DNA from: Escherichia coli
GTDB lineage: Bacteria; Pseudomonadota; Gammaproteobacteria; Enterobacterales; Enterobacteriaceae
Assembly: GCF_029227855.1 (NCBI RefSeq)
Contig: NZ_CP074356.1
Length of the DNA: 64,000 nucleotides
Reading direction: 5' to 3' (one strand)
The position numbers and the translations under genes are program-made. Positions 1-64,000 of the stretch are shown here, piece after piece. Within the stretch, counting starts at the first letter, position 1. Every line of letters starts with the position of its first letter. The notes beneath the pieces were generated by a model. It worked only from the letters and a program-made list of their open reading frames with translations. It did no database searches and was not told where the DNA came from.

Positions 1-672
1 GTTAATCGCCCGAATCTCGATTTTCGTGGCTACGCCGGAACGCTGGCATCCGGTCGAGTGGAAGTCGGGCAACGTGTCAAAGTGCTGCCCTCTGGTGTGG
101 AATCAAACGTCGCGCGGATCGTGACTTTTGATGGCGATCGCGAAGAAGCCTTTGCCGGAGAAGCGATCACCCTGGTGCTGACGGATGAGATCGACATCAG
201 CCGTGGCGATCTGCTGCTGGCGGCAGACGAAGCGTTACCGGCTGTGCAGAGCGCGTCGGTGGATGTGGTATGGATGGCGGAACAGCCGCTTTCCGCGGGC
301 CAGAGTTATGACATCAAAATTGCCGGTAAGAAGACGCGTGCTCGTGTTGATGGTATTCGTTATCAGGTTGATATTAATAACCTTACCCAACGCGAAGTTG
401 AAAACCTGCCGCTGAACGGCATCGGCCTGGTGGATCTCACTTTTGACGAGCCACTGGTGTTAGATCGTTATCAGCAAAATCCGGTTACCGGTGGGCTGAT
501 TTTTATCGATCGCCTGAGCAATGTGACCGTGGGTGCCGGTATGGTGCACGAGCCAGTTAGCCAGGCAACTGCTGCGCCATCTGAATTCAGTGCATTTGAA
601 CTGGAATTGAATGCCCTGGTTCGTCGCCACTTTCCGCACTGGGGCGCACGCGATTTGCTGGGGGATAAATAA
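1..672 (+). CDS. cysN: Sulfate adenylyltransferase subunit 1 (CysN), C-terminal part; 5' end lies outside the window
   Basis: Reading frame open from base 1 and continuous with track ORF 58..672; C-terminal sequence recognised as CysN; stop TAA shares one base with the cysC ATG (TAATG). Confidence 0.9.
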
Positions 673-1277
673 TGGCGCTGCATGACGAAAACGTCGTCTG
701 GCATAGCCATCCAGTCACTGTACAACAACGCGAGCTACACCACGGTCATCGTGGTGTAGTGCTGTGGTTTACCGGCCTCTCCGGGTCCGGTAAATCAACG
801 GTCGCCGGGGCGCTGGAGGAGGCATTACATAAACTCGGCGTCAGTACGTATCTGCTGGATGGCGACAATGTTCGCTACGGATTATGCAGCGATCTCGGTT
901 TTAGCGATGCCGATCGTAAAGAGAATATCCGTCGCGTCGGTGAAGTGGCGAATTTGATGGTTGAAGCCGGACTGGTAGTGCTGACCGCATTTATCTCGCC
1001 ACACCGCGCCGAACGCCAGATGGTTCGCGAACGCGTAGGAGAAGGGCGCTTTATCGAAGTGTTTGTCGATACGCCGCTGGCGATTTGCGAAGCCCGCGAT
1101 CCAAAAGGCTTATATAAGAAAGCGCGTGCCGGTGAACTGCGCAACTTTACGGGAATAGATTCCGTTTACGAAGCGCCTGAATCGGCAGAAATTCATCTCA
1201 ATGGTGAACAATTAGTAACAAATTTGGTACAGCAATTATTAGATCTGTTGAGACAGAACGATATTATCAGATCCTGA
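672..1277 (+). CDS. cysC: Adenylylsulfate (APS) kinase
   Basis: Track ORF 201 aa; P-loop GLSGSGKST; sits directly after cysN as in the cysDNC operon. Confidence 0.95.
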
Positions 1278-1326
1278 GACACCACCGGGTTTCCATGCCC
1301 GGTTCGTCAAAGTAACAGGATCAAAT

Positions 1327-1650
1327 ATGCGTAATAGCCATAACATTACACTAACAAATAACGACAGCCTTACTGAGGATGAAGAAACCACATGGTCACT
1401 GCCTGGTGCCGTGGTCGGTTTTATCTCCTGGTTATTTGCGCTGGCGATGCCGATGTTGATTTATGGCTCTAACACGCTGTTCTTCTTTATCTACACCTGG
1501 CCTTTCTTTCTGGCGCTGATGCCCGTCGCGGTAGTGGTGGGGATTGCGCTGCATTCATTGATGGACGGAAAGCTACGCTACAGTATTGTTTTCACCCTGG
1601 TGACAGTAGGCATTATGTTTGGCGCACTGTTTATGTGGCTACTGGGCTAA
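1327..1650 (+). CDS. ygbE: Small inner-membrane protein YgbE
   Basis: Track ORF 107 aa, hydrophobic; conserved position between cysC and ftsB. Confidence 0.8.
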   Translation: MRNSHNITLTNNDSLTEDEETTWSLPGAVVGFISWLFALAMPMLIYGSNTLFFFIYTWPFFLALMPVAVVVGIALHSLMDGKLRYSIVFTLVTVGIMFGALFMWLLG

Positions 1651-1843
1651 TTTGTACTTTCCCGTCTCCTCTGTTCATAATTCAAACCGTAACTAATAAT
1701 GAGATTATGTTCTGCACGCCCTGGGTATACGTAACAATGGACAAATGTGGTACATTTGCCCGCGTTGTCGCGGTATCCCCAACAGAGGATGTAGAGTCGT
1801 CTTCGGATGCATGGGATGATGATGCCGTTTTTCAGGGGGCAGG

Positions 1844-2155
1844 ATGGGTAAACTAACGCTGCTGTTGCTGGCTATTCTGGTCTGGCTACAGTATTCGCTG
1901 TGGTTCGGTAAGAACGGTATACATGACTATACCCGCGTCAATGATGATGTGGCGGCACAGCAAGCTACAAACGCGAAACTTAAAGCGCGAAACGATCAAC
2001 TTTTTGCCGAAATTGACGATCTCAATGGCGGCCAGGAGGCGCTCGAAGAGCGTGCGCGTAATGAACTCAGCATGACCAGGCCGGGCGAAACTTTTTATCG
2101 TCTGGTGCCTGACGCGTCGAAGCGCGCACAGTCTGCGGGGCAAAACAATCGATAA
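1844..2155 (+). CDS. ftsB: Cell division protein FtsB
   Basis: Track ORF 103 aa; N-terminal membrane anchor followed by coiled-coil; conserved position upstream of ispD. Confidence 0.9.
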
Positions 2156-2173
2156 ATCAGCCCAGGAATTAAC

Positions 2174-2884
2174 ATGGCAACCACTCATTTGGATGTTTGC
2201 GCCGTGGTTCCGGCGGCCGGATTTGGCCGTCGAATGCAAACGGAATGTCCTAAGCAATATCTCTCAATCGGTAATCAAACCATTCTTGAACACTCGGTGC
2301 ATGCGCTGCTGGCGCATCCCCGGGTGAAACATGTCGTCATTGCCATAAGTCCTGGCGATAGCCGTTTTGCACAACTTCCTCTGGCGAATCATCCGCAAAT
2401 CACCGTTGTAGATGGCGGTGATGAGCGTGCCGATTCCGTGCTGGCAGGTCTGAAAGCCGCTGGCGACGCGCAGTGGGTATTGGTGCATGACGCCGCTCGT
2501 CCTTGTCTGCATCAGGATGACCTCGCGCGATTGTTGACGTTGAGCGAAACCAGCCGCACGGGGGGGATCCTCGCCGCACCAGTGCGCGATACTATGAAAC
2601 GTGCCGAACCGGGCAAAAATGCCATTGCTCATACCGTTGATCGCAACGGCTTATGGCACGCGCTGACGCCGCAATTTTTCCCTCGTGAGCTGTTACATGA
2701 CTGTCTGACGCGCGCTCTAAATGAAGGCGCGACTATTACCGACGAAGCCTCGGCGCTGGAATATTGCGGATTTCATCCGCAGTTGGTCGAAGGCCGCGCG
2801 GATAACATTAAAGTCACGCGCCCGGAAGATTTGGCACTGGCCGAGTTTTACCTCACCCGAACCATCCATCAGGAGAATACATAA
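2174..2884 (+). CDS. ispD: 2-C-methyl-D-erythritol 4-phosphate cytidylyltransferase
   Basis: Track ORF 236 aa; IspD family; stop overlaps ispF start by 1 nt. Confidence 0.95.
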
Positions 2885-3363
2885 TGCGAATTGGACACGG
2901 TTTTGACGTACACGCCTTTGGCGGTGAAGGCCCAATTATCATTGGTGGCGTACGCATTCCTTACGAAAAAGGATTGCTGGCGCATTCTGATGGCGACGTG
3001 GCGCTCCATGCGTTGACCGATGCATTGCTTGGCGCGGCGGCGCTGGGGGATATCGGCAAGCTGTTCCCGGATACCGATCCGGCATTTAAAGGTGCCGACA
3101 GCCGCGAGCTGCTACGCGAAGCCTGGCGTCGTATTCAGGCGAAGGGTTATACCCTGGGCAACGTCGATGTCACTATCATCGCTCAGGCACCGAAGATGTT
3201 GCCGCACATTCCACAAATGCGCGTGTTTATTGCCGAAGATCTCGGCTGCCATATGGATGATGTTAACGTGAAAGCCACTACTACGGAAAAACTGGGATTT
3301 ACCGGACGTGGGGAAGGGATTGCCTGTGAAGCGGTGGCGCTACTCATTAAGGCAACAAAATGA
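2884..3363 (+). CDS. ispF: 2-C-methyl-D-erythritol 2,4-cyclodiphosphate synthase
   Basis: Track ORF 159 aa; IspF family; 4-nt ATGA overlap with truD. Confidence 0.95.
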
Positions 3364-4389
3364 TTGAGTTTGATAATCTCACTTACCTCCACGGTAAACC
3401 GCAAGGCACCGGGCTGCTGAAAGCCAATCCGGAAGACTTTGTGGTGGTGGAAGATTTGGGCTTTGAGCCTGATGGTGAAGGTGAGCATATTCTGGTTAGA
3501 ATCCTCAAAAACGGCTGCAATACCCGTTTTGTGGCGGATGCACTGGCGAAATTCCTGAAAATTCATGCCCGTGAAGTCAGCTTCGCTGGGCAAAAAGACA
3601 AACATGCTGTTACGGAACAGTGGTTATGCGCTCGCGTGCCGGGCAAGGAAATGCCCGATCTGAGCGCCTTTCAACTGGAAGGCTGCCAGGTGCTGGAGTA
3701 TGCGCGGCACAAGCGCAAGCTGCGTTTAGGCGCGCTGAAAGGTAACGCCTTTACCCTGGTTCTGCGCGAAGTGAGCAATCGCGATGACGTTGAACAACGT
3801 CTGATCGATATTTGCGTAAAAGGCGTGCCTAACTATTTTGGTGCCCAACGTTTTGGGATTGGCGGTAGCAACTTGCAGGGCGCGCTGCGCTGGGCGCAAA
3901 CCAATACTCCGGTGCGCGATCGCAATAAACGGAGTTTTTGGTTGTCGGCAGCCCGCAGTGCGTTGTTTAATCAGATTGTTGCTGAGCGCCTCAAAAAAGC
4001 AGACGTTAATCAAGTTGTTGACGGCGATGCGCTACAATTAGCCGGACGTGGTAGCTGGTTTGTCGCAACCACCGAAGAACTGGCGGAATTACAGCGTCGC
4101 GTCAACGATAAAGAGCTGATGATAACCGCCGCATTGCCGGGCAGTGGCGAATGGGGAACTCAGCGTGAAGCGTTGGCATTCGAACAAGCAGCTGTCGCCG
4201 CAGAAACTGAATTACAAGCCTTACTGGTGCGCGAAAAAGTTGAAGCCGCGCGCAGAGCGATGCTGCTGTATCCGCAACAATTAAGCTGGAACTGGTGGGA
4301 TGACGTCACCGTAGAAATCCGTTTCTGGCTTCCGGCGGGAAGTTTTGCAACCAGCGTTGTCAGGGAACTTATCAACACAACAGGTGATT

Positions 4390-4409
<20 letters not shown>
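3360..4409 (+). CDS. truD: tRNA pseudouridine(13) synthase TruD
   Basis: Track ORF 349 aa; TruD family; conserved synteny. Confidence 0.93.
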
Positions 4410-5771
<1,362 letters not shown>

Positions 5772-5910
5772 AACGTGAGGAAATACCTGGATTTTTCCTG
5801 GTTATTTTGCCGCAGGTCAGCGTATCGTGAACATCTTTTCCAGTGTTCAGTATGGTGCCTTGCACGGTAATTATGTCACTGGTTATTAACCAATTTTTCC
5901 TGGGGGATAA

Positions 5911-7050
5911 ATGAGCGCGGGAAGCCCAAAATTCACCGTTCGCCGCATTGCGGCTTTGTCACTGGTTTCGCTATGGCTGGCAGGCTGTTCTGACACTTCA
6001 AATCCACCGGCCCCGGTCAGCTCCGTTAATGGCAATGCGCCTGCAAATACCAATTCTGGTATGTTGATTACGCCGCCGCCGAAAATGGGGACGACGTCTA
6101 CAGCTCAGCAACCGCAAATTCAGCCGGTACAGCAGCCACAAATTCAGGCAACTCAACAACCGCAAATCCAGCCGGTGCAGCCAGTAGCTCAGCAGCCGGT
6201 ACAGATGGAAAACGGACGCATCGTCTATAACCGTCAGTATGGGAACATTCCGAAAGGCAGTTATAGCGGCAGTACCTATACCGTGAAAAAAGGCGACACA
6301 CTTTTCTATATCGCCTGGATTACTGGCAACGATTTCCGTGACCTTGCTCAGCGCAACAATATTCAGGCACCATACGCGCTGAACGTTGGTCAGACCTTGC
6401 AGGTGGGTAATGCTTCCGGTACGCCAATCACTGGCGGAAATGCCATTACCCAGGCCGACGCAGCAGAGCAAGGAGTTGTGATCAAGCCTGCACAAAATTC
6501 CACCGTTGCTGTTGCGTCGCAACCGACAATTACGTATTCTGAGTCTTCGGGTGAACAGAGTGCTAACAAAATGTTGCCGAACAACAAGCCAACTGCGACC
6601 ACGGTCACAGCGCCTGTAACGGTACCAACAGCAAGCACAACCGAGCCGACTGTCAGCAGTACATCAACCAGTACGCCTATCTCCACCTGGCGCTGGCCGA
6701 CTGAGGGCAAAGTGATCGAAACCTTTGGCGCTTCTGAGGGGGGCAACAAGGGGATTGATATCGCAGGCAGCAAAGGACAGGCAATTATCGCGACCGCAGA
6801 TGGCCGCGTTGTTTATGCCGGTAACGCGCTGCGCGGCTACGGTAATCTGATTATCATCAAACATAATGATGATTACCTGAGTGCCTACGCCCATAACGAC
6901 ACAATGCTGGTCCGGGAACAACAAGAAGTGAAGGCGGGGCAAAAAATAGCAACCATGGGTAGCACCGGAACCAGTTCAACACGCTTGCATTTTGAAATTC
7001 GTTACAAGGGGAAATCCGTAAACCCGCTGCGTTATTTGCCGCAGCGATAA
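5911..7050 (+). CDS. nlpD: Murein hydrolase activator lipoprotein NlpD (LysM plus LytM/M23 domains)
   Basis: Track ORF 379 aa; lipobox LAGCS; Q/P-rich repeat; C-terminal M23-like domain; lies directly upstream of rpoS. Confidence 0.95.
6106..6203 (+). repeat. Imperfect tandem ~27-bp coding repeats inside nlpD, encoding QQPQIQPVQ-type units
   Basis: Repeated cagcaaccgcaaattcagccggtacag-like units visible in the sequence. Confidence 0.7.
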
Positions 7051-7112
7051 ATCGGCGGAACCAGGCTTTTGCTTGAATGTTCCGTCAAGGGATCACGGGT
7101 AGGAGCCACCTT

Positions 7113-8105
7113 ATGAGTCAGAATACGCTGAAAGTTCATGATTTAAATGAAGATGCGGAATTTGATGAGAACGGAGTTGAGGTTTTTGACGAAAAGGCCT
7201 TAGTAGAAGAGGAACCCAGTGATAACGATTTGGCCGAAGAGGAACTGTTATCGCAGGGAGCCACACAGCGTGTGCTGGACGCGACTCAGCTTTACCTTGG
7301 TGAGATTGGTTATTCACCACTGTTAACGGCCGAAGAAGAAGTTTATTTTGCGCGTCGCGCACTGCGTGGAGATGTTGCCTCCCGCCGCCGGATGATCGAG
7401 AGTAACTTGCGTCTGGTGGTAAAAATTGCCCGCCGTTATGGCAATCGTGGTCTGGCGTTGCTGGACCTGATCGAAGAGGGCAACCTGGGGCTGATCCGCG
7501 CGGTAGAGAAGTTTGACCCGGAACGTGGTTTCCGCTTCTCAACATACGCAACCTGGTGGATTCGCCAGACGATCGAACGGGCGATTATGAACCAAACCCG
7601 TACTATTCGTTTGCCTATTCACATCGTAAAGGAGCTGAACGTTTACCTGCGAACCGCACGCGAGTTGTCCCATAAACTGGACCACGAACCAAGTGCGGAA
7701 GAGATCGCAGAGCAACTGGATAAGCCAGTTGATGACGTCAGCCGTATGCTTCGTCTTAACGAGCGCATTACCTCGGTAGACACCCCGCTGGGTGGTGATT
7801 CCGAAAAAGCGTTGCTGGACATCCTGGCCGATGAAAAAGAGAACGGTCCGGAAGATACCACGCAAGATGACGATATGAAGCAGAGCATCGTCAAATGGCT
7901 GTTCGAGCTGAACGCCAAACAGCGTGAAGTACTGGCACGTCGATTCGGTTTGCTGGGGTACGAAGCGGCAACACTGGAAGATGTAGGTCGTGAAATTGGC
8001 CTCACCCGTGAACGTGTTCGCCAGATTCAGGTTGAAGGCCTGCGCCGTTTGCGCGAAATCCTGCAAACGCAGGGGCTGAATATCGAAGCGCTGTTCCGCG
8101 AGTAA
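7113..8105 (+). CDS. rpoS: RNA polymerase sigma factor RpoS (sigma-38)
   Basis: Track ORF 7077..8105; start set to the ATG encoding [21 protein letters not shown], giving 330 aa; sigma-70 family regions present. Confidence 0.95.
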
Positions 8106-8122
8106 GTAAGCATCTGTCAGAA

Positions 8123-8152
8123 AGGCCAGTCTCAAGCGAGGCTGGCCTTTTT
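8123..8152 (+). terminator. Rho-independent terminator of rpoS
   Basis: Hairpin aggccag...ctggcct followed by TTTTT, 18 nt after the rpoS stop. Confidence 0.8.
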
Positions 8153-8154
8153 GT

Positions 8155-8865
8155 TGTGCACAGAAAACCCCCAGCTAGGCTGGGGGTTCCGGAAAGCTTT
8201 CAGCTTTAAGCCAGTTATTAAAACCCCTTTTGATTTGTTAAAACACCTTGCGGTCTGGCAACTGCAAGTGTCAAACAAGAAATCAAAAGGGGGTCCCAAT
8301 GGGGAACGAAAAGAGCTTAGCGCACACCCGATGGAACTGTAAATATCACATAGTTTTTGCGCCAAAATACCGAAGACAGGTGTTCTACAGAGAGAAGCGT
8401 AGAGCAATAGGCAGTATTTTGAGAAAGCTGTGTGAGTGGAAAAGTGTACGGATTCTGGAAGCTGAATGCTGTGCAGATCATATCCATATGCTTGTGGAGA
8501 TCCCGCCCAAAATGAGCGTATCCGGCTTTATGGGATATCTGAAAGGGAAAAGCAGTCTGATGCTTTACGAGCAGTTTGGTGATTTGAAATTCAAATACAG
8601 GAACAGGGAGTTCTGGTGCAGAGGGTACTACGTCGATACGGTGGGTAAGAACACGGCGAAGATACAGGATTACATAAAGCACCAGCTTGAAGAGGATAAA
8701 ATGGGAGAGCAGTTATCGATTCCCTATCCGGGCAGCCCGTTTACGGGCCGTAAGTAACGAAGTTGGATGCAAATGTCAGATCGTGTGCGCCTGTTAGGGC
8801 GCGGCTGGTAAGAGAGCCTTATAGGCGCATTTGAAAAACCTCCGGCTATGCCGGAGGATATTTAT
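8155..8865 (+). mobile_element. IS200-family insertion sequence (IS200/IS605 family); boundaries approximate
   Basis: Intact 152-aa Y1 HUH transposase with the HxH motif; hairpin at the left end (8166..8188); imperfect stem-loop around the RBS (8226..8290); hairpin at the right end (8839..8857); overall size about 0.7 kb as expected for IS200. Confidence 0.8.
8299..8757 (+). CDS. tnpA: IS200/IS605-family transposase TnpA (Y1 HUH)
   Basis: Track ORF 8248..8757 trimmed to the ATG preceded by an AAAAGGGGG Shine-Dalgarno; product 152 aa, MGNEKSLAHTRWNCKYHIVFAPKYRR...HIHMLVEIPPK, typical IS200 TnpA. Confidence 0.9.
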   Translation: MGNEKSLAHTRWNCKYHIVFAPKYRRQVFYREKRRAIGSILRKLCEWKSVRILEAECCADHIHMLVEIPPKMSVSGFMGYLKGKSSLMLYEQFGDLKFKYRNREFWCRGYYVDTVGKNTAKIQDYIKHQLEEDKMGEQLSIPYPGSPFTGRK

Positions 8866-8897
8866 TTCTTTTGGTTGGGGAGCCGGTGTGTTTGTGG

Positions 8898-8930
8898 GCT
8901 GGATAAGCCGCGATAGCGTCTCATCCGGCA
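8898..8930. repeat. REP-like palindromic element
   Basis: gctggataagccgcgatagcgtctcatccggca resembles REP units (ggataagc...catccggc inverted arms). Confidence 0.5.
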
Positions 8931-8939
8931 ATTTGCACC

Positions 8940-9347
8940 CTATGTGTTCATCATCTTGCGCACTAGCTGCATAAACAGCTCCTGCTCTTCTCCACTCAAA
9001 CGCCCCAAAAATTCCTCATCCACGCTGTCACCTATCGGTATCGCCGCAGCAAGTATCTTTTCGCCTTCGGCAGTCAGCCAGACAAAGCGTCGCCGCTTGT
9101 CAGCGGCGTCATGTTCACGTCTGACTAAGCCACGATTTTCCATTCTTGCCAACATTTCTGCCAGCGTTGCTTTGGTGCTGACGGCTGCTTCTATCAGTGC
9201 CACCTGTTCGATACCAGGCTTATCAGCAATGGCGCGCATCACCGCGTACTGTGGTTTGGTCAGGTCAGGTAACTCGTGCTGCCAGCGGGCCGTGTGTTGC
9301 TGAAAAAGCTGTCGTAACTGATGGAACGCTTTATTTCGTAACGCCAT
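8940..9347 (-). CDS. hosA: MarR/SlyA-family transcriptional regulator (HosA-like)
   Basis: Track ORF 135 aa with a winged-helix MarR fold signature; divergent from the UbiX/UbiD-type operon. Confidence 0.8.
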   Translation of the reverse strand: MALRNKAFHQLRQLFQQHTARWQHELPDLTKPQYAVMRAIADKPGIEQVALIEAAVSTKATLAEMLARMENRGLVRREHDAADKRRRFVWLTAEGEKILAAAIPIGDSVDEEFLGRLSGEEQELFMQLVRKMMNT

Positions 9348-9462
9348 GTAAACTCCGGGCTAATTCTCTGTCGCTATCATAGCGGTTTTTCAGTGACGAA
9401 GAAGATGTTGTTACTTTTCAATCCTTGCCGCTGTGGAAATGAAGGAGTATGTTAATAATAAC

Positions 9463-9476
9463 GTTCGTATACGAAC
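9463..9476. promoter_or_regulatory. Perfect 14-bp palindrome GTTCGTATACGAAC in the hosA/ecdB divergent region; candidate MarR-type operator
   Basis: Exact inverted repeat read in the sequence, 18 nt upstream of the ecdB ATG. Confidence 0.5.
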
Positions 9477-9493
9477 AATTAAGAGAGTAAGCA

Positions 9494-10087
9494 ATGAAAC
9501 TGATCGTCGGGATGACAGGGGCTACCGGTGCGCCTCTTGGTGTGGCATTACTGCAAGCGCTGCGGGAGATGCCGAATGTCGAGACTCATCTGGTGATGTC
9601 GAAGTGGGCGAAAACCACTATTGAACTGGAAACGCCTTACAGCGCTCGCGATGTTGCCGCCCTCGCAGACTTCAGCCATAACCCGGCGGATCAGGCGGCG
9701 ACCATCTCCTCAGGTTCCTTTCGTACCGACGGCATGATCGTTATTCCGTGCAGTATGAAAACGCTCGCCGGTATCCGTGCCGGTTACGCCGATGGCCTGG
9801 TAGGGCGCGCGGCGGACGTCGTGCTCAAAGAAGGCCGCAAACTAGTGCTGGTGCCGCGTGAAATGCCGCTTAGCACCATCCATCTCGAAAATATGCTCGC
9901 ACTTTCACGCATGGGCGTGGCGATGGTGCCGCCGATGCCTGCCTTTTATAACCATCCCGAAACGGTAGATGACATTGTCCACCACGTGGTAGCCCGCGTG
10001 CTGGATCAATTTGGCCTCGAACATCCCCACGCCAGGCGCTGGCAAGAATTGCCGCAGGTCCGGAATTTTTCTCAGGAGAATGAATAA
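9494..10087 (+). CDS. ecdB: UbiX-type flavin prenyltransferase, B subunit of a non-oxidative hydroxyarylic acid decarboxylase
   Basis: Track ORF 197 aa; N-terminal MKLIVGMTGATGAPLG flavoprotein motif (UbiX/Pad1 family). Confidence 0.85.
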   Translation: MKLIVGMTGATGAPLGVALLQALREMPNVETHLVMSKWAKTTIELETPYSARDVAALADFSHNPADQAATISSGSFRTDGMIVIPCSMKTLAGIRAGYADGLVGRAADVVLKEGRKLVLVPREMPLSTIHLENMLALSRMGVAMVPPMPAFYNHPETVDDIVHHVVARVLDQFGLEHPHARRWQELPQVRNFSQENE

Positions 10088-11514
10088 TGGCATTTGATAA
10101 TTTACGCAGCTTTTTACAGGCGCTTGATGACCACGGCCAGTTACTGAAAATCAGCGAAGAGGTGAACGCGGAACCGGATCTGGCAGCAGCAGCTAACGCC
10201 ACCGGGCGTATCGGCGACGGCGCGCCCGCGCTGTGGTTTGACAATATTCGCGGCTTTACCGATGCCCGTGTGGCGATGAATACCATCGGTTCCTGGCAGA
10301 ACCACGCGATTTCCCTCGGCCTGCCGCCAAACACCCCGGTCAAAAAGCAGATTGATGAGTTTATCCGCCGCTGGGATAACTTCCCCATTGCCCCGGAGCG
10401 CCGCGCCAATCCAGCCTGGGCGCAGAACACCGTCGATGGCGACGAGATCAACCTGTTCGATATCCTGCCGCTGTTTCGTTTAAACGATGGCGATGGCGGT
10501 TTCTATCTCGACAAAGCGTGCGTGGTTTCCCGCGATCCGCTCGACCCGGATAACTTCGGCAAGCAGAACGTCGGTATCTATCGTATGGAAGTGAAGGGCA
10601 AACGTAAGCTCGGCCTGCAACCGGTGCCGATGCACGATATCGCCCTGCATCTGCATAAAGCGGAAGAACGCGGTGAAGATCTGCCGATTGCCATCACCTT
10701 GGGTAACGATCCGATCATCACGCTGATGGGGGCCACGCCGCTGAAATATGATCAGTCCGAGTATGAAATGGCAGGCGCGCTGCGCGAAAGCCCGTACCCG
10801 ATCGCCACCGCCCCGCTGACCGGTTTTGATGTGCCGTGGGGCTCGGAAGTGATCCTCGAAGGGGTCATCGAAAGCCGTAAACGCGAAATCGAAGGGCCGT
10901 TCGGTGAGTTTACCGGGCACTACTCCGGCGGGCGTAACATGACCGTGGTGCGTATCGATAAAGTCTCTTACCGCACCAGGCCGATTTTCGAATCGCTGTA
11001 CCTCGGCATGCCGTGGACAGAAATCGACTACCTGATGGGGCCAGCCACCTGCGTGCCGCTGTATCAGCAACTGAAAGCCGAGTTCCCGGAAGTGCAGGCG
11101 GTGAACGCCATGTACACCCACGGCCTGCTGGCGATTATCTCCACCAAAAAACGCTACGGTGGCTTTGCCCGCGCGGTGGGCCTGCGTGCGATGACCACGC
11201 CACACGGTCTGGGCTACGTGAAGATGGTGATTATGGTCGATGAAGACGTTGATCCGTTCAACCTGCCGCAGGTGATGTGGGCGCTCTCTTCGAAAGTGAA
11301 CCCGGCAGGGGATTTGGTGCAGTTGCCGAATATGTCCGTGCTGGAACTCGACCCTGGCTCAAGCCCGGCCGGTATCACCGACAAGCTGATTATCGACGCC
11401 ACCACGCCTGTCGCCCCGGACAACCGTGGTCACTACAGCCAGCCGGTGGTGGATTTACCGGAAACCAAAGCCTGGGCTGAAAAACTGACCGCTATGCTGG
11501 CCGCACGTAAATAA
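10087..11514 (+). CDS. ecdC: UbiD-family decarboxylase, C subunit
   Basis: Track ORF 475 aa; UbiD family; start overlaps the ecdB stop (ATAATGG). Confidence 0.85.
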   Translation: MAFDNLRSFLQALDDHGQLLKISEEVNAEPDLAAAANATGRIGDGAPALWFDNIRGFTDARVAMNTIGSWQNHAISLGLPPNTPVKKQIDEFIRRWDNFPIAPERRANPAWAQNTVDGDEINLFDILPLFRLNDGDGGFYLDKACVVSRDPLDPDNFGKQNVGIYRMEVKGKRKLGLQPVPMHDIALHLHKAEERGEDLPIAITLGNDPIITLMGATPLKYDQSEYEMAGALRESPYPIATAPLTGFDVPWGSEVILEGVIESRKREIEGPFGEFTGHYSGGRNMTVVRIDKVSYRTRPIFESLYLGMPWTEIDYLMGPATCVPLYQQLKAEFPEVQAVNAMYTHGLLAIISTKKRYGGFARAVGLRAMTTPHGLGYVKMVIMVDEDVDPFNLPQVMWALSSKVNPAGDLVQLPNMSVLELDPGSSPAGITDKLIIDATTPVAPDNRGHYSQPVVDLPETKAWAEKLTAMLAARK

Positions 11515-11524
11515 GGAGAACAAG

Positions 11525-11761
11525 ATGATTTGTCCACGTTGTGCCGATGAACAGATTGAAGTGATGGCGAAATCGCCGGTAAAAGATGTCTGGACGGTCT
11601 ACCAGTGCCAGCATTGCCTCTATACCTGGCGCGATACCGAACCGCTACGCCGCACCAGCCGCGAACATTACCCGGAAGCGTTTCGTATGACGCAGAAAGA
11701 CATTGATGACGCGCCAATGGTGCCGAGCATTCCGCCGCTGCTGGCGGAAGGTAAGCGCTAA
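11525..11761 (+). CDS. ecdD: Small zinc-ribbon subunit (D) of the decarboxylase
   Basis: Track ORF 78 aa with CPRC...CQHC; third gene of the three-gene operon. Confidence 0.75.
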   Translation: MICPRCADEQIEVMAKSPVKDVWTVYQCQHCLYTWRDTEPLRRTSREHYPEAFRMTQKDIDDAPMVPSIPPLLAEGKR

Positions 11762-11766
11762 ATAAA

Positions 11767-11792
11767 AGGTCCGATGCCCATCGGACCTTTTT
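11767..11792. terminator. Bidirectional rho-independent terminator between convergent ecdD and ygbN
   Basis: aggtccgatg-ccc-atcggacct hairpin flanked by an A-run and a T-run. Confidence 0.75.
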
Positions 11793-11799
11793 ATTAAGG

Positions 11800-13164
11800 T
11801 CAAATTACCGCCCATACGCACCAGGTAATTAAGAATCCGGTAAAACCGAGAATGGTCGTTAACACTGTCCAGGTTTTCAGACCGTCTGCTACCGACAACC
11901 CCAGATATTTGGTCACAATCCAGAACCCTGAGTCATTAATATGTGACGCGCCAAGCCCACCAAAGCAGGCTGCCAGCGTCACCAATACGCACTGAATCGG
12001 ATTCAATCCCATCACCGCTTCTGAGAGTAACCCGCCGGTTGTCAGGATTGCTACGGTTGCTGACCCCTGCGATGCACGCAGCGCCAGTGAAATAATAAAT
12101 GCGGCTGGTAACAGAGGCAGGTCAATCATTTGTAGCATGTTGGCAAGGGCTTTGCCGACGCCCGATTCCACCAGCACTTTGCCAAATACCCCTCCAGCAC
12201 CAGTAACCAAAATCACTACCGCCGCGGTGGGAAGGGCTGAGCCCATAATGTCGCTGGTGTGTTGTAAGCTCCAGCCGCGACGTAAAGCCAATAACCAGAA
12301 TGCCAGCACCAGCGCAATCATTAGAGCTACCATTGGTGAGCCGATCAGCTGTAGCGTACCAAGCAGGGGATGCGAAGGCGGCATCAGTGTTGCGGAAACC
12401 GTACCCGCCATGATAATCGCGATAGGAATAACAATTAGCGAGGTGACCAGCGCGACGCCCGGTGGATTTATTTTATCGCTTAATTTTGTCGCGCCTTCCT
12501 CACTGGCCGGAGCCAGTTGCATCTGTTCCAGTACTTCCACCGACATCGCATATTGGCACTTATTGATTATTTTCGCTGCAAAGTAGCCAACAATCCCTAC
12601 GGGAATAGAAATCGCAATACCGATGATGGTTAGCCAGCCGATGTCTGCGTGGAGTAACCCCGCTGCGGCGACAGGGCCTGGATGCGGCGGTACCGCCACA
12701 TGAACAGTTAGCATGATTCCAGCGACAGGCAGGCCAAATTTGAGTGGCGATATTTTGGCAACCTTGGCAAAACCGTAAATGATTGGCGCAAGAATAATAA
12801 AGCCGACATCAAAGAAGACGGGAATACCGAGGAAGAACGCTGCCAGAGTCAGCGCAGCGATAGTTCGTTTGTCACCTAACTTGCGACTGAAATAATTAGC
12901 CAGTGACTCTGCACCACCAGAGTGTTCGATCATACGCCCCAGCATAGCGCCCAGACCAATAATAATAGTGACGGAACCAAGCACACCGCCCATCCCGGCG
13001 ATCATCACTTTACCCACTTCGCCCGCCGGTATACCCGCCGCAAGTGCGACTAACAGGCTGACGAGGAGCAGAGCAACGAATGGTTGTACCTTTGCCTTGA
13101 TGACCAGCAGCAACAGCATGATTACGCCAGTTAACGCAATGCATAACAATGTAATTGTGGACAT
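11800..13164 (-). CDS. ygbN: GntP-family permease YgbN
   Basis: Track ORF 454 aa, polytopic membrane protein of the GntP family. Confidence 0.9.
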   Translation of the reverse strand: MSTITLLCIALTGVIMLLLLVIKAKVQPFVALLLVSLLVALAAGIPAGEVGKVMIAGMGGVLGSVTIIIGLGAMLGRMIEHSGGAESLANYFSRKLGDKRTIAALTLAAFFLGIPVFFDVGFIILAPIIYGFAKVAKISPLKFGLPVAGIMLTVHVAVPPHPGPVAAAGLLHADIGWLTIIGIAISIPVGIVGYFAAKIINKCQYAMSVEVLEQMQLAPASEEGATKLSDKINPPGVALVTSLIVIPIAIIMAGTVSATLMPPSHPLLGTLQLIGSPMVALMIALVLAFWLLALRRGWSLQHTSDIMGSALPTAAVVILVTGAGGVFGKVLVESGVGKALANMLQMIDLPLLPAAFIISLALRASQGSATVAILTTGGLLSEAVMGLNPIQCVLVTLAACFGGLGASHINDSGFWIVTKYLGLSVADGLKTWTVLTTILGFTGFLITWCVWAVI

Positions 13165-13252
13165 GGGAAACCCTGTCTGAAAGTTATAGTTAACCTACCC
13201 CATCCGTAGATGGGGGGATGTATGGGTACGTTGTAATTAGGGATTTAACGAA

Positions 13253-14029
13253 TTAGCGCCAGGCGTCAAACCAGCCAAGCCCTTCTTCGGTGAGGCCACG
13301 AGGTTTATATTCACAACCGATCCAGCCCTGATATCCCACCTCATCGAACAGGCGGAACAGCCACGGATAGTTGATTTCTCCATCGTCCGGTTCATGTCGA
13401 TCAGGTAGTCCGGCAATTTGTACGTGCGCATATTTCCCGGCGTAGTCGCGGATTAAATGCGTCAGGTTGCCATCTACTTTTTGCGCATGAAAAGTATCTA
13501 GTTGAATAAACACGTTATCTCGCGCAACTTCTTCAACAATAGCCAGTGCCTGATACTGGCTGGAGAAGAGATAATGAGGCTTAACGCCGGGGCTGAGTGC
13601 TTCAACTAATATTCGCTTGCCGTGTGGCGCAAAGCGGTCGGCAGCGTAGCGGAGATTATCGATAAATACTGCCCTGTACCGTTCAGCATCTTCGCCAGCG
13701 GGCACGACGCCTGCCATCACATGGACTTGTTCACAATTGAGCGCCAATGCATATTCCAGTGCCAGGTCGATGTCTGCGTGTGCTTCGTGCTCACGTCCGG
13801 GAAGGGCGGATAATCCCCATTCCCCCGCATTAATATCTCCGGGAGCGGTATTGAACAGCGCCAGTGTCAGATGGTTTTGCTCCAGTTGCTTTTGGATTTG
13901 CAGGGTGGAGTAGTCATAGGGAAACAGAAATTCCACAGCATCGAACCCGGCTTTTCGCGCTGCGGCGAAGCGTTCAATAAAAGGCACTTCGGTGAACATC
14001 ATGGATAAATTAGCTGCAAAACGAGGCAT
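13253..14029 (-). CDS. ygbM: Hydroxypyruvate-isomerase-like TIM-barrel protein YgbM (2-oxo-tetronate isomerase, OtnI)
   Basis: Track ORF 258 aa; xylose-isomerase-like fold; conserved ygb cluster order. Confidence 0.85.
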
Positions 14030-14033
14030 TGCA

Positions 14034-14672
14034 TTAACTCCTTAATTCCGCAATTTCACCTGCGGTCAGATAACGGATCGGGCGGTCACCGAGAATAAAA
14101 ATCAGCTTTGCCGTTTCCTCCAGCTCTTCCATATTGTTGGCGGCTTCTTGCAGGCTTTCACCGCAAACCACTGGGCCATGATTTGCCAGTAAAAAAGCCT
14201 GATTGTCTGCTGCCAGTTCCGCCAGATCCTGTGCGATGCGTTTATCGCCCGGTCGGTAATAAGGCACCAGCGGGACATTTCCCATCCGCATCACCACGTA
14301 TGGTGTGAACGGACGAATAACGTTGCTGCTGTCCAGCCCTTGCAGGCAGGAAAGCGCCGTCGACCATGTGCTGTGCAAATGCACCACCGCTTTACAGCGC
14401 GGATTGTTGCGATACAGCGCCAGATGAAAGAGCACCTCTTTCGAGGGTTTGTCACCACTTAACCATTCGCCATCCGCGGCGACTTTGGAAAGCCGCTGCG
14501 GATCGAGATTGCCCAGGCATGAACCTGTCGGTGTCGCCAGTAAATTCCCGTCAGGTAAAAGCAGCGACAAATTGCCAGCCGAACCGGTTGCATAGCCGCG
14601 CTGAAAGAATGAACTGGCAATCCGCGTCATCTCCTCTCGCAAAGACTGCTCTACTTTTGCGAAATCGCTCAT
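14034..14672 (-). CDS. ygbL: Class II aldolase/adducin-family protein YgbL (3-oxo-tetronate 4-phosphate decarboxylase, OtnC)
   Basis: Track ORF 212 aa; class II aldolase family; 4-nt overlap with ygbK. Confidence 0.85.
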
Positions 14673-15931
14673 GATAAAAACTCTCTTTGGGCTCGTGAAA
14701 AAAAGGCTTCATCACCGAAGTTGCCAGATTTAAGGGCGAGTGAGACAGGTTTATCCAGTGCGTTTACCCACGGCACGCCGGGAGAAATGGTTGGGCCAAT
14801 ATGAAACCCTTTTATTCCCAGGCTCTGTGTGACTACGCCGGAGGTCTCACCGCCTGCGACAATAAAGCGTGTCACGCCTTCCGCTGCTAACCGCGCCGCT
14901 AGTTGAGAAAACAGTGTTTCTACTGCCTGACTGGCTTTATGTGCACCGTATTGCTGTTGAATTGCTGCCAATGCGTCAGTGCTGGCAGTGGCAAAAACCA
15001 GTGGAGCAAGTACACTTTCCTGGCCCAGAACCCACTCTGCCAGTTCGTGTGCATAAGCGGCCAGAGTTTCAATTGAGAGGCAGCGTGCCACATCAACTTC
15101 ACGGGCTGGTGCAATTTGACGGTAATGTGCTACCTGGCAGTTGGTCATTTGAGAGCATGAACCGGAGAGCACTACGCCGCGCCCAGCGAGCGGATGCCCT
15201 GCTTTGCGAGCCTGGTTACCGTTTTCTTGCGCCCACTGCCGGGCAAGGCCAATCGCCAGACCAGAACCGCCCGTTACCAGTGGGGTATCGCGCAAGGCTT
15301 CTCCCTGAATTTCCAGATGGTGTTCGGTCAGCGCATCAAGCACCGCGTAGCGGTAGCCCTCTTGCTGTAAGCGAGCCAGCTCTTGACGAACGGCATCCAC
15401 ACCTTGTTCGAAAACATGTGCCGAAACGACGCCGCAGCGCCCTGTGGATTGCGCTTCAACCAGACGGGGAAGATAGCTGTCGGTCATGGGATTTACCGGG
15501 TGATGGCGCATCCCGGATTCGGCCAGCAGTTGATTCATTACGAACAAATACCCCTGATAAACCGTACGTCCGTTGACCGGCAGGGCCGGAGAGAAGACCG
15601 TAAACGGCGTGTCGAGAGCATCCATTAATGCATCGGTAACCGGGCCGATATTACCTTTCGCCGAACTGTCGAAAGTAGAGCAGTATTTGAAATAGATCTG
15701 TTTGCAACCTTGCTGTTGCAACCAGCTCAGTGCCGCCAGCGATTGCTGTGTGGCTTCAACCACCGGACAGGAACGCGTTTTCAGGCTGATCACCAGTGCG
15801 TCGATTGCTTCCGGCATTTTACCTGTTGGAACACCGTTAATTTGTACCGTTGGTAGACCGTTTTCCACCAGAAAACTGGCGATATCCGTCGCGCCGGTAA
15901 AATCATCGGCGATAACGCCAATCTTGATCAT
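14669..15931 (-). CDS. ygbK: Four-carbon acid sugar kinase YgbK (3-oxo-tetronate kinase, OtnK)
   Basis: Track ORF 420 aa; N-terminal MIKIGVIADDFTGATD motif. Confidence 0.85.
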   Translation of the reverse strand: MIKIGVIADDFTGATDIASFLVENGLPTVQINGVPTGKMPEAIDALVISLKTRSCPVVEATQQSLAALSWLQQQGCKQIYFKYCSTFDSSAKGNIGPVTDALMDALDTPFTVFSPALPVNGRTVYQGYLFVMNQLLAESGMRHHPVNPMTDSYLPRLVEAQSTGRCGVVSAHVFEQGVDAVRQELARLQQEGYRYAVLDALTEHHLEIQGEALRDTPLVTGGSGLAIGLARQWAQENGNQARKAGHPLAGRGVVLSGSCSQMTNCQVAHYRQIAPAREVDVARCLSIETLAAYAHELAEWVLGQESVLAPLVFATASTDALAAIQQQYGAHKASQAVETLFSQLAARLAAEGVTRFIVAGGETSGVVTQSLGIKGFHIGPTISPGVPWVNALDKPVSLALKSGNFGDEAFFSRAQREFLS

Positions 15932-16836
15932 GATTTCGCTCCCGGTAGAGTGATGCCAGAGAAAATCTTGATAACTGCGCTATCGTCTTCTTTCCCGTAA
16001 CCCGCGTTACTGGCGCTGGTGAACATATTCAATGCTGTTGAGGCCAATGGCAGCGGGAAGTGCAGGGCTTTGGCTGTATCGGCAACCAGACCAAGATCCT
16101 TAACAAAAATATCGACGGCTGAATGCGGGGTGTAATCGCCATCCACCACATGACGCATCCGGTTTTCGAACATCCAGGAATTTCCGGCGGCATTGGTCAC
16201 GACGTCATACATCACATCCAGCGGGATCCCCGCACGGGCTGCAAGTGCCATCGCTTCGGCTCCGGCAGCAATATGTACGCCCGCTAACAACTGGTGAATA
16301 ATTTTTACGGTCGAACCTAGTCCCGGTTCTGCACCTATGCGATAAACTTTTCCGGCAACGGCTTCCAGCACGGGTGCCAGTCGTTCAAAGGCAATATCGC
16401 TACCGGAGGCCATGACAGTCATTTCACCGTTAGCGGCTTTTACTGCACCACCAGAAACTGGCGCATCCAGCATTTCCAGATCGAATCCAGCCAGAGCGGT
16501 AGCAATTTCTTGCGCATCAGCACTAGCGATAGTGGAAGAAACCATTACTGCCGTACCGGGTTTCAGATGTTGTGCAACGCCTGTTTCACCAAACAGCACC
16601 TGTTTAACCTGGGCCGCATTGACCACCAGCACCAGCAGAGCGTCCAGTTTTTCGGCAAACGTCGCGGCGTTATCAGAAACCCCGCAAGCACCTGCCTCTT
16701 TCAACGTAGCGCAGGCATTGCTGTTCAGGTCTGCGCCCCAGGTAGAAAGACCTGCGCGGACACATGACAGTGCTGCTCCCATTCCCATTGACCCTAAGCC
16801 AACGATACCGACATGAAACTCAGATCCCGTTTTCAT
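15928..16836 (-). CDS. ygbJ: NAD-dependent 3-hydroxyisobutyrate-dehydrogenase-family enzyme YgbJ (L-threonate dehydrogenase, LtnD)
   Basis: Track ORF 302 aa; Rossmann motif GIVGLGSMG. Confidence 0.85.
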   Translation of the reverse strand: MKTGSEFHVGIVGLGSMGMGAALSCVRAGLSTWGADLNSNACATLKEAGACGVSDNAATFAEKLDALLVLVVNAAQVKQVLFGETGVAQHLKPGTAVMVSSTIASADAQEIATALAGFDLEMLDAPVSGGAVKAANGEMTVMASGSDIAFERLAPVLEAVAGKVYRIGAEPGLGSTVKIIHQLLAGVHIAAGAEAMALAARAGIPLDVMYDVVTNAAGNSWMFENRMRHVVDGDYTPHSAVDIFVKDLGLVADTAKALHFPLPLASTALNMFTSASNAGYGKEDDSAVIKIFSGITLPGAKS

Positions 16837-17031
16837 CTGCTCTCCTTGTTAATTTAAGTGATATTTTGTTTGATATTGTGAATATAGGCGCTGGAAGATA
16901 ACGATATGGTGAGCTGATTCACAAAAATTAACATTGTGTGTTATTTTATGTGAACTAAGCGTTAGTTGCGCCGCGCACGTTTCGCAGGCAAATAGCGTAG
17001 AATGTCAGCAGGACAAAGGAAGGAGCAAAAG

Positions 17032-17799
17032 TTGATACCCGTAGAGCGTCGCCAAATCATCCTTGAGATGGTAGCTGAAAAAGGCATTGTCAGTATTGCT
17101 GAACTAACGGACAGAATGAATGTGTCACATATGACCATTCGTCGGGATTTACAAAAACTGGAGCAGCAGGGAGCCGTTGTGCTGGTGTCCGGAGGCGTCC
17201 AGTCTCCGGGACGCGTGGCGCATGAACCTTCTCATCAGGTAAAAACTGCGCTGGCAATGACGCAAAAAGCGGCTATTGGCAAGCTGGCGGCAAGTCTTGT
17301 TCAGCCGGGAAGTTGTATCTATCTGGATGCGGGAACGACCACGCTAGCGATAGCACAGCATCTGATTCACATGGAGTCACTGACTGTGGTCACAAACGAT
17401 TTCGTTATTGCGGACTACTTGCTCGACAACAGTAATTGCACAATTATTCACACTGGCGGTGCAGTGTGTCGGGAAAACCGTTCCTGTGTCGGGGAAGCCG
17501 CTGCGACCATGCTGCGCAGCCTGATGATTGATCAGGCTTTTATTTCTGCATCGTCATGGAGTGTGCGGGGGATTTCTACGCCAGCGGAAGATAAAGTCAC
17601 GGTGAAACGGGCGATTGCCAGTGCCAGCCGCCAGCGAGTTTTGGTCTGTGATGCGACGAAATATGGTCAGGTGGCGACATGGCTGGCGTTACCATTAAGC
17701 GAGTTTGATCAGATTATTACAGACGACGGTTTGCCGGAGAGTGCCAGTCGCGCGCTGGCGAAGCAGGATCTCTCTTTGCTGGTAGCGAAAAATGAATAA
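17032..17799 (+). CDS. ygbI: DeoR-family transcriptional regulator YgbI
   Basis: Track ORF 17002..17799; I prefer the in-frame TTG at 17032, which has an AAGGAAGGAG Shine-Dalgarno 6 nt upstream and gives 255 aa; the ATG at 17002 has no Shine-Dalgarno and is an alternative. Confidence 0.8.
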   Translation: MIPVERRQIILEMVAEKGIVSIAELTDRMNVSHMTIRRDLQKLEQQGAVVLVSGGVQSPGRVAHEPSHQVKTALAMTQKAAIGKLAASLVQPGSCIYLDAGTTTLAIAQHLIHMESLTVVTNDFVIADYLLDNSNCTIIHTGGAVCRENRSCVGEAAATMLRSLMIDQAFISASSWSVRGISTPAEDKVTVKRAIASASRQRVLVCDATKYGQVATWLALPLSEFDQIITDDGLPESASRALAKQDLSLLVAKNE

Positions 17800-17849
17800 T
17801 GGCCTGCAATAACACCGGGTTACTCATGCTTCACAGAAGAAGCATGAGA

Positions 17850-18506
17850 CTACTTTATTTTATAAAATGACAGCCGCCCGCTTTTCGGCGATCCGGTATC
17901 AATATAAATCTGGTTTGCGAATGTCTGAATGTTATCAAACATCATATGTCCAAATATAAAATAATCAGCGCCGTTTATTTGTTGTAACTCGCCATTAAGC
18001 GATTTCTGCACACGATCAACAGGCCAGAGTAGTTCTCTCTCCGCTATTTCTTTGCCAAAGAGATATTCATTCCCCGGATAATCTGCATGTGCGATGACAT
18101 ATTTTATTATGTCGTTAGTGATTTCAATAATATGTGGAAGGCGATGAAATTTCAGCAACAGATTTATTGCTTCTTGTTGTTCCGTCTCATTTAATTCAAA
18201 GAACCAGTCGCCGCCGCTGGCAAGCCACATATTTCCATCGCCAGTTTCGAATGCATCAAGCGCCATCGCTTCATGGTTGCCTTTAACCGATGTAAACCAG
18301 GGCTGGTTTAACAGGCGTAGTACGTTAAGACTCTCCGGCCCACGATCAATATTATCGCCGACAGAAATAAGTAAGTCGGTTTCAGGGAAAAAAGAGAGTT
18401 GATGTAAGCGGGATTGTAATAATTGATAGTCACCATGAATATCACCAACGGCCCATATATAACGATAGTGATGGGCATTAATTTTTTGATAGCGTGTAGA
18501 TGGCAT
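17850..18506 (-). CDS. pphB: Serine/threonine protein phosphatase 2
   Basis: Track ORF 218 aa; calcineurin-like phosphoesterase motifs GDIHG, GDNIDRG and GNHE. Confidence 0.9.
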   Translation of the reverse strand: MPSTRYQKINAHHYRYIWAVGDIHGDYQLLQSRLHQLSFFPETDLLISVGDNIDRGPESLNVLRLLNQPWFTSVKGNHEAMALDAFETGDGNMWLASGGDWFFELNETEQQEAINLLLKFHRLPHIIEITNDIIKYVIAHADYPGNEYLFGKEIAERELLWPVDRVQKSLNGELQQINGADYFIFGHMMFDNIQTFANQIYIDTGSPKSGRLSFYKIK

Positions 18507-18611
18507 GGTTTTACCCTGTAAAATAAGATTTCCTATTATACAGGGTGTTTTTATTTGATTCGTCAGTTGTCGTTAATATTCCCGATAGCAAAAGACTATC
18601 GGGAATTGTTA

Positions 18612-21173
18612 TTACACCAGACTCTTCAAGCGATAAATCCACTCCAGCGCCTGACGCGGAGTCAGTGAATCCGGGTCGAGGTTTTCCAGTGCCTCGACCG
18701 CAGGCGAAGTTTCTTCTGGTACGGACAGCAAAGACATCTGCGTGCCATCTACCTGCGTCGCGGCGGCATTCGGCGAAATGCTCTCCAGCTCACGCAGTTT
18801 CTGCCGCGCGCGTTTGATCACCTCTTTTGGCACGCCCGCAAGGGCTGCAACCGCCAGGCCGTAGCTTTTGCTCGCCGCGCCATCCTGCACGCTGTGCATA
18901 AAGGCAATGGTGTCGCCGTGCTCCAGTGCATCGAGATGCACGTTGGCGACGCCTTCCATTTTCTCCGGTAACTGGGTCAGCTCGAAATAGTGGGTGGCAA
19001 ACAACGTCAACGCTTTAATCTTATTCGCCAGATTTTCCGCGCACGCCCACGCCAGCGACAGACCATCGTAAGTGGACGTCCCGCGCCCAATCTCATCCAT
19101 CAGTACCAGACTGTACTCGGTGGCGTTATGTAAAATATTGGCGGTTTCGGTCATTTCCACCATAAAGGTTGAACGCCCGGATGCCAGATCATCCGCTGCC
19201 CCTACGCGGGTAAAGATGCGATCGATAGGTCCAATCTCGACTTTTTGTGCCGGTACATAGCTGCCGATGTAGGCCATCAGCGCAATCAGTGCGGTCTGGC
19301 GCATATAGGTACTTTTACCGCCCATATTCGGACCGGTAATGATCAACATGCGACGCTGCGGCGACAGGTTCAGCGGGTTGGCGATAAACGGCTCATTCAG
19401 CACCTGTTCAACCACCGGATGGCGGCCTTCGGTGATGCGAATACCCGGTTTATCAATAAAGGTCGGGCAGGTGTAGTTCAGGGTATAGGCCCGTTCCGCC
19501 AGGTTCACCAGCACGTCGAGTTCCGCCAGTGCGCTCGCGCTCTGTTGCAACGCTTCCAGATGCGGCAACAGCAGGTCGAACAGCTCTTCATAAAGCTGTT
19601 TTTCCAGTGCCAGTGCTTTGCCTTTTGAAGTGAGAACTTTGTCTTCGTACTCTTTTAGCTCTGGAATAATGTAGCGCTCGGCGTTTTTCAGCGTCTGGCG
19701 ACGCATGTAATTGATGGGTGCCAGATGGCTTTGTCCACGGCTGATCTGAATGTAATAACCATGAACCGCGTTAAAGCCGACTTTCAGGGTGTCCAGGCCA
19801 GTACGTTCACGCTCGCGGACTTCCAGACGCTCCAGATAATCGGTCGCGCCGTCAGCCAGCGCGCGCCACTCATCCAGCTCTTCGTTATAGCCCGGTGCGA
19901 TAACACCACCGTCGCGTACCAGCACCGGCGGTGTGTCGATGATTGCTCGCTCCAGCAGATCGCGCAGCTCGGCAAACTCGCCCATTTTTTCACGCAGCGC
20001 CTGTACCGGAGCGCTATCGACATTTTCTAACTGCGCGCGCAGCTCCGGCAGTTGCTGGAAAGCGTGACGCATACGGGCCAGATCGCGTGGGCGAGCAGTT
20101 CGTAAAGCCAGACGCGCCAGAATACGTTCCAGGTCGCCGACCTGACGCAGTACCGGCTGCAGCTCGGCGGTGAAATCCTGCAATGCGCCAATAGTTTGCT
20201 GGCGCTCAAGCAAGACGCGGGTATCGCGCACTGGCATATGCAGCCAGCGTTTCAGCATACGGCTGCCCATCGGCGTGACGGTGCAGTCGAGCACAGAAGC
20301 CAGCGTATTTTCCGCACCACCCGCCAGGTTCTGGGTGATTTCCAGATTACGACGCGTCGCGGCATCCATAATGATGCTGTCCTGCTCACGTTCCATGGTG
20401 ATGGAACGAATATGCGGCAGAGTCGTACGTTGGGTATCTTTCGCATACTGCAACAGACAACCGGCAGCACAAAGTCCGCGCGGCGCGTTCTCGACGCCAA
20501 AACCGACCAGATCGCGGGTGCCAAATTGCAGATTCAACTGCTGGCGCGCGGTGTCGATTTCAAACTCCCACAGCGGGCGACGGCGCAGGCCGCGACGGCC
20601 TTCAATTAACGACATTTCAGCAAAATCTTCTGCATACAGCAGTTCCGCAGGATTAGTGCGTTGCAGTTCTGCCGCCATCGTTTCCCGGTCAGCCGGTTCG
20701 CTCAGGCGAAAACGACCGGAGCTGATATCCAGCGTCGCGTAGCCGAAACCTTTGCTGTCCTGCCAGATAGCCGCCAGCAGGTTGTCCTGACGCTCCTGCA
20801 ACAGGGCTTCATCGCTGATGGTGCCTGGCGTAACGATACGCACAACTTTGCGCTCAACCGGACCTTTGCTGGTCGCCGGATCGCCAATTTGTTCGCAGAT
20901 GGCAACGGACTCGCCCTGATTCACCAGTTTGGCGAGGTAGTTTTCCACCGCATGGTAGGGAATCCCCGCCATCGGGATCGGCTCTCCCGCCGAAGCACCG
21001 CGTTTGGTCAGTGAAATATCCAGCAGTTGCGATGCGCGTTTTGCGTCGTCATAAAACAGTTCATAAAAATCACCCATCCGGTAAAACAGCAGGATCTCGG
21101 GATGCTGGGCTTTCAGCTTGAGATATTGCTGCATCATGGGCGTATGGGCATCGAAATTTTCTATTGCACTCAT
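18612..21173 (-). CDS. mutS: DNA mismatch repair protein MutS
   Basis: Track ORF 853 aa; Walker [10 protein letters not shown]; MutS family. Confidence 0.97.
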
Positions 21174-21419
21174 GGGGTTATGTCCGGTTCCCTGATATTA
21201 AATGGGGTGTGATGGTTTTTATTTTCGTTGTAATCACATAAGGCGCACATGATACCGGAGTTAATCATTTCAGGGGAAGAAGCGAACGGCGAGTTCTTGA
21301 GGGTGATTCCGGGAAAGATGCTGTTTTGCAGCTTTTGCGTGATGATTATGAAGCAAGTACGCAAAATTGCGTCGGTTGAATAAACCTCCTCCTTCAGAGC
21401 CATAGTCCCCTTTCAAATT

Positions 21420-21442
21420 AAGTTGTAATATAAATACACCTT
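21420..21442 (+). promoter_or_regulatory. Candidate NsrR operator upstream of ygbA
   Basis: AAGTTGTAATATAAATACACCTT resembles the NsrR inverted repeat (AAGATGYATTT-N-AAATRCATCTT); ends 17 nt upstream of the ygbA ATG. Confidence 0.45.
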
Positions 21443-21459
21443 AAGAGTATGGAGGCAGC

Positions 21460-21804
21460 ATGTCCGGCAAGCGTATCTCTCGTGAAAAACTGACGATTAA
21501 AAAAATGATCGATCTTTATCAAGCGAAATGCCCGCAGGCGTCAGCGGAGCCGGAGCATTACGACGCGCTGTTTGCCTACGCGCAAAAGCGGCTGGATAAA
21601 TGTGTGTTCGGCGAAGAGAAACCAGCCTGTAAGCAGTGTCCGGTGCACTGTTACCAGCCTGCAAAGCGTGAAGAGATGAAACAGATTATGCGTTGGGCCG
21701 GGCCGCGAATGCTGTGGCGTCATCCGATCTTAACCGTGCGTCATCTCATCGATGACAAGCGTCCGGTGCCGGAGTTGCCAGAAAAATATCGTCCAAAGAA
21801 ATAA
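21460..21804 (+). CDS. ygbA: Cysteine-rich conserved protein YgbA
   Basis: Track ORF 114 aa; conserved neighbour of mutS. Confidence 0.85.
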   Translation: MSGKRISREKLTIKKMIDLYQAKCPQASAEPEHYDALFAYAQKRLDKCVFGEEKPACKQCPVHCYQPAKREEMKQIMRWAGPRMLWRHPILTVRHLIDDKRPVPELPEKYRPKK

Positions 21805-21807
21805 ATC

Positions 21808-21832
21808 TGCCGGAGAGCCATACTCTCCGGCA
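21808..21832. terminator. Bidirectional terminator hairpin between ygbA and the convergent TOBE gene
   Basis: 10-bp perfect stem tgccggagag/ctctccggca with a 5-nt loop; A/T-rich flanks on both sides. Confidence 0.6.
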
Positions 21833-21842
21833 AATAAGGCGT

Positions 21843-22271
21843 TTACGCTTTGGTGGCAATCAGGATGGCTGATGCTTTGATCAATGCAATAACGCGCGAG
21901 CCAGTGGTGAGTTTCATTTCATCCTGACTTTCATTTGTTACCACTGCCACAATTTCAAAACCCGCATCCGTTTTGATATGGACAGTGGCGTTCACTGCGC
22001 CTTCGGTGATTGTCGACACGCTGCCAGCAAACTGGTTGCGAGCAGAGAATTTCAGTCCACAGTCTTCCGTTGCCAGCGTTACCCACGGGGCTTTAATCAG
22101 GGCAATCGCTTCTTTCCCTTTCGCCAGACCCAGAGCCTGCTGGCTGCTGTGAGTCACAATTGCCACCAGCTTTGCACCACCTGCCAGCGTCAGTTCTACT
22201 TCGTCATTCACCGCGCCCATTGCTACTGCGCTAACTGTTCCGGTTAATTGATTTCTTGCTGAAACTGCCAT
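21843..22271 (-). CDS. Tandem TOBE (Mop-like) domain protein, putative molybdate/oxyanion-binding molbindin
   Basis: Track ORF 21843..22310; start set to the ATG preceded by an AAAGGAGG Shine-Dalgarno (142 aa); two internal repeats beginning SARNQLTGTVSAV and SARNQFAGSVSTI. Confidence 0.7.
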   Translation of the reverse strand: MAVSARNQLTGTVSAVAMGAVNDEVELTLAGGAKLVAIVTHSSQQALGLAKGKEAIALIKAPWVTLATEDCGLKFSARNQFAGSVSTITEGAVNATVHIKTDAGFEIVAVVTNESQDEMKLTTGSRVIALIKASAILIATKA

Positions 22272-22315
22272 ACTGCCTCCTTTCATTGAATGTTGATCGA
22301 GTATAACCACATCTG

Positions 22316-24394
22316 TTAAATCAATGCCGATTTATCAATTCCCAGTCGCTTCATCCGTGACAGCAGAGTCGTGCGTTTCAGCCCCAGACGTTGCGCAGCG
22401 CCTTTAGGCCCGGCAACCACGCCGTTTGTTTCTTTCAGCACGCGAACAATCAACTGATATTCATCTTCGCCCTCCTGGGCGACAACCGTTGCGGCAGGCG
22501 GCGTTTCTGGTTCCGGTAAAACAATATCTGGCAGTGACAGCTGCAGCACGTTGCCGCGTGTTAGCAATACCGCGCGCTCGATGACGTTTTCCAGTTCGCG
22601 CACGTTACCCGGCCACTCCATGTTGCTCAAGGTGCGCAACGTCTCGGCAGGAATGCTGTCGATATTGCGCCCCAGACGACGGGCAATTTTGAAGGTAAAG
22701 GCTTTCGCCAGCAGCGGAATATCTTCCGGACGCTCGCGCAGGGGCGGCAGGTGGATCGGGAATACGTTCAGGCGGTAATAGAGATCGCTACGGAACTCTC
22801 GGTCGGCGACCATTTTTTTCAGATCGCGGTTAGTCGCGGCAATTAAACGTACGTCCGTCTGAATGATTTTGTTGCTGCCGAGGCGTTCAAACTCCTGTTC
22901 CTGTAATACACGCAGCAACTTCGGCTGTAACTCCAGTGGCATATCGCCCACTTCGTCGAGGAACAGGGAGCTTTTATCCGCCAGTTCAAAACGACCAATG
23001 CGCTGGGCGCTGGCACCGGTAAAAGCCCCACGCTCATGACCAAACAGATCGCTCTCCAGCAATCCGGCAGGCATCGCCGCGCAGTTCATTTTTACCATGC
23101 GGCGATTATTACGCCCACTGAGATTATGGATAGCACGGGCAATCAGCTCTTTACCTGTACCAGTTTCACCGAGAATCAGCACGGTACTGTCGCTTTGCGC
23201 CACCATTTCAACTTGTTTAAGTACGCTGTACATGGCTTCGCTGCGGCCAATAATCTCGCCAAATTCACTATCAACATTGTTGAGCTGCTCGGTCAGGGCG
23301 AGGTTTTCATCAACCAGCCGTTCTTTCAGACGATGGATTTCCTGATAGGCGAGGGCGTTATCGACAGCGATTGCCACACGTTCGGCAATCTGGCGCAGTA
23401 AATTCAGATTGGTAGTGGTAAACACTTTCTCTTCGCATTGCGCCAGTTTCAGCACGCCCAGCATGGTGTCGCCAGACATCAGCGGTAACAGGCACAAGGT
23501 TTGAATCTGGTTGCCCCAGGTGTCGAACAACATGCGTTCATAGGGGGCTAAATCGTCCCGCTCGTGGAGATTAATCAGCAGCATCTCTTTGCTTTTGAAC
23601 ACGCGTTCGGTGAGGGTTCCGGCTTCATCGACTTCGCTCTGTTCGTGGGCGGGATGCTGTTTATCAAGATAGTGAGTGGAGTAGATGTTGAGTTTGTTTT
23701 TACGGTGGCTGCGTAAGACGATGCTGATATCGTCAATGTCGAAGTAGTAATGGATTTCTTTGGCGACTTCGCTGACCAGTTCGTCCATATCCAGGCGGGA
23801 AAGCACCGCGTTGGTGATGGCGACCAGGATACGGAAGTTATCGCGCTCCCGGCATAACAACTCATAGTCGACATTATTGACGACGCGGCTCTGGATTTGT
23901 TCGGTGACGACAGAAACGATCTGCGTAAATGTTTGCAGACGATTGAACTCTTTTTCGCTCCAGGGGCGATCGTCATAACGAATAAATTCACAGCCACCAA
24001 AAATATGCCCTTCCGCCGCCAGTGGCATCAGGCAATAGTGACCAAATTTGGGGTATAGCCCACCTGCGGCCAGCTGCGGCCAGGTTTCACAAAATTCTTC
24101 GTAACTGCAATGCAGCGTATCAGGGCGCGACAAAATGCTGCGTACCGGACCGTGTGCCAGAACAGTTTCGTCTTCATATTTAATGGGGGTGTCTTTTTCA
24201 CGCGATGCGTAATAAGACGCACGTTGAGTCTGCGCTTGCCACAACACAATAGCCGCGTTGTCGGCGAGCGCAGAACGCTTTACCAGTTGCGAAAGAGCCT
24301 CACACAGCGAGGCCAGATCGGGCTGCTGCAATAGTGTCCGAGTGATGTCGAACAACCCTTGTTGTCCGAGATCACTCATCGGTGTATATGACAT
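22316..24394 (-). CDS. fhlA: Formate hydrogenlyase transcriptional activator FhlA (sigma-54 enhancer-binding protein)
   Basis: Track ORF 22316..24430; start set to the ATG encoding MSYTPMSDLGQQG (692 aa); GAF domains, AAA+ sigma-54 interaction domain ([14 protein letters not shown]) and C-terminal HTH. Confidence 0.95.
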   Translation of the reverse strand: MSYTPMSDLGQQGLFDITRTLLQQPDLASLCEALSQLVKRSALADNAAIVLWQAQTQRASYYASREKDTPIKYEDETVLAHGPVRSILSRPDTLHCSYEEFCETWPQLAAGGLYPKFGHYCLMPLAAEGHIFGGCEFIRYDDRPWSEKEFNRLQTFTQIVSVVTEQIQSRVVNNVDYELLCRERDNFRILVAITNAVLSRLDMDELVSEVAKEIHYYFDIDDISIVLRSHRKNKLNIYSTHYLDKQHPAHEQSEVDEAGTLTERVFKSKEMLLINLHERDDLAPYERMLFDTWGNQIQTLCLLPLMSGDTMLGVLKLAQCEEKVFTTTNLNLLRQIAERVAIAVDNALAYQEIHRLKERLVDENLALTEQLNNVDSEFGEIIGRSEAMYSVLKQVEMVAQSDSTVLILGETGTGKELIARAIHNLSGRNNRRMVKMNCAAMPAGLLESDLFGHERGAFTGASAQRIGRFELADKSSLFLDEVGDMPLELQPKLLRVLQEQEFERLGSNKIIQTDVRLIAATNRDLKKMVADREFRSDLYYRLNVFPIHLPPLRERPEDIPLLAKAFTFKIARRLGRNIDSIPAETLRTLSNMEWPGNVRELENVIERAVLLTRGNVLQLSLPDIVLPEPETPPAATVVAQEGEDEYQLIVRVLKETNGVVAGPKGAAQRLGLKRTTLLSRMKRLGIDKSALI

Positions 24395-24467
24395 TTTGTT
24401 CTTCCAGGAAAGCACCGCAAAGCGGTGCAAAAGGTCATTGACTAACTATAGGAGATTTAGAATTTTA

Positions 24468-25478
24468 TTAGCATATACGCGGAAGCGGTTCGGCGTGTGG
24501 TAAATCGAGGGTTCGTTTCACGCCATACAGACCGGCAAGACGAACACCTTTACGTTCCACCACTTCACCAATCAGCGCCGCGTCTTTCCCCAGTGGATGG
24601 GAATGTAACGCTGCCAAAACTTGCTCTGCCGCGTTGCGTTCAACGGCGATCACCAGTTTGCCTTCGTTGGCAAAGTTAAGGGCGTCCAGTCCCAGCAGTT
24701 CGCAAACGCCGCGCACAGCAGGTTTAACCGGCAGTGCCGCTTCTGAAATTTCAATACCGCAACCGCAGGCTGCCGCGAACTCATGAACTACCGCGTTTAC
24801 ACCACCACGGGTGGCATCACGCAGCGCTTTCACGCCGGGAATGTCACGCAGCGTCTGAATAAGCGGCGTTAGTACCGCGCAGTCGCTGACCAGTTCGCCG
24901 TCCAGCCCCAGTTGCTCACGCAGGTTAAGGATAGTCGCCCCGTGGTCGCCGAGCGTGCCGCTAACCAGTAATACATCGCCTGCGGTTAGCGTCTGTGCGC
25001 CCCAGTGAATATTCGCCGGAATTGCGCCCATGCCAGCGGTGTTGATAAACAGTTTATCTGCCGCGCCGCGCTGCACCACTTTAGTATCGCCAGTGACGAT
25101 GGCAATGCCTGCCGCGCGGGCGGTTTCTGCCATGCTGGTCACTACGGCTTTCAGTGTCTCCATCGGCAATCCTTCTTCGAGGATAAAGCCACAGGAGAGA
25201 TAGCGCGGAATAGCGCCACTGACCGCTACGTCATTCGCGGTGCCGCAAATCGCCAGCTTGCCGATATTACCGCCAGGAAAGAACAGCGGGTCAATGACGT
25301 AACTGTCGGTGGAGAACGCCAGACGGTCGCCTTCCGCTACCAGCTGCGCCAGATCAAGACGGGCCTGATCTTCCTGCTCTGCCAGCCACGGGTTGGCAAA
25401 GGCTTCCATAAACAGGCTGTTGATTAATTGCTGCATCGCCTGGCCGCCGCTACCGTGGGCGAGTTGGATATTATTCAC
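24468..25478 (-). CDS. hypE: Hydrogenase maturation protein HypE
   Basis: Track ORF 336 aa; GTG start; AIR-synthase-like fold; C-terminal PRIC. Confidence 0.93.
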   Translation of the reverse strand: MNNIQLAHGSGGQAMQQLINSLFMEAFANPWLAEQEDQARLDLAQLVAEGDRLAFSTDSYVIDPLFFPGGNIGKLAICGTANDVAVSGAIPRYLSCGFILEEGLPMETLKAVVTSMAETARAAGIAIVTGDTKVVQRGAADKLFINTAGMGAIPANIHWGAQTLTAGDVLLVSGTLGDHGATILNLREQLGLDGELVSDCAVLTPLIQTLRDIPGVKALRDATRGGVNAVVHEFAAACGCGIEISEAALPVKPAVRGVCELLGLDALNFANEGKLVIAVERNAAEQVLAALHSHPLGKDAALIGEVVERKGVRLAGLYGVKRTLDLPHAEPLPRIC

Positions 25479-26596
25479 GCTTCACTCTCCTGCTGACGAT
25501 ACTGATACCACGCGGCGCACGCTCCTTCGGAGGAAACCATCAGCGCACCAAACGCGGTTTGAGGATTACAGGTGTTACCAAACAGCGGGCATTGATGCGG
25601 CTTACATTTGCCCGTTAATACTTCGCCACAACGTGCGCGCGGGTCATCGCAGACCTGCTGCGGTGCCGGGCGGAAATGCGCTTCGGCATCGAATCGTTGA
25701 TAATCCGGCGTCAGGTGTACACCAGAAGATTCAATCACGCCTAAGCCGCGCCATTCGCTGTCGCCGTTGACACAGAACACATCGGCAATCGCCTGTTGCG
25801 CCAGCAGGTTACCGGCATCCGGCACCACCCGACGATACTGATTCTCTACCTTGCTGTGGGCCGCTATTTTCTGCTCCACCAGCATGACCACGCCTTGCAG
25901 TAGATCAAGGGGTTCGAAACCAGCGACCACCAGCGGACGATGAAAATCGCTGGCGATAAAATTATAGGCATCAGTGCCGATAACCATACTAACGTGACCG
26001 GGCGCAAGAAACGCGTCGATACCGTTATCCGGCTCTTCCAGCAAACTGCGCAGCGTCGGGATAAGCGTAATATGCTGGCAGAAGAAGTAAAAATTCTGCA
26101 CATCACGCGCTTTCGCCTGTTGCAGAGTGATGGCCGTCGTCGGCATGGTGGTTTCAAAACCTAAGCCGAAGAACACCACTTTGCGGGTTGGATTCTCCTG
26201 CGCCAGTTTCAACGCATCCATCGGCGAGTAAACGATGCGCACATCGGCACCGCGTGCTTTTGCCTGCAACAGCGATCCCTGTTTCCCCGGCACGCGCATG
26301 GCGTCGCCAAAGGTACAGAAGATGACTTCCGGATGGCTGGCAATCTCCACGCAGGTGTCGATTCTACCCATCGGCAGTACACACACCGGGCAACCGGGAC
26401 CGTGGATAAACTCAACGTTTTCCGGCAGCAACTGGTCGAGGCCGAATTTAAAAATGGCGTGGGTATGACCACCGCACACTTCCATAATCCGCAGAGGGCG
26501 TTCGGCGGTGTAAGAGAGATGTGAAGCACGTTCGCGCAGATGCTCAATTAACTGCATCACCTGTTCCGGCGAGCGATATTCATCAACAAAACGCAT
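25475..26596 (-). CDS. hypD: Hydrogenase maturation protein HypD
   Basis: Track ORF 373 aa; conserved CGGH and GPGCPVC motifs. Confidence 0.93.
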   Translation of the reverse strand: MRFVDEYRSPEQVMQLIEHLRERASHLSYTAERPLRIMEVCGGHTHAIFKFGLDQLLPENVEFIHGPGCPVCVLPMGRIDTCVEIASHPEVIFCTFGDAMRVPGKQGSLLQAKARGADVRIVYSPMDALKLAQENPTRKVVFFGLGFETTMPTTAITLQQAKARDVQNFYFFCQHITLIPTLRSLLEEPDNGIDAFLAPGHVSMVIGTDAYNFIASDFHRPLVVAGFEPLDLLQGVVMLVEQKIAAHSKVENQYRRVVPDAGNLLAQQAIADVFCVNGDSEWRGLGVIESSGVHLTPDYQRFDAEAHFRPAPQQVCDDPRARCGEVLTGKCKPHQCPLFGNTCNPQTAFGALMVSSEGACAAWYQYRQQESEA

Positions 26597-26868
26597 TATT
26601 TTTCCTCGCCATACAACAGCGCACCGACATCCGGCTCAACGTCAAACATGTTTTGTAAGGCGTCGAGAGTGTCGCGCGCTTCGGCTTCATTAATTACGCT
26701 CATGGCAAAGCCAACGTGAACCAGTACCCACTGGCCCACGCGCGGCTGACCGTTTTCATCGCAGCTGCCGACTAACGTTAAATCGACATCGCGCTGAATG
26801 CCGCAGACGTCGACTTTCGCCTGGTTGCCGTCAATGGTGCGGATCTGGCCGGGAACGCCTATGCACAT
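26596..26868 (-). CDS. hypC: Hydrogenase maturation chaperone HypC
   Basis: Track ORF 26596..26895 trimmed to the ATG encoding the canonical MCIGVPG N-terminus (90 aa). Confidence 0.9.
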
Positions 26869-27731
26869 CGCTGTGTCTCCAGCCAGTTCAGCCACTGGTC
26901 CATCCCTTCGCCGCTGGTGGCGGAAATAAGGATGATTTCAATTTCTGGATTGACTTCGCGGGCGCAGGCGATGCACTTCTCAACGTCAAAGTTGAGATAC
27001 GGCAGCAAGTCAACTTTGTTGAGCAGCATCAGCGAAGCTGCGGCAAACATATGCGGATATTTCAGCGGTTTGTCTTCACCTTCGGTAACGGAAAGCACCG
27101 CCACTTTGTGTTTTTCACCGAGATCGAAGCTGGCCGGGCACACGAGGTTGCCGACGTTTTCGATAAACAGAATACCGTTATCGTCCAGTGGCAGGCGCGG
27201 TGCGGCGTCGGCAATCATCTGTGCGTCAAGATGGCAGCCTTTACCGGTATTCACCTGAATCGCTGGTGTGCCGGTAGCGCGAATGCGTGCGGCATCGTTC
27301 ACGGTTTGCTGATCGCCTTCAATAACCGCGCACGGAACGCTGTCTTTCAGGCGCATTAAGGTTTCCGTCAGCAGGGTGGTTTTACCGGAACCAGGGCTGG
27401 AAACCAGGTTGAGCACCAGTTGCTTGCGGGCAGCAAAGCGCGCGCGGTTGCGTTCAGCCAGACGGTTATTTTTGTCCAGCACGTCAATTTCGACTTCCAG
27501 CATCCGACGCTGGCTCATGCCCGGCGCGTGAGTGCCCGCTTCGCCATGACCGTAATGCAGGTCGCCTTCTTCAGTCTGGCTGGGGGTAAATTCAGGCGTT
27601 TTAATGCCGGTGATTTTCATCTTCGGGCGTGCCGCCGGGGCAAATGGCGCGCTACGAAACGCGGAATGAGGGTTATGTTCATCACCCTCGATATACAGGT
27701 TGCCTTCACCGCAACCGCATGTTGTACACAT
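26859..27731 (-). CDS. hypB: Hydrogenase nickel-incorporation GTPase HypB
   Basis: Track ORF 290 aa; N-terminal [10 protein letters not shown] metal-binding motif; P-loop GSGKTT. Confidence 0.93.
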
Positions 27732-27734
27732 CGC

Positions 27735-28085
27735 TCACTCCTGGTCTATTTCTATCCGCCGAATCTGTAAACCGTCGTCTGCCACAATCTGTAGCATGTC
27801 ACCATGACACTGTGGACAGCGGCGGACGCGCTGGGTCAGTAGCGTCACATACTGTTGGCATGTTTCACACCAGCATTCGGCCTCTTGTTCTTCGAGGTGC
27901 AGTTTACAACCTTCCGCCACGCTGCCGCGGCAAACCAGATCAAAACAAAAGGCAAGAGAGCTGGTTTCGACACAAGAAAATGCGCCAATTTTGAGCCAGA
28001 CCCCAGTTACGCGTTTTGCGCCGTGTTTTGCGGCCTGCTGTTCGATCAATTCCAGTGCCCGTTGGCAGAGGGTTATTTCGTGCAT
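27735..28085 (-). CDS. hypA: Hydrogenase nickel-insertion protein HypA
   Basis: Track ORF 27735..28097 trimmed to the ATG encoding MHEITLC (116 aa); zinc-finger CxxC pairs. Confidence 0.9.
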   Translation of the reverse strand: MHEITLCQRALELIEQQAAKHGAKRVTGVWLKIGAFSCVETSSLAFCFDLVCRGSVAEGCKLHLEEQEAECWCETCQQYVTLLTQRVRRCPQCHGDMLQIVADDGLQIRRIEIDQE

Positions 28086-28115
28086 ATCGCCTCCCATTAA
28101 CTATTGCCAGCTACA

Positions 28116-28132
28116 AGCAATAATTGTGCCAG
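28116..28132 (-). promoter_or_regulatory. Sigma-54 (-24/-12) promoter of the hyp operon
   Basis: Reverse complement reads cTGGCACaattaTTGCt, with correct GG to GC spacing, upstream of hypA. Confidence 0.75.
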
Positions 28133-28157
28133 TGTTGATTATCCCTGCGGTGAATAA

Positions 28158-28196
28158 TGTCGATGATGTCGAAATGACACGTCGACACGGCGACGA
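28158..28196. promoter_or_regulatory. Candidate FhlA upstream activating region between the divergent hyp and hyc promoters
   Basis: Two direct TGTCGA repeats followed by an inverted TCGACA copy (tgtcgatgatgtcgaaatgacacgtcgaca); position matches the known FhlA-dependent hyc/hyp control region. Confidence 0.5.
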
Positions 28197-28244
28197 AATT
28201 CATCTTTAGCTTAAAAATCGCTTTAATAACAATAAATTAAAAGT

Positions 28245-28260
28245 TGGCACAAAAAATGCT
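28245..28260 (+). promoter_or_regulatory. Sigma-54 (-24/-12) promoter of the hyc operon
   Basis: TGGCACaaaaaaTGCt with canonical spacing, 37 nt upstream of the hycA ATG. Confidence 0.75.
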
Positions 28261-28296
28261 TAAAGCTGGCATCTCTGTTAAACGGGTAACCTGACA

Positions 28297-28758
28297 ATGA
28301 CTATTTGGGAAATAAGCGAGAAAGCCGATTACATCGCACAGCGGCATCGTCGCCTACAGGACCAGTGGCACATCTACTGCAATTCGCTGGTTCAGGGGAT
28401 CACGTTATCGAAAGCGCGCCTGCATCACGCCATGAGCTGCGCGCCGGACAAAGAACTCTGTTTCGTCCTTTTTGAACATTTTCGCATTTACGTCACCCTG
28501 GCGGATGGCTTTAACAGCCACACCATCGAGTATTACGTCGAAACAAAAGATGGTGAAGACAAACAGCGGATTGCGCAGGCGCAACTGAGCATTGACGGCA
28601 TGATTGATGGCAAGGTCAACATCCGCGATCGCGAACAGGTTCTGGAACACTATCTCGAAAAAATCGCTGGCGTTTACGACAGCTTATACACCGCCATTGA
28701 AAACAATGTGCCGGTGAATTTAAGCCAACTGGTAAAGGGACAAAGCCCGGCAGCATGA
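28297..28758 (+). CDS. hycA: Formate hydrogenlyase regulatory protein HycA
   Basis: Track ORF 153 aa; first gene of the hyc operon. Confidence 0.9.
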   Translation: MTIWEISEKADYIAQRHRRLQDQWHIYCNSLVQGITLSKARLHHAMSCAPDKELCFVLFEHFRIYVTLADGFNSHTIEYYVETKDGEDKQRIAQAQLSIDGMIDGKVNIRDREQVLEHYLEKIAGVYDSLYTAIENNVPVNLSQLVKGQSPAA

Positions 28759-28882
28759 GCTGAGGCTTTGCCCGTTTTGCAGGCGTTACGCCTGTTTGGG
28801 GATGGGCGTGTCGATGAGTGTCGAAAATGACATTTCATCGGCATGTTTTCGTCAAAAATGACAATCACCTGAGGAATGCCTG

Positions 28883-29494
28883 GTGAATCGTTTTGTAATT
28901 GCTGACTCCACGCTCTGTATCGGCTGCCACACCTGTGAGGCCGCCTGTTCAGAGACGCATCGCCAGCACGGCCTGCAATCAATGCCGCGCCTGCGAGTGA
29001 TGCTCAATGAAAAAGAATCTGCGCCGCAGCTCTGTCACCACTGTGAAGATGCGCCCTGTGCGGTGGTCTGCCCGGTTAACGCCATCACCCGCGTTGATGG
29101 GGCCGTGCAGTTGAATGAAAGCCTGTGCGTAAGCTGCAAACTGTGCGGCATCGCCTGCCCGTTTGGCGCAATTGAATTTTCCGGCAGCCGTCCGCTGGAT
29201 ATTCCGGCAAACGCCAATACCCCGAAAGCGCCACCGGCACCGCCTGCTCCGGCGCGTGTCAGCACATTGCTTGACTGGGTGCCAGGTATTCGCGCGATCG
29301 CCGTCAAATGTGACCTTTGTAGCTTTGATGAACAAGGTCCGGCCTGCGTGCGGATGTGCCCGACTAAAGCCCTGCATCTGGTGGATAACACCGATATCGC
29401 CCGCGTCAGCAAACGTAAGCGTGAGCTGACCTTTAACACGGACTTTGGCGATCTCACCTTGTTTCAGCAGGCTCAAAGTGGAGAGGCTAAATGA
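28883..29494 (+). CDS. hycB: Formate hydrogenlyase subunit 2, 4Fe-4S ferredoxin-type
   Basis: Track ORF 203 aa; multiple CxxCxxCxxxCP clusters. Confidence 0.93.
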   Translation: MNRFVIADSTLCIGCHTCEAACSETHRQHGLQSMPRLRVMLNEKESAPQLCHHCEDAPCAVVCPVNAITRVDGAVQLNESLCVSCKLCGIACPFGAIEFSGSRPLDIPANANTPKAPPAPPAPARVSTLLDWVPGIRAIAVKCDLCSFDEQGPACVRMCPTKALHLVDNTDIARVSKRKRELTFNTDFGDLTLFQQAQSGEAK

Positions 29495-31317
29495 GCGCAA
29501 TTTCCCTGATCAATAGCGGCGTGGCGTGGTTTGTCGCCGCCGCTGTTCTGGCATTTCTCTTTTCTTTTCAAAAGGCGCTAAGCGGCTGGATAGCCGGAAT
29601 TGGCGGCGCGGTGGGTAGTCTGTATACGGCAGCCGCGGGCTTCACTGTACTGACTGGCGCGGTTGGCGTGAGCGGTGCGCTGTCGCTGGTAAGCTACGAT
29701 GTGCAAATCTCTCCGCTTAACGCGATTTGGCTGATTACGCTCGGCCTGTGCGGTCTGTTTGTCAGCCTCTACAACATTGACTGGCATCGCCACGCGCAGG
29801 TGAAGTGCAACGGCTTGCAGATCAATATGTTGATGGCTGCTGCCGTCTGTGCCGTCATCGCCAGCAACCTCGGTATGTTCGTGGTAATGGCAGAAATCAT
29901 GGCCTTGTGCGCGGTGTTCCTCACCAACAACAGCAAAGAGGGCAAACTGTGGTTTGCACTGGGGCGTCTTGGCACTCTGCTGCTGGCGATTGCTTGCTGG
30001 CTGCTGTGGCAGCGTTACGGCACGCTGGATCTGCGCCTGCTGGATATGCGTATGCAACAGCTGCCGCTCGGTTCCGATATCTGGCTGCTCGGTGTGATTG
30101 GCTTTGGCCTGCTGGCCGGGATTATTCCGCTGCACGGCTGGGTGCCGCAGGCACATGCTAACGCCTCTGCGCCAGCTGCCGCGTTGTTTTCCACGGTAGT
30201 CATGAAAATTGGCCTGCTGGGCATTTTAACCCTGTCACTGCTGGGCGGTAATGCACCGCTGTGGTGGGGAATCGCGCTGCTGGTGCTCGGCATGATCACC
30301 GCGTTCGTCGGTGGTCTGTATGCGTTGATGGAACACAACATCCAGCGCCTGCTGGCTTACCACACCCTGGAAAATATCGGCATTATCCTGCTGGGGCTGG
30401 GCGCTGGCGTAACGGGTATCGCGCTCGAACAACCGGCGCTGATTGCTCTTGGCCTGGTCGGTGGTCTGTACCATCTGCTTAACCATAGCCTGTTCAAAAG
30501 CGTACTTTTCCTCGGGGCGGGGAGCGTCTGGTTCCGTACCGGTCATCGCGATATCGAAAAACTCGGTGGTATTGGCAAGAAAATGCCGGTTATCTCCATC
30601 GCCATGTTAGTTGGGCTGATGGCAATGGCTGCGTTGCCGCCGCTGAACGGGTTTGCCGGGGAATGGGTTATCTATCAATCCTTCTTCAAACTGAGCAATA
30701 GTGGCGCGTTTGTTGCCCGTCTGCTGGGGCCGCTGCTCGCAGTGGGTCTGGCAATTACCGGTGCGCTAGCGGTGATGTGTATGGCGAAAGTCTATGGCGT
30801 CACGTTCCTCGGCGCGCCGCGTACCAAAGAAGCCGAAAACGCCACCTGTGCGCCGCTCCTGATGAGCGTAAGCGTAGTGGCACTGGCGATTTGCTGCGTA
30901 ATTGGCGGTGTTGCTGCGCCGTGGCTGCTGCCGATGCTCTCTGCTGCTGTACCTCTGCCGCTGGAGCCTGCTAACACCACCGTTTCTCAACCCATGATCA
31001 CGTTGCTGCTGATTGCCTGCCCGCTGCTGCCATTCATCATTATGGCGATTTGCAAAGGCGACCGTTTGCCGTCGCGTTCCCGCGGCGCGGCCTGGGTGTG
31101 CGGCTACGACCACGAAAAATCAATGGTGATTACCGCTCACGGTTTTGCCATGCCGGTGAAACAGGCGTTTGCGCCAGTGCTGAAACTGCGCAAATGGCTG
31201 AATCCGGTGTCGCTGGTGCCGGGCTGGCAGTGCGAAGGCAGTGCGTTGCTGTTCCGCCGGATGGCGCTGGTTGAACTGGCGGTGCTGGTGGTGATTATTG
31301 TTTCACGAGGAGCCTGA
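29491..31317 (+). CDS. hycC: Formate hydrogenlyase subunit 3, membrane antiporter-like (NuoL/M/N family)
   Basis: Track ORF 608 aa, polytopic membrane protein. Confidence 0.93.
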   Translation: MSAISLINSGVAWFVAAAVLAFLFSFQKALSGWIAGIGGAVGSLYTAAAGFTVLTGAVGVSGALSLVSYDVQISPLNAIWLITLGLCGLFVSLYNIDWHRHAQVKCNGLQINMLMAAAVCAVIASNLGMFVVMAEIMALCAVFLTNNSKEGKLWFALGRLGTLLLAIACWLLWQRYGTLDLRLLDMRMQQLPLGSDIWLLGVIGFGLLAGIIPLHGWVPQAHANASAPAAALFSTVVMKIGLLGILTLSLLGGNAPLWWGIALLVLGMITAFVGGLYALMEHNIQRLLAYHTLENIGIILLGLGAGVTGIALEQPALIALGLVGGLYHLLNHSLFKSVLFLGAGSVWFRTGHRDIEKLGGIGKKMPVISIAMLVGLMAMAALPPLNGFAGEWVIYQSFFKLSNSGAFVARLLGPLLAVGLAITGALAVMCMAKVYGVTFLGAPRTKEAENATCAPLLMSVSVVALAICCVIGGVAAPWLLPMLSAAVPLPLEPANTTVSQPMITLLLIACPLLPFIIMAICKGDRLPSRSRGAAWVCGYDHEKSMVITAHGFAMPVKQAFAPVLKLRKWLNPVSLVPGWQCEGSALLFRRMALVELAVLVVIIVSRGA

Positions 31318-31319
31318 GA

Positions 31320-32243
31320 ATGAGTGTTTTATATCCGTTAATTCAGGCGCTGGTGTTATTTGCCGTTGCGCCGCTGCTCTCCGGTATAACCCGCGTGGCG
31401 CGCGCCCGCTTGCATAACCGTCGCGGGCCGGGCGTGTTGCAGGAGTATCGCGACATTATCAAACTGCTGGGTCGCCAGAGCGTTGGCCCGGATGCCTCCG
31501 GCTGGGTGTTCCGCCTGACGCCGTATGTGATGGTGGGCGTCATGCTGACTATCGCTACTGCGCTGCCGGTGGTGACCGTTGGTTCTCCGCTGCCGCAGCT
31601 GGGCGATTTGATCACTTTACTGTATCTCTTTGCCATCGCGCGTTTCTTCTTTGCCATTTCTGGTCTGGATACCGGTAGCCCGTTTACCGCTATCGGCGCG
31701 AGCCGTGAAGCGATGCTTGGCGTGCTGGTTGAACCGATGCTGCTGCTTGGTCTGTGGGTCGCCGCACAGGTTGCCGGTTCCACCAACATCAGCAACATCA
31801 CCGACACCGTTTATCACTGGCCGCTGAGCCAGAGCATTCCGCTGGTGCTGGCGCTTTGTGCCTGTGCATTCGCCACCTTTATCGAAATGGGCAAACTGCC
31901 GTTCGACCTGGCGGAAGCCGAGCAGGAGTTGCAGGAAGGTCCGCTCTCTGAGTATAGCGGCAGCGGCTTTGGCGTCATGAAATGGGGTATCAGCCTGAAA
32001 CAGCTGGTGGTGTTGCAGATGTTCGTCGGGGTGTTTATTCCGTGGGGACAAATGGAAACCTTCACCGTCGGTGGGCTGCTGCTGGCGCTGGTGATTGCCA
32101 TCGTCAAACTGGTGGTTGGCGTCCTGGTTATCGCGCTGTTCGAAAACAGCATGGCCCGTCTGCGTCTTGATATTACTCCGCGCATTACCTGGGCTGGGTT
32201 TGGCTTTGCATTTTTAGCGTTCGTCTCCTTGCTGGCGGCGTGA
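31320..32243 (+). CDS. hycD: Formate hydrogenlyase subunit 4, membrane (NuoH-like)
   Basis: Track ORF 307 aa, membrane protein. Confidence 0.93.
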   Translation: MSVLYPLIQALVLFAVAPLLSGITRVARARLHNRRGPGVLQEYRDIIKLLGRQSVGPDASGWVFRLTPYVMVGVMLTIATALPVVTVGSPLPQLGDLITLLYLFAIARFFFAISGLDTGSPFTAIGASREAMLGVLVEPMLLLGLWVAAQVAGSTNISNITDTVYHWPLSQSIPLVLALCACAFATFIEMGKLPFDLAEAEQELQEGPLSEYSGSGFGVMKWGISLKQLVVLQMFVGVFIPWGQMETFTVGGLLLALVIAIVKLVVGVLVIALFENSMARLRLDITPRITWAGFGFAFLAFVSLLAA

Positions 32244-32260
32244 TTAAAGAGAGTTTGAGC

Positions 32261-33970
32261 ATGTCTGAAGAAAAATTAGGTCAACATTATCTCGCTGCGC
32301 TGAATGAGGCATTTCCGGGCGTCGTGCTGGACCACGCCTGGCAGACCAAAGATCAGCTGACCGTGACCGTGAAGGTGAACTACCTGCCGGAAGTGGTGGA
32401 GTTTCTCTACTACAAGCAGGGGGGCTGGCTGTCGGTGCTGTTTGGTAACGACGAACGCAAACTTAATGGTCATTACGCCGTTTACTACGTGCTGTCGATG
32501 GAGAAGGGCACCAAATGCTGGATAACCGTGCGCGTTGAAGTTGACGCCAACAAACCGGAATATCCGTCCGTAACGCCGCGCGTTCCGGCGGCGGTATGGG
32601 GCGAGCGTGAAGTGCGCGATATGTACGGTTTGATTCCGGTAGGGCTGCCGGATGAACGTCGTCTGGTGCTGCCGGATGACTGGCCGGATGAACTTTATCC
32701 GCTGCGTAAAGACAGCATGGATTATCGTCAACGTCCGGCACCGACTACCGATGCTGAAACCTACGAGTTCATCAACGAACTGGGCGACAAGAAAAACAAC
32801 GTCGTGCCGATTGGTCCGCTGCACGTCACTTCCGACGAACCGGGTCACTTCCGTCTGTTCGTCGATGGCGAAAACATTATCGACGCCGACTACCGCCTGT
32901 TCTATGTCCATCGCGGCATGGAAAAACTGGCGGAAACCCGCATGGGTTACAACGAAGTGACCTTCCTCTCTGACCGTGTGTGCGGGATCTGCGGCTTTGC
33001 TCACAGCACCGCCTACACCACGTCGGTGGAAAACGCGATGGGTATTCAGGTGCCAGAACGTGCGCAGATGATCCGCGCCATTCTGCTGGAGGTAGAACGC
33101 CTGCACTCGCATCTGCTCAACCTCGGCCTCGCCTGTCACTTTACCGGCTTCGACTCCGGCTTTATGCAGTTCTTCCGCGTGCGTGAAACCTCCATGAAAA
33201 TGGCAGAGATCCTTACCGGTGCGCGTAAAACCTACGGCCTGAACCTGATCGGCGGAATTCGTCGCGATCTGCTGAAAGATGACATGATCCAGACCCGCCA
33301 GTTGGCGCAACAGATGCGTCGTGAAGTGCAGGAGCTGGTGGATGTGCTGCTGAGCACACCGAACATGGAACAGCGTACTGTCGGCATTGGTCGTCTGGAC
33401 CCGGAAATCGCCCGCGATTTCAGTAACGTTGGCCCGATGGTCCGCGCCAGCGGTCACGCCCGCGATACCCGTGCCGATCACCCGTTTGTTGGTTATGGCC
33501 TGCTGCCAATGGAAGTCCACAGCGAGCAGGGCTGCGACGTTATTTCCCGTCTGAAAGTGCGTATCAACGAGGTCTATACCGCGCTGAACATGATCGACTA
33601 CGGTCTGGATAACCTGCCGGGCGGTCCGCTGATGGTGGAAGGCTTTACCTATATTCCGCACCGTTTTGCGCTGGGCTTTGCCGAAGCGCCGCGCGGCGAC
33701 GATATCCACTGGAGCATGACCGGCGACAACCAGAAGCTGTACCGCTGGCGCTGCCGTGCCGCGACCTACGCGAACTGGCCGACCCTGCGCTACATGCTGC
33801 GCGGCAACACCGTTTCCGATGCGCCGCTGATTATCGGTAGCCTGGACCCTTGCTACTCCTGTACCGACCGCATGGCCGTGGTCGATGTGCGTAAGAAGAA
33901 GAGCAAAGTGGTGCCGTACAAAGAACTCGAGCGTTACAGCATTGAGCGTAAAAACTCGCCGCTGAAATAA
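32261..33970 (+). CDS. hycE: Hydrogenase 3 large subunit (NiFe)
   Basis: Track ORF 32240..33970; start set to the ATG encoding MSEEKLGQHY (569 aa); NiFe-binding cysteines and C-terminal DPCYSCTDR. Confidence 0.93.
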   Translation: MSEEKLGQHYLAALNEAFPGVVLDHAWQTKDQLTVTVKVNYLPEVVEFLYYKQGGWLSVLFGNDERKLNGHYAVYYVLSMEKGTKCWITVRVEVDANKPEYPSVTPRVPAAVWGEREVRDMYGLIPVGLPDERRLVLPDDWPDELYPLRKDSMDYRQRPAPTTDAETYEFINELGDKKNNVVPIGPLHVTSDEPGHFRLFVDGENIIDADYRLFYVHRGMEKLAETRMGYNEVTFLSDRVCGICGFAHSTAYTTSVENAMGIQVPERAQMIRAILLEVERLHSHLLNLGLACHFTGFDSGFMQFFRVRETSMKMAEILTGARKTYGLNLIGGIRRDLLKDDMIQTRQLAQQMRREVQELVDVLLSTPNMEQRTVGIGRLDPEIARDFSNVGPMVRASGHARDTRADHPFVGYGLLPMEVHSEQGCDVISRLKVRINEVYTALNMIDYGLDNLPGGPLMVEGFTYIPHRFALGFAEAPRGDDIHWSMTGDNQKLYRWRCRAATYANWPTLRYMLRGNTVSDAPLIIGSLDPCYSCTDRMAVVDVRKKKSKVVPYKELERYSIERKNSPLK

Positions 33971-33979
33971 GGAATCGCC

Positions 33980-34522
33980 ATGTTTACCTTTATCAAAAAA
34001 GTTATCAAAACCGGCACGGCGACCTCGTCTTATCCGCTGGAGCCGATTGCGGTTGATAAAAACTTCCGTGGTAAGCCAGAGCAGAACCCGCAGCAGTGCA
34101 TCGGCTGCGCGGCCTGCGTCAATGCCTGCCCGTCAAACGCCTTAACGGTTGAAACTGACCTCGCCACAGGAGAGCTTGCCTGGGAGTTTAATCTCGGGCG
34201 CTGCATCTTCTGTGGACGCTGCGAAGAAGTTTGCCCGACGGCGGCGATTAAGCTGTCGCAAGAGTACGAACTGGCGGTGTGGAAGAAAGAAGACTTCCTG
34301 CAACAGTCCCGCTTCGCGCTGTGCAACTGTCGCGTCTGCAATCGTCCTTTCGCCGTCCAGAAAGAGATCGACTACGCCATTGCGCTGCTCAAGCACAACG
34401 GCGACAGCCGCGCGGAAAACCACCGCGAAAGCTTTGAGACTTGCCCGGAATGTAAGCGCCAGAAATGCCTGGTGCCGTCCGACCGTATTGAACTGACTCG
34501 CCATATGAAAGAGGCCATCTGA
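33980..34522 (+). CDS. hycF: Formate hydrogenlyase subunit 6, 4Fe-4S ferredoxin
   Basis: Track ORF 180 aa with CxxCxxCxxxCP motifs. Confidence 0.93.
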
Positions 34523-35289
34523 TGAGCAATTTATTAGGCCCCCGTGACGCCAACGGCATTCCGGTCCCGATGACGGTGGATGAATCCATCGCCAGCATGA
34601 AGGCGTCGTTACTGAAAAAAATCAAACGTTCTGCCTACGTTTACCGCGTGGACTGCGGCGGCTGCAACGGCTGCGAAATCGAAATTTTCGCCACGCTTTC
34701 GCCGCTGTTTGATGCAGAACGCTTCGGCATTAAAGTCGTTCCTTCACCGCGTCATGCGGATATTTTACTGTTTACCGGCGCGGTCACCCGTGCAATGCGA
34801 TCCCCTGCGCTGCGTGCGTGGCAGTCCGCGCCGGACCCGAAAATTTGTATCTCCTACGGTGCCTGCGGTAACAGCGGCGGGATCTTCCACGATCTCTACT
34901 GCGTGTGGGGGGGTACGGATAAAATCGTCCCGGTGGATGTTTATATCCCTGGCTGCCCGCCAACGCCTGCCGCCACGCTGTACGGCTTTGCAATGGCGCT
35001 CGGCCTGCTGGAGCAGAAAATTCACGCCCGTGGGCCGGGTGAGCAGGATGAACAACCGGCGGAGATCCTGCATGGCGATATGGTGCAGCCGCTGCGCGTG
35101 AAAGTGGATCGCGAAGCTCGCCGCCTGGCGGGTTACCGTTACGGTCGCCAGATTGCCGATGACTTCCTGACACAGTTAGGGCAGGGCGAAGAGCAGGTTG
35201 CACGCTGGCTGGAAGCGGAAAACGATCCGCGTCTGAACGAGATTGTCAGCCATCTGAATCATGTTGTTGAAGAGGCGCGTATCCGATGA
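34522..35289 (+). CDS. hycG: Hydrogenase 3 small subunit (NuoB-like)
   Basis: Track ORF 255 aa; CGGCNGCE and GCPP motifs. Confidence 0.93.
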
Positions 35290-35696
35290 GTGAAAAGGTG
35301 GTGTTCAGTCAACTGAGCCGTAAATTTATTGATGAGAACGATGCCACGCCCGCCGAGGCGCAGCAGGTGGTCTATTACAGCCTGGCGATTGGTCACCACC
35401 TTGGGGTTATCGATTGCCTGGAAGCGGCGCTCACCTGTCCGTGGGATGAATATCTGGCATGGATTGCCACTCTGGAGGCGGGCAGCGAAGCCCGCCGCAA
35501 AATGGAAGGCGTGCCGAAATATGGTGAGATCGTCATCGACATTAACCATGTGCCGATGCTGGCCAACGCATTCGATAAAGCCCGGGCTGCGCAAACTTCG
35601 CAGCAGAAAGAATGGAGTACAATGCTGTTAAGTATGCTGCATGATATTCATCAGGAAAACGCCATCTATTTGATGGTGAGGAGATTGCGTGACTGA
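35286..35696 (+). CDS. hycH: Formate hydrogenlyase maturation protein HycH
   Basis: Track ORF 136 aa; conserved operon position. Confidence 0.9.
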
Positions 35697-36159
35697 CGTT
35701 TTACTCTGTGTTGGCAATAGCATGATGGGCGATGATGGCGCAGGTCCGCTGCTGGCGGAAAAGTGTGCCGCCGCGCCGAAAGGTAACTGGGTGGTGATTG
35801 ACGGCGGTAGCGCACCGGAAAACGACATCGTCGCTATTCGCGAACTGCGCCCGACACGACTGTTGATTGTCGACGCCACGGATATGGGGCTAAACCCCGG
35901 CGAGATCCGCATCATCGATCCGGATGATATCGCCGAGATGTTTATGATGACTACCCATAACATGCCGTTGAACTACCTTATCGACCAGTTGAAAGAAGAC
36001 ATTGGCGAAGTGATTTTCCTCGGCATCCAGCCGGATATCGTCGGCTTTTACTACCCGATGACCCAGCCGATTAAAGACGCCGTAGAAACCGTTTATCAAC
36101 GACTGGAAGGCTGGGAAGGGAATGGCGGATTCGCGCAGTTAGCGGTGGAAGAAGAGTAG
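35689..36159 (+). CDS. hycI: Hydrogenase 3 maturation endopeptidase HycI
   Basis: Track ORF 156 aa; N-terminal LLCVGNSMMGDDGAGP protease motif. Confidence 0.93.
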   Translation: MTDVLLCVGNSMMGDDGAGPLLAEKCAAAPKGNWVVIDGGSAPENDIVAIRELRPTRLLIVDATDMGLNPGEIRIIDPDDIAEMFMMTTHNMPLNYLIDQLKEDIGEVIFLGIQPDIVGFYYPMTQPIKDAVETVYQRLEGWEGNGGFAQLAVEEE

Positions 36160-36215
36160 TTCGTAGACAAACATGTTCACGTTTTGGAATTTGGACGTGC
36201 AATTGTGACGTGTAG

Positions 36216-36259
36216 ACGGGTGTTTACATATTGTGAACACCCGTGTGATCAACTACTAT
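36216..36259 (+). promoter_or_regulatory. Putative promoter and operator of the HigBA-like module: 9-bp perfect inverted repeat overlapping the -35, then a -10
   Basis: acgggtgtt-N11-aacacccgt inverted repeat at 36216..36244; TTGTGA (36231..36236), 17-bp spacer, TACTAT (36254..36259); 66 nt upstream of the toxin ATG. Confidence 0.45.
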
Positions 36260-36325
36260 AGAAAAATAAATCCGAAGGAATGGTAGTCCAGGTTTAGTCA
36301 TTCAGGCGCTAATAAGGAAGTTAAA

Positions 36326-36637
36326 ATGCACATCATTTCGAAAGCGCCATTTGAAGAGTGTGCGCGCAAATATCCTAACGACGCTCTGGCTCTACACTCA
36401 TTGTATCGGGTTATTAAGGAAACGGATTTTTCTACACCAGAAGAAATGCGAACGGCGTTTCCTAACCTCGACAATTTTAAATATCGCAACAAATGGTACG
36501 TTCTGGATGTCGGCGGGAACAATCTTAGGGTTATTGCCTACATAAACTTTGTTAATAAGCGGTTCTTTGTGAAGCACATAACGAATCACGCAGAGTATGA
36601 CAAACTGACACGTTACTACAGAGAGAACAAAGAATGA
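36326..36637 (+). CDS. Type II toxin, HigB-like (RelE/ParE superfamily mRNA interferase)
   Basis: Track ORF 103 aa; resembles E. coli HigB (MH.I.KA...YP, FP.LDNFKY, VGGN.LRV, TH.EYD); AAGGAAG Shine-Dalgarno; stop overlaps the next ATG (ATGA). Confidence 0.8.
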   Translation: MHIISKAPFEECARKYPNDALALHSLYRVIKETDFSTPEEMRTAFPNLDNFKYRNKWYVLDVGGNNLRVIAYINFVNKRFFVKHITNHAEYDKLTRYYRENKE

Positions 36638-37053
36638 CTGCTAATGCTGCACGCGCTGTTAAAGCAACAAGAGAACTGGTCAATGCAGTCCCCTTTCTGG
36701 GAGGCAGTGACTCAGAAGATGATTATCGTGAAGCACTGGAACTGGTCGAATATTTGATTGAAGAAGATGACACCAATCCACTTATCGACTTTCTGGCGAG
36801 CCGCATTGCAGAATATGAAAACAACAACGAAAAGTTTGCAGAGTTCGACAAAGCCGTTGCAGCAATGCCGGTTGGCGTGGCGTTACTTCGTACGCTGATT
36901 GATCAACATAATTTGACCTATGCGGATTTGAAGAACGAAATCGGCTCTAAATCTCTGGTCAGTCAGATTTTGTCTGGGCAACGATCCCTGACGATATCCC
37001 ATATTAAGGCACTTTCAGCCCGATTTGGCGTTAAGCCGGAATGGTTTCTTTGA
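36634..37053 (+). CDS. Type II antitoxin, HigA-like (XRE-type HTH)
   Basis: Track ORF 139 aa; C-terminal HTH (SKSLVSQILSGQRSLTISHIKALSARFGV); same architecture as HigA; translationally coupled to the upstream toxin. Confidence 0.8.
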   Translation: MTANAARAVKATRELVNAVPFLGGSDSEDDYREALELVEYLIEEDDTNPLIDFLASRIAEYENNNEKFAEFDKAVAAMPVGVALLRTLIDQHNLTYADLKNEIGSKSLVSQILSGQRSLTISHIKALSARFGVKPEWFL

Positions 37054-37079
37054 TTTTGACTGATGCCAAACCCAAGATT

Positions 37080-37104
37080 GCCCGATGCGCAACGCTTATC
37101 GGGC
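37080..37104. terminator. Hairpin between the antitoxin and convergent ascB (weak terminator or REP-like)
   Basis: gcccgat-N11-atcgggc followed by TTT on the plus strand. Confidence 0.4.
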
Positions 37105-37131
37105 TTTCCTGGTTCGTGCGACGGTAGTTAC

Positions 37132-40022
<2,891 letters not shown>

Positions 40023-40107
40023 CGGATTTTATCCTGTTATCAGTAGGGTAGATGTAGTTGTTATCAGTCGACGTGACGGAAAAATGCCGATGCTGAAACG
40101 GAATTAG

Positions 40108-40194
40108 GAAACCGGTTTCACAAAATCATGAATAGTTGTCACTAAATAAGCAAGAGAGTTAATTGTTCATTTTTTATATTTGTGAAACCGGTCA
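40108..40194. promoter_or_regulatory. Two candidate AscG (LacI-family) operators in the ascF/ascG divergent region
   Basis: Perfect 12-bp palindrome GAAACCGGTTTC (40108..40119) and related TGAAACCGGTCA (40183..40194). Confidence 0.5.
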
Positions 40195-40278
40195 CCTGAA
40201 TATTTTTCCCGCCGATTGCGCAAGGACAATCGGCAAACGGTGCAGTACACTGCGTTGATTGCGTGTAAAGGGATGAAA

Positions 40279-41292
40279 ATGATGACGACGATGCTGGAAG
40301 TGGCGAAGCGCGCCGGGGTTTCAAAAGCGACCGTTTCCCGCGTGCTTTCAGGTAATGGCTACGTCAGCCAGGAGACTAAAGATCGCGTGTTTCAGGCGGT
40401 AGAAGAGAGCGGTTACCGTCCAAACTTGCTGGCGCGCAATCTGTCGGCGAAGAGTACTCAGACGCTGGGGCTGGTCGTGACCAACACGCTTTACCACGGC
40501 ATTTATTTTAGTGAATTACTGTTTCATGCCGCGCGAATGGCGGAAGAGAAAGGGCGACAGTTGCTATTGGCAGATGGTAAACATAGCGCCGAAGAAGAGC
40601 GCCAGGCGATTCAGTATCTGCTGGATTTGCGCTGCGACGCCATTATGATTTACCCGCGTTTTTTAAGTGTGGATGAGATCGATGACATCATTGACGCGCA
40701 CAGTCAGCCGATAATGGTGCTTAATCGCCGCCTGCGCAAAAATAGCAGCCATAGCGTCTGGTGCGATCATAAACAGACCAGCTTTAACGCCGTGGCAGAG
40801 TTGATAAACGCCGGGCATCAGGAGATTGCTTTCCTTACCGGCTCGATGGATTCCCCCACCAGCGTTGAACGTCTTGCCGGGTATAAAGACGCGCTGGCGC
40901 AGCATGGTATTGCGCTCAATGAAAAACTTATCGCTAACGGTAAATGGACGCCTGCCAGCGGGGCCGAAGGGGTAGAAATGTTGCTCGAACGTGGGGCTAA
41001 ATTTAGCGCGTTAGTTGCCAGTAACGACGATATGGCGATAGGTGCGATGAAAGCGTTGCACGAGCGCGGCGTAGCGGTGCCAGAGCAGGTGTCAGTTATC
41101 GGATTCGATGATATCGCTATTGCCCCCTACACCGTTCCGGCGCTCTCCAGCGTAAAAATTCCGGTAACTGAGATGATTCAGGAAATTATTGGACGGCTGA
41201 TTTTTATGCTCGATGGTGGGGATTTCTCACCGCCGAAAACCTTCAGCGGAAAACTGATCCGCCGCGGCTCCCTCATTGCTCTTTCGCAATAA
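40279..41292 (+). CDS. ascG: LacI-family repressor AscG
   Basis: Track ORF 40216..41292 (TTG-initiated extension); start set to the ATG at 40279 (MMTTMLEVAKRAGVSKATVSRVL), 6 nt after an AAGGG Shine-Dalgarno. Confidence 0.88.
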   Translation: MMTTMLEVAKRAGVSKATVSRVLSGNGYVSQETKDRVFQAVEESGYRPNLLARNLSAKSTQTLGLVVTNTLYHGIYFSELLFHAARMAEEKGRQLLLADGKHSAEEERQAIQYLLDLRCDAIMIYPRFLSVDEIDDIIDAHSQPIMVLNRRLRKNSSHSVWCDHKQTSFNAVAELINAGHQEIAFLTGSMDSPTSVERLAGYKDALAQHGIALNEKLIANGKWTPASGAEGVEMLLERGAKFSALVASNDDMAIGAMKALHERGVAVPEQVSVIGFDDIAIAPYTVPALSSVKIPVTEMIQEIIGRLIFMLDGGDFSPPKTFSGKLIRRGSLIALSQ

Positions 41293-41296
41293 ACAT

Positions 41297-41335
41297 TGTC
41301 ATCACATGTCATCGTCACTAGTGTCGATGACATCG
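41297..41335. promoter_or_regulatory. Repeat cluster upstream of hydN: two direct TGTCATC copies plus an inverted GATGACA, and the palindrome CGATG-a-CATCG
   Basis: Read directly; architecture parallels the TGTCGA repeat cluster in the hyc/hyp control region. Confidence 0.35.
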
Positions 41336-41440
41336 TTTTTCCTGCATTACAGAATTTAATTTCCTTAAATAACAGTAAATTAAAAACTGGCATGATTTGT
41401 GAATGTATCGGCGCATTAACTGTCATTGCTGGAGAATTTG

Positions 41441-41968
41441 ATGAACCGTTTCATCATTGCTGACGCGAGTAAATGTATTGGTTGCCGTACCTGTGAAGTG
41501 GCGTGCGTGGTTTCTCATCAGGAAAATCAGGACTGTGCATCGCTGACCCCGGAAACATTTTTACCGCGTATCCATGTCATTAAAGGTGTGAACATTTCCA
41601 CGGCGACAGTTTGCCGTCAGTGTGAAGATGCACCGTGCGCTAACGTCTGCCCGAATGGTGCTATCAGTCGTGATAAAGGGTTTGTTCATGTGATGCAGGA
41701 GCGTTGCATTGGTTGCAAAACCTGCGTTGTGGCTTGCCCGTATGGCGCGATGGAAGTGGTGGTACGTCCGGTGATCCGCAACAGTGGCGCAGGGCTTAAC
41801 GTACGGGCTGACAAAGCCGAAGCCAATAAATGCGACCTGTGCAACCATCGTGAAGACGGCCCGGCGTGTATGGCGGCTTGCCCGACCCATGCGCTGATTT
41901 GTGTCGATCGTAATAAACTTGAACAACTGAGCGCAGAAAAACGTCGCCGTACGGCGCTGATGTTCTAA
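41441..41968 (+). CDS. hydN: Ferredoxin-type electron-transfer protein HydN
   Basis: Track ORF 41426..41968; start set to the ATG encoding [19 protein letters not shown] (175 aa), preceded by a GGAGA Shine-Dalgarno. Confidence 0.9.
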
Positions 41969-42120
41969 AAATCTTACAGAACTGTTCTGGTATCAAAGGA
42001 ATTCCCGGAAATATTCGTAGAATACGAAGCGGGCAGTATCGCCGACCTGTGACTGCCGGATGCGACGCGCTCGTGTCCGGCTGGGCGGGTTACGCAATTC
42101 ATGATGGCGGGAATAACTCA

Positions 42121-44361
42121 ATGGCAAAAAACACATCTTGCGGTGTCCAACTGCGTATTCGTGGCAAAGTGCAGGGCGTCGGTTTTCGTCCGTTTGTCTG
42201 GCAGCTGGCACAGCAATTAAATCTTCACGGCGATGTCTGTAATGACGGCGATGGCGTAGAAGTCCGGCTGCTGGAAGACCCGGAAACGTTTCTTGTGCAG
42301 TTGCATCAGCACTGCCCGCCGCTGGCGCGTATTGATAGCGTCGAGCGTGAGCCGTTTATCTGGTCACAGCCGCCCACCGAGTTCACCATCCGCCAGAGCA
42401 CAGGCGGCACCATGAATACGCAAATTGTTCCCGATGCCGCCACTTGCCCTGCCTGTCTTGCCGAAATGAATACCCCAGGCGAGCGGCGTTATCGTTATCC
42501 GTTTATCAACTGTACTCACTGTGGCCCGCGTTTCACCATTATTCGCGCCATGCCTTACGACCGCCCGTTTACCGTAATGGCGGCGTTTCCGCTGTGTCCA
42601 GCCTGTGATAAAGAGTACCGCGACCCGCTCGATCGTCGCTTCCACGCCCAGCCGGTGGCCTGCCCAGAGTGTGGCCCACATCTTGAATGGGTAAGTCATG
42701 GTGAACATGCGGAACAAGAGGCGGCATTACAGGCAGCTATCGCACAGTTAAAAATGGGCAACATTGTCGCCATCAAAGGGATTGGCGGATTTCATCTTGC
42801 CTGCGATGCACGTAACAGTAACGCGGTGGCGACACTGCGGGCGCGCAAACATCGCCCGGCGAAACCGCTGGCGGTTATGTTGCCAGTGGCAGAAGGTTTA
42901 CCAGACGCTGCCCGTCAGTTGCTTACCACACCCGCCGCGCCGATTGTGCTGGTGGATAAAAAATATGTACCTGAGCTTTGTGATGATATCGCCCCTGGCC
43001 TTAACGAAGTCGGGGTAATGTTGCCTGCGAACCCGCTCCAGCATTTGCTGTTACAGGAACTGCAATGCCCGCTGGTGATGACCTCCGGTAACCTGAGCGG
43101 TAAACCACCGGCTATCAGCAACGAACAGGCGCTGGCGGATTTGCAGGGCATTGCCGACGGATTCTTGATACATAACCGCGACATCGTGCAGCGGATGGAT
43201 GATTCGGTGGTGCGCGAAAGCGGCGAAATGCTGCGCCGTTCGCGGGGGTATGTGCCGGATGCGCTGGCTTTGCCTCCGGGTTTTAAAAATGTTCCGCCTG
43301 TGCTGTGTCTCGGCGCGGATCTGAAAAACACCTTCTGCCTGGTGCGCGGCGAACAAGCGGTGTTGAGTCAGCATCTGGGCGATTTAAGTGACGATGGCAT
43401 CCAGATGCAGTGGCGCGAAGCGTTACGCCTGATGCAAAACATCTACGATTTTACCCCGCAATACGTTGTGCATGACCTGCATCCGGGCTATGTCTCCAGC
43501 CAGTGGGCGCGCGAAATGAATCTGCCGACGCAAACGGTGCTGCATCATCATGCTCATGCGGCGGCGTGTCTGGCAGAACATCACTGGCCACTGGATGGCG
43601 GTGATGTCATTGCGTTGACGCTCGACGGTATCGGTATGGGGGAGAACGGCGCTTTATGGGGCGGCGAGTGCCTGCGGGTGAACTATCGCGAATGCCAGCA
43701 CCTGGGCGGCTTGCCTGCAGTGGCGCTTGCTGGGGGCGATTTGGCGGCGAAGCAGCCGTGGCGTAACCTGCTGGCGCAGTGCCTGCGCTTTGTGCCGGAG
43801 TGGCAGAATTACCCTGAAACGGCAAGTGTGCAACAGCAAAACTGGAGCGTGCTGGCGCGGGCCATTGAGCGTGGAATTAACGCGCCGCTGGCGTCATCGT
43901 GTGGGCGTTTGTTCGATGCTGTGGCGGCGGCACTGGGCTGTGCGCCAGCCACGTTAAGCTATGAAGGTGAAGCGGCTTGTGCTCTGGAGGCGCTAGCAGC
44001 TTCATGCGACGGAGTGACGCATCCGGTGACGATACCGCTGGTGGACAATCAACTGGATCTCGCCACTTTCTGGCAGCAGTGGCTGAACTGGCAGGCACCG
44101 GTTAATCAACGCGCGTGGGCGTTTCATGATGCGCTGGCGCAGGGTTTTGCCGCGTTGATGCGTGAGCAGGCCACGATGCGTGGTATCACTACGCTGGTAT
44201 TTAGCGGCGGGGTTATTCATAACCGTTTGCTGCGTGCACGTCTGGCGCATTATCTCGCTGATTTCACATTGCTCTTTCCACAGAGTTTACCGGCGGGTGA
44301 TGGCGGCTTGTCTCTGGGGCAGGGGGTTATTGCTGCGGCGCGCATCCTGCATGCTGCATAG
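42121..44361 (+). CDS. hypF: Carbamoyltransferase HypF (hydrogenase maturation)
   Basis: Track ORF 42049..44361; start set to the ATG encoding [27 protein letters not shown]; acylphosphatase, zinc-finger, YrdC and Kae1-like domains. Confidence 0.93.
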
Positions 44362-44405
44362 TGGTGGATGTGGCGTAACTAAGCGTAAAAAGAGCGCGGA
44401 CAGTC

Positions 44406-44426
44406 CCCTCGCCCTTTGGGCGAGGG
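44406..44426. terminator. GC-rich hairpin between convergent hypF and norW
   Basis: 9-bp perfect stem ccctcgccc/gggcgaggg with a TTT loop. Confidence 0.4.
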
Positions 44427-44438
44427 AGAAAACCATGC

Positions 44439-45572
44439 CTACACCGGCAACGTTTTCAACAATCCAAACGCCTCTTTCATCCGATCCTCACTGACCACAA
44501 AGGCGCGAAGCTGGTCTGTATCGTCAACGCCGCGTGCCACCATTCCCTGATGTTCGGTACAAATCTGCCAGCGCAAATCCCGACGCTGGGTTTCGCCTGC
44601 CAGATGCAGCGGTAATTCCGGCGTTTTGATTTTCACCAGCATCGCAGGGAGTTTCAGCGGCGTGTTATTGCCGAGAAGATTTTTTGCCAGCACCATCGCG
44701 CTAAGTTGAATCGGCTGGAGGAACGGCAATACCTGACCGTTAATTTCCGCGCAATCGCCCAGCGCATAAATATCGGCATTACTGGTTTGCAGATAACTAT
44801 CGACGCAAACGCCGCGATTAATCGTCAGCCCGGCGCGTCGTGCCAGGGCGGTTTCCGGGCGCAGCCCGGTGGCGGCAATTACCGCATCCACTTCGATGCT
44901 GCGCTGGCGGTCCAGCGTTGCCAGAATGCCAGAATCCGTTTTTTCCAGCCCCTGCAACTGAGATTTCAACAGCAGATGAACGCCCATCTCCGTCAACCGA
45001 TGCTGCAAGCGGCTGCTTACTTCCGGTGGCATTAACGACGCCAGAATACTGGCAGCGTTGTCGATTAGCGTGACCGCTTTGCCTGCACGACAAAAATCCA
45101 TCGCCAGTTCGCTACCAATCAAGCCACCGCCAACAATCAACACGCGTCGGGCATCCCGCAGTTGCGTTTCACAGGCGCGATACTCTTGCTGACTATTTAA
45201 CGTCAGCATTAACTCACGCCCAGGCACTGGCGGGACAAAGGCACTGGCACCAGTTGCCAGCACCAGCTTGTCGTATTGCCACTGATTATTCTGGCTTTTC
45301 ACCACATGGGCTTCGGCATCGATATCCGTTACCCAGGTGTGCGGAAACAGGCGCAGATTAAACTTCTCGGCAAATTCACCTGCCGTCTGGCGGGTAAGGT
45401 CATCGGCACGTTGCCCCTGGCTGATAACATGGCTGAGGTCAGGTTTGTTGTACTCATCCATGCTGTCGGCGGCAATCAGGGTTAATGGAATACTGGCGTC
45501 CTGTTTGCGAATATTTTTCACCAGTTGGCGGGCGGCGAAGCCCGAACCAATGATCACAATGCCGTTGCTCAT
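44439..45572 (-). CDS. norW: NADH:flavorubredoxin reductase
   Basis: Track ORF 377 aa; FAD/NAD dinucleotide-binding motifs. Confidence 0.93.
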
Positions 45573-47008
45573 TTTGCCTCCGATGCCAGTTCGTCAAAGA
45601 CGTCTTTGCCGAGAGAGCATTCCGGGCACAGGAAGTTATCCGGGACTTCACTCCACGGCGTTCCTGGCGCAACGTCCTGCATTGGCTCGCCTTTTGCCGG
45701 ATCGTAAATCCACTGGCAGACGCTGCACTGCATCCGTGGGCCGAGGTCAGCCGTCGTGGTGGCAGAGGTTTCTTCTTTAACCACCGTATTCACCGTGCTC
45801 TGCGGCAGCGGCGCGAGCGCCCACTGACGGGCGATTTCGCGACCGTGTTCACGACATAGCTCCAGAGCGTCCTGGTCCGGTCGCCATTTGGCTTTCAGGC
45901 TAAGCGACATTTCGAAACCTGCATCCTGCAGGCGTGTGGAAAGACGATCCACCGCACCGCCGCTCCAGCCGTGAGATCCGAAAGCACTGGCGCGTTTGTT
46001 ACGGAAGCGTAAACCAGTCATCTCCTCCACCAGCCCGGCGATTTTCGGCATCATCACGTTATTCATCGTCGAAGTGCCGACCAGCACGCCTTTTGAGCGG
46101 AATACATTGGTCAGGATTTCGTTTTTATCGCTTCGGGCGACGTTGAAAATTTTCACCGCCACGCGTGGGTCGGTTTCCGCAATCCCCTGGGCAATAGCGT
46201 CAGCCATCATGCGGGTGTTATTCGACATGGTGTCGTAGAAAATGGTGATTCTGTCTTCCTGATAATCCGCCGCCCATTTCAGGTACAGCTCGACAATTTG
46301 CGTCGGGTTATCGCGCCATACCACGCCGTGAGAGGTCGCTATCATATCGACTGGTAAGTTAAAGCCCAGGATCTCGGTAATTTTCGGCGTTACCAGGCGG
46401 CTGAACGGCGTCAGGATATTGGCGTAGTAACGCTGGCACTGCTCGAAAAGCTCCGTCTGATCCACTTCATCGTTGAACAGATGCTCGTCGCAGTAGTGCT
46501 GACCGAAAGCATCGTTACTGAATAGCACCGCGTCGCCTGTCAGGTAAGTCATCATGCTGTCCGGCCAGTGCAGCATTGGCGTTTCGACAAAAATGAGCTG
46601 TTTGCCGTTGCCGATATCCAGCGTGTCGCCAGTTTTCACCACATTAAAATTCCACTCCGGATGATGGTGATGACCATTTATCGAGTCGATAGCGTTGGCA
46701 GTACAGTAAATCGGCGTATCGGGAATTTGCGCCATCAGTTCGGTCAGCGCCCCGGCGTGGTCCTCTTCTGCATGGTTAATCACGATGTAATCGATATCCG
46801 CCAGATCGATTTCATTACGCAGGTTCTGCACAAATTCGCGGCTGAATTTATGGTCAACGGTGTCGATCAGCACGTTTTTTTCTTCGCGGATGAGGTAGCT
46901 GTTGTAGCTGCTGCCGCGCAGCGTTTTATATTCTGTGCCGTGAAAATCACGCACTTCCCAGTCACGTTGACCAACCCAATGAATGTTATTTTTCACCACA
47001 ATAGACAT
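45569..47008 (-). CDS. norV: Anaerobic nitric oxide reductase flavorubredoxin
   Basis: Track ORF 479 aa; metallo-beta-lactamase-like, flavodoxin and C-terminal rubredoxin (CxxC...CPxC) domains. Confidence 0.93.
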
Positions 47009-47054
47009 AGCAACCTCAATTTATTCAGCGTGTTCTAAAAAGATGTCTTGCTAA

Positions 47055-47072
47055 TTGCAGATTGCGTGCCAG
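47055..47072 (-). promoter_or_regulatory. Sigma-54 promoter of norVW
   Basis: Reverse complement reads cTGGCACgcaatcTGCAa, with canonical -24/-12 spacing, upstream of norV. Confidence 0.8.
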
Positions 47073-47126
47073 TTTTTTATCTAATTGATTTTTATGTATA
47101 AATTAATTCATGCTCATTAATGAGTA

Positions 47127-47182
47127 GTCAAAATGACTATCAATCAAATGGTCGATATGACAATATCTATAGTCAAATTGAC
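47127..47182. promoter_or_regulatory. Three NorR enhancer sites (GT-N7-AC)
   Basis: GTCAAAATGAC (47127..47137), GTCGATATGAC (47151..47161) and GTCAAATTGAC (47172..47182) in the norR/norV intergenic region. Confidence 0.8.
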
Positions 47183-47194
47183 AGTGAGGCAAAG

Positions 47195-48709
47195 ATGAGT
47201 TTTTCCGTTGATGTGCTGGCGAATATCGCCATCGAATTGCAGCGTGGGATTGGTCATCAGGATCGTTTTCAGCGCCTGATCACCACGCTGCGTCAGGTGC
47301 TGGAGTGCGATGCGTCTGCGTTGCTACGTTACGACTCGCGGCAGTTTATTCCGCTTGCCATCGACGGGCTGGCGAAGGATGTACTTGGTAGACGCTTTGC
47401 GCTGGAAGGTCATCCACGGCTGGAAGCGATTGCCCGCGCGGGTGATGTGGTGCGCTTTCCCGCAGACAGCGAATTGCCCGATCCCTATGACGGTTTGATT
47501 CCCGGGCAGGAGAGTCTGAAGGTTCACGCCTGCGTTGGTCTGCCATTGTTTGCCGGACAAAACCTGATCGGCGCATTGACGCTCGACGGGATGCAGCCCG
47601 ATCAGTTCGATGTTTTCAGTGACGAAGAGTTACGGCTGATTGCTGCCCTGGCGGCGGGAGCGTTAAGCAATGCGTTGCTGATTGAACAACTGGAAAGTCA
47701 GAATATGCTGCCAGGCGATGCCGCGCCGTTTGAAGCGGTGAAACAGACGCAGATGATTGGCTTGTCGCCAGGCATGACGCAATTGAAAAAAGAGATTGAG
47801 ATTGTGGCGGCGTCCGATCTCAACGTCCTGATCAGCGGTGAGACGGGAACCGGTAAGGAGCTGGTGGCGAAAGCGATTCATGAAGCCTCGCCACGGGCGG
47901 TGAATCCGCTGGTCTATCTCAACTGTGCCGCACTGCCGGAAAGTGTGGCGGAAAGTGAACTGTTCGGGCATGTGAAAGGGGCGTTTACTGGCGCTATCAG
48001 TAACCGCAGCGGGAAGTTTGAAATGGCGGATAACGGCACACTGTTTCTCGATGAGATCGGCGAGTTGTCGTTGGCATTGCAGGCCAAGTTGCTGCGAGTG
48101 TTGCAGTATGGCGATATTCAGCGTGTTGGCGATGACCGCAGTTTGCGGGTCGATGTGCGCGTGCTGGCGGCGACTAACCGCGACTTACGCGAAGAGGTAC
48201 TGGCAGGGCGATTCCGCGCCGATTTGTTTCATCGCCTGAGCGTGTTCCCACTTTCGGTGCCGCCGCTGCGTGAGCGGGGCGATGATGTCATTCTGCTGGC
48301 GGGGTATTTCTGCGAGCAGTGTCGTTTGCGGCTGGGGCTCTCCCGCGTGGTATTAAGCGCCGGAGCGCGAAATTTACTGCAACACTACAGTTTTCCGGGA
48401 AACGTGCGCGAACTGGAACATGCTATTCATCGGGCGGTAGTACTGTCGAGAGCCACCCGCAGCGGCGATGAAGTGATTCTTGAGGCGCAACATTTTGCTT
48501 TTCCTGAGGTGACGTTGCCGCCGCCAGAAGCAGCGGCGGTGCCCGTTGTTAAGCAAAATCTGCGTGAAGCGACAGAAGCGTTCCAGCGTGAAACCATTCG
48601 CCAGGCACTGGCACAAAATCATCACAACTGGGCTGCCTGCGCGCGAATGCTGGAAACTGACGTCGCCAACCTGCATCGGCTGGCGAAACGTCTGGGATTG
48701 AAGGATTAA
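47195..48709 (+). CDS. norR: Anaerobic nitric oxide reductase transcriptional regulator NorR (sigma-54 enhancer-binding protein)
   Basis: Track ORF 47120..48709; start set to the ATG encoding [18 protein letters not shown] (504 aa), downstream of the NorR sites; GAF, AAA+ ([14 protein letters not shown]) and HTH domains. Confidence 0.93.
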
Positions 48710-49671
48710 ATAATCCCGGCCTGATAGAAATCCTGCAGGTTAATTGCGCCGGTGAGTTTGCCGTTTTCATCCACTACCGGTGCGGCGGTGATTTTGCGTT
48801 TCATCAGGATCTCTTTGGCGTCGATGGCGCGACTTTGTGCCTGTAATGTGGTGCCGCCTGTCGTCATCGCTTCATTAACTGGCGTGGTGAGTGCGCCGCC
48901 GCCAACCAGCCAGCGACGTAAATCACCGTCGGTAAAGACGCCTTGTACCTGTTGTTGAGCGTCACATACCGCCACCAGCCCCAGACCAGTGCGGCTAAGT
49001 TCCAGCATCGCGTCCATCACGCTGGCGGTTAACGCCACCTGCGGGATGGCATCGTCACGACGCATAAGATGATGCACTTTGTTCAGCAAGCGAGCGCCCA
49101 GCGCACCGGCTGGATGTGAACGGGCAAAATCTTCTTCATTAAAACCGCGCGCCTGCATGACTGCCATCGCCAGCGCGTCGCCCATCATCAGGGTATTTAC
49201 AGTGCTGGAAGTCGGCGCAAGGTGCATCGGGCAGGCTTCGCGTTCTACGGAGATATCCAGCACCGCTTTCGCCGCCAGGCCCAGCGGTGACGTCGGTTTG
49301 CCGGTCATCGCCAGCAGCGCGATAGATTTATCTTCCAGACGCGGAATAATCAGATCCAGTTCCTTCGCGCCACCGGAGTAAGAGATAAACAGCATCACAT
49401 CGCGGCTTTCGATCATCCCCAGATCGCCGTGCAATGCCTCTGCCGGATGGACAAAAAAGGCAGGAGTGCCGGTGCTGGCAAGCGTTGCGGCGATTTTCTT
49501 ACCAATGTGGCCCGATTTGCCAATTCCCGAAACCACCACTTTGCCTTCGCAGTGCAGGATGATATTGGCGGCGCGAACAAAATCATCGCCCAGACGTTCC
49601 GGTAAACGGCTTGCTTCCTGTAACTCCAGCATTAACGTCTGACGTCCCGCGTTCAGTAGTGCTTCACTCAT
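48706..49671 (-). CDS. gutQ: D-arabinose 5-phosphate isomerase (SIS plus CBS domains)
   Basis: Track ORF 321 aa; last gene of the srl/gut operon. Confidence 0.93.
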
Positions 49672-50437
49672 TGCTCTCTCCGGTTATGATCACATCGATC
49701 CCTTTCTTTTCCAGCGCCTGACGAAACGCCGGATCGATACCTGCGTCGGTAATTAGCTTATCGACGCTTTCAAGACTGCAAACTACGTTGGGGCTTTTAC
49801 GGCCAAACTTTGATGAGTCTGCCATCAAAATCACTTCGCGCGCGGCATTGCACATTGCCTTACTGACGGTATAAACCTCGTTGAACGTGGTTACGCCCGC
49901 ATTGAGATCGATGCCGTCGGTGCCCATAAACAATTTATCGAAGGTGAAATGCTCGAAGGCATTCTCTGCCAGTTGCCCGTGAAATGAGGCCGATTTTTTA
50001 CGAAATGTTCCGCCTGGCATCAGGATAGTTTGTTCGTTATCCAGTTCGGATAGCGCATTGACGATATGCAGGCTGTTGGTCATCACTGTGATGTTATTAA
50101 AGCGCGAGAGCAGGGGAACCATCTGCAAAACGGTACTGCCAGCATCAAGAATGATCGAATCGCCATCATGGATAAAACTAACGGCAGCTTCTGCAATCAG
50201 CTCTTTCTTGTGGGTGTTGATGAGTGTTTTATGATCGATAGGCGGATCGGATTCCTCTTTATTCAACACCACTCCGCCATAAGTACGAATGACGGTTCCG
50301 GCATGTTCCAGAATGACCAGATCTTTGCGGATGGTTGTGCCTGTGGTGTCAAAGTATTGCGCCAATTCTTCAACCGAGCATTTACCCTGCTTTTGCAGAT
50401 ACTCCAGAATGGCGGCCTGACGCTGACGAGGTTTCAT
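49664..50437 (-). CDS. srlR: Glucitol operon repressor (DeoR family)
   Basis: Track ORF 257 aa; N-terminal DeoR-type HTH. Confidence 0.93.
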
Positions 50438-50503
50438 GGGCGTGATTACCTGATTTAGGTTTCAAAATGATAACTTCGCAAGCAAGTAACATTCACAACG
50501 AAA

Positions 50504-50863
50504 TTATCCACGTTTCAGTTTAAGCGCCAATGATAGAGCATTCTGTGATAGTGGATCATGGGGAAAGATCACATCGGGCTGTAAATCACCCGCATACATA
50601 CCGGTAATTGCGGGAATTTTTTGCGGTCGGGCGAAGACGGTCAGTCCTTTCATAAACAAGGTGCCGACGATGCGTTGCTGATCGTCCAGGGCGATGGCGA
50701 CCACGACCCGCGGTTTAAAGCGCCCGCTGGAACGGCCCACGCCAACCCGCCCTTGCTGGCATAGTGTGTAGAAGGCACGGTTAAAACGAGAAATTTGCCA
50801 ACCGCCTAAGGCCAGTTGCGCACACCAGGCGATAACGGCGACGGTGATGAGTGCGGATACCAT
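50504..50863 (-). CDS. srlM: Glucitol operon activator GutM
   Basis: Track ORF 119 aa; conserved position between srlD and srlR. Confidence 0.9.
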   Translation of the reverse strand: MVSALITVAVIAWCAQLALGGWQISRFNRAFYTLCQQGRVGVGRSSGRFKPRVVVAIALDDQQRIVGTLFMKGLTVFARPQKIPAITGMYAGDLQPDVIFPHDPLSQNALSLALKLKRG

Positions 50864-50898
50864 AACTTTTCCTTAATGTAGTGGCGGAAGTCCTGTAT

Positions 50899-50962
50899 GC
50901 CTGATGAGCGTAGCGCATCAGGCATTTTATTAGTCTCGCGGAGATCCTTAACGGATCTCCGC
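50899..50962. repeat. Two perfect hairpins (REP-like) in the srlD/gutM spacer
   Basis: gcctgatg-N9-catcaggc (50899..50923) and gcggagatcc-ttaac-ggatctccgc (50938..50962). Confidence 0.6.
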
Positions 50963-50968
50963 TGTTGA

Positions 50969-52123
<1,155 letters not shown>

Positions 52124-52133
52124 GTTTCAGCCT

Positions 52134-53671
<1,538 letters not shown>

Positions 53672-53908
53672 TTATTGTTTTATTACCAAACGGCAACCTA
53701 ATCTAATCAGATTGAAAGATTTAAAAGTGTTATTTTGATCGCAAAATGAAAGATAAATATTTTAACTTGAAAGTTTAAATAAAAGGATAGCGAGGAGAAT
53801 GAGTTGAGTTATGTAAAGTCCGTATCGGGCAGTGACTACCGCTTCCTTGTGCGGGGCGTGATGCTTTACCATACTTGCCCCTGGTTGAATCTGTTAAATG
53901 GACCCCTC

Positions 53909-54994
53909 ATGTTCAAGCGTCGTTATGTAACATTGCTTCCCCTTTTTGTATTGCTTGCCGCCTGTAGCAGCAAGCCAAAACCTACTGAGACTGAAACGAC
54001 CACCGGAACGCCGTCTGGCGGCTTCCTGCTTGAGCCGCAGCACAATGTGATGCAGATGGGCGGCGATTTCGCTAATAACCCGAATACCCAGCAGTTCATC
54101 GACAAAATGGTGAACAAACACGGTTTCGATCGTCAGCAGTTGCAGGAAATTCTCTCCCAGGCGAAACGTCTGGATTCGGTACTGCGGCTGATGGATAACC
54201 AGGCACCAACCACATCGGTGAAACCGCCATCAGGTCCGAACGGCGCATGGCTGCGTTATCGCAAAAAATTTATTACGCCGGACAACGTGCAGAACGGTGT
54301 GGTTTTCTGGAATCAGTATGAAGATGCGCTGAATCGCGCGTGGCAGGTGTATGGCGTACCGCCGGAAATTATCGTCGGGATTATCGGCGTTGAAACGCGC
54401 TGGGGGCGCGTGATGGGGAAAACTCGCATCCTCGATGCGCTGGCAACGCTGTCATTTAACTACCCACGCCGCGCGGAGTATTTCTCTGGCGAGCTGGAAA
54501 CTTTCCTGCTGATGGCGCGCGACGAGCAGGACGATCCGCTCAATCTGAAAGGTTCCTTTGCCGGGGCGATGGGCTACGGACAGTTTATGCCGTCGTCTTA
54601 CAAACAATACGCGGTAGATTTCAGCGGCGACGGGCATATCAACCTGTGGGATCCGGTTGATGCCATTGGTAGTGTGGCGAACTATTTCAAAGCGCACGGC
54701 TGGGTGAAAGGTGATCAGGTTGCGGTGATGGCAAACGGTCAGGCTCCAGGCTTGCCAAATGGCTTCAAAACCAAGTACAGCATTTCGCAGCTTGCCGCGG
54801 CAGGTTTAACGCCACAGCAGCCGCTGGGCAACCATCAACAAGCCAGCCTGCTGCGTCTGGATGTCGGTACCGGTTACCAGTACTGGTACGGTCTGCCGAA
54901 CTTCTACACCATCACCCGTTACAACCACAGTACCCATTACGCAATGGCGGTCTGGCAGTTAGGACAAGCCGTGGCGCTGGCGCGCGTGCAGTAA
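53909..54994 (+). CDS. mltB: Membrane-bound lytic murein transglycosylase B
   Basis: Track ORF 53804..54994; start set to the ATG encoding MFKRRYVTLLPLFVLLAACSS (lipoprotein signal, lipobox LAAC), 361 aa. Confidence 0.9.
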   Translation: MFKRRYVTLLPLFVLLAACSSKPKPTETETTTGTPSGGFLLEPQHNVMQMGGDFANNPNTQQFIDKMVNKHGFDRQQLQEILSQAKRLDSVLRLMDNQAPTTSVKPPSGPNGAWLRYRKKFITPDNVQNGVVFWNQYEDALNRAWQVYGVPPEIIVGIIGVETRWGRVMGKTRILDALATLSFNYPRRAEYFSGELETFLLMARDEQDDPLNLKGSFAGAMGYGQFMPSSYKQYAVDFSGDGHINLWDPVDAIGSVANYFKAHGWVKGDQVAVMANGQAPGLPNGFKTKYSISQLAAAGLTPQQPLGNHQQASLLRLDVGTGYQYWYGLPNFYTITRYNHSTHYAMAVWQLGQAVALARVQ

Positions 54995-55138
54995 CTATTT
55001 GCAAGAGGGGAGCGTGAGCTTCCCTCTGGCTAATCAGTTTTTTTCTGAATCCTCCTCGTAAAATTGCAACGCCAACACCATCTTCCTGACGAAAGTGCTA
55101 TCTTGTCCGGCATAAATTTTTGACTGACAGAGGTTGTG

Positions 55139-55636
55139 ATGACTGACAGTGAACTGATGCAGTTAAGCGAACAGGTTGGGCAGGCGCTGAAAGCCCGTGG
55201 CGCAACCGTAACAACTGCTGAGTCTTGTACCGGTGGTTGGGTAGCGAAAGTGATTACCGATATTGCCGGCAGTTCCGCCTGGTTTGAACGCGGATTTGTC
55301 ACCTACAGTAACGAAGCGAAAGCGCAAATGATCGGTGTACGCGAAGAGACGCTGGCGCAGCATGGCGCGGTGAGCGAACCTGTCGTGGTGGAAATGGCGA
55401 TAGGCGCACTGAAAGCGGCTCGTGCTGATTATGCTGTGTCTATTAGTGGTATCGCCGGGCCGGATGGCGGCAGTGAAGAGAAGCCTGTTGGCACCGTCTG
55501 GTTTGCTTTTGCCACCGCCCGCGGCGAAGGTATTACCCGGCGGGAATGCTTCAGCGGTGACCGTGATGCGGTGCGTCGTCAGGCTACTGCGTATGCATTG
55601 CAGACCTTGTGGCAACAATTTCTACAAAATACTTGA
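55139..55636 (+). CDS. pncC: NMN amidohydrolase PncC (CinA-like)
   Basis: Track ORF 55136..55636; second ATG gives MTDSELMQLSEQ (165 aa); conserved position immediately upstream of recA. Confidence 0.9.
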   Translation: MTDSELMQLSEQVGQALKARGATVTTAESCTGGWVAKVITDIAGSSAWFERGFVTYSNEAKAQMIGVREETLAQHGAVSEPVVVEMAIGALKAARADYAVSISGIAGPDGGSEEKPVGTVWFAFATARGEGITRRECFSGDRDAVRRQATAYALQTLWQQFLQNT

Positions 55637-56777
<1,141 letters not shown>

Positions 56778-56797
56778 TCGTCTTGTTTGATACACAA

Positions 56798-56827
56798 GGG
56801 TCGCATCTGCGGCCCTTTTGCTTTTTT
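56798..56827 (+). terminator. Rho-independent terminator after recA
   Basis: gggtcg-catctg-cggccc hairpin (one G-U pair) followed by TTTTGCTTTTTT. Confidence 0.7.
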
Positions 56828-56845
56828 AAGTTGTAAGGATATGCC

Positions 56846-57346
56846 ATGACAGAATCAACGTCCCGTCGCCCGGCATATGCTCGCCTGTTGGATCGTGCGG
56901 TACGCATTCTGGCGGTGCGCGATCACAGTGAGCAAGAACTGCGACGTAAACTCGCGGCACCGATTATGGGCAAAAATGGCCCGGAAGAGATTGATGCCAC
57001 GGCAGAAGATTACGAGCGCGTTATCGCCTGGTGCCATGAACATGGCTATCTCGATGACAGCCGATTTGTTGCGCGCTTTATCGCCAGCCGTAGCCGCAAA
57101 GGTTATGGACCTGCGCGTATTCGTCAGGAACTGAATCAGAAAGGTATTTCCCGCGAAGCGACAGAAAAAGCGATGCGTGAATGTGACATCGACTGGTGCG
57201 CACTGGCGCGCGATCAGGCGACGCGAAAATATGGCGAACCTTTGCCAACTGTCTTTTCAGAAAAAGTTAAGATCCAGCGTTTTCTGCTCTATCGTGGCTA
57301 TCTGATGGAAGATATCCAGGATATTTGGCGAAATTTTGCCGACTGA
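56846..57346 (+). CDS. recX: RecA regulator RecX
   Basis: Track ORF 166 aa immediately downstream of recA. Confidence 0.93.
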
Positions 57347-57473
57347 ACGCATACGGTATTTTACTTCCCAGTCAAGAAAACTTATCTTATTCCCACTTTT
57401 CAGTTACCAGCCCGGCGGTTAAGACACGCTGGAGCTGGTGGCGATATTTCGTTAGCTTGATTTCAGGATAATT

Positions 57474-60104
57474 ATGAGCAAGAGCACCGCTGAGATCCGT
57501 CAGGCGTTTCTCGACTTTTTCCATAGTAAGGGACATCAGGTAGTTGCCAGCAGCTCCCTGGTACCCCATAACGACCCAACTTTGTTGTTTACCAACGCCG
57601 GGATGAACCAGTTCAAGGATGTGTTCCTTGGGCTCGACAAGCGTAATTATTCCCGCGCTACCACTTCCCAACGCTGCGTGCGTGCGGGTGGTAAACACAA
57701 CGACCTGGAAAACGTCGGTTACACCGCGCGTCATCATACCTTCTTCGAAATGCTGGGCAACTTCAGCTTCGGCGACTATTTCAAACACGATGCCATTCAG
57801 TTTGCATGGGAACTGCTGACCAGTGAAAAATGGTTTGCCCTGCCGAAAGAGCGTCTGTGGGTTACCGTCTATGAAAGCGACGACGAAGCCTACGAAATCT
57901 GGGAAAAAGAAGTAGGGATCCCGCGCGAACGTATTATTCGCATCGGCGATAACAAAGGTGCGCCATACGCATCTGACAACTTCTGGCAGATGGGTGACAC
58001 TGGTCCGTGCGGCCCGTGCACCGAAATCTTCTACGATCACGGCGACCACATTTGGGGTGGCCCTCCGGGAAGTCCGGAAGAAGACGGCGATCGCTACATT
58101 GAGATCTGGAACATCGTCTTCATGCAGTTCAACCGCCAGGCAGATGGCACGATGGAACCGCTGCCGAAGCCGTCTGTAGATACCGGTATGGGTCTGGAGC
58201 GTATTGCTGCGGTGCTGCAACACGTTAACTCTAACTATGACATCGACCTGTTCCGCACGCTGATCCAGGCGGTAGCGAAAGTCACTGGCGCGACCGATCT
58301 GAGCAATAAATCGCTGCGCGTAATCGCTGACCACATTCGTTCTTGTGCGTTCCTGATCGCGGATGGCGTAATGCCGTCCAATGAAAACCGTGGTTATGTA
58401 CTGCGTCGTATCATTCGTCGCGCAGTGCGTCACGGCAATATGCTGGGCGCGAAAGAAACCTTCTTCTACAAACTGGTTGGTCCGCTGATCGACGTAATGG
58501 GCTCTGCGGGTGAAGACCTGAAACGCCAGCAGGCGCAGGTTGAGCAGGTGCTGAAGACTGAAGAAGAGCAGTTTGCCCGTACTCTGGAGCGCGGTCTGGC
58601 GCTGCTGGATGAAGAGCTGGCAAAACTTTCTGGTGATACGCTGGATGGCGAAACGGCTTTCCGTCTGTACGACACCTATGGCTTCCCGGTTGACCTGACG
58701 GCTGATGTTTGTCGTGAGCGCAACATCAAAGTTGACGAAGCTGGTTTCGAAGCAGCAATGGAAGAGCAGCGTCGTCGCGCGCGCGAAGCCAGCGGCTTTG
58801 GTGCCGATTACAACGCAATGATCCGTGTTGACAGCGCATCTGAATTTAAAGGCTATGACCATCTGGAACTGAACGGCAAAGTGACCGCGCTGTTTGTTGA
58901 TGGTAAAGCGGTTGATGCCATCAATGCAGGCCAGGAAGCTGTGGTCGTGCTGGATCAAACGCCATTCTATGCGGAATCCGGCGGTCAGGTTGGTGATAAA
59001 GGCGAACTGAAAGGCGCTAACTTCTCCTTTGCGGTGGAAGATACGCAGAAATACGGCCAGGCGATTGGTCACATCGGTAAACTTGCTGCGGGTTCTCTGA
59101 AAGTGGGCGACGCGGTGCAGGCTGATGTTGATGAGGCTCGTCGCGCCCGTATTCGTCTGAATCACTCCGCAACGCACCTGATGCACGCTGCGCTGCGCCA
59201 GGTTCTGGGTACTCATGTATCGCAGAAAGGTTCACTGGTTAACGACAAAGTGCTGCGCTTCGACTTCTCACACAACGAAGCGATGAAACCAGAAGAGATT
59301 CGTGCGGTCGAAGACCTGGTGAACGCACAGATTCGCCGTAACTTGCCGATCGAAACCAACATCATGGATCTCGAAGCGGCGAAAGCGAAAGGTGCGATGG
59401 CGCTGTTCGGCGAGAAGTATGATGAGCGCGTACGCGTGCTGAGCATGGGCGATTTCTCCACCGAGCTGTGTGGCGGTACTCACGCCAGCCGCACTGGTGA
59501 TATTGGTCTGTTCCGCATCATCTCTGAATCGGGTACTGCTGCAGGCGTTCGTCGTATCGAAGCGGTAACCGGAGAAGGCGCTATCGCCACCGTTCATGCA
59601 GACAGCGATCGCTTAAACGAAGTCGCGCATCTGCTGAAAGGCGATAGCAATAATCTGGCTGATAAAGTGCGCTCAGTACTGGAACGTACGCGTCAGCTGG
59701 AAAAAGAGTTACAACAGCTTAAAGAACAAGCTGCCGCACAGGAGAGCGCAAATCTTTCCAGTAAGGCAATTGATGTTAATGGTGTTAAGCTGTTGGTTAG
59801 CGAGCTTAGCGGTGTTGAGCCGAAAATGTTGCGTACCATGGTTGACGATTTAAAAAATCAGCTGGGGTCGACAATTATCGTGCTGGCAACGGTAGCCGAA
59901 GGTAAGGTTTCTCTGATTGCAGGCGTATCTAAGGACGTCACAGATCGTGTGAAAGCAGGGGAACTGATTGGTATGGTCGCTCAGCAGGTGGGCGGCAAGG
60001 GTGGTGGACGTCCTGACATGGCGCAAGCCGGTGGTACGGATGCTGCGGCCTTACCTGCAGCGTTAGCCAGTGTGAAAGGCTGGGTCAGCGCGAAATTGCA
60101 ATAA
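57474..60104 (+). CDS. alaS: Alanine--tRNA ligase
   Basis: Track ORF 876 aa; class II aaRS motifs; C-terminal [12 protein letters not shown]. Confidence 0.98.
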
Positions 60105-60338
60105 TATAAGCGTCAGGCAATGCCGTGGACTCGCTTCACGGCATTCGCATTAACGCTATCGACAACGATAAAGTCAGGTTGAAGTTGTGTATATCGGCTA
60201 AACTTAGGTTTAACAGAATGTAATGCCATGACTGCTTACATGTAATGTGTTTGTCATTGCTTACTTTTTGGCGTTATATGATGGATAATGCCGGGATACA
60301 GAGAGACCCGACTCTTTTAATCTTTCAAGGAGCAAAGA

Positions 60339-60524
60339 ATGCTGATTCTGACTCGTCGAGTTGGTGAGACCCTCATGATTGGGGATGAGGTCACCGTGAC
60401 AGTTTTAGGGGTAAAGGGCAACCAGGTACGTATTGGCGTAAATGCCCCGAAGGAAGTTTCTGTTCACCGTGAAGAGATCTACCAGCGTATCCAGGCTGAA
60501 AAATCCCAGCAGTCCAGTTACTAA
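60339..60524 (+). CDS. csrA: Carbon storage regulator CsrA
   Basis: Track ORF 61 aa: [61 protein letters not shown]. Confidence 0.98.
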
Positions 60525-60750
60525 TCTTTCCGCGTCTCATCTTTATCGGTGAGACGCACCCCTCAAAATATCTCCTTCACTCCATTGTCTTTTCGCTTTA
60601 CTCCCGTTCATTCAACTTAAGTCTCCATTTTTTTGCATTACTGCTATCTGACAGACCTCCGTTTTTCTGTTGATAAAACACTCTTTTTGACGTTTTTACA
60701 GACTAATTGAGCGTGAAGTGTGCAAACGATAAAAGTGTGGGAAAAATTGT

Positions 60751-60778
60751 TTGACTTATAAGTCTCAGAAAGTAATAT
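60751..60778 (+). promoter_or_regulatory. Putative sigma-70 promoter of the serV-argVYZQ tRNA operon
   Basis: TTGACT (60751..60756), 16-bp spacer, TAATAT (60773..60778), then a GC-rich discriminator gcgccacgc; A/T-rich upstream. Confidence 0.55.
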
Positions 60779-60840
60779 GTGCGCCACGCAGCGACGATGA
60801 GCGATAAACAAGTTCTTCGAAGCACTCGTAAGAGGCGTGT

Positions 60841-60933
60841 GGTGAGGTGGCCGAGAGGCTGAAGGCGCTCCCCTGCTAAGGGAGTATGCGGTCAAAAGCT
60901 GCATCCGGGGTTCGAATCCCCGCCTCACCGCCA
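60841..60933 (+). tRNA. serV: tRNA-Ser (anticodon GCU)
   Basis: 93-nt type II tRNA, ggtgaggtggccgagaggc...ccgcctcaccgcca, with anticodon loop ctGCTaa and long variable arm. Confidence 0.95.
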
Positions 60934-60936
60934 TTT

Positions 60937-61013
60937 GCATCCGTAGCTCAGCTGGATAGAGTACTCGGCTACGAACCGAGCGGTCGGAGGTTCGAATCCT
61001 CCCGGATGCACCA
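60937..61013 (+). tRNA. argV: tRNA-Arg (anticodon ACG), copy 1
   Basis: 77-nt cloverleaf gcatccgtagctcagctggatagag...cctcccggatgcacca, anticodon loop ctACGaa; 3 nt after serV. Confidence 0.93.
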
Positions 61014-61128
61014 TATTCTACGTACTTTCAGCGATGAAGGTATGGAAGAGGTGGCGGTAATAACCGCAGGCACCAGGGAGGATAACGTTGCTTTAGCAAC
61101 GGCCCGAAGGGCGAGCCGCAAGGCGAGT

Positions 61129-61147
61129 AATCCTCCCGGATGCACCA
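61129..61147 (+). other. Orphan 3' fragment of a tRNA-Arg gene (T-loop/acceptor remnant) inside the 198-nt spacer
   Basis: aatcctcccggatgcacca is identical to the last 19 nt of the intact tRNA-Arg copies but has no 5' acceptor strand; the spacer after it matches the other inter-tRNA spacers. Confidence 0.7.
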
Positions 61148-61211
61148 TCTCTTACTTGATACGGCTTTAGTAGCGGTATCAAAAAATCTGAAGTAAAGTA
61201 AGTTTCCCGAT

Positions 61212-61288
61212 GCATCCGTAGCTCAGCTGGATAGAGTACTCGGCTACGAACCGAGCGGTCGGAGGTTCGAATCCTCCCGGATGCACCA
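61212..61288 (+). tRNA. argY: tRNA-Arg (anticodon ACG), copy 2
   Basis: Identical 77-nt sequence to copy 1. Confidence 0.93.
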
Positions 61289-61350
61289 TCTCTTACTTGA
61301 TATGGCTTTAGCAGCGGTATCAATATCAGCAGTAAAATAAATTTCCCGAT

Positions 61351-61427
61351 GCATCCGTAGCTCAGCTGGATAGAGTACTCGGCTACGAACCGAGCGGTCG
61401 GAGGTTCGAATCCTCCCGGATGCACCA
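61351..61427 (+). tRNA. argZ: tRNA-Arg (anticodon ACG), copy 3
   Basis: Identical 77-nt sequence to copy 1. Confidence 0.93.
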
Positions 61428-61529
61428 TATTCTCCGTAATCATCAGTGATGATGGTTAAGATGGATTTTCTTATTTGATATGGCTTTAGTAGCGGTATCA
61501 ATATCAGCAGTAAAATAAGTTTTCCCGAT

Positions 61530-61606
61530 GCATCCGTAGCTCAGCTGGATAGAGTACTCGGCTACGAACCGAGCGGTCGGAGGTTCGAATCCTCCCGGAT
61601 GCACCA
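61530..61606 (+). tRNA. argQ: tRNA-Arg (anticodon ACG), copy 4
   Basis: Identical 77-nt sequence to copy 1. Confidence 0.93.
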
Positions 61607-61753
61607 TCTTCTCCAAAAAATTTCCTTCAAAAATATCTCATTTCTAAATAACTACTTTATCCATTTCCTGAATTTTCTTCTCCTTCGCCATCAGCGACAA
61701 AATCAAGCAATTACGCTAAAGTAGCGTCATATTTTTCGACTTGCGAGAAGACC

Positions 61754-62320
61754 ATGTACGAGCGTTATGCAGGTTTAATTTTTGATATGGATGGCACCAT
61801 CCTGGATACCGAGCCTACGCACCGTAAAGCGTGGCGCGAAGTATTAGGGCACTACGGTCTTCAGTACGATGTTCAGGCGATGATTGCGCTTAATGGCTCG
61901 CCCACCTGGCGTATTGCTCAGGCGATTATTGAGCTGAATCAGGCCGATCTCGACCCGCATGCGTTAGCGCGTGAAAAAACAGAAGCAGTAAGAAGTATGC
62001 TGCTGGATAGTGTCGAGCCGCTTCCTCTTGTTGAAGTGGTGAAAAGCTGGCATGGTCGTCGCCCAATGGCTGTAGGAACGGGGAGTGAAAGCGCCATCGC
62101 TGAGGCATTGCTGGCGCACCTGGGATTACGCCGTTATTTTGACGCCGTCGTCGCTGCTGATCACGTCAAACACCATAAACCCGCGCCAGACACATTTTTG
62201 TTGTGCGCGCAGCGTATGGGCGTGCAACCGACACAGTGTGTGGTCTTTGAAGATGCCGATTTCGGTATTCAGGCGGCCCGTGCAGCAGGCATGGACGCTG
62301 TGGATGTTCGCTTGCTGTGA
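61754..62320 (+). CDS. yqaB: HAD-family sugar phosphatase YqaB (fructose-1-phosphate phosphatase)
   Basis: Track ORF 188 aa; HAD motif I FDMDGTILDT. Confidence 0.9.
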   Translation: MYERYAGLIFDMDGTILDTEPTHRKAWREVLGHYGLQYDVQAMIALNGSPTWRIAQAIIELNQADLDPHALAREKTEAVRSMLLDSVEPLPLVEVVKSWHGRRPMAVGTGSESAIAEALLAHLGLRRYFDAVVAADHVKHHKPAPDTFLLCAQRMGVQPTQCVVFEDADFGIQAARAAGMDAVDVRLL

Positions 62321-62745
62321 GTGAAGCATTATCGCTTTTCTCGTTGTTTGCCAGTAGTTTTCTCAGCGCTACACTATTACCCGGCAACTCCGAAGTCGTG
62401 CTGGTGGCAATGTTGCTTTCCGGGATCAGTCATCCCTGGGTTTTAGTTTTAACAGCAACAATGGGTAATAGCCTTGGAGGGTTAACTAACGTTATCCTTG
62501 GGCGTTTCTTTCCATTGCGTAAAACATCGCGCTGGCAAGAGAAAGCTACCGGCTGGCTGAAACGCTATGGTGCAGTCACGCTATTATTAAGCTGGATGCC
62601 CGTGGTTGGCGATTTACTGTGTCTGTTAGCGGGATGGATGCGCATCTCCTGGGGGCCGGTAATCTTTTTTTTGTGCCTTGGTAAAGCGTTACGCTATGTT
62701 GCAGTTGCAGCAGCGACCGTTCAGGGCATGATGTGGTGGCACTAA
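62317..62745 (+). CDS. yqaA: DedA/SNARE-associated family inner-membrane protein YqaA
   Basis: Track ORF 142 aa; hydrophobic; 4-nt overlap with yqaB. Confidence 0.88.
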   Translation: MSEALSLFSLFASSFLSATLLPGNSEVVLVAMLLSGISHPWVLVLTATMGNSLGGLTNVILGRFFPLRKTSRWQEKATGWLKRYGAVTLLLSWMPVVGDLLCLLAGWMRISWGPVIFFLCLGKALRYVAVAAATVQGMMWWH

Positions 62746-62790
62746 TTGTAGGCCTGCACATATGGTCACCATTACAGTTATGCTAATTAA

Positions 62791-64000
<1,210 letters not shown>

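Follow-up and report, generated by a model that had tools for sequence, protein, structure and literature searches.

How many copies of a short coding repeat does the lipoprotein gene nlpD carry in Escherichia coli, does that number differ enough between strains to make the length of the encoded linker variable, and what might the repeated peptide contribute to the protein? These questions are raised by a 64-kb stretch of E. coli DNA, the whole of which is called the window below. A reading based on the sequence of the window alone had noted a Q/P-rich tandem coding repeat in nlpD and had suggested that slippage would make its copy number, and with it the linker, variable among strains. We compared the repeat with the corresponding segment of complete E. 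coli genomes and with homologs from other Enterobacteriaceae.

The nlpD locus and its repeat

The nlpD coding sequence was delimited using the list of open reading frames, the RefSeq annotation at E. coli loci with the same or almost the same sequence, and Pfam. Based on the positions of the open reading frames and the RefSeq annotation of pcm and nlpD, the gene order is surE-pcm-nlpD-rpoS, as for NlpD loci. Of 5,426 complete genomes of E. coli, 5,421 matched the first 490 bp of the nlpD reading frame, and every full-length E. coli match listed carries the annotation "murein hydrolase activator NlpD". The features of the locus are the following.

4345–5151, forward strand: surE open reading frame
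5145–5771, forward strand: pcm, upstream of nlpD, annotated in the matching RefSeq loci
5911–7050, forward strand: nlpD coding sequence, 379 amino acids plus stop
5911–5988, forward strand: lipoprotein signal peptide with the lipobox L-A-G-C (SLWLAGC/SDTS); the lipidated Cys26 is encoded at 5986–5988
5989–6276, forward strand: low-complexity N-terminal linker, residues 27–122, between Cys26 and LysM (Pfam limits)
6277–6405, forward strand: LysM domain, residues 123–165 (Pfam PF01476, E = 2.7e-12, 46.8 bits, above the curated cut-off)
6745–7026, forward strand: degenerate LytM/Peptidase_M23 domain (dLytM), residues 279–372 (Pfam PF01551, E = 4.6e-33, 113.7 bits, above the curated cut-off)
7077–8105, forward strand: rpoS open reading frame, downstream of nlpD, with the ATG at 7113 from reading of the sequence

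The lipobox is invariant in 32 Enterobacteriaceae homologs of NlpD. At the other end of the protein, the canonical motifs of the M23 family are HxxxD and HxH; in the translation of nlpD both are degenerate, with N279-K-G-I-D283 in place of the former and R358-L-H360 in place of the latter. The E. coli protein is a septum-localised activator of AmiC (PMC5533458).

The repeat occupies residues 66–98 of the N-terminal linker, ahead of the LysM domain identified with Pfam, where the sequence-only reading had placed it. Residues 27–115 include 17 Q and 15 P among 89 positions, and within residues 66–98 these two amino acids account for 70%. The array and the exact direct repeats that it contains are as follows.

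6106–6129, forward strand: repeat unit U1, CAGCAACCGCAAATTCAGCCGGTA, encoding QQPQIQPV, residues 66–73
6130–6153, forward strand: repeat unit U2, CAGCAGCCACAAATTCAGGCAACT, encoding QQPQIQAT, residues 74–81
6154–6177, forward strand: repeat unit U3, CAACAACCGCAAATCCAGCCGGTG, encoding QQPQIQPV, residues 82–89
6178–6204, forward strand: degenerate 27-bp tail, CAGCCAGTAGCTCAGCAGCCGGTACAG, encoding QPVAQQPVQ, residues 90–98, in which the QPV and QQPV pieces are fragments of the unit
6109–6119 and 6157–6167, forward strand: 11-nt exact direct repeat CAACCGCAAAT, copies 48 bp apart, where both the recurrent 48-bp deletion and a 48-bp duplication have their junction
6121–6132 and 6193–6204, forward strand: 12-nt exact direct repeat CAGCCGGTACAG, copies 72 bp apart, where strain Z142-6 has the junction of its 72-bp deletion
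6115 and 6139: 9-nt exact direct repeat, copies 24 bp apart
6169–6186, forward strand: two neighbouring 9-bp QPV sub-units, CAGCCGGTG and CAGCCAGTA, one of which is missing from the 9-bp-deletion allele

The presence of a tandem coding repeat at 6106–6203 is confirmed by Tandem Repeats Finder (6104–6173, period 24, 2.9 copies, 69% matches), by the reading frame and by the annotation. When compared with 20,000 codon shuffles, its periodicity has p = 2e-4 at lag 24, or p = 0.007 when all lags from 9 to 48 are allowed, and an equal periodicity is reached by just 4 of 21,301 99-nt segments of the 64 kb, all four of which overlap the array. The unit of about 27 bp that had been proposed is incorrect. 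Self-match of the array reaches 0.63 at lag 24 and again at lag 48, compared with 0.36, the background level, at lag 27; a repeat search of the window gave start-to-start spacings of 24, 24 and 21. The period is, then, 24 bp, or 8 amino acids. The nonapeptide QQPQIQPVQ given as the repeated peptide does occur in the protein, but the unit is an octapeptide, and the ninth residue, Q, already belongs to the unit that follows. The description of three to four imperfect copies is a fair one for three units followed by a degenerate tail.

The units differ considerably more in their DNA than in their peptides. U1 and U3 are identical at 21 of 24 nucleotides, and all three differences are synonymous, while U2 shares 17 of 24 nucleotides with U1 and 15 of 24 with U3. 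The longest exact direct repeats left in the array are CAGCCGGTACAG (12 nt) and CAACCGCAAAT (11 nt). Between the window and a three-unit allele from O157:H7, aligned over 211 bp (6050–6260), there are three substitutions, all synonymous, and the peptide encoded by this segment is identical in every three-unit allele sampled. The array is an old duplication that has been maintained at the level of the peptide and not at that of the DNA. Its units have diverged in DNA, with exact repeats of no more than 12 nt, and this makes the array a weak substrate for slippage.

The repeat itself is an ordinary feature that has been known since 1994, to judge from the title of the paper by Ichikawa, Li, Fu and Clarke (J Bacteriol 176:1630-1638; cited in PMC2736372), which names "unusual amino acid repeat sequences" of NlpD. 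The repeat of E. coli K-12 lies in the same gene and at the same position and has the same peptide as that of the window, which K-12 strains match at 98.1% identity and with equal length. As far as that title goes, the feature described here does not differ from the one in K-12, and what is added is a population survey of its length alleles. Tidhar et al. (2009) refer to the repeat segment of NlpD as the "P/Q-rich region" (PMC2736372). Literature searches returned no report of a deletion in the nlpD gene of O157:H7, of repeat polymorphism in E. coli nlpD, or of a survey of repeat length in this species.

Length alleles in complete E. coli genomes

The survey drew on 5,426 complete genomes of E. 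coli, and the allele frequencies refer to 5,420 of them. Identity bands from megablast are unfit for counting alleles, as the alignment breaks into two pieces of high identity wherever a gap reaches 24 bp; when a synthetic five-unit allele was used as the megablast query, three-unit genomes covered it fully by means of two matches that share part of the record. Gaps of up to 48 bp are bridged by blastn, which makes its identity bands usable for length alleles. Allele counts were accordingly derived from bands of identity and coverage together with sampled sequences.

With positions 6050–6260 (211 bp) as the blastn query, 5,343 records fell at or above 95% identity, 14 at 90–95%, 1 at 80–90% and 62 at 60–80%. 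The identity of the last group is consistent with a gap of some 48 bp that the alignment has bridged. The synthetic five-unit query gave coverage below 80% in 63 records. A one-unit query, from which 48 bp had been removed, was matched in a single piece and at full length (161 or 163 bp, 98–99% identity) in 59 of the 60 matches listed. Finally, the allele with the 72-bp deletion, used as a query, placed 61 records at 80–90% and one at 90–95%.

Taken together, these searches assign the three-unit allele to ~98.7% of the 5,420 genomes, including K-12 MG1655 and O157:H7 strains that match at 211 bp. Length variants of the array were found in about 71 of the 5,420 (~1.3%), a count into which seven further records at 90–95% identity to 6050–6260 do not enter. 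The most frequent is a 48-bp deletion that leaves one unit (~61 genomes), followed by a 9-bp deletion that removes one QPV (7 genomes, including OkiPb01680). Single genomes carry a 72-bp deletion (Z142-6), a 48-bp gain resulting in five units (PapRG-04-4), and one further deletion between 48 and 72 bp in length, which was recognised from its identity band with the 72-bp-deletion query. All of the indels seen (3, 9, 48 and 72 bp) are in frame. In the complete E. coli genome set no match of 95% or more was obtained to a two-unit query, and the identity band expected for a four-unit allele was empty in the search with the five-unit allele. The absence of both fits the observation that U1 and U3, at an offset of 48 bp, are the pair with the best homology.

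The singleton alleles with the 72-bp loss and the 48-bp gain could be assembly errors.

Sampled sequences were used to locate the junctions. In TW14359 (O157:H7), ECCWS199 and PK8566 exactly 48 bp are missing between the copies of CAACCGCAAAT, which leaves QQPQIQPV followed by the tail, and the duplication of 48 bp in PapRG-04-4 has its junction at the same repeat. In Z142-6 it is the 72 bp between the copies of CAGCCGGTACAG that are missing, while OkiPb01680 has lost one of the two neighbouring QPV codon triplets (9 bp). Each sequenced indel junction sits at a short exact direct repeat of 11, 12 or 5 nt. Junctions placed in this manner are the pattern expected of replication slippage or of recombination at short homologies, and either process may have produced the alleles.

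Three sites, internal or flanking, distinguish the three one-unit alleles sampled (C or T at query position 2, G or C at position 56, and GTG or GTA). These alleles stand on three flanking haplotypes, and therefore the 48-bp deletion arose, or was transferred, at least three times.

The claim that copy number varies by slippage is upheld insofar as in-frame indels occur at short direct repeats, although they are rare and the number of units changes 48 or 72 bp at a time, not unit by unit. Likewise, length alleles of the linker do exist, but strain variability is confined to the ~1.3% of complete genomes mentioned above. The comparison across E. coli genomes that had been proposed as a check shows that the number of repeats is not invariant.

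The P/Q segment in other species and genera

A scan using one genome per species found two or more adjacent units coding for QQPQIQ at only eight loci. Within this set, Escherichia species and clades have three units, the type strain of E. albertii has four, and a Cedecea-like group has two together with a degenerate third. Protein searches identified three units in the NlpD of E. fergusonii, seven in an E. albertii-like protein (P0004), and, in an E. coli protein entry (P0003), a 72-bp duplication that is the reciprocal of the deletion in Z142-6. A separate protein collection contains a cluster of one-unit NlpD proteins of 363 amino acids (P0008) with 191 member sequences.

In Citrobacter, Salmonella, Enterobacter, Kosakonia, Lelliottia and others, all that can be recognised of the array is one PQIQPVQ core and a QPVA(Q/E)QPVQ tail, separated by degenerate P/Q/T/V sequence. 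No stretch of NlpD is less conserved than this P/Q segment, the protein being 80–90% identical elsewhere. Even so, Cys26 and the conserved GRIVYN motif are 66–76 amino acids apart in nearly all homologs across the genera.

Length changes are also seen in these degenerate segments. C. freundii P0050 lacks 13 amino acids in the homologous segment, and in S. Typhimurium UK-1 a 12-bp in-frame deletion in nlpD has been reported as DEL-06 (PMC3391293). The sequence deleted in DEL-06, CGCCGCAACAAG, corresponds to TPQQ, to judge from a comparison of P0037 with P0038. This event resembles those in the E. coli array in that a short direct repeat was lost in frame from the homologous P/Q segment; it differs in that it concerns another species, a degenerate sequence instead of a clean octapeptide array, and a single reported event.

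Spacer, binding motif or switch

In toto, the array is probably part of a disordered, Q/P-rich tether whose length is under stabilising selection and whose DNA sometimes slips at short direct repeats, giving rise to in-frame length alleles that are tolerated. The array encodes residues 66–98 of a tether that connects Cys26, lipidated and placed in the outer membrane, with the LysM domain, which binds peptidoglycan. It most likely belongs to an extended and flexible spacer for which length and lack of structure matter. Such a tether presumably lets LysM and dLytM reach septal peptidoglycan, which would lead to the activation of AmiC. As the units diverged at synonymous sites while the peptide was retained, exact repeats of just 9–12 nt are left, and occasional replication slippage or short-homology recombination between them may yield the rare in-frame alleles (−48, −72, −9 and +48 bp). 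The variants appear to be tolerated and may become fixed in lineages, for example in part of O157:H7. Stabilising selection would be consistent with a three-unit form in ~99% of strains and with the narrow range of linker length across the Enterobacteriaceae. What we infer here is slippage as the mechanism, selection that acts on length, and that variant alleles are tolerated.

Published work on the linker agrees with such a role. Tsang et al. (2017) predicted both linkers of NlpD to be disordered (PMC5533458). El Rayes et al. treated the N-terminal linkers of RcsF, Pal and NlpD as disordered and showed that length and disorder of the linker matter for Lol-dependent sorting (bioRxiv 10.1101/2021.01.05.425367); according to this literature, N-terminal linkers of such a type are required for efficient delivery to the outer membrane. 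When residues 29–64 were removed, ~60% of NlpD was held in the inner membrane and complementation was incomplete, a defect rescued by removal of Lpp (10.1101/2021.01.05.425367). The linker studied by these authors contains the repeat, but their deletion (29–64) stops just upstream of it (66–98). We take the disorder of the linker from its composition and from the published predictions, because an AlphaFold2 model based on 32 aligned close homologs had pLDDT values below 50 across NlpD, the known folded domains included. The spacer of TonB, with its (Glu-Pro)n and (Lys-Pro)n stretches, may offer an analogy without homology, being likewise a periodic, proline-rich segment of low complexity that connects a membrane anchor to a periplasmic domain. 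It differs in having charged E-P and K-P pairs where NlpD has Q, P, V and I, and in being anchored in the inner and not the outer membrane.

The strict conservation of the octapeptide counts against a pure spacer, because a spacer alone does not predict any constraint on sequence. The constancy of the peptide in Escherichia, with synonymous differences only, hints that the sequence may be constrained and not the length alone. An alternative that would account for this is that the octapeptides are a sequence-specific interaction motif for a septal or outer-membrane partner or for peptidoglycan, with the copy number tuning avidity. The QQPQIQPV peptide has indeed stayed constant despite synonymous drift of the DNA, the PQIQPVQ core and QPVA(Q/E)QPVQ tail are recognisable in many genera, and a fusion carrying the N-terminal linker alone showed a weak enrichment at midcell in the study of Tsang et al. 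(PMC5533458). On the other hand, the P/Q region is absent from the NlpD of Yersinia, which retains its function in cell separation (PMC2736372). In most genera, moreover, just one unit can still be recognised, the sequence after it being degenerate. O157:H7 TW14359 and EC4115 are examples of successful lineages in which single-unit alleles have been maintained, and there is no known partner. We consider a binding motif unlikely, while ranking it first among the alternatives to the tether.

Very little credence can be given to the possibility that the array is a contingency locus, i.e., a hypervariable repeat in which frequent slippage generates adaptive variation of NlpD between or within strains. 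Its length variants do have junctions at direct repeats, at least three flanking haplotypes carry the one-unit allele, and the in-frame indels in S. Typhimurium UK-1 (PMC3391293) and C. freundii P0050 are similar. However, one length prevails in ~98.7% of the 5,420 genomes, the units are only 62–88% identical in DNA with no exact repeat longer than 12 nt, and the two- and four-unit intermediates are absent. Furthermore, a unit whose length is a multiple of three makes on/off switching impossible. Of the traits of a hypervariable repeat, the array has the head-to-tail arrangement of units, but neither near-identical DNA units nor common differences in copy number nor a frame-switching unit. Allele frequencies, unit divergence and in-frame unit length led us to reject a contingency locus. 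Being nearly fixed at three units, the array is neither a general typing marker nor a phase-variable switch.

It is just as improbable that the periodic DNA acts as a nucleic acid, whether as a regulatory element of rpoS or nlpD or through an antisense product, with the peptide repeat being incidental. The two genes form an operon with the main rpoS promoter inside nlpD (PMC3391293), and mechanically called antisense reading frames overlap the array. A scan of 5750–7150 detected no promoter-like site on either strand, and terminator-like sites were at chance level. The rpoS promoter lies several hundred bases downstream of the repeat. In addition, the variation in the array is synonymous, so that the DNA is free to change while the peptide is retained, which is the opposite of what an element of this kind would be expected to show. 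An element at the level of DNA or RNA was rejected on account of the synonymous drift and of promoter and terminator signals not exceeding chance.

That the repeat number is truly invariant and the length alleles are sequencing or assembly errors is hardly credible, and was rejected for the common variants though possible for singletons, given that the 72-bp loss, the 48-bp gain and one intermediate deletion are each confined to a single genome, while the one-unit allele recurs with an identical junction in ~61 complete genomes sequenced independently in many laboratories, the 9-bp-deletion allele is found in 7, the one-unit cluster P0008 and its 191 members come from a separate protein collection, and an array of 99 bp is easily spanned by single reads.

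The natural alleles of one, three, five and, in the E. albertii-like protein, seven units provide a length series in which the effects of the tether on lipoprotein sorting and amidase activation could be followed. The one-unit allele, in which 16 amino acids are lost, is fixed in a sublineage of O157:H7 that includes TW14359, EC4115, SS17 and SS52, and occurs on at least two other haplotypes. We regard it as quite doubtful that this allele is not neutral, that is, that its recurrence reflects selection and not a mutational hotspot alone. If that were so, the shorter tether could alter the sorting of NlpD to the outer membrane or the timing of AmiC activation, and properties of the envelope, cell separation or the interaction with the host could change. 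The one-unit carriers among the matches listed include EC4115, TW14359, SS17, SS52 and JEONG-1266. Over 563 bp, the deletion and 2 SNPs are all that separates O157:H7 TW14359 from TR01, an O157:H7 strain with three units. From the carriers listed it follows that the one-unit allele marks a sublineage within O157:H7, for which the 48-bp deletion in nlpD is a clean marker.

Length variation in the E. coli NlpD linker

Within the octapeptide array of nlpD (three 24-bp units, 6106–6177, with a degenerate tail), a deletion of between 48 and 72 bp was found in a single complete E. coli genome, and seven E. coli genomes share 90–95% identity with the 211-bp query that spans the array (window 6050–6260). 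The low-complexity linker (residues 27–122) also contains a short triplet run, located outside of the array:

6073–6081, (CCG)3 run, encoding P55–P57 of the NlpD linker

The strains A30 and G47-1 have one CCG fewer in this run, which is a second, small slippage site in the linker.

Linker changes in other enteric bacteria

The NlpD homologue cluster P0050 from Citrobacter freundii (284 member sequences) has lost 13 amino acids in frame when compared with the homologues P0034 and P0078. This deletion lies between two QIQPV motifs, in the homologous segment of the NlpD linker, and a 12-bp in-frame deletion has been described from the same region of nlpD in S. Typhimurium UK-1 (PMC3391293). In the NlpD of Salmonella bongori (P0055), the linker reads MLNHTAAKNGNDDAADTATSAANSTCS at a position where its relatives carry a stretch of 10 residues and, further on, PQIQPVQ. 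The P/Q region of P0055 looks like the product of a frameshift that is compensated further along.

Start codon, apparent gene fusions and the surrounding locus

In the current RefSeq annotation, nlpD starts at an in-frame TTG (codon 16, window 5956), giving a product of 364 amino acids (e.g., the protein P0005), while the alternative ATG at window 5911 gives 379. The length of the signal peptide differs between the two starts; the lipobox is common to both. In three sequences, P0045 and P0092 (560 and 550 amino acids) and P0087 (403 amino acids), NlpD is fused with domains of the UbiD-like or sigma-factor type (Pfam PF20696/PF01977 and PF04545). Such fusions probably stem either from errors in gene calling or assembly or from rearrangement of the nlpD-rpoS locus.

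Of the 5,426 complete E. coli genomes, five or six lack any match to the 5' end of nlpD, which suggests that a few strains have lost the nlpD region. In NZ_CP038394.1 (O55:H7 DEC5A), only 49 nt match the nlpD 5' end, and the feature located there is annotated as a formate hydrogenlyase activator. The rpoS-mutS region is polymorphic between E. coli strains. Directly 3' of rpoS, the window contains a further reading frame:

8299–8757, + strand, IS200-like transposase ORF (Pfam Y1_Tnp, E = 3.8e-38)

Follow-up and report, generated by a model that had tools for sequence, protein, structure and literature searches.

IS200 of Salmonella has been described as an insertion sequence of 707 bp in which nt 12-34 form a bidirectional terminator (PMC4513863) and which is reported to hardly move under laboratory conditions (PMC4513863; bioRxiv 10.1101/2024.06.26.600842). 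The paradigms of the IS200/IS605 family are IS608 (H. pylori) and ISDra2 (D. radiodurans), which share with IS200 the subterminal hairpins and a homologous Y1/HUH TnpA. Both of these elements insert 3′ of a specific short target, with no duplication and with a bias for the lagging-strand template (PMC5027513, PMC3201880, PMC2806898), and lagging-strand targeting has been described for the family (PMC5027513). Unlike IS200, both have a tnpB gene as well; they target TTAC and TTGAT, and a need for a neighboring hairpin is unreported. IS1541 of Yersinia pestis and Y. pseudotuberculosis differs from the element studied here in its host, its length (710 bp) and a far higher copy number; of 14 IS1541 sites, 8 reportedly had stem-loops resembling terminators, which Odaert et al. 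proposed in 1998 to be hot spots. Bacterial class C (IIC) group II introns are another kind of mobile element that inserts on the 3′ side of intrinsic terminator hairpins (mentioned in PMC7923331). They resemble IS200 in outcome only, since they consist of a ribozyme and a reverse transcriptase and belong to an unrelated family.

We analyzed a 64,000-nt stretch of E. coli DNA (hereafter the window; Table 1), in which an intact IS200-family element had been predicted downstream of rpoS. The predicted element carries a Y1_Tnp domain with the HUH motif and catalytic Tyr as well as subterminal hairpins, and all 711 nt of 8155-8865 were matched with 100% identity by copies at many other loci, which RefSeq labels IS200C (the isoform name is the RefSeq/PGAP label). 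We are highly confident that the best explanation overall is a full-length, apparently functional IS200 (IS200C) of the IS200/IS605 family, located in the T-tract of the rpoS terminator. Matches to its sequence were present in 3096 of 5426 complete E. coli genomes, at 1 to 35 places per genome and about 10,700 places in total, with many copies 100% identical, and the length was 711 bp in every copy measured. Because identical annotated 711-bp copies occur in many E. coli genomes, the element is an already known, ordinary intact insertion sequence. No second copy was found in the 64,000 nt of the window.

Comparison of empty with occupied sites gave a core of 8156-8866, and a TT ambiguity at the ends makes 8154-8864 and 8155-8865 equally valid; the span of 8155-8865 given in the original prediction is thus one of the valid alternatives. 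In the conventional numbering, nt 1 of this copy is 8155. The ends lack terminal inverted repeats, and the hairpins are subterminal at both of them. Clean 711-bp insertions after TTNTT, with no target-site duplication, were observed when occupied loci (L004, L006, L008) were compared with empty ones (L001, L003). The predicted IS200 termini were borne out by end-to-end alignment of both termini with Salmonella IS200F (92.3% nt identity) and Yersinia IS1541A (87.4% nt identity). By the present end definition the Salmonella element is also 711 bp long, and the 4-nt gap to the published length arises because the T-rich ends are assigned differently. It shares with the window copy the single 152-aa tnpA, the left-end terminator hairpin, the 5′UTR stem-loop and the right-end hairpin, whereas the left ends diverge in their first 8 nt (GTGCACAG in the window, GTCTATGG in Salmonella). 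IS1541 matches the window copy exactly in the end hairpins, the GAAAA tracts and the right-end tail.

Table 1. Features of the rpoS-IS200C region and its surroundings in the window
Feature	Position	Strand	Details and basis
rpoS coding sequence, intact	7113-8105	+	330 aa; stop codon 8103-8105; ORF, RefSeq annotation in relatives
rpoS intrinsic terminator, intact	8121-8152	+	GC stem 8124-8133/8138-8147, loop AAGC, T-tract 8148-8152
GTT, extra nt between T-tract and IS core	8153-8155	+	Missing from the closest empty site among the matches listed
IS200C core	8156-8866	+	711 bp, GTGCACAG...TATTTATT; empty versus occupied sites
GAAAA, candidate guide sequence	8163-8167	+	Just 5′ of the left-end hairpin
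Left-end subterminal hairpin	8166-8188	+	AACCCCCAGC-TAG-GCTGGGGGTT; sequence, DNA fold
STnc490 (Rfam RF01405), structured IS200 5′ region	8166-8289	+	146.1 bits (gathering score 56), E=4.7e-31, full model length
art200 antisense RNA, predicted, ~90 nt	8219-8308	-	Start at IS nt 153/154; by homology only (PMC4513863)
5′UTR stem-loop	8224-8292	+	Buries the Shine-Dalgarno; RNA fold -42.9 kcal/mol, z=-4.3
tnpA	8299-8757	+	152-aa Y1 HUH transposase and stop; ORF translation
GAAAAA, candidate right guide sequence	8833-8838	+	Just 5′ of the right-end hairpin
Right-end subterminal hairpin	8839-8857	+	CCTCCGGC-TAT-GCCGGAGG; fold
Right-end tail	8858-8866	+	ATATTTATT; ends TTATT, the pentanucleotide class of the insertion target
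Extra T between IS core and native CTTTTGG	8867	+	Empty-site comparison
MarR-family regulator gene	8940-9347	-	Opens the variable cassette; convergent with the IS
Second terminator (decarboxylase subunit D / ygbN, bidirectional)	11764-11797	+	Empty in the window; IS200C-occupied in other genomes (L005)

TnpA is the sole ORF of the core, and no tnpB-like ORF is present in 8156-8866. The predicted complete 152-aa Y1 transposase matched the Pfam domain Y1_Tnp (PF01797; E=4.4e-38, model positions 2-121 of 121) and the solved transposases 2EC2 (E=4e-23), ISHp608 TnpA 2A6M (E=4e-19) and ISDra2 TnpA 2XM3 (E=2e-16). Its HUH motif is H61-I-H63, aligned to the HIH of the solved homologues. Alignment to Y127 of the ISHp608 (IS608) TnpA identifies Y125 as the catalytic Tyr, and Y125-I-K-H-Q129 falls on the Y-I-E-E-Q helix of 2EC2. 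We looked for a frameshift and for loss of the HUH motif or of the catalytic Tyr in tnpA and saw none.

Folding located both end hairpins as predicted, and the stem-loop that had been proposed to occlude the ribosome-binding site (8226-8290) is contained within a slightly longer fold; together with the ORF, all lie at the predicted positions or at most 1-3 nt away. The end hairpins are alike in design, with a stem of 8-10 bp and a 3-nt loop, TAG on the left and TAT on the right, and the right one had a terminator-like score on both strands. The left-end hairpin and the 5′UTR stem-loop map onto nt 12-34 and 69-138 of IS200 (PMC4513863), and IS nt ~155-202, the region of the art200 promoter, are identical to Salmonella IS200F. 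The original prediction had stated that IS200 is self-repressed, in Salmonella also by an antisense RNA, and that this copy could be mobile yet quiet; the relevant sequence of the window is nearly identical to that of the Salmonella element, and art200 may be expressed from this copy. Transcription from rpoS would be stopped first by the rpoS terminator and then by the left-end terminator of IS200C, and translation of tnpA would be blocked by the 5′UTR stem-loop, Hfq and art200 (PMC4513863, PMC5435999). The right-end hairpin could stop transcription coming from the convergent MarR gene. Sub-threshold Rfam matches to Thr_leader (8095-8155), Ysr202 (8834-8874), naRNA4 (8897-8963) and SMAD5-AS1 were rejected as terminator or REP look-alikes.

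The element had been placed just past the rpoS terminator, about 50 nt after rpoS. It begins 47-50 nt after the stop codon, and its insertion point is the T-tract of the terminator; the hairpin is untouched, and tnpA lies on the rpoS coding strand. A comparison with genomes lacking the element, proposed along with the prediction, provided this insertion point and the 711-bp core: empty sites in SJC33, O157 and CFSAN018748 read GGCTGGCCTTTTT(T) followed by CTTTTG, and their terminator hairpin is identical. The insertion probably leaves rpoS expression unaffected, because the hairpin is intact and the U content of the first 8 nt after the GC stem is unchanged (7/8 U with and without the element). 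A simple terminator scan called the rpoS terminator in an empty-site genome and missed it in the window, which we attribute to the tool's way of extending A/T stems; a small effect on termination is possible. The insertion might instead be functional, altering termination, 3′-end processing or mRNA stability of rpoS and hence being selected, as could be argued from the call lost from the consensus scan, from the replacement of the distal U-tract (UUUUUCUUUUGG to UUUUUGUUGUGC) and from the standing of rpoS as a frequent target of adaptive change. We consider this very improbable given the unchanged hairpin and U content and the rarity of the insertion, with IS200 at the rpoS terminator in 18 of the 5426 complete genomes. 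The same class of site is moreover common to 44 unrelated genes, and rpoS-specific selection is therefore not needed.

The 18 occupied genomes had at least four distinct junctions, after TTTTTGTT, TTTTTCTT, TTTTT and TTTTTATT (the last one behind the next hairpin, in a K-12-type backbone), and we thus regard the rpoS terminator as a recurrent target. Three different TnpA alleles were found among these copies. An IS200-family element between o454 and rpoS has also been reported in strain IMT13844 (PMC4209514), and the atpC terminator had two distinct IS200 junctions. The exact junction of the window occurred in 1 of the 5426 genomes, and its closest relatives among the matches listed have an empty rpoS site. 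The rare junction, the variable copy number, the identical copies and the several junctions indicate that IS200 movement in E. coli has been recent and repeated. By contrast, an element that is fixed and no longer moves, or that has been domesticated as a small-RNA gene (art200 / 5′tnpA), would agree with an IS200 transposition that is barely detectable and with the regulation of Salmonella host genes by IS200 RNAs (PMC4513863, PMC5435999, bioRxiv 10.1101/2024.06.26.600842), and the RNA region is the best-conserved part of the element between genera. This reading is very improbable in our view: besides the scattered occupancy and the many identical copies just described, which speak against it, the ORF and both ends of the window copy are intact. 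Its sequence suggests that this copy would still be capable of transposition.

We found that the left end lay directly after a GC-rich hairpin and TTNTT in 44 of 44 independent insertions of IS200, IS200C and IS1541. The set covered E. coli (two TnpA variants), Salmonella IS200F and Yersinia IS1541A, plus atpC, fadR, phoR and rpoS; for IS1541, the hairpin-plus-TTNTT junction was seen in 9/9 copies examined. The hairpins had energies of -10.3 to -24.8 kcal/mol (mean -17.3), the junctions were 0-7 nt from the hairpin foot, directly after TT, and all 44 were on the strand with the T-tract 5′ of the left end. T was present at -5, -2 and -1 in 36/36 junctions and at -4 in 34/36. The hairpin and T-rich test was passed by 0/44 control positions at 100 nt upstream, by 0/43 on the right flank and by ~1% of all window positions, and 12% of the 654 TTNTT sites of the window had a hairpin of -10 kcal/mol or better. 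A perfect-stem detector under-called the hairpins (23/36), and an RNAfold-based criterion was used instead; alone it passed 25% of TTNTT sites, and energy cut-offs were then applied. BLAST alignments at other loci reached 35 nt to the left of the junction; an element extending further left was ruled out, as these flanks are different terminators (atpC, fadR, phoR) that share an AAAGCC...GGCTTTTT design.

Such positions could also result from selection only, if IS200 entered any T-rich site without recognizing the hairpin and only harmless copies survived. Insertions in genes or promoters would be counter-selected, and a preprint interprets a terminator located upstream of an insertion sequence as a setting that favors its persistence (bioRxiv 10.1101/2025.07.22.666184). 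We judge this unlikely as the sole cause. The nucleotide-level precision, the restriction to one strand and the repeated, independent strikes at the same terminators are at odds with it, and 88% of TTNTT sites have no such hairpin, many of them at equally neutral intergenic positions. Double-stranded DNA beside a single-stranded target also stimulates IS608 TnpA in vitro (PMC5027513). Part of the apparent hairpin requirement could still come from the loss of insertions at other places by selection and not from recognition of the hairpin by TnpA.

The mechanism that we favor is recognition of the terminator by TnpA. Elements of the IS200/IS605 family transpose in single-stranded form ('peel and paste'), catalyzed by the small Y1/HUH TnpA, which recognizes the left- and right-end subterminal hairpins. 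The target of IS200 would be a TTNTT that follows a GC-rich hairpin by a few nt, a structure that is an intrinsic terminator and also resembles the right end of the element itself (hairpin and ...TTATT). GAAAA does not vary among the E. coli, Salmonella and Yersinia elements, whereas nt 1-8 do; this sequence 5′ of each end hairpin may pair with the T-rich cleavage or target site, by analogy with the IS608 guide sequences (PMC3201880). The adjacent hairpin, or its double-stranded stem, may aid target capture. We infer both the target class (TTNTT beside a hairpin) and the guides of IS200, in contrast to the IS608 and ISDra2 paradigms. The cumulative GC skew of the + strand is positive and rises over the 64 kb, which for the window copy would make the parental + strand, on which tnpA lies, the lagging-strand template, the preferred substrate of this family.

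The element had also been said to mark one edge of the strain-variable rpoS-mutS interval, which agrees with our comparison: K-12, cassette (O157-like) and B2 haplotypes diverge within ~12 nt of the T-tract of the rpoS terminator. The gene order in this strain is rpoS - IS200 - MarR - decarboxylase BCD - ygbN ... mutS. At the K-12-type rpoS-ygbN junction we found a 12-nt exact match to the left end of IS200, at a canonical target site. On the bottom strand this junction consists of the ygbN terminator hairpin, TTTTATT, GTGCACAGAAAA (the first 12 nt of IS200C) and the rpoS terminator hairpin, in that order. The match is missing from cassette-type strains and from three outgroup Escherichia species. 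This suggests that the K-12-type junction arose by an IS200-associated deletion of the MarR-decarboxylase cassette. An IS200 insertion would have been followed, in the ancestor of K-12-type strains, by a deletion of ~3-4 kb between two AGAAAA-plus-hairpin contexts, which would have taken with it the body of the element and the MarR-hydroxyarylic acid decarboxylase cassette. The intermediate would be CATCGGACCTTTTATTGTGCACAGAAAACCCCC, in which a cassette-type strain carries all or part of an IS200, in minus orientation, at its ygbN terminator; a minus-orientation IS200 after this terminator was found in 0/5426 genomes at 80% coverage. An exact-pattern scan for the scar in species-representative genomes gave 0 matches, and a scan of the rpoS terminator in such genomes gave 4 loci that are informative on polarity and do not reach the ygbN end. 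We rejected an origin by recombination between direct IS200 copies on either side of the cassette, because a whole IS200 would stay and the ygbN hairpin would go, unlike in K-12.

We consider the chances evenly balanced that both parts hold together, namely that the IS200 group seeks out terminators by their structure and that IS200 helped to shape the rpoS-mutS polymorphism. TnpA would then integrate almost only at TTNTT sites that follow, within a few nt, a GC-rich hairpin mimicking the right end, making the terminators of rpoS, decarboxylase D/ygbN and atpC hot spots. By itself, the element of the window is of little consequence, a textbook insertion sequence that is probably neutral for rpoS. 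What our analysis adds to the known element is the insertion point in the T-tract, the recurrence at the rpoS site and the rule of hairpin plus TTNTT at all 44 junctions. If virtually every insertion of IS200, IS200C and IS1541 falls a few nt after an intrinsic terminator and on the terminator's own strand, their landing sites become predictable, and IS200 TnpA would gain a testable target rule of hairpin plus TTNTT with GAAAA guides. There would also be a structural reason for the quiescence of IS200, each copy being shielded by the host terminator and by its own. The K-12 left-end scar, in turn, would be the molecular origin of the short rpoS-mutS interval, a classic strain-typing polymorphism.

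The window copy differs from Salmonella IS200 and from other E. coli IS200C copies in its four extra flanking nucleotides. Against the empty site of CFSAN018748 (GGCTGGCCTTTTT joined to CTTTTGGTTGGGG), the closest among the matches listed, it has 715 extra nt, which are GTT, the 711-bp core and T. These 4 nt (GTT...T) are unaccounted for by a canonical precise insertion. We tentatively propose that they may have been brought from an earlier donor site by cleavage at a neighboring T-rich pentanucleotide, rather than stemming from a point mutation or an ancestral variant. An unsampled empty-site allele TTTTTGTTTCTTTTGG could instead explain the extra nucleotides, although none was present among the best 40 matches. 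Consistent with carry-over from a donor, GTT and T are missing from the closest empty site listed, and the left flanks of other copies end in TTTTTTGTT, where the upstream TTTTT would offer an alternative cleavage site. One of these is the copy at the fadR terminator, which occurs in 32 genomes; CFSAN018748 and ST2747, the nearest relatives with an empty rpoS site among the matches listed, are two of them.

The element just past the rpoS terminator is an intact copy of IS200C. Copies 100% identical to its 711 nt (8155-8865) were found at many further sites in chromosomes and plasmids of E. coli, and RefSeq annotates them as IS200C. Matches were present in 3096 of the 5426 complete E. coli genomes searched, at up to 35 places per genome. 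The element was 92.3% identical to Salmonella IS200F and 87.4% identical to Yersinia IS1541A, with the termini aligned end to end in both cases; this supports the original prediction of an intact IS200-family element. The 152-aa Y1 transposase, the two end hairpins and the stem-loop occluding the ribosome binding site, all proposed from the sequence, were recovered by ORF, Pfam, folding and Rfam analyses (see table). No second IS200 copy was found within the window.

Features of the rpoS region and of the IS200C copy (window coordinates)
Feature	Coordinates	Strand	Details
nlpD	5911-7050		sequence/ORF
rpoS	7113-8105	+	stop codon 8103-8105
rpoS intrinsic terminator, strong	GC stem 8124-8133 / 8138-8147; T-tract 8148-8152		loop AAGC; sequence and fold
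Left-end hairpin	8166-8188		AACCCCCAGC-TAG-GCTGGGGGTT; folds as described
5'UTR stem-loop	8224-8292		Shine-Dalgarno in 3' arm
tnpA	8299-8757		152 aa
Right-end hairpin	8839-8857		CCTCCGGC-TAT-GCCGGAGG; folds as described
REP-like palindrome	8897-8963	-	just downstream of MarR gene
MarR-family gene	8940-9347	-	downstream of IS200C
Decarboxylase-D/ygbN bidirectional terminator	11764-11797		empty here

Pfam Y1_Tnp matched TnpA across the whole model (E=4.4e-38). TnpA could be aligned with the solved IS200-family transposases 2EC2, ISHp608 TnpA (2A6M) and ISDra2 TnpA (2XM3), which places the HUH motif at H61-I-H63 and the catalytic helix at Y125-I-K-H-Q129. An RNA fold begun at the reported tnpA start (IS nt about 40, window 8194) gave the long 5'UTR stem-loop at -42.9 kcal/mol (z=-4.3). 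With 8155 as nt 1, the left-end hairpin and this stem-loop coincide exactly with nt 12-34 and 69-138 of Salmonella IS200 (PMC4513863). Rfam RF01405 (STnc490) matched 8166-8289 with 146 bits (gathering score 56). It is the tnpA-sense strand that matches, left-end terminator included; STnc490/art200 is described in the literature as antisense to the 5'UTR, and in effect it is the structured sense region that the model detects.

Empty sites were sought in E. coli genomes with the two flanks joined as query, and they read GGCTGGCC-TTTTT(T)-CTTTTG (SJC33, O157:H7, CFSAN018748). Clean occupied/empty pairs from other strains defined a 711-bp unit, GTGCACAG...TATTTATT, at window 8156-8866. A two-T ambiguity makes 8155-8865, the ends first proposed and the conventional numbering, equally valid. 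IS200C was inserted into the T-tract of the rpoS terminator, and no target duplication was made. The length of 707 bp given in the literature (PMC4513863) differs from ours only in the assignment of the T-rich ends. Compared with its closest empty-site relative among the matches listed, the window has 715 extra nucleotides: GTT (8153-8155), the core and a T (8867). The GTT and T are possibly donor flank carried over by cleavage at an adjoining T-rich pentanucleotide, for example from a copy at the fadR terminator. Copies at the fadR terminator with the flank ...TTTTTTGTT/IS occur in 32 genomes, among them the nearest empty-site relatives at rpoS among the matches listed.

The insertion left the rpoS hairpin untouched, and seven of the first 8 nt past the GC stem are U with or without the element; an effect on rpoS therefore seems unlikely from the sequence. 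A consensus terminator scan called the rpoS terminator in the empty-site genome only and not in the window, a discrepancy that we attribute to the tool's extension of A/T stems. Nor is selection of the insertion for an effect on rpoS needed as an explanation, because dozens of unrelated genes have the same class of IS200 site.

A query across the left junction showed that 18 of the 5426 genomes have IS200 at the rpoS terminator, and only one of these (JNEC-KY178) had the junction of the window. Others were TTTTTCTT/IS/TTGT (MB53, JNE120442), TTTTT/IS/CTTTTG (Z1323HEC0462) and TTTTT/IS/TCTTTTG (Z0117EC0005 and relatives). LR-58-1, with a K-12-type backbone (an rpoS-ygbN junction), had GGACCTTTTTATT/IS/AAGGTC past the next hairpin. 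The copies at the rpoS terminator share one orientation and carry three TnpA alleles, so that, together with the differing junctions, several independent insertion events must be accepted. That the element is a dead relic is contradicted by these repeated independent insertions, by its strain-specific sites and by its many identical copies. An IS200-family element between o454 (ygbN) and rpoS has been reported in strain IMT13844 (PMC4209514).

Beyond the MarR-family gene follow, in the order read on one closely matching genome, hydroxyarylic acid decarboxylase subunits B, C and D, the ygbN-to-pphB block and mutS. The same interval has a second hot spot, the decarboxylase-D/ygbN terminator: at least nine genomes with this MarR-decarboxylase cassette (cassette-type) and the K-12-type LR-58-1 and B19374 carry IS200C there, in + orientation and following GGACCTTTTTATT. 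The atp operon terminator, at the 3' end of atpC, is also hit recurrently, in two strains at different T-tract positions (TTTTTTTTT/ and TTTTTTT/). In E. coli and in Salmonella (one locus each), two adjacent Bax1-I family genes have IS200 past the terminator that separates them, either an orthologous site struck twice or a very old insertion.

To sample places blind to their flanks, contigs were looked up by TnpA for the window allele, a second E. coli allele, Salmonella IS200F and Yersinia IS1541A, with ten distinct places each. Most had the end of a co-oriented gene about 40-130 nt upstream of the element. A hairpin with a T-rich tail lay 0-7 nt before the left end at 44 of 44 independent junctions from these and other fetched sites (-10.3 to -24.8 kcal/mol, mean -17.3), at 0 of 44 positions 100 nt further upstream and at 0 of 43 right flanks; about 1% of all window positions pass the same test. 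The pentanucleotide before the element (n=36) was TTTTT in 26 cases, TTATT in six, and TTCTT, TTGTT, TAATT and TACTT in one each, with T at positions -5, -2 and -1 in every junction. The window contains 654 TTNTT sites, of which only 12% are accompanied by a hairpin with an energy of -10 kcal/mol or lower; the pattern therefore cannot be put down to T-richness by itself. Nor is the association with terminators likely to be due to selection alone, since it is precise to the nucleotide, keeps to one strand and recurs. Three of the 40 sampled copies are truncated: they adjoin other insertion sequences (IS4-like, IS3-like), and no left end could be recognised in them.

Terminator-like stem-loops at IS1541 sites were reportedly noted by Odaert et al. 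in 1998 and proposed as hot spots. In Yersinia, IS1541 has been located between pheL and pheA, that is, past the attenuator (PMC3082878). IS200, its ends, its regulation and the family mechanism are well described, and with these earlier hot spots the finding is already known. Relative to those accounts, the 44/44 rule, with its pentanucleotide defined, and the hot spot at rpoS are a refinement and not a new kind of thing.

According to published work on the family, the subterminal hairpins are bound by TnpA dimers, which release one strand as a circle; this is integrated 3' of a short target that base-pairs with a guide beside the left-end hairpin, preferably on the lagging-strand template (PMC3201880, PMC3597680, PMC5027513, PMC2806898). 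By GC skew, the IS200C strand is the lagging-strand template. An invariant GAAAA(A) precedes both end hairpins, and the left end differs between genera in its first 8 nt; the GAAAA tract would be the IS200 guide and TTNTT its target. The right end is a hairpin followed by ATATTTATT, the same design as the target sites. The neighbouring hairpin may aid target capture, either as a mimic of the element's right end or because double-stranded DNA beside the single-stranded target stimulates TnpA, as with IS608 (PMC5027513).

Read-through from rpoS would be kept out twice, by the host terminator and by the element's own left-end terminator, which in Salmonella halts about 85% of incoming transcripts (PMC5435999). 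The right-end hairpin has a terminator score on both strands and could shield the copy from the convergent MarR gene. Translation of tnpA is blocked by the 5'UTR stem-loop, Hfq and the antisense RNA art200 (PMC4513863), and the window copy is probably blocked likewise, with a predicted art200: IS nt about 155-202, directly upstream of the mapped art200 start and the expected promoter stretch, are identical to the Salmonella element.

As originally predicted, the element marks an edge of the variable rpoS-mutS interval, whose three main haplotypes part no more than about 12 nt from the rpoS T-tract. Across 1942 genomes the K-12-type junction shows no variation; on the bottom strand (MG1655, 690-760 of the fetched locus L057) it reads GGTCCGATGGGCATCGGACC-TTTTATT/GTGCACAGAAAA-GGCCAGCC... 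(compare window 8140-8167 and 11755-11800). In order, these are the hairpin of the ygbN terminator, TTATT as a canonical target, exactly IS200C nt 1-12 and then the rpoS terminator hairpin. In cassette-type strains this position is taken by TAGCGC, the end of subunit D, and the 12-nt match is absent. Past the rpoS terminator, E. albertii, E. whittamii and Escherichia sp. E1V33 are all cassette-type, which makes the K-12 type the derived one. Chance alone would give GTGCACAG about 2.4 times in 128 kb, and would place it exactly at a canonical junction with a probability of about 1e-4. The match may be the scar of an IS200-associated cassette deletion. In the simplest reading, whose chances we consider about even, IS200 inserted past the ygbN terminator, and a deletion between two AGAAAA-plus-hairpin contexts then took the element body and the cassette. 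The orientation needed is the one disfavoured by the replication bias, and a surviving intermediate was not found in the 5426 genomes. The IS200C copy itself is an ordinary and already known element.

The REP-like palindrome gave a sub-threshold naRNA4 match (27 bits; gathering score 59.5). Between nlpD and rpoS, JNEC-KY178 carries an IS1A in the promoter region of rpoS (fetched loci L002 and L051; 5906-6603 of L051), which the window lacks. In E. coli SCPM-O-B-8794 the rpoS terminator (TTTTTCTTTTGTTTG) is almost directly joined to the start of decarboxylase subunit D, another cassette deletion variant, without MarR and subunits B and C.

What the first reader, a model, noticed from the sequence alone, without database searches (positions are those of the whole stretch)
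8166..8290. IS200 leader structures: left-end hairpin and RBS-sequestering stem-loop
An 8-bp perfect hairpin (aaccccca-gctaggc-tgggggtt) is followed by a long imperfect stem-loop (8226..8290) that covers the AAAAGGGGG Shine-Dalgarno of tnpA. This matches the known dual repression of IS200 by terminating read-through from rpoS and occluding translation initiation.
Basis: partly seen in the sequence, partly recalled or inferred. Interest (0 to 1): 0.25.

Follow-up and report, generated by a model that had tools for sequence, protein, structure and literature searches.

The report
IS200 transposase leader: known repressive hairpins
The two hairpins are real and are the already well-studied control structures at the left end of the small mobile element IS200, here an E. 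coli IS200C copy sitting just after the rpoS terminator, so the finding is correct but ordinary.

Summary
Observation confirmed and interpretation supported; nothing new. Window 8166-8289 (+) is a full-length Rfam RF01405 match (146 bits against a cut-off of 56). It lies in a 715-bp IS200C copy (about 8153-8867) inserted, without target duplication, in the T-run of the intact rpoS terminator. The first hairpin is a perfect 10-bp stem with a 3-nt loop (8166-8175/8179-8188), not 8 bp. The long stem-loop is 8224-8292. Its basal helix pairs CCCCUUUUGAUUU with AAAUCAAAAGGGG, burying the Shine-Dalgarno (8285-8293; pairing probability about 1.0 in four transcript contexts) upstream of the tnpA ATG at 8299. 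With an offset of 8154 these match the published IS200 features: terminator nt 12-34, stem-loop nt 69-138, antisense art200 start nt 153/154. Both helices covary across about 75 IS200 relatives, including Firmicutes, and 70 of 76 leaders sequester their Shine-Dalgarno when folded alone. Three caveats apply. rpoS keeps its own terminator 13 nt upstream, so the IS hairpin is only a second barrier. The hairpin lacks a U-tract in the sense direction but has one antisense, and it resembles the right-end hairpin, so it is probably also the transposase's single-strand DNA binding site.

The parts
7113..8105 (+). rpoS coding sequence (upstream host gene)
   Evidence: Sigma-70 r1.2/r2/r3/r4 domains. 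RefSeq annotates rpoS as 993 nt ending at this stop in the 100%-identical genome NZ_AP045174.
8118..8153 (+). rpoS intrinsic terminator: 16-nt arms 8118-8133/8138-8153 with T-run 8148-8152. It is intact and host-derived.
   Evidence: Inverted repeat I2. DNA fold -13.8 kcal/mol, z = -5.4. Present unchanged at the empty site of strain KE55.
8153..8867 (+). IS200C insertion sequence, 715 bp. The ends are ambiguous by up to 3 nt because of flanking T residues. No target-site duplication. IS200 nt 1 in Salmonella numbering is 8155.
   Evidence: Empty site GGCTGGCCTTTTT^CTTTTGG in KE55 versus the occupied site. Limits of similarity among independent copies after atpC and fadR. Yersinia IS1541 aligns over 8151-8867 at 87%.
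8166..8188 (+). Left-end hairpin (IS200 nt 12-34): perfect 10-bp stem, loop TAG. Published as a bidirectional terminator; probably also the left-end hairpin bound by the transposase on single-stranded DNA.
   Evidence: Seven of its 10 pairs show compensatory changes across 75 relatives, 98.5% of cells paired. It shares its architecture with the right-end hairpin. Published role: PMC4513863, PMC5435999.
8193..8207 (+). Small hairpin AAAGCU-UUC-AGCUUU at the published tnpA transcription start (about nt 40 = 8194).
   Evidence: Present in the centroid fold and in the Rfam consensus structure. The three inner pairs covary (GC/CG, CG/GC, UA/CG); the outer pairs are poorly conserved (helix 2).
8224..8292 (+). 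tnpA 5'UTR stem-loop (IS200 nt 70-138). The lower helix 8224-8236/8280-8292 sequesters the Shine-Dalgarno. Upper helix 8243-8254/8261-8271, with the 6-nt loop CUGGCA at 8255-8260.
   Evidence: All 13 lower-helix pairs show compensatory changes, 96.3% paired. Published lower-stem mutations at -75..-69 (= 8224-8230) derepress 20-50-fold.
8285..8293 (+). Shine-Dalgarno AAAAGGGGG of tnpA
   Evidence: Sequence. Pairing probability 0.99-1.0 for 8285-8292. Published Shine-Dalgarno AAGGGGGU.
8299..8757 (+). tnpA: 152-aa Y1 (HUH) transposase, HIH at residues 61-63, Tyr125.
   Evidence: Pfam PF01797, 130.7 bits. Motifs. Y125F is the published catalytically dead mutant.
8219..8308 (-). Inferred art200 (STnc490) antisense RNA gene: start at 8308/8307, a hairpin complementary to 8224-8292, then UUUUAAUAA.
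   Evidence: Mapped from the published start at nt 153/154 and length of 90 nt. Minus-strand fold -35.5 kcal/mol, z = -4.7, followed by a U-run. Expression was not tested here.
8315..8343 (-). Candidate art200 promoter: -35 TTTACA (8343-8338), 17-nt spacer, -10 CTAAGC (8320-8315).
   Evidence: Read from the minus strand. It fits the published description of a good -35 and an almost unrecognisable -10. The consensus scan did not call it.
8839..8857 (+). Right-end hairpin CCTCCGGC-TAT-GCCGGAGG, preceded by AAAAA and followed by ATATTTATTT. It looks like a terminator on both strands and is the probable right-end transposase-binding hairpin.
   Evidence: The same architecture is found at the right ends of most relatives.

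Best explanation
Window 8166-8292 is the regulatory left end of an intact IS200C insertion sequence, inserted in the T-run of the rpoS terminator.

The 10-bp GC-rich hairpin (IS200 nt 12-34) lies upstream of the tnpA transcription start. It blocks transcription that enters the element from outside; here that means whatever escapes the rpoS terminator 13 nt upstream.

The tnpA mRNA starts at about 8194. Its 5'UTR folds into a long stem-loop whose basal helix pairs CCCCUUUUGAUUU (8224-8236) with AAAUCAAAAGGGG (8280-8292). The Shine-Dalgarno is therefore double-stranded and 30S subunits cannot bind.

The same inverted repeat read on the minus strand is the body and terminator of the antisense RNA art200, which pairs with the upper stem-loop and also blocks ribosome binding. 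Hfq adds a fourth layer. Together these keep transposase synthesis, and so transposition, very low.

Shown here: the structures, their statistical support, their covariation, Shine-Dalgarno sequestration in silico, and the coordinate match to published IS200. Taken from the literature (experiments on Salmonella IS200, some done in E. coli): termination, translational repression, art200 and Hfq. Inferred: that this E. coli copy behaves the same way.
For: - Rfam RF01405 matches full length, 146 bits against a cut-off of 56.
- The ORF is a Y1_Tnp transposase with HUH and Y125, annotated IS200C in RefSeq.
- Hairpin and stem-loop are in the sequence, with z from -3.3 to -5.1 and 0 of 200 shuffles as good.
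- Shine-Dalgarno pairing probability is about 1.0 in four transcript contexts.
- A structure model finds the leader upstream of tnpA in 76 of the 80 relatives' loci. On that alignment 91% of cells are paired against 71% when shuffled, 35 of 41 pairs have compensatory changes, and slid controls give 35-47% paired.
- Folding each leader alone, with no alignment involved, gives Shine-Dalgarno pairing of at least 0.8 in 70 of 76 leaders (mean 0.92 against 0.57 when the upstream part is shuffled).
- Specific compensatory examples: Vibrio UG->CA paired with CA->UG in the lower stem; Bacillota C->U paired with G->A inside the Shine-Dalgarno itself.
- Published coordinates map with a single offset: terminator 12-34, stem-loop 69-138, lower-stem mutations -75..-69, 6-nt terminal loop, C/A-rich single-stranded -26..-21 (= 8273-8278), art200 start 153/154.
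- Published effects: about 85% termination; 20-fold more ribosome binding in vitro and 50-fold more tnpA-lacZ expression in vivo for lower-stem mutants.
Against: - Nothing here measures RNA or protein in this strain.
- In the sense direction the left-end hairpin has no U-tract (UUCCGGAA; mean 2.5 T in 8 nt across 62 relatives). The antisense side has one (UUUUCUGU; at least 5 T in 53 of 62). The simple terminator scan did not call it on either strand. Its conservation is therefore not explained by canonical sense-direction termination alone.
- rpoS keeps an intact terminator immediately upstream, so the contribution of the IS hairpin at this locus may be small.
- The covariation alignment was fitted to the structure, which inflates pair counts. 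This is offset by the slid controls and by the alignment-free folding.
Confidence: 0.9

Rival explanations
1. The left-end hairpin is conserved mainly as a DNA structure. It would be the subterminal hairpin that the Y1 transposase binds on the single-stranded top strand, as in IS608 and ISDra2, with termination a secondary or by-product role. The A-run 5' of the hairpin foot would act as the guide that pairs with the T-run target.
For: - Left-end and right-end hairpins share one architecture on the same strand: A-rich run, CC[A/C]C..G. stem of 8-10 bp, 3-nt loop.C..G[T/G]GG. This holds in the window (AAAACCCCCAGC-TAG-GCTGGGGG versus AAAAACCTCCGGC-TAT-GCCGGAGG) and in most of about 75 relatives from two phyla.
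- Both hairpins are stable as single-stranded DNA, z = -4.3 and -5.5.
- The loop and flanks (GAAAACC...GGTTC) are conserved while the stem covaries.
- There is no sense-strand U-tract in 58 of 62 relatives.
- Family mechanism: TnpA binds 20-25-nt subterminal hairpins at both ends, and a guide tetranucleotide 5' of the hairpin foot selects the cleavage and target site (PMC6006769).
- The element sits after T-runs at rpoS, atpC and fadR, and in at least 34 of 65 diverse loci.
Against: - Published experiments attribute about 85% termination of incoming transcripts to this inverted repeat, so the RNA-level role is real.
- The two roles do not exclude each other.
- No binding or cleavage data for IS200 TnpA were found or generated here.
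- A-run/T-run pairing as guide and target is an analogy only.
Confidence: 0.55
2. The long inverted repeat is conserved because it is the antisense RNA art200 (its structured body and intrinsic terminator), and Shine-Dalgarno sequestration on the sense strand is incidental.
For: - The minus strand 8308-8212 folds into an equally significant hairpin (-35.5 kcal/mol, z = -4.7) followed by UUUUAAUAA, at the place expected for the 3' end of the 90-nt art200.
- A promoter fitting the published description lies at 8343-8315.
- art200 is abundant and represses tnpA in Salmonella and E. coli.
Against: - Lower-stem mutations derepress tnpA 20-50-fold independently of art200.
- art200 pairing involves only the upper 40 nt.
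- Compensatory changes occur within the Shine-Dalgarno itself as it shifts from GGGGG to GGAGG.
- One upper-stem pair is G-U in 63 of 75 sequences, which would be a C-A mismatch on the antisense strand.
- The most likely reading is that both strands use the repeat.
Confidence: 0.15
3. The leader's main present-day role is as a domesticated trans-acting small RNA (5'tnpA, about 90-110 nt) that regulates host genes, as reported in Salmonella, rather than control of transposition.
For: [quoted passage not shown] That corresponds to about 8212-8301 here, which is exactly the stem-loop. The product represses invF and other regulons (PMC5435999; PMC12594629). IS200 is nearly immobile yet conserved.
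Against: No E. coli target is known. The same structure is conserved in Firmicutes elements that have no such host targets, which fits a role intrinsic to the element. This copy is one of many in the strain: 24 places match in the identical genome.
Confidence: 0.1

Closest known systems
Salmonella IS200 left end: terminator hairpin (nt 12-34) and the 5'UTR stem-loop that sequesters the Shine-Dalgarno (nt 69-138) (Beuzon et al. 1999, as cited in Ellis et al. 2015, PMC4513863)
   Same: Same positions with one offset (8154). Same Shine-Dalgarno (AAGGGGGU), same 6-nt terminal loop, same lower stem, same distance to the ATG (nt 145) and the same 152-aa TnpA with Y125.
   Different: This is the E. 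coli IS200C variant. By empty-site comparison it measures 715 bp, against the quoted 707 bp; the difference lies in the T-rich termini. A few substitutions separate it from the Rfam consensus in unpaired or compensated positions. It sits directly behind the rpoS terminator.
art200 / STnc490 (Rfam RF01405), the Hfq-binding antisense RNA of IS200
   Same: The region matches the Rfam model end to end. On the minus strand it carries the published start position, a matching promoter and a terminator-like 3' end.
   Different: The Rfam model matches the tnpA-sense strand and includes the left-end hairpin. The RNA named STnc490/art200 is antisense and spans about nt 154 to 64. In effect, the Rfam hit identifies the IS200 leader rather than art200 itself.
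IS1541 of Yersinia pestis/pseudotuberculosis and other IS200-group elements
   Same: 87% DNA identity over the whole element. The left-end hairpin, the lower stem and the right-end hairpin are identical.
   Different: Substitutions in the upper stem and in linker regions; different host flanks.
IS608 / ISDra2 subterminal hairpins recognised by Y1 (HUH) transposases
   Same: Hairpins of about 20 nt near both ends on the same strand, no terminal inverted repeats, no target duplication, and insertion 3' of a short specific sequence.
   Different: For IS200, transposase binding, the cleavage sites and the guide/target rule have not been shown; I infer them by analogy. The IS200 left-end hairpin is a perfect palindrome and also has a documented role in transcription termination.
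IS10 RNA-IN / RNA-OUT and other transposase translational controls
   Same: An antisense RNA and mRNA structure limit 30S binding to the transposase start site.
   Different: No sequence relationship. IS200 adds an intrinsic Shine-Dalgarno-sequestering helix and an entry terminator. Hfq acts independently of the antisense RNA.

Membership tests
Rfam RF01405 (STnc490 / IS200 leader) | Covariance-model score at or above the curated gathering threshold (56 bits) | tested here: met
   146.1 bits, E = 7.5e-30, model positions 1-124 of 124, window 8166-8289 +.
IS200 group of the IS200/IS605 family | A single ORF encoding a ~150-aa Y1 HUH transposase | tested here: met
   152 aa; Pfam Y1_Tnp 130.7 bits against a cut-off of 23; HIH at 61-63 and Y125. 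There is no room for a tnpB gene within the 715 bp.
IS200 group of the IS200/IS605 family | No target-site duplication and no terminal inverted repeats | tested here: met
   Empty versus occupied site: 715 bp inserted between GGCCTTTTT and CTTTTGG with no duplicated bases. The termini are not inverted repeats of each other.
IS200 group of the IS200/IS605 family | Subterminal hairpins at both ends on the same strand | tested here: met
   Left end 8166-8188 and right end 8839-8857, similar in architecture.
IS200 regulatory left end (Beuzon 1999; Ellis 2015) | Perfect palindrome at nt 12-34, upstream of the tnpA start at about nt 40 | tested here: met
   8166-8188 equals nt 12-34 when nt 1 = 8155.
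IS200 regulatory left end (Beuzon 1999; Ellis 2015) | 5'UTR stem-loop at nt 69-138 that base-pairs the Shine-Dalgarno | tested here: met
   8224-8292 equals nt 70-138. Shine-Dalgarno pairing probability about 1.0. Covariation in all 13 lower-helix pairs.
IS200 regulatory left end (Beuzon 1999; Ellis 2015) | The hairpin actually terminates incoming transcription (about 85%) | not testable with these tools
   Known only from the literature. On sequence grounds there is no sense-strand U-tract and the scan makes no terminator call.
IS200 regulatory left end (Beuzon 1999; Ellis 2015) | Antisense RNA art200 transcribed from nt 153/154 across the 5'UTR | tested here: inconclusive
   A matching promoter-like sequence, start position, hairpin and U-run are on the minus strand. 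Transcription cannot be tested here, and the consensus promoter scan found nothing.
Canonical rho-independent terminator (sense direction) | GC-rich hairpin followed directly by a U-tract | tested here: not met
   The hairpin is followed by UUCCGGAA (2 U in 8). Relatives average 2.5, and 4 of 62 have at least 5. On the antisense strand the feature is met: UUUUCUGU, at least 5 in 53 of 62.

The most novel reading that the evidence does not exclude
The left-end hairpin is first of all the transposase's single-strand DNA recognition hairpin. The conserved A-run at its 5' foot (GAAAA; AAAAA at the right end) would act as an IS608-style guide that pairs with oligo-T. That would make IS200-group elements seek the T-run of host intrinsic terminators, which would explain why copies in Proteobacteria and Firmicutes alike sit directly behind terminators. 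Transcriptional insulation would then come largely from the chosen site rather than from the element's own hairpin.
Probability: 0.3. Interest if true: 0.35.

Novelty: already known. Interest (0 to 1): 0.08.

Why it matters
It matters little as a discovery. The structures, their positions and their functions were established for IS200 between 1999 and 2017 and are catalogued in Rfam.

The check is useful as annotation. It identifies the region between rpoS and the MarR-family gene in this strain as an intact IS200C insertion. It shows that the rpoS terminator is untouched. It also flags that the leader encodes an antisense RNA (art200) and a potential 5'UTR-derived small RNA, either of which could show up in transcriptomes near rpoS.

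The covariation seen across two phyla gives clean comparative support for a structure so far studied mostly in Salmonella.

Tried and rejected
- Chance or artefact: rejected by shuffles, the Rfam E-value and covariation.
- Reading the upstream hairpin 8118-8153 as part of the IS, because other copies matched from query positions 19-32: rejected. Alignment showed that those copies lie behind different host terminators (atpC, fadR) that merely resemble each other, and the rpoS terminator is present at the empty site.
- A plain MAFFT alignment with RNAalifold recovered only the left-end hairpin and the upper stem, because indels misaligned the lower stem in Firmicutes. I replaced it with a covariance-model alignment plus alignment-free folding.
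- A direct Salmonella IS200 reference copy was not obtained. A plasmid search with the Rfam consensus returned Yersinia first, and the genome-contig scan returned no Salmonella among its 80 loci. The comparison therefore rests on the Rfam model and on published coordinates.
- Beuzon et al. 1999 (PMC148624) is not held. Its results are cited through PMC4513863, PMC5435999 and PMC2515195.
- The consensus promoter scan found no sigma-70 promoter for tnpA or art200. This agrees with the published weak or atypical promoters but adds no support.
- Searches failed on term syntax. One search was an incomplete script with no output.

Full report
**What is there.** The window is E. coli chromosome. The stretch 8100-8950 is 100% identical to strain JNEC-KY178, where RefSeq annotates nlpD, rpoS, an "IS200/IS605-like element IS200C family transposase", a MarR-family regulator and a hydroxyarylic acid decarboxylase operon. 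The ORF at 8299-8757 encodes a 152-aa Y1_Tnp protein (Pfam 130.7 bits) with HIH at residues 61-63 and Tyr125. Y125F is the published catalytically dead IS200 mutant. A scan of the whole window against Rfam gives a full-length match of RF01405 "STnc490" at 8166-8289 on the + strand (146.1 bits, cut-off 56, E = 7.5e-30). These are almost exactly the coordinates of the finding.

**Check of the observation.**
- The first hairpin is AACCCCCAGC-TAG-GCTGGGGGTT. It is a perfect 10-bp stem with a 3-nt loop, arms 8166-8175 and 8179-8188. As RNA it folds at -18.0 kcal/mol, z = -3.3. As DNA it folds at -11.7 kcal/mol, z = -4.3.
- The long stem-loop spans 8224-8292. Its lower helix is 8224-8236/8280-8292, its upper helix is 8243-8254/8261-8271, and its loop is the 6-nt CUGGCA. 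The fold gives -36.6 kcal/mol, z = -5.1, with 0 of 200 shuffles as good.
- The Shine-Dalgarno AAAAGGGGG is at 8285-8293 and the ATG at 8299. Positions 8285-8292 have pairing probability 0.99-1.00 whether the RNA begins at the published tnpA start, at IS nt 1, or in rpoS, and when the RNA is extended to 8500.

**Limits and site of the element.** Strain KE55 has the empty site ...GGCTGGCCTTTTT^CTTTTGGTTGGGG.... The occupied site carries 715 extra bases (8153-8867, with up to 3 nt of ambiguity from flanking T residues) and no target duplication, as expected for the IS200/IS605 family. The insertion lies in the T-run of the rpoS intrinsic terminator (arms 8118-8133/8138-8153), which stays intact with five T residues. 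Independent IS200C copies lie in the same way behind the atpC and fadR terminators. A second IS200 variant, about 94% identical, occupies the same rpoS T-run in other strains with a junction that differs by 3 nt.

**Comparison with published IS200.** Ellis et al. 2015 (PMC4513863) give these features:
- a 707-bp element;
- a terminator inverted repeat at nt 12-34;
- a tnpA start at about nt 40;
- a 5'UTR inverted repeat at nt 69-138 that sequesters the Shine-Dalgarno (AAGGGGGU);
- lower-stem mutations at -75..-69;
- a six-residue terminal loop;
- a single-stranded C/A-rich stretch at -26..-21;

Setting nt 1 = 8155 maps every one of these onto the window. The hairpin is 8166-8188, the tnpA start is about 8194, and the stem-loop is 8223/8224-8292. 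The lower-stem mutations fall at 8224-8230, the loop at 8255-8260 and the AAACAA stretch at 8273-8278. The ATG is nt 145 and the art200 start is 8307/8308.

On the minus strand there is TTTACA (8343-8338), a 17-nt spacer and CTAAGC (8320-8315), ending 7 nt before the start. This fits the paper's remark that the -35 is good and the -10 almost unrecognisable. The minus-strand RNA 8308-8212 folds into a hairpin (-35.5 kcal/mol, z = -4.7) followed by UUUUAAUAA, about where a 90-nt art200 should end.

The literature reports about 85% termination of upstream transcripts by the left-end repeat. [quoted passage not shown] It also reports repression by art200 (15-fold) and by Hfq. In Salmonella the stem-loop region is additionally released as a stable small RNA, 5'tnpA.

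**Comparative evidence generated here.**
- A protein-guided scan of species-representative genomes returned 80 loci with TnpA relatives at 66-94% identity. They come from Enterobacterales, Vibrio, Desulfovibrio, Sutterella and many Firmicutes.
- Rfam RF01405 matched 18 of the 20 loci tested, 16 of them above its gathering score.
- A covariance model built from 11 leaders matched 76 of the 80 loci, always just upstream of tnpA on the sense strand.
- On that alignment 91.1% of cells are standard pairs (70.7% after shuffling; 35-47% when partners are slid). Compensatory changes occur in 35 of 41 pairs: 7 of 10 in the left-end hairpin, all 13 in the lower helix and 10 of 11 in the upper helix.
- Because the alignment was fitted to the model, I also folded each leader on its own. 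The Shine-Dalgarno core has pairing probability of at least 0.8 in 70 of 76 leaders (mean 0.92, against 0.57 with the upstream sequence shuffled).
- Examples visible by eye: UG->CA with CA->UG in Vibrio, and C->U with G->A inside the Shine-Dalgarno of a Bacillota element.

- At this locus, "read-through from rpoS" must first pass the intact rpoS terminator 13 nt upstream.
- Taking the GC core of the stem (the terminal A-U pairs melted), the left-end hairpin is followed by UUCCGGAA in the sense direction and by UUUUCUGU in the antisense direction. Across 62 distinct relatives the sense side averages 2.5 T in 8 nt (at least 5 in only 4), and the antisense side averages 5.6 (at least 5 in 53). 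The simple terminator scan called the right-end hairpin on both strands but not the left-end hairpin. What is conserved is therefore not a canonical sense-direction terminator.
- The left-end and right-end hairpins share an architecture in the window and in most relatives: an A-run, then CC[A/C]C..G., a 3-nt loop, then .C..G[T/G]GG. This is what the family mechanism predicts for the hairpins that TnpA binds on single-stranded DNA (PMC6006769). I conclude that the left-end hairpin very probably has this DNA-level role as well. That is an inference by analogy and was not tested.

**Verdict.** It describes a textbook feature of a known element, in a known variant (IS200C), catalogued in Rfam. Novelty: already known. 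Interest is low.

Noticed in passing
window 8118-8165; L001-L003 left junctions; L006-L085 upstream of the leader: IS200-group elements sit directly 3' of a host terminator-like hairpin plus T-run. Examples are rpoS, atpC and fadR in E. coli. Among diverse loci a strict rule finds 34 of 65 (many more by eye), against 1 of 62 at a control position 230 nt further upstream. The junction (T)n-TTGT(A/G)..GAA|AACC is conserved. A 2026 preprint (10.1101/2025.07.22.666184) reports terminator-like sequences enriched upstream of ISs, most strongly for IS200/IS605, so the statistical pattern is known. Whether it reflects target choice or survival of harmless insertions remains open.
   Followed up: partly
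window 8160-8165 and 8834-8838: The bases just 5' of both hairpin feet are A-runs (GAAAA at the left end, AAAAA at the right end). They are conserved across relatives and complementary to the T-run target and to the T-rich right terminus. This resembles the guide/target arrangement of IS608, but it is only an analogy.
   Followed up: partly
window 8166-8289 (+) versus 8219-8308 (-): Rfam RF01405 is named after STnc490/art200, which is the antisense RNA. The model, however, matches the tnpA-sense strand and includes the left-end hairpin, which art200 does not cover. Annotation pipelines will therefore place an 'STnc490 sRNA' on the wrong strand and with the wrong extent.
   Followed up: partly
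L086 (E. coli E600003) versus window 8148-8160: A different IS200 variant (about 94% identical, transposase WP_000502112) occupies the same rpoS terminator T-run in other E. coli lineages, with a left junction 3 nt shorter (GGCCTTTTTGTGCACAG versus GGCCTTTTTGTTGTGCACAG). This suggests either independent insertions at one site or conversion between copies.
   Followed up: partly
L004 1261-1958 (NZ_AP045174); the corresponding window region upstream of rpoS: In the otherwise identical reference genome an IS1A element is annotated between nlpD and rpoS. In the window nlpD (5911-7050) is followed directly by rpoS with no room for an IS1, so the window's strain differs from JNEC-KY178 at that point.
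   Followed up: no
plasmid hits H71-H74: Several E. coli plasmids carry a ~139-bp sequence 75% identical to the IS200 left end only (query positions 13-151), with no transposase match. These could be divergent leader remnants or non-autonomous derivatives.
   Followed up: no
window 8786-8829: A second inverted repeat lies between the tnpA stop and the right-end hairpin (TGCGCCTGTTAGG / CCTTATAGGCGCA, 13-nt arms, 85% complementary). It is conserved in Yersinia IS1541, and its function was not examined.
   Followed up: no
window 60841-61603: A cluster of five tRNA genes; four of them give identical Rfam scores (67.1 bits).
   Followed up: no
L018 153-288: A cobalamin riboswitch (RF00174, 40.3 bits) lies about 170 nt upstream of the IS200-like element in Pseudoflavonifractor capillosus. 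It is host context and probably unrelated.
   Followed up: no

Follow-up and report, generated by a model that had tools for sequence, protein, structure and literature searches.

The hosA-ecdBCD decarboxylase block beside rpoS in Escherichia coli: an ancestral enterobacterial segment, an IS200C copy in the rpoS terminator and a possible IS200 scar in the K-12 allele

What is the gene block next to rpoS that this E. coli strain carries and K-12 lacks, and is it a late acquisition or an old part of the chromosome that K-12 has lost? The question arises in a 64-kb stretch of E. coli DNA (64,000 nucleotides of contig NZ_CP074356.1; henceforth the window), for which an original prediction, made from the letters alone, had placed at 8898-11792 a MarR-type, hosA-like regulator divergent from a three-gene decarboxylase operon, in the company of the K-12-type ygbN-ygbI cluster, an IS200 and a REP-like element. 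Open reading frames, profile scores and folds recover every one of these elements at or adjoining those coordinates (Table 1). The start is the foot of the REP-like hairpin, and the end is that of the terminator common to ecdD and ygbN. The open reading frames put hosA on the minus strand and the three genes diverging from it on the plus strand; the latter are tightly packed, with the ecdC start overlapping the ecdB stop and ecdD beginning 10 nt past the ecdC stop. The hairpin at 8898-8929, which we take to resemble the REP consensus, is also found by alignment in IS200-free strains. The K-12-type cluster from ygbN to ygbI, followed by pphB and mutS, occupies 11800-21173, and at the other border the RpoS protein is identical to that of EDL933. 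With high confidence, the block is the known E. coli HosA repressor gene and EcdBCD (UbiX/UbiD-type) decarboxylase operon, located between rpoS and mutS, and it is intact and ordinary in this strain.

Table 1. Features of the interval from rpoS to ygbN, numbered by position in the window
Feature	Position	Strand	Description
rpoS	7113..8105	+	330 aa, Glu33; left border gene of the variable interval; open reading frame and rpoS annotation in the near-identical strain JNEC-KY178
rpoS intrinsic terminator	8121..8152	+	Hairpin and five T, intact; fold -31.6 kcal/mol, z = -6.7
IS200C	8154..8866	+	tnpA 8299-8757; left-end hairpin 8166-8188; right-end hairpin 8839-8857; STnc490 8166-8289
REP-like hairpin	8898..8929	-	Just 3' of the hosA end; minus-strand fold -20.3 kcal/mol, z = -2.3
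hosA	8940..9347	-	MarR-family repressor sensing 4-hydroxybenzoate; match to solved HosA 8AGA
Putative sigma-70 promoter of ecdBCD	9425..9453	+	TTGCCG, 17 nt, TATGTT; read from sequence
HosA operator	9463..9476		Perfect 14-bp palindrome GTTCGTATACGAAC, 18 nt upstream of the ecdB ATG
ecdB (VdcB/Pad1)	9494..10087	+	197 aa; UbiX-type flavin prenyltransferase, prFMN-making; NCBIfam VdcB and PDB 1SBZ match
ecdC (VdcC)	10087..11514	+	475 aa; UbiD-family prFMN-dependent decarboxylase, catalytic subunit; NCBIfam VdcC and 7AE4_A match
ecdD (VdcD)	11525..11761	+	78 aa; zinc-ribbon activator subunit; NCBIfam VdcD and 7AE4_a match
Bidirectional terminator hairpin common to ecdD and ygbN	11764..11792		Fold -17.6 kcal/mol, z = -5.5
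ygbN	11800..13164	-	GntP-family transporter, first gene of the K-12-type ygbN-ygbI cluster; NCBIfam PRK09821, 824 bits; JNEC-KY178 annotation

Both the hosA-ecdBCD system and the arrangement in which it occurs here are already known. The same genes, in the same order and orientation and with the same operator, constitute HosA-EcdBCD (Pad1-YclC-YclD) of E. coli O157:H7 and EPEC; we verified its presence in both, in agreement with the description from pathogenic E. coli mentioned in the prediction. In O157:H7, pphB-mutS comes immediately after ecdD (“pattern I”), whereas here ecdD is followed by ygbN-ygbI, an arrangement catalogued as the EPEC-type “pattern IV” (PMC4209514); an IS200C between rpoS and hosA is the further difference from the O157:H7 and EPEC segments. 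The arrangement that had been called a composite version is thus real but not special to this strain: of 5426 complete E. coli genomes, 1601 have the ecdD-ygbN junction, so that it is the commonest ecd-positive form (77% of ecd-positive genomes).

The regulator is identical to the solved HosA (8AGA) at 133 of 135 positions (E = 2e-84). It also matches the SlyA and MarR equivalogs weakly, and because these scores lie well below their cut-offs, a SlyA identity is ruled out in favor of HosA. The operator in the hosA-ecdB intergenic region equals the transcription-factor binding site carried by published HosA probes (PMC6261655), and of 80 loci examined in other species, 77 keep its GTTCG-N4-CGAAC pattern ahead of the operon. 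Ahead of it, we read a putative sigma-70 promoter for ecdBCD at a position that fits the operator site reported just downstream of the transcription start, in a preprint that also summarizes the repression and induction of the operon by the HosA system (bioRxiv 10.1101/2024.04.24.590444). This candidate matches the consensus at 8 of 12 positions, too few for the threshold of the promoter scan, which therefore left it out.

All three enzyme subunits pass the curated VdcB, VdcC and VdcD cut-offs, as expected of the flavin prenyltransferase, UbiD-family decarboxylase and small zinc-ribbon subunit that had been predicted, and the suggested comparison with characterized 4-hydroxybenzoate and vanillate decarboxylases returns matches to solved structures (1SBZ, 7AE4). 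EcdB scores 310.8 bits against NCBIfam VdcB (cut-off 290) and 256.6 against the UbiX subfamily (cut-off 188), and shares 194 of 197 residues with 1SBZ, the solved O157:H7 Pad1, all three differences falling in the C-terminal tail (residues 179-189), so that the fold and FMN site of that structure carry over. EcdC scores 788.9 bits against NCBIfam VdcC (cut-off 650; E = 1e-237) and, over residues 3-471, matches the solved 4-hydroxybenzoate/vanillate decarboxylase VdcC/ShdC (7AE4_A) at E = 9e-160. Its motifs are NVGIYR (161-166), MHD (182-184) and EGPFGE (269-274), which supply the context of R166, E269 and E274; by way of R173, E277 and E282 of Fdc1, we take these three residues to be the Glu-Arg-Glu (ERE) motif, and the motifs likewise provide the Asn and His surroundings for binding metal and prFMN. 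EcdD scores 121.2 bits against NCBIfam VdcD (cut-off 30), matches ShdD (7AE4_a) at E = 3e-11, and has Cys3, Cys6, Cys28 and Cys31, which form two CXXC knuckles, at the positions of the four cysteines that bind zinc in ShVdcD (PMC8379154). For VdcCD, the same paper describes how the ERE motif and the zinc ribbon function, that VdcD is required, and that the enzyme acts on 4-hydroxybenzoate and vanillate. Relative to EDL933, the proteins encoded here differ by three residues in HosA, three in EcdB, one in EcdC and none in EcdD, at 95-98% nucleotide identity, and ecdC and ecdD differ by 55 and 12 nucleotides, respectively. With so few amino-acid against so many nucleotide differences, the ecd genes are under strong purifying selection. 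Two further strains with IS200 have an ecdC annotated as frameshifted, which implies that the operon is dispensable in some lineages.

HosA and EcdBCD very probably constitute a substrate-inducible, non-oxidative and reversible hydroxyarylic-acid decarboxylase system. Going by the identity of the operator and by repression described in the literature, a HosA dimer on GTTCGTATACGAAC would block transcription of both ecdBCD and hosA. Binding of 4-hydroxybenzoate would free HosA from DNA, as described for a 98.5% identical protein; the HosA of UMN026 is released by this ligand with a KD of ~4.7 uM (PMC6261655). EcdB would prenylate reduced FMN to prFMN, with dimethylallyl phosphate as the prenyl donor, as its identity to 1SBZ and its place in the UbiX family suggest. 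By the precedent of the solved VdcCD complex and of near-identical Klebsiella and Enterobacter enzymes, the UbiD-type EcdC, with its E-R-E catalytic motif, would bind prFMN in a complex with the zinc-ribbon EcdD as its required allosteric activator. Together, EcdC and EcdD would convert 4-hydroxybenzoate to phenol and CO2 and vanillate to guaiacol and CO2, best without oxygen; we infer this substrate range of the E. coli EcdCD from its orthologues.

One possibility is that the chemistry is as described and the physiological role is another. The substrate could be a different phenolic acid (protocatechuate, gallate or a breakdown product of plants or parabens), the reaction could run in the direction of phenol carboxylation, or EcdB could be of use mainly as a supplier of prFMN to other UbiD enzymes. 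VdcCD enzymes are indeed reversible and take several hydroxybenzoates (PMC8379154), EcdB and KpdB boost the unrelated AroY protocatechuate decarboxylase, and about a dozen Enterobacterales loci have hosA-ecdCD without ecdB, which implies that the B subunit is exchangeable. However, the HosA regulator is tuned to 4-hydroxybenzoate, lysates with Klebsiella kpdBCD are reported to yield phenol from that substrate (Lupa 2005, as cited in PMC6424909), and AroY-type protocatechuate decarboxylases match EcdC only weakly (E = 1e-24 to 2e-27). We regard such alternative roles as unlikely and favor the decarboxylation of 4-hydroxybenzoate. By analogy with the orthologues, the operon would let gut Enterobacteriaceae make phenol from 4-hydroxybenzoate, which arises from the breakdown of plant phenolics and parabens. 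This bears on host phenol exposure and on the uses of HosA and VdcCD in biosensors and biocatalysis.

The only uncommon feature of the locus is the position of IS200C. We set its ends by aligning five other copies and the empty sites of PI6 and EDL933, which gives an element of 711 bp with a 2-nt boundary ambiguity and no terminal inverted repeats. Its tnpA specifies a single Y1 (HUH) transposase (147.7 bits against NCBIfam transpos_IS200, cut-off 55), and Rfam STnc490, the sRNA element of the tnpA 5'UTR, matches at 146 bits. In its length, single transposase, subterminal hairpins and sRNA element, it is of the same type as IS200 of Salmonella and E. coli and IS1541 of Yersinia, both of the IS200/IS605 family, with nothing unusual but its position. 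The element went into the T-tract of the rpoS terminator, whose GGCC-TTTTT-CTTT tract is kept in 51 other Enterobacteriaceae loci. IS200C occupies the site in 18 of 5426 complete E. coli genomes; since these are only 18 of the 2086 block-positive ones, it is a later arrival. In all likelihood, it is a secondary, lineage-specific insertion that left rpoS, the terminator hairpin, hosA and ecdBCD intact. An insertion inside the terminator T-tract, 48 nt after the rpoS stop and convergent with hosA, by an element that carries an Hfq-binding 5'UTR sRNA element (PMC5435999), might be expected to change how the rpoS 3' end forms or how much RpoS is present, or to send antisense transcription into hosA, making the locus functionally unlike an ordinary pattern IV. 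Such an effect is nevertheless improbable: the terminator hairpin and its five T are intact, the hairpins at both ends of the element are strong, the right one being followed by a T-run, and all other IS200C copies examined adjoin terminators of intact genes (fadR, kdsA, rnb, ydgA). The placement of IS200C after terminators looks like a target preference and not a selected regulatory change.

As to origin, the hosA-ecdBCD block is an ancestral Enterobacteriaceae segment beside rpoS, and K-12 is a deletion derivative, because, of 80 species-representative loci, 51 have the block adjoining rpoS; these 51 come from about 20 Enterobacteriaceae genera and show the synteny rpoS-hosA-ecdBCD-(pphB)-mutS. 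The genera with the block between rpoS and mutS include Citrobacter, Klebsiella, Enterobacter, Kluyvera, Kosakonia, Salmonella and Atlantibacter. The original prediction had spoken of an island, a label that is misleading in view of these 51 syntenic loci, although the gene block it referred to is real. A horizontally acquired, pathogen-associated island that marks virulent lineages would be in keeping with the absence of the block from K-12, its first description in O157:H7 and EPEC, and the mobile element adjoining it in the window; a preprint proposes acquisition from Shigella into pathogenic E. coli (bioRxiv 10.1101/2024.04.24.590444), and the G+C content of the block (0.57-0.585 vs ~0.52 in the flanks, 5-6 points higher) could, taken alone, suggest a foreign origin. 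Against this stand not only the syntenic loci but also the presence of the block in 38% of complete E. coli genomes (2086 of 5426) from all kinds of hosts, the rarity of IS200C at the site, and the deletion junction of K-12. Base composition points neither way, since the G+C of the genes is raised while they are subject to strong purifying selection and keep their synteny from genus to genus. The block is bounded by the rpoS terminator on one side and the ecdD stop codon on the other, and it has no integrase, tRNA or direct repeats at its borders. Acquisition as an island is thus very improbable; the comparative data correct the recent claim of horizontal transfer from Shigella and mark the block as a conserved enterobacterial trait, not a virulence island.

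Alignment with K-12, which had been proposed as a check, confirms that the block is absent there: the rpoS-ygbN spacer is only 93 bp, and homology resumes at ~11760-11761, within the ecdD stop codon. This K-12-type allele, in which ygbN directly follows rpoS, is found in 1942 of 5426 genomes, and the K-12 junction reads GGCTGGCC-TTTTCT-GTGCACA-ATAAAAGG. Within it, TGTGCACA is identical to the initial 8 nt of IS200C at its left end and lies at the same spot as IS200C here. The window has a single copy of this octamer, at the IS200C left end; neither the ancestral spacer of 51 other Enterobacteriaceae nor any IS-free E. coli allele that we examined contains it. The shared octamer suggests that the K-12-type allele probably arose by a deletion begun inside an IS200C in the rpoS terminator, rather than by simple loss of the block. 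If so, K-12, the most-studied E. coli strain, lost its hydroxybenzoate decarboxylase when an illegitimate, IS200-associated deletion with 1 nt of microhomology removed ~3.6 kb, and the rare rpoS-IS200C-hosA arrangement seen here is a living example of the precursor state. If confirmed, the scar would provide a concrete mechanism for a classic polymorphism used in E. coli lineage typing. We found no mention of an IS200-deletion origin of the K-12 allele in the literature searched, with the older mutS-rpoS literature lying outside that search, and the scar may be a new result.

The EcdBCD family also goes under the names VdcBCD, KpdBCD, BsdBCD and ShdBCD. Its members in Sedimentibacter hydroxybenzoicus, Bacillus subtilis and Streptomyces (VdcBCD/ShdBCD/BsdBCD; VdcCD, 7AE4) share with the E. 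coli operon the three-subunit B-C-D organization, in which the C subunit is UbiD-type and bears the ERE motif and the D subunit is a zinc ribbon with four cysteines. They differ in that the regulator here is the MarR-type HosA, and EcdD is more diverged, with a longer linker ahead of the proline-rich tail. Much closer are KpdBCD of Klebsiella pneumoniae and EcdBCD of Enterobacter cloacae, orthologues at the same chromosomal locus; across Klebsiella and Enterobacter species, EcdC is 96-97%, EcdB 86-89% and EcdD 86-92% identical. In many species of these two genera, rpoS and hosA are separated by an additional ~2.5 kb, and a weaker, second operator-like site is present.

UbiX and UbiD of ubiquinone biosynthesis belong to the same two superfamilies as EcdB and EcdC and share their prFMN cofactor logic, whereas UbiD, unlike EcdC, works without a D subunit on a prenylated substrate and is not under HosA control. 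That the ecd genes are spare copies of the ubiquinone-pathway UbiX and UbiD (3-octaprenyl-4-hydroxybenzoate carboxy-lyase), as in older annotations, is hardly credible, for although both proteins fall within these superfamilies and EcdC matches E. coli UbiD structures at E = 4e-46, EcdC reaches 171.5 bits on the UbiD equivalog, below its cut-off of 788, vs 788.9 on VdcC, and the operon encodes a VdcD subunit that UbiD does not use and is under a 4-hydroxybenzoate-sensing repressor. This settles the annotation of the genes as HosA and EcdBCD, not SlyA, Pad1 or UbiD. EcdB may well complement ubiX, as both make prFMN.

The locus was mapped from the ORF listing and the annotation of the near-identical strain JNEC-KY178, the closest genome (one mismatch to the window over 14.4 kb), and reads nlpD-rpoS ... 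mutS along the E. coli chromosome. The span 8898-11792 runs exactly from the REP-like hairpin through the end of the terminator common to ecdD and ygbN, whose hairpin was missed by the terminator scan and is shown by folding. The original prediction was correct in what it observed here and essentially correct in its interpretation: a 711-bp IS200 copy, IS200C, lies beside the block formed by hosA and ecdBCD, with the REP-like hairpin between IS200C and hosA, and the block co-resides with the ygbN-ygbI cluster, which follows ecdD and the terminator. JNEC-KY178 has an IS1A inserted directly 5' of the rpoS start codon (11231-12007 of its locus, L001); this is absent from the window, which hence derives from a sister isolate with an undisrupted rpoS leader. 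Downstream of alaS and csrA, the window also has five tRNA genes, four with identical scores, in a serV-argVYZQ-type cluster that is ordinary for the region.

Features of the rpoS-mutS interval and its surroundings, in window coordinates
Feature	Position	Strand	Remarks
nlpD	5911-7050		ORF listing and JNEC-KY178 annotation
rpoS	7113-8105		ORF listing and JNEC-KY178 annotation
IS200C	~8154-8866		tnpA 8299-8757
REP-like hairpin	8898-8929
hosA	8940-9347	minus
Putative ecdB promoter	9425-9453		8/12 match
Palindrome (HosA site)	9463-9476
ecdB	9494-10087
ecdC	10087-11514
ecdD	11525-11761
Terminator common to ecdD/ygbN	11764-11792
ygbN	11800-13164	minus	followed by ygbM, otnC, otnK, ltnD, ygbI
pphB	17850-18506	minus
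mutS	18612-21173	minus
TOBE-domain gene	21843-22271	minus	between ygbA and fhlA
tRNA cluster	60841-61603		five genes

Among 5426 complete E. coli genomes, the hosA-ecdBCD block is found in 2086, the ecdD-ygbN junction of the composite arrangement in 1601 and the K-12-type rpoS-ygbN junction in 1942. As predicted, K-12 lacks the block, the rpoS terminator being joined to sequence at the ecdD stop codon. In O157:H7, ecdD is joined straight to pphB, and B2 strains have two unrelated genes where the block would be. The four states correspond to patterns I-IV as published for the o454-nlpD region, the composite being the EPEC-type pattern IV (PMC4209514). Hence, the composite version proposed for this strain is real but ordinary. 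On the other side of mutS, the window has a gene for a TOBE-domain (molybdopterin-binding-like) protein, which is missing in EDL933 and has a counterpart in 1889 of the 5426 genomes. A long fhlA-mutS amplicon was reported from B2 'pattern III' strains only (Ewers 2014); the window pairs this long form with pattern IV, so that the interval is mosaic to the left as well as to the right of mutS.

EcdC, used as query against a single genome for each bacterial species, recovered 80 loci with 88-99% protein identity, 51 of which encode RpoS within the 6-kb flank, usually in the order nlpD-rpoS-hosA-ecdBCD-(pphB)-mutS. Genera with the rpoS-linked block include Citrobacter, Pseudocitrobacter, Klebsiella, Enterobacter, Kluyvera, Leclercia, Lelliottia, Kosakonia, Atlantibacter, Franconibacter, Mangrovibacter, Phytobacter and Salmonella. 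This synteny argues that the block is ancestral at the rpoS locus and that K-12 represents the derived state. The description of the block as an island, a pathogen-specific acquisition, thus has to be abandoned; its sole island-like trait is a G+C content above that of its flanks. The synteny across genera likewise contradicts a claim of horizontal transfer made in a preprint (bioRxiv 10.1101/2024.04.24.590444). In two subspecies of Salmonella enterica, arizonae and diarizonae, as well as in Phytobacter (L029, L032, L034, L057, L059), hosA-ecdBCD is inverted relative to rpoS such that ecdD abuts the rpoS 3' end, a flip within the same interval.

The uncommon feature of the locus is IS200C in the rpoS terminator: only 18 of the 5426 genomes have the element after rpoS, with slightly differing junctions. 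Alignment with IS-free alleles, five other IS200C copies and a K-12-type allele with a separate IS200C sets its ends, giving an element of 711 bp from TTGTGCACAG to GGATATTTA(TT), with strong hairpins at the left and right ends on folding and an Rfam STnc490 match in the tnpA 5'UTR. The insertion point is the T-tract of the rpoS terminator, of which the hairpin and five T are left. All other copies examined (L006-L010) lie directly 3' of the terminator hairpin and T-run of fadR, kdsA, rnb and ydgA, and at all of these genes, as at rpoS (window 8121-8163), IS200C has the orientation of the upstream gene; a further copy, in LR-58-1 (L013), follows an ecdD/ygbN-type terminator. These placements suggest that insertion is terminator-targeted. 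We saw no sign of IS200C disturbing rpoS, hosA or ecdBCD.

The possibly new point is an apparent remnant of this element at the K-12 junction, which reads GGCTGGCC-TTTTCT-GTGCACA-ATAAAAGGTCCG (L004 430-460, compared with window 8140-8165). Its left part is the rpoS terminator and its right part starts at about 11760-11761 of the window, inside the ecdD stop codon; (T)GTGCACA, which separates the two, is the start of IS200C. This apparent scar, found in 1942 of the 5426 genomes, occupies the position that IS200C has in the window and in MB53 (junction TTTTTC-TTGTGCACAG). The junction holds TGTGCACA, identical to the start of the IS200C left end, and the only occurrence of this string in the 64-kb window is at that end. 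On the basis of this 8-nt match, spotted post hoc, the simplest reading is a deletion: the K-12-type allele probably descends from a pattern IV allele that carried IS200. The event would have removed about 3.6 kb, hosA-ecdBCD included; its left breakpoint would lie immediately 5' of the hairpin at the IS left end and its right breakpoint immediately 5' of the hairpin of the ecdD/ygbN terminator, the microhomology amounting to 1 nt. Precise transposase-mediated excision is an unlikely source of the junction: elements of the IS200/IS605 family excise seamlessly, so that nothing of the left end would remain. The full IS200C of the K-12-type strain LR-58-1 was inserted independently, behind the second terminator, and the scar is still present upstream of it. 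GTGCACA as an ancestral spacer is ruled out: GTGCAC occurs within 110 nt after rpoS in none of 51 other Enterobacteriaceae loci, all of which read GGCC-TTTTT-CTTT there, and it is also missing after rpoS in the B2, O157 and PI6 alleles. An origin elsewhere in the deleted 2.9 kb is ruled out too, as GTGCAC occurs in window 8000-12000 solely at the IS200C left end. A literature search on IS200, rpoS and terminators, with older literature outside its range, returned nothing on this locus; the gene content, structure, regulator, ligand, operator and population polymorphism of the system are already known.

The three ORFs expected to encode UbiX/UbiD-type decarboxylase subunits all exceed the curated NCBIfam cut-offs for non-oxidative hydroxyarylic acid decarboxylase (B, 310.8 bits against 290; C, 788.9 against 650; D, 121.2 against 30), and EcdC falls below the equivalog for UbiD proper (171.5 bits against 788). 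EcdB is identical to O157:H7 Pad1 (1SBZ) at 194 of 197 positions, EcdC aligns end to end with Sedimentibacter VdcC/ShdC (7AE4; E = 9e-160) and EcdD matches ShdD in comparison with solved structures. The EcdC motifs NVGIYR and EGPFGE contain the family's Glu-Arg-Glu catalytic triad, and Cys3, Cys6, Cys28 and Cys31 of EcdD are the same four cysteines that ligate zinc in ShVdcD (PMC8379154). VdcD is an obligatory allosteric activator bound to the VdcC hexamer, and the oxygen-sensitive complex acts on 4-hydroxybenzoate and vanillate (PMC8379154). The conservation of EcdC is unusually high: across the 80 loci it is comparable to that of MutS and far above that of NlpD (70-85%) or HosA (50-80%), the E. 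coli protein having 96-97% amino-acid identity to that of Klebsiella, Enterobacter or Salmonella, and 88% to that of a Vibrio salinus locus. Strong purifying selection is seen between the window and EDL933 (55 nucleotide and one amino-acid differences in ecdC; 12 and none in ecdD). The ecdC gene is annotated as frameshifted in MB53 (L011) and BEC1-S17-ESBL-09 (L014), both with IS200C after rpoS; unlike theirs, that of the window is intact (475 aa). In about a dozen Enterobacterales species (among them Superficieibacter, Pluralibacter, Cedecea, Chimaeribacter, Siccibacter and some Rahnella, Erwinia and Mangrovibacter; L051, L063, L064, L073, L075, L078, L083, L084, L086, L089, L093, L094), ecdB is missing and hosA lies directly upstream of ecdC-ecdD; housekeeping UbiX is presumably their source of prFMN.

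The regulator, predicted to be of the MarR/SlyA type and hosA-like, is HosA (133 of 135 residues identical to 8AGA), with SlyA and MarR only distant relatives. The perfect 14-bp palindrome GTTCGTATACGAAC, 18 nt 5' of the ecdB start, was picked out by visual inspection and then verified with a string search, the inverted-repeat tool not having listed it as such; it is the HosA binding site of published probes, whose flanks also match, and 4-hydroxybenzoate, with a KD of ~4.7 uM, frees HosA from DNA (PMC6261655). A preprint reviewing previous studies describes HosA as a repressor of both the decarboxylase operon and its own gene, with 4-hydroxybenzoate as inducer and a site just 3' of the transcription start (bioRxiv 10.1101/2024.04.24.590444). 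As comparative support for the operator, 77 of the 80 loci from other species keep GTTCG-N4-CGAAC ~30 nt 5' of the first decarboxylase gene. A sigma-70 promoter scan of 8050-11900 gave no match of at least 9/12, so that the putative weak ecdB promoter (TTGCCG, 17 nt, TATGTT) is an 8/12 reading of the sequence; its position would fit the reported operator geometry. A second, degenerate HosA-like site, GATCGTRTACGAAC, which has no counterpart in the E. coli window, occurs in many genera ~57 bp 5' of the conserved palindrome (L017-L019, L026, L028, L030 and others).

Follow-up and report, generated by a model that had tools for sequence, protein, structure and literature searches.

Gene order from nlpD to ygbN

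The window, by which we mean the whole stretch of 64,000 nucleotides of Escherichia coli DNA that was analysed, carries in the region from nlpD to ygbN the gene rpoS with its intrinsic terminator, an IS200C element, a REP (palindromic unit), hosA and the genes ecdB, ecdC and ecdD (Table 1). The last three are non-oxidative hydroxyarylic acid decarboxylase genes and form the remainder of the hosA accessory module. This gene content is that of pattern IV among the o454-nlpD (mutS-rpoS) patterns I-IV of Ewers et al. 2014 (PMC4209514), for which the order ygbN/o454, kpdDCB, slyA/hosA and rpoS was described, hosA being named slyA in that description. The same paper reported an IS200 insertion between o454 and rpoS in one strain. 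The window differs from the published patterns in having IS200C between rpoS and hosA, and the REP is unmentioned there.

Compared with K-12, the hosA-ecdBCD module sits between the terminators of rpoS and ygbN. Its right edge lies directly after the ecdD stop codon (11762), at the ygbN terminator or at pphB, the latter arrangement, with ecdD and then pphB, being that of O157-like genomes. A K-12 query aligns from AATAAAAGG onward in the module-bearing genomes.

Table 1. Features of the window in the region from nlpD to ygbN
Feature	Position	Strand	Remarks
nlpD	5911-7050	+	
rpoS CDS	7113-8105	+	ORF end 8105; 100%-identical RefSeq region annotated rpoS, 993 bp
rpoS intrinsic terminator	8121-8152	+	GC stem 8124-8147, T-run 8148-8152; -31.6 kcal/mol, z = -7.1
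IS200C	8153-8867	+	715 bp relative to the empty site (alignment with L002); RefSeq IS200C tnpA; NCBIfam transpos_IS200 E=1.9e-43
IS200 left-end RNA region, STnc490/art200 family	8166-8289	+	Rfam RF01405, 146 bits, E=3.5e-31; part of the IS
tnpA of IS200C, 152 aa	8299-8757	+	
IS200C right-end hairpin, CCTCCGGC-TAT-GCCGGAGG	8839-8857	.	terminator-like on both strands; TTTTT follows on the minus strand
Spacer	8868-8893	.	26 nt from the terminator/IS200 junction to the REP; leftmost sequence of the hosA module; highly polymorphic between alleles
REP / palindromic unit	8894-8930	+	head GTGG 8894-8897, 5' arm 8898-8911, loop GATA 8912-8915, 3' arm 8916-8929, A 8930
hosA, MarR/SlyA-family regulator, 135 aa	8940-9347	-	stop TAG 8942-8940; ORF, RefSeq MarR-family annotation, NCBIfam MarR-family matches
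ecdB/ecdC/ecdD (= kpdBCD, VdcBCD)	9494-11761	+	NCBIfam VdcB, VdcC and VdcD above cut-offs; RefSeq annotation
Module right junction and ygbN terminator, AAAAGGTCCGATGCCCATCGGACCTTTTT	11762-11799	.	K-12-shared sequence from here on
ygbN	11800-13164	-	

The core of IS200C runs from GTGCACAG to ATTTATT (8156-8866), and because of the adjoining T-runs its boundary is ambiguous by up to 3 nt. The anatomy of IS200 has been described (PMC4513863); the STnc490/art200 match corresponds to the Hfq-binding antisense RNA region of the IS200 left end and indicates an intact IS200 regulatory region.

Several related genomes differ from the window in or around rpoS. Strain JNEC-KY178 (L001) is 100% identical to the window over 7900-9500 and carries an IS1A between nlpD and rpoS (L001 1461-2158), which is absent from the window and would separate rpoS from its upstream promoter region. 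The rpoS gene is annotated as frameshifted in ATCC 25922 (L005 9116-9107 region) and in the O111:H8 strain 8E (L008), and that of strain 2017-02-2CC (L006) has an altered 3' end and a length of 999 bp.

The palindromic unit beside hosA

A REP-like palindrome at 8898-8930, between the IS200 element and hosA, had been noticed in a first-pass annotation of the window, and both its sequence and its position were confirmed. These nucleotides read GCTGGATAAGCCGC-GATA-GCGTCTCATCCGGC-A with GTGG directly on the 5' side, the two arms having 14 nt each. The unit is extragenic: it is overlapped by no annotated gene and is bordered by the hosA stop codon (8940) on one side and by the IS200/rpoS terminator on the other. 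The head tetranucleotide, which is GTGG in the window, is GTAG (O111:H8 type) or GTCG in other alleles.

Folded as a single hairpin, the window REP reached -17.6 kcal/mol on the plus strand and -18.4 kcal/mol on the minus strand, with z-scores of only -1.6 and -2.7, for which reason the fold alone is weak evidence for a REP. Three positions of the 14-pair stem are non-Watson-Crick, and the unit folded more weakly (-16 to -17 kcal/mol) than canonical REPs (-21 to -23 kcal/mol). A REP-shaped pattern matched once in the window against 0.00 matches expected from shuffles. No second palindromic unit was found in 8868-8939, whereas a BIME comprises at least two alternating units with linkers; the element is a solitary REP unit and not a BIME cluster.

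Family membership was examined with an nhmmer profile built from seven alleles of the hosA-side REP, each from different genomes. As reference for the K-12 REPs we used the known malE-malF intergenic region, the RefSeq K-12 record being without REP features. The profile matched the intergenic REPs of K-12 at malE-malF (E=1.1e-7), at the pgi 3' end (2e-5) and at lamB-malM (2.8e-5), as well as those at yjbT-psiE, ubiA-plsB and alr-tyrB, and at least eight intergenic matches fell within one 50-kb K-12 locus. This retrieval of classical K-12 REPs by a profile of the alleles is decisive for membership in the family. With a related REP as query, the median number of places found per genome was 4 (E<=10). 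Aligned with the K-12 REPs, the unit has in common with them GT(A/G)G-GCC(G/T)GATAAG(A/G/C)CG...CG(C/T)CGCATC(C/A)GGCA, including the characteristic internal mismatch of the family. In Rfam, a sub-threshold match to naRNA4, which is derived from REP325, covers 8897-8963 on the minus strand (27 bits, E=0.049). Judged by its sequence, the palindrome is an ordinary member, if a slightly degenerate one, of the enterobacterial family of REPs (palindromic units). This family of E. coli and relatives was reportedly described by Stern and by Gilson in 1984.

Elsewhere in the window, two more partial or degenerate REP-like matches were seen, one at 42054-42083 (minus strand), which keeps only its 3' arm well, and one at 52321-52333.

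Block junctions, IS200 insertions and possible allelic exchange

The locus was compared across 5,426 complete E. coli genomes, and four classes were distinguished. In the reference arrangement (2,384 genomes) rpoS and hosA are contiguous with full coverage across the REP. Genomes of the K-12 type (1,942), in which ygbN directly follows rpoS, diverge from it after CCTTTT of the rpoS terminator, and those of the B2 type ("pattern III", with flavodoxin and MBL-fold genes; 1,042 genomes) diverge after CTTTTGGT, 9 nt beyond the K-12-type point. Only 16 of the 5,426 genomes have, like the window, IS200C between rpoS and hosA, with the insertion at the terminator T-run. Shared sequence gives way to unshared sequence at the T-run of the rpoS terminator, behind CTTTTGGT, directly past the ecdD stop codon and in the ygbN 3' end, and no gene-content junction was found inside the REP in these 5,426 genomes. 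The head of the REP starts 26 nt inside the hosA-ecdBCD module, of which the REP is the outermost (rpoS-proximal) element. The place where the gene blocks are joined is not the REP but the T-run 26 bp to its left, in the rpoS intrinsic terminator. The REP is present wherever hosA adjoins rpoS, with the exception of one rare variant (L006 type, strain 2017-02-2CC), in which an unrelated 1-kb segment stands in place of the stretch that begins with CTTTTG, includes the REP and ends with the last three hosA codons.

These results bear on the earlier proposal that the REP marks the junction at which different versions of the rpoS-mutS interval were assembled. As far as gene content is concerned, the proposal is not supported, the breakpoints mapping elsewhere, namely to the rpoS terminator T-run and to the position after the ecdD stop codon. 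A recombination site that joins the alternative accessory blocks of the interval might well be expected where the REP lies, at the outer end of the hosA module with the left boundary 26 nt away; the L006 variant does swap out the REP-containing stretch, and in the B2-type block, too, the stop codon of the first gene is directly followed by a decayed REP-like unit (L005 9242-9281). However, left breakpoints at the rpoS terminator in 1,942 K-12-type and 1,042 B2-type genomes and a right breakpoint after the ecdD stop codon largely refute such a role for gene content, the sequences to the left of the hosA REP and of the B2 unit are unrelated, and descent of both units from a shared ancestral copy is not demonstrated. 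We therefore regard block joining by the REP as improbable.

The right flank of the B2 unit resembles that of some hosA alleles, 10/13 nt after the REP being matched. Where the B2 block is missing from a genome, the B2 unit with its flank matches the ypfG-tktB REP best and not the hosA REP. Because the ypfG-tktB REP carries the same flank, GGCAATCAGCATCC, the resemblance is explained by the REP subfamily, of which the flank GGCAATCA.CAT is a feature. Orthology of the hosA REP and the B2 unit was considered and rejected as unproven, the ypfG-tktB REP being the better match. Between the 3' ends of hosA and of the flavodoxin gene no homology was found.

The positions of the IS200 copies were equally informative. 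Relative to the empty site GGCTGGCCTTTTT/CTTTTGG (slashes denote junctions), the 715 extra bases of the window begin right after the T-run of the rpoS terminator. Two further loci, each with a hosA allele different from that of the window, carry IS200-family copies at the same terminator: in L013 the copy follows CCTTTTT and encodes a different transposase protein, and in L014 it follows CCTTTTTCTT. A fourth copy, the IS200C of L003, has the ygbN terminator with its T-run (CCTTTTTATT) directly in front of it. At all four junctions compared, TT at the base of the terminator hairpin precedes the IS200 left end GTGCACAG. At least four independent IS200 insertions are thus found at terminator T-runs, three at rpoS and one at ygbN, and 0 in the REP. 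An association of IS1541 with terminators was reportedly observed by Odaert et al. in 1998.

The window copy (8147-8156, 8860-8875) has 3-4 extra nt (GTT...T) compared with the empty site, which do not occur at the junctions of L013, L014 and L003.

The first-pass annotation had also referred to REPs as hot-spots of IS insertion. IS1397, ISKpn1 and IS621 are IS elements that target REPs. ISPpu9 in Pseudomonas putida (PMC8450116) is another example of an IS family with this preference, and the IS200 TnpA is homologous to REP-associated tyrosine transposases (NCBIfam REP_Tyr_transpos, E=8.5e-8, below cut-off). Attraction of IS200C by the REP is nevertheless refuted at this locus and hardly conceivable here: IS200C is separated from the REP by 26 nt and adjoins the T-run of the rpoS terminator, at which the copies of L013 and L014 also stand, and the copy of L003 directly follows the T-run at ygbN. 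No IS end was found within the REP, which is intact at every IS200-bearing locus examined, and other rpoS-hosA insertions are possible in at most 3 of the approximately 2,400 hosA-bearing genomes (19 two-place records, 16 of them with IS200).

The K-12-type junction (L004 3006-3013, MG1655) reads CCTTTT/CTGTGCAC/AATAAAAGG and is identical in 1,942/1,942 genomes. Its 8 unique nt, CTGTGCAC, contain GTGCAC(A), the 6-7 nt with which the IS200 left end begins (compare 8156-8163 of the window), at the position which IS200 occupies in L013, L014 and the window; the chance of a match to a fixed 6-mer is about 2e-4. From this likeness, the K-12 arrangement may carry an IS200 remnant, and a deletion from inside the IS200 left end through the REP, hosA and ecdBCD is a possible origin of it.

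On a finer scale, the REP was compared among 17 alleles. Its core occurs in three types, A (the window, L002, L011 and L017), B (O157/O145 and the L009-like group) and O (O111:H8 type), which are uncoupled from the types of the flanking spacers. For L011/L017 compared with L007/L020, the left spacer has 1/31 differing positions, the REP 9/37 and the right spacer 1/9, corresponding to Fisher p = 0.022 for the REP versus the spacers and 1.7e-6 for the REP versus the rest of the region, the pairs having been chosen after inspection and the p-values being uncorrected. A reverse pattern was seen for L007 and L009, with 2/37 differences in the REP and 9/41 in the spacers. The B-type core together with its right spacer (GGATAAGAC.CGTCAGCGTC...GGCAATCAGCATCC) has almost the same sequence as the ypfG-tktB REP with its flank.

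These three observations would be accounted for if the REP core of approximately 37 nt were a cassette swapped independently of its spacers, by short-tract allelic recombination or by ectopic conversion from other REPs. We put this forward as a tentative possibility, the 17 sequences coming from few lineages and the pairs having been picked post hoc. Moreover, the whole interval is a known recombination mosaic (PMC4209514) in which junctions are expected everywhere, and the right spacer of L007 is no clean mosaic of the other types. The sequence comparison thus weakly suggests short conversion tracts bounded by the REP, as a lead and not as a result. Slightly more doubtful is the specific version in which the core and the 11-nt B-type extension would be exchanged as a unit, or converted from, e.g., the ypfG-tktB REP, the REP borders then being preferred micro-junctions. 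Such micro-junctions at the REP edges are the part of the original junction proposal that may stand, on thin evidence. An exchangeable cassette is compatible with an ordinary REP, which is the best explanation of the palindrome. If true across the full population, the reshuffling of REP cores would be a small concrete case of REP-bounded micro-recombination.

The hosA 3' end and related systems

On the minus strand, the hosA stop codon is followed by a gap of 10 nt (8939-8930), after which the stem starts at 8929, and this spacing is constant in 17/17 alleles inspected. According to a review (PMC12306157), REPs stabilise upstream mRNA, and those with a stop codon less than 16 nt away were reported to reduce the translation of the gene upstream (Liang et al. 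2015); the gap at hosA falls within the corresponding range, i.e. a stem at most 15 nt after the stop codon. Assuming that transcription proceeds through it, the REP would be transcribed on the minus strand within the hosA 3' untranslated region. Its stem-loop may then act as an RNA hairpin that blocks 3'-to-5' exonucleases, as is usual for REPs, and, being within 15 nt of the stop codon, may impede the terminating ribosome and thereby lower the output of HosA. By analogy with other REPs we infer an effect on hosA mRNA stability or on translation termination. A REP at this position might tune the expression of hosA, whose product regulates motility and the neighbouring decarboxylase operon.

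An intrinsic (Rho-independent) hosA terminator, rather than a REP, could also take the form of a GC-rich hairpin at this distance (10 nt) from the stop codon. Such an identity of the palindrome is very unlikely, since the minus-strand sequence behind the hairpin (CCCACAAACACACC) contains no T-run. The palindrome was moreover absent from the terminator scan and belongs by sequence to the REP family. Reading on from hosA past the REP, the nearest terminator-like site in this strain is the IS200 right-end hairpin (8857-8839), which is followed by TTTTT; in strains with an empty site, the rpoS terminator read in reverse takes this place.

The two strands of the REP differ in their pairing. Across nine alleles, 84.9% of the stem cells are paired on the hosA-sense strand versus 76.2% on the other, and B-type alleles fold with about -21.5 kcal/mol on the hosA-sense strand versus -10 to -13 kcal/mol on the other. 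All four transition polymorphisms of the stem (4/4) are G-U compatible on the hosA-sense strand. The asymmetry comes from four sites (p ~0.06), and no significant covariation of the stem was found on either strand, the observed value being reached by 324/500 shuffles. These comparisons of alleles give a hint, not a significant one, of constraint at the RNA level on the hosA-sense strand. The stretch from the rpoS terminator to the hosA stop codon, including the REP, is the most polymorphic part of the locus, which argues against a strong constraint on the REP.

One outgroup scan with the conserved hosA 3' end found only a single, E. coli-like contig that is labelled as a Citrobacter MAG. Over the approximately 670 nt compared (rpoS 3' end to hosA), this contig (L016, DXKH01000072.1, binned as Citrobacter sp. 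MAG) is identical to the L009-type E. coli allele, and its gene order is rpoS-hosA-ecdBCD-pphB-mutS. It is probably misbinned E. coli DNA.

We consider it likely, with a probability of roughly three in four, that the palindrome is an ordinary REP which lies at the rpoS-proximal end of the hosA-ecdBCD module and forms a 3'-UTR hairpin of the hosA mRNA, and that it is not the junction of IS200C or of the gene blocks. As one more REP copy in a well-studied polymorphic region, it mainly leads to a correction of the map: in the rpoS-mutS interval, gene-block junctions and repeated IS200 insertions use terminator T-runs and not the REP.

The hosA REP shares with the REP/PU family (reviewed in PMC12306157) the imperfect palindrome of approximately 35 nt, the consensus arms, the internal mismatch GATAAG/CATC, the head of GT(A/G)G type and the extragenic location just 3' of a gene, between convergent genes. 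It differs in the head GTGG of the window allele, in a weaker stem and in being a single unit instead of a BIME array. The REPs of malE-malF, which stabilise mRNA as 3' elements (Newbury et al. 1987, cited in PMC12306157), are closely related in sequence and likewise located in the 3' region of a transcript, but they are intercistronic and paired, whereas the REP of hosA is terminal and single. To the stop-proximal REPs of Liang, Rudd and Deutscher 2015, as summarised in that review (PMC12306157), the likeness is one of position alone (10 nt). As with the REP-targeting ISPpu9 (PMC8450116), an IS adjoins a REP at hosA; in contrast to that element, IS200C lies outside the REP, its left end adjoining the T-run of a terminator at a distance of 26 nt, as in the other independent insertions at T-runs.

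Follow-up and report, generated by a model that had tools for sequence, protein, structure and literature searches.

The analysed window, a stretch of 64,000 nucleotides from Escherichia coli (contig NZ_CP074356.1, assembly GCF_029227855.1), carries a regulator gene and a divergently oriented decarboxylase operon between rpoS (ending at 8105) and a gene for a GntP-family transporter, that is, in the variable rpoS-mutS region. The operon, ecdBCD (9494-11761, plus strand), comprises three adjacent genes whose products all score above the curated NCBIfam cutoffs for the decarboxylase subunits B, C and D. The first gene, ecdB (9494-10087, plus strand), encodes a VdcB-type UbiX flavin prenyltransferase of 197 aa (310.8 bits, cutoff 290). 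It is followed by ecdC (10087-11514, plus strand) for VdcC, the UbiD-family decarboxylase subunit C (788.9 bits, cutoff 650), and by ecdD (11525-11761, plus strand) for the small subunit D, VdcD (121.2 bits, cutoff 30). The RefSeq annotation of the matching locus agrees with the assignment as a non-oxidative hydroxyarylic acid decarboxylase.

The divergent gene, hosA (8940-9347, minus strand), encodes the operator-binding protein, a MarR-family repressor of 135 aa. Its product exceeds the Pfam gathering scores of both MarR families that were matched (PF01047, 45.7 bits versus 24.6; PF12802, 42.1 versus 27), which places it among the MarR-type winged helix-turn-helix proteins. It is almost identical to the HosA of the crystal structures, residues 1-135 aligning with seven PDB entries titled “Transcriptional regulator HosA”, 8aga among them (E = 2.4e-84), and it is 98.5% identical to the protein of EPEC E2348/69. 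Since the scores against the equivalog models of SlyA (29 versus 120 bits) and MarR (27 versus 240 bits) remain far below their cutoffs, HosA constitutes a separate lineage.

Two further features of the window were recorded in passing. An IS200C copy (8140-8880; tnpA 8299-8757, plus strand) lies right after the rpoS terminator and before the 3′ end of hosA, and it includes the IS200 5′-UTR RNA (Rfam STnc490, 8166-8289, 146 bits). The annotations of several E. coli genomes include this insertion, with 100% identity in JNEC-KY178, whereas FDAARGOS_497 has an identical hosA/ecdB gap but lacks the IS200C insertion. A cluster of five tRNA genes (60841-61603, plus strand), four of them with identical scores, is unrelated to the operator.

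The coding regions of hosA and ecdB are separated by a gap of 146 bp, and within this gap GTTCGTATACGAAC occupies positions 9463-9476. The sequence (GTTCG-TATA-CGAAC) equals its own reverse complement, confirming the perfect 14-bp palindrome of the original prediction. It is not extendable, as the flanking bases are C (9462) and A (9477). The prediction had further placed the palindrome in the divergent hosA/ecdB region with its end 18 nt before the ecdB start; this holds when counting from the last palindromic base to the A of the ATG (9494), with 17 nt lying in between. The palindrome, which has a zero spacer, was absent from the output of a general repeat search and was detected with a direct palindrome script.

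Taken alone, a perfect palindrome of 14 bp is not above chance and proves nothing by itself. The window contains three perfect palindromes of at least 14 bp, compared to 3.76 ± 1.78 expected from 100 shuffles, and the chance expectation for a gap of 146 bp is roughly 0.01. A search with the degenerate pattern GTTCGNNNNCGAAC allowing up to one mismatch gave five matches in the window versus 3.0 expected, with 9463-9476 as the sole exact match; no further HosA site was found in the window apart from these one-mismatch matches at chance level (4172, 32767, 36159, 38175). Elsewhere in E. coli, the fliC promoter has been reported as a HosA site. What raises the palindrome above chance is its conservation, because its arms are invariant in all 74 species loci compared, while the neighbouring alignment columns carry 0-1 bit.

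The comparison with published work showed that this palindrome is already known. The HosA protein of E. coli UMN026 recognises 4-hydroxybenzoate (PMC6261655), and the same study used a synthetic 43-bp DNA “containing 14-bp TFBS of HosA”, described as palindromic, from which HosA is dissociated by 4-HBA in EMSA; beside EMSA and 4-HBA release, the site was also studied by BLI. In the supplementary oligonucleotides of that paper the site stands within its natural flanks, TAATAATAAC ... AATTAAGAGA, which are also the flanks in the window, and oligo T_H contains exactly the same 14-mer. A second study (PMC6694116) lists the oligonucleotide dsDNA(HosA)-F, in which the HosA-binding motif CGTTCGTATACGAACA is given in upper case within unrelated flanks. 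This 16-bp motif corresponds to window positions 9462-9477 and, like the 14-bp operator, is a feature without strand. In the EMSA of this study both HosA and CBD-HosA bind the motif, and p-hydroxybenzoate specifically releases them. A full-text search of the literature for the 14-mer gave no match, since it is printed in supplementary tables alone.

Each of the two studies refers to Roy & Ranjan 2016 (Biochemistry 55:1120, doi 10.1021/acs.biochem.5b01163). Later papers describe this work as having mapped the palindrome downstream of the HAD-operon transcription start, and as reporting that HosA represses the operon in vivo and is counteracted by 4-HBA, which derepresses it. According to later preprints, the same work suggests from the position of the site a steric block of RNA polymerase (roadblock model) and reports that HosA is autoinhibitory, i.e. 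that hosA is autorepressed.

Several oligonucleotides in the tables of PMC6261655 and PMC6694116 carry an additional T (GTTTCGTATACGAAC, 15 nt), whereas the text speaks of 14 bp. Other oligonucleotides in the same tables show the exact 14-mer, and all genomic alleles aligned here read GTTCGTATACGAAC. As the E. coli allele that matches the flanks of the published oligonucleotides has the perfect palindrome, we take the extra T as a printing or design slip. The window sequence is identical to the motif bound by HosA in experiments, with the caveat of the extra T in some of the oligonucleotides. It also lies in the divergent gap between hosA and the HAD operon, beside the first decarboxylase gene, the same position as in the 74 species loci. 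Positions 9463-9476 are the HosA operator, a feature published since 2016; the original prediction was right in this respect, while it was not the first. Binding by HosA and release by 4-hydroxybenzoate may be carried over to the window site from the experiments published for the identical sequence. The proposal that the palindrome is a MarR-family operator through which the decarboxylase operon is repressed finds support in both the published HosA binding and the comparative data. Likewise, the EMSA with and without 4-hydroxybenzoate that had been suggested as a check exists in the literature for the exact sequence, with a shift by HosA and release by the ligand (PMC6694116, PMC6261655).

Scanning the hosA/ecdB gap with a strict sigma-70 consensus revealed no promoter. 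With relaxed settings, an ecdB promoter was predicted on the plus strand with a −35 element TTGCCG (9425-9430) and a −10 element TATGTT (9448-9453), separated by 17 nt; at 8/12 consensus matches this assignment is based on conservation. The TTG of the −35 element is conserved across genera, and for the geometry TTGnnn-17-TAnnnT the spacer is found in about 64/74 loci, and a distance of 9-10 nt to the palindrome in 61/74. In the window, the −10 element ends 9 nt before the palindrome and implies a transcription start near 9460, assuming that transcription begins about 7 nt after the hexamer. Counted from this predicted start, the operator would cover about +3 to +17, and its predicted position agrees with later papers on Roy & Ranjan 2016, which place the site on the downstream side of the start.

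The centres of the two operator arms are 9 bp apart, a spacing that fits MarR-type dimers touching successive major grooves. We consider it highly probable that the divergently encoded MarR-family repressor HosA binds this palindrome and blocks ecdBCD, and that it is released by 4-hydroxybenzoate. A HosA dimer would place one winged helix-turn-helix on each GTTCG/CGAAC arm. Since the operator lies at about +3 to +17, the bound protein is expected to hinder RNA polymerase at the start site or directly beyond it: it would either occupy the DNA of the open complex or block promoter escape, and would keep the genes of the non-oxidative 4-hydroxybenzoate/hydroxyarylic acid decarboxylase off. Binding of 4-hydroxybenzoate, the substrate of the enzyme, would then cause HosA to leave the DNA and allow induction of the operon. 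Of this scheme, we infer the exact start site in the window strain, the steric mechanism and the control of hosA through the same single site.

In order to assess the conservation of the site, its sequence was compared both within E. coli and across genera. Among complete E. coli genomes, the gap sequence of the window is present in 2330/5426 and is always chromosomal. A search for copies on plasmids gave no evidence of plasmid carriage: its five matches are chromosome- or megaplasmid-sized records filed as plasmids. Across five E. coli alleles, the gaps differ by up to about 11% and the palindrome is unchanged.

A second chromosomal copy was observed in E. coli 15.TR.026_OXA (NZ_CP032145.1; locus L005, 1498-2741). 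Here the gap is interrupted by one end of IS26 a short distance upstream of the −35 element; what is left comprises promoter and operator together with ecdB and a truncated ecdC, with no hosA beside them. The copy is bounded by IS10A and adjoins a class 1 integron.

For the cross-species comparison, one genome per species was scanned by HosA alignment, which resulted in 80 hosA loci. A usable divergent hosA-ecdB arrangement was present in 74/80, and these loci represent 16 named genera (Escherichia to Rahnella). All 74 loci contain the site, with positions 2-5 (TTCG) and 10-14 (CGAAC) invariant throughout. In total, 9/14 operator positions are thus invariant; 70/74 loci retain the first G, which is replaced by A (position 0) in four Rahnella-type loci. 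The central four bases vary by transitions only, so that the pattern YRYR is kept, and the changes are one-sided rather than symmetric. Beside the operator most alignment columns hold 0-1 bit of information, and the flanks drift. Based on this alignment, the operator consensus can be refined to GTTCG-YRYR-CGAAC, located at a constant 9-10 nt downstream of the predicted −10 hexamer. The distance from the operator to the ecdB ATG ranges between 15 and 21 nt; exceptions are an Entomohabitans locus (L078) with 24 nt and Rahnella with 35-36 nt.

The six remaining loci (L056, L066, L071, L076, L084 and L074) have a rearranged neighbourhood, and all of them keep the palindrome. Five carry hosA without an adjacent ecdB match (all except L074); in L066, the only one of the five that was inspected, the operon begins directly with ecdC and the site precedes this gene. 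L074 has about 430 additional bp between hosA and ecdB, and the site is still found 16 nt from the ecdB ATG and not near hosA. Since this distance was kept despite the extra sequence, the operator evidently travels with the decarboxylase promoter. Overall, the site co-occurs with hosA in 80/80 of the hosA loci examined.

These data also bear on other explanations of the palindrome. With a transcription start near 9460 the palindrome would itself be transcribed, and it could form an RNA hairpin (stem GUUCG/CGAAC, loop UAUA) in the ecdB 5′ UTR that affects stability or translation; this hairpin is present in the MFE fold of 9458-9520. However, the fold is no better than that of shuffled sequences (z = −0.29; 71/200 shuffles as good), and the stem of only 5 bp ends 17 nt from the ATG and leaves the ribosome-binding site uncovered. 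The arms are invariant in sequence, beyond what pairing alone explains, and the few substitutions affect one side without a compensating change on the other. In addition, the distal copies of the site in other genera (described below) are located upstream of the −35 element, where they are not transcribed from the ecdB promoter, and nevertheless retain CGAAC. Considering also the published direct binding of HosA to DNA (PMC6261655, PMC6694116), we regard a main role as an RNA hairpin as very unlikely. No Rfam family scored above its gathering score at the palindrome, and a structured 5′ UTR RNA element was rejected as a candidate, given the lack of compensatory changes and a fold equal to shuffled sequence.

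Another regulator, either a paralogous protein of the MarR/SlyA type or a global one, might be the main protein bound at the site, with HosA being secondary. E. coli does have several MarR/SlyA paralogues, and HosA was named as a SlyA homologue. This explanation has to be set against the joint occurrence of the site and hosA in all 80 loci, the scores of HosA far under the SlyA and MarR equivalog cutoffs, and the finding that HosA binds the motif and dissociates in the presence of the substrate of the neighbouring operon (PMC6261655, PMC6694116), all of which leave it very little probability. As regards a palindrome formed by chance, the numbers within the window would allow it, with three observed where about 3.8 are expected per 64 kb, and 9477-9462 was picked up on the minus strand by a terminator scan, where six pairs, three being G-C, precede a T-rich tail; this could be read as a weak intrinsic terminator. 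Conservation excludes the chance reading: the site is invariant across 16 genera while its flanks drift, it keeps a fixed distance to a conserved promoter, and specific binding has been published (PMC6261655, PMC6694116). On the minus strand, only sequence antisense to ecdB lies upstream, with no gene to terminate, and the stem is short and weak. Hence, a palindrome without any regulatory role is extremely improbable. The intrinsic terminator was rejected as a candidate, being flagged on the minus strand only, with 3/6 G-C pairs and no gene ending upstream of it.

Beside the operator proper, the alignment revealed a second HosA-like site in 38/74 species. It is located 56-57 bp upstream of the proximal site, at a distance of about 73-77 nt from the ecdB ATG, and its end lies 4 nt before the TTG of the −35 element. 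Its pattern, G-[AGC]-[TCA]-CG-YRYR-CGAAC, has an invariant right arm (CGAAC) and a left arm that mostly reads GATCG, and the site is weaker than the proximal one. Genera with the distal site include Klebsiella, Enterobacter, Kluyvera, Lelliottia, Leclercia, Pseudocitrobacter, Phytobacter and others (loci L012, L014, L021, L024-L028, L032, L033, L036-L038, L040, L042, L045-L055, L057-L063, L067-L070 and L072). Among the 74 loci, those of Escherichia, Citrobacter, Salmonella, Kosakonia, Atlantibacter and Rahnella lack it. The Escherichia stretch aligned to it (about 9409-9422) matches approximately 4/14 positions by eye and was counted as absent. The alignment also shows a shorter gap in Escherichia, by about 26 bp, with the difference lying near hosA. 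The distal site is possibly unreported. It is conceivable that the single operator of Escherichia derives by reduction from a control region with two operators, and we put this forward as a tentative suggestion with the odds somewhat against it. If the distal site is functional, be it in hosA autoregulation or in cooperative repression, autorepression of hosA in Escherichia must use the one remaining site.

Regarding the expression of hosA itself, a candidate divergent promoter was found on the minus strand, composed of TTAATT (9482-9477), a spacer of 16 nt and TATTAT (9460-9455), with a weak match to the consensus (8/12). Its spacer consists of the palindrome plus two bases, and it overlaps back-to-back with the predicted −10 region of ecdB. 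Outside Escherichia this candidate is unconserved; it could provide a route to hosA autorepression via the single site. Closer to the gene, an alignment of 18 genomes revealed conservation of a block, CTATCATAG, which lies 27-35 nt upstream of the hosA ATG (9374-9382, minus strand). Across genera the block is conserved as CTATCATAG or CTATGATAG, the latter being its own reverse complement. Judged from its sequence and position, it is probably the −10 element of hosA (TATGAT on the minus strand), and for this element no acceptable −35 partner was found in E. coli with the relaxed sigma-70 scan.

With the regulator, the operator, the ligand and the repressed operon all published since 2016, the value of the present analysis lies in confirmation: the true operator was correctly picked from the raw sequence by a reader working without tools, and the comparison across 16 genera supports the published site independently. 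The motif of 14-16 bp already serves as a part in biosensors for (paraben-derived) 4-hydroxybenzoate. The distal site could be of interest for the tuning of HosA-based sensors and for studies on the evolution of MarR-type control regions.

Among known systems, the closest is the HosA operator of the HAD operon in E. coli UMN026, which has the same 14-bp palindrome between the same flanks (TAATAATAAC ... AATTAAGAGA) in the divergent gap. The regulator is the same (about 98% identical), as is the inducer logic, and nothing essential differs. Outside the palindrome, the gap allele of the window shares about 89% identity with the UMN026-like and EPEC alleles, and, unlike the UMN026 system, the window locus has the IS200C copy downstream of hosA.

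PcaV of Streptomyces coelicolor (PDB 4fht/4g9y) is among the closest solved relatives other than HosA (E = 8.2e-16), tied with 6pcp, an unnamed MarR-family entry. PcaV is a protocatechuate-responsive MarR repressor, in which a ligand of the hydroxybenzoate type frees a palindromic operator in front of an operon for the catabolism of aromatic acids. It differs from HosA in the sequence of its operator and in its targets, the pca operon, and the similarity is distant, so that PcaV is no orthologue. In the MarR/marO system of E. coli, a winged-helix dimer likewise binds palindromic DNA near the promoter of a divergent locus and is released by phenolic ligands. While marO comprises two sites, overlapping the −35/−10 elements and the ribosome-binding site, the hosA/ecdB region of E. 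coli contains only one site, immediately downstream of the predicted start. HosA matches the Pfam MarR family, but reaches only 27 bits against the MarR equivalog cutoff of 240.

Finally, the best NCBIfam models for HosA and EcdB come from the bagremycin/ferroverdin cluster of Streptomyces (BagL/FevM-BagM/FevK-BagN/FevL). HosA scores 88 bits against BagL/FevM (cutoff 230) and EcdB 338 bits against BagM/FevK (cutoff 420); with both scores below the curated cutoffs, the window proteins are not members of these families. These best matches suggest that the pairing of a MarR regulator with UbiX/UbiD genes recurs far outside the Enterobacteriaceae.
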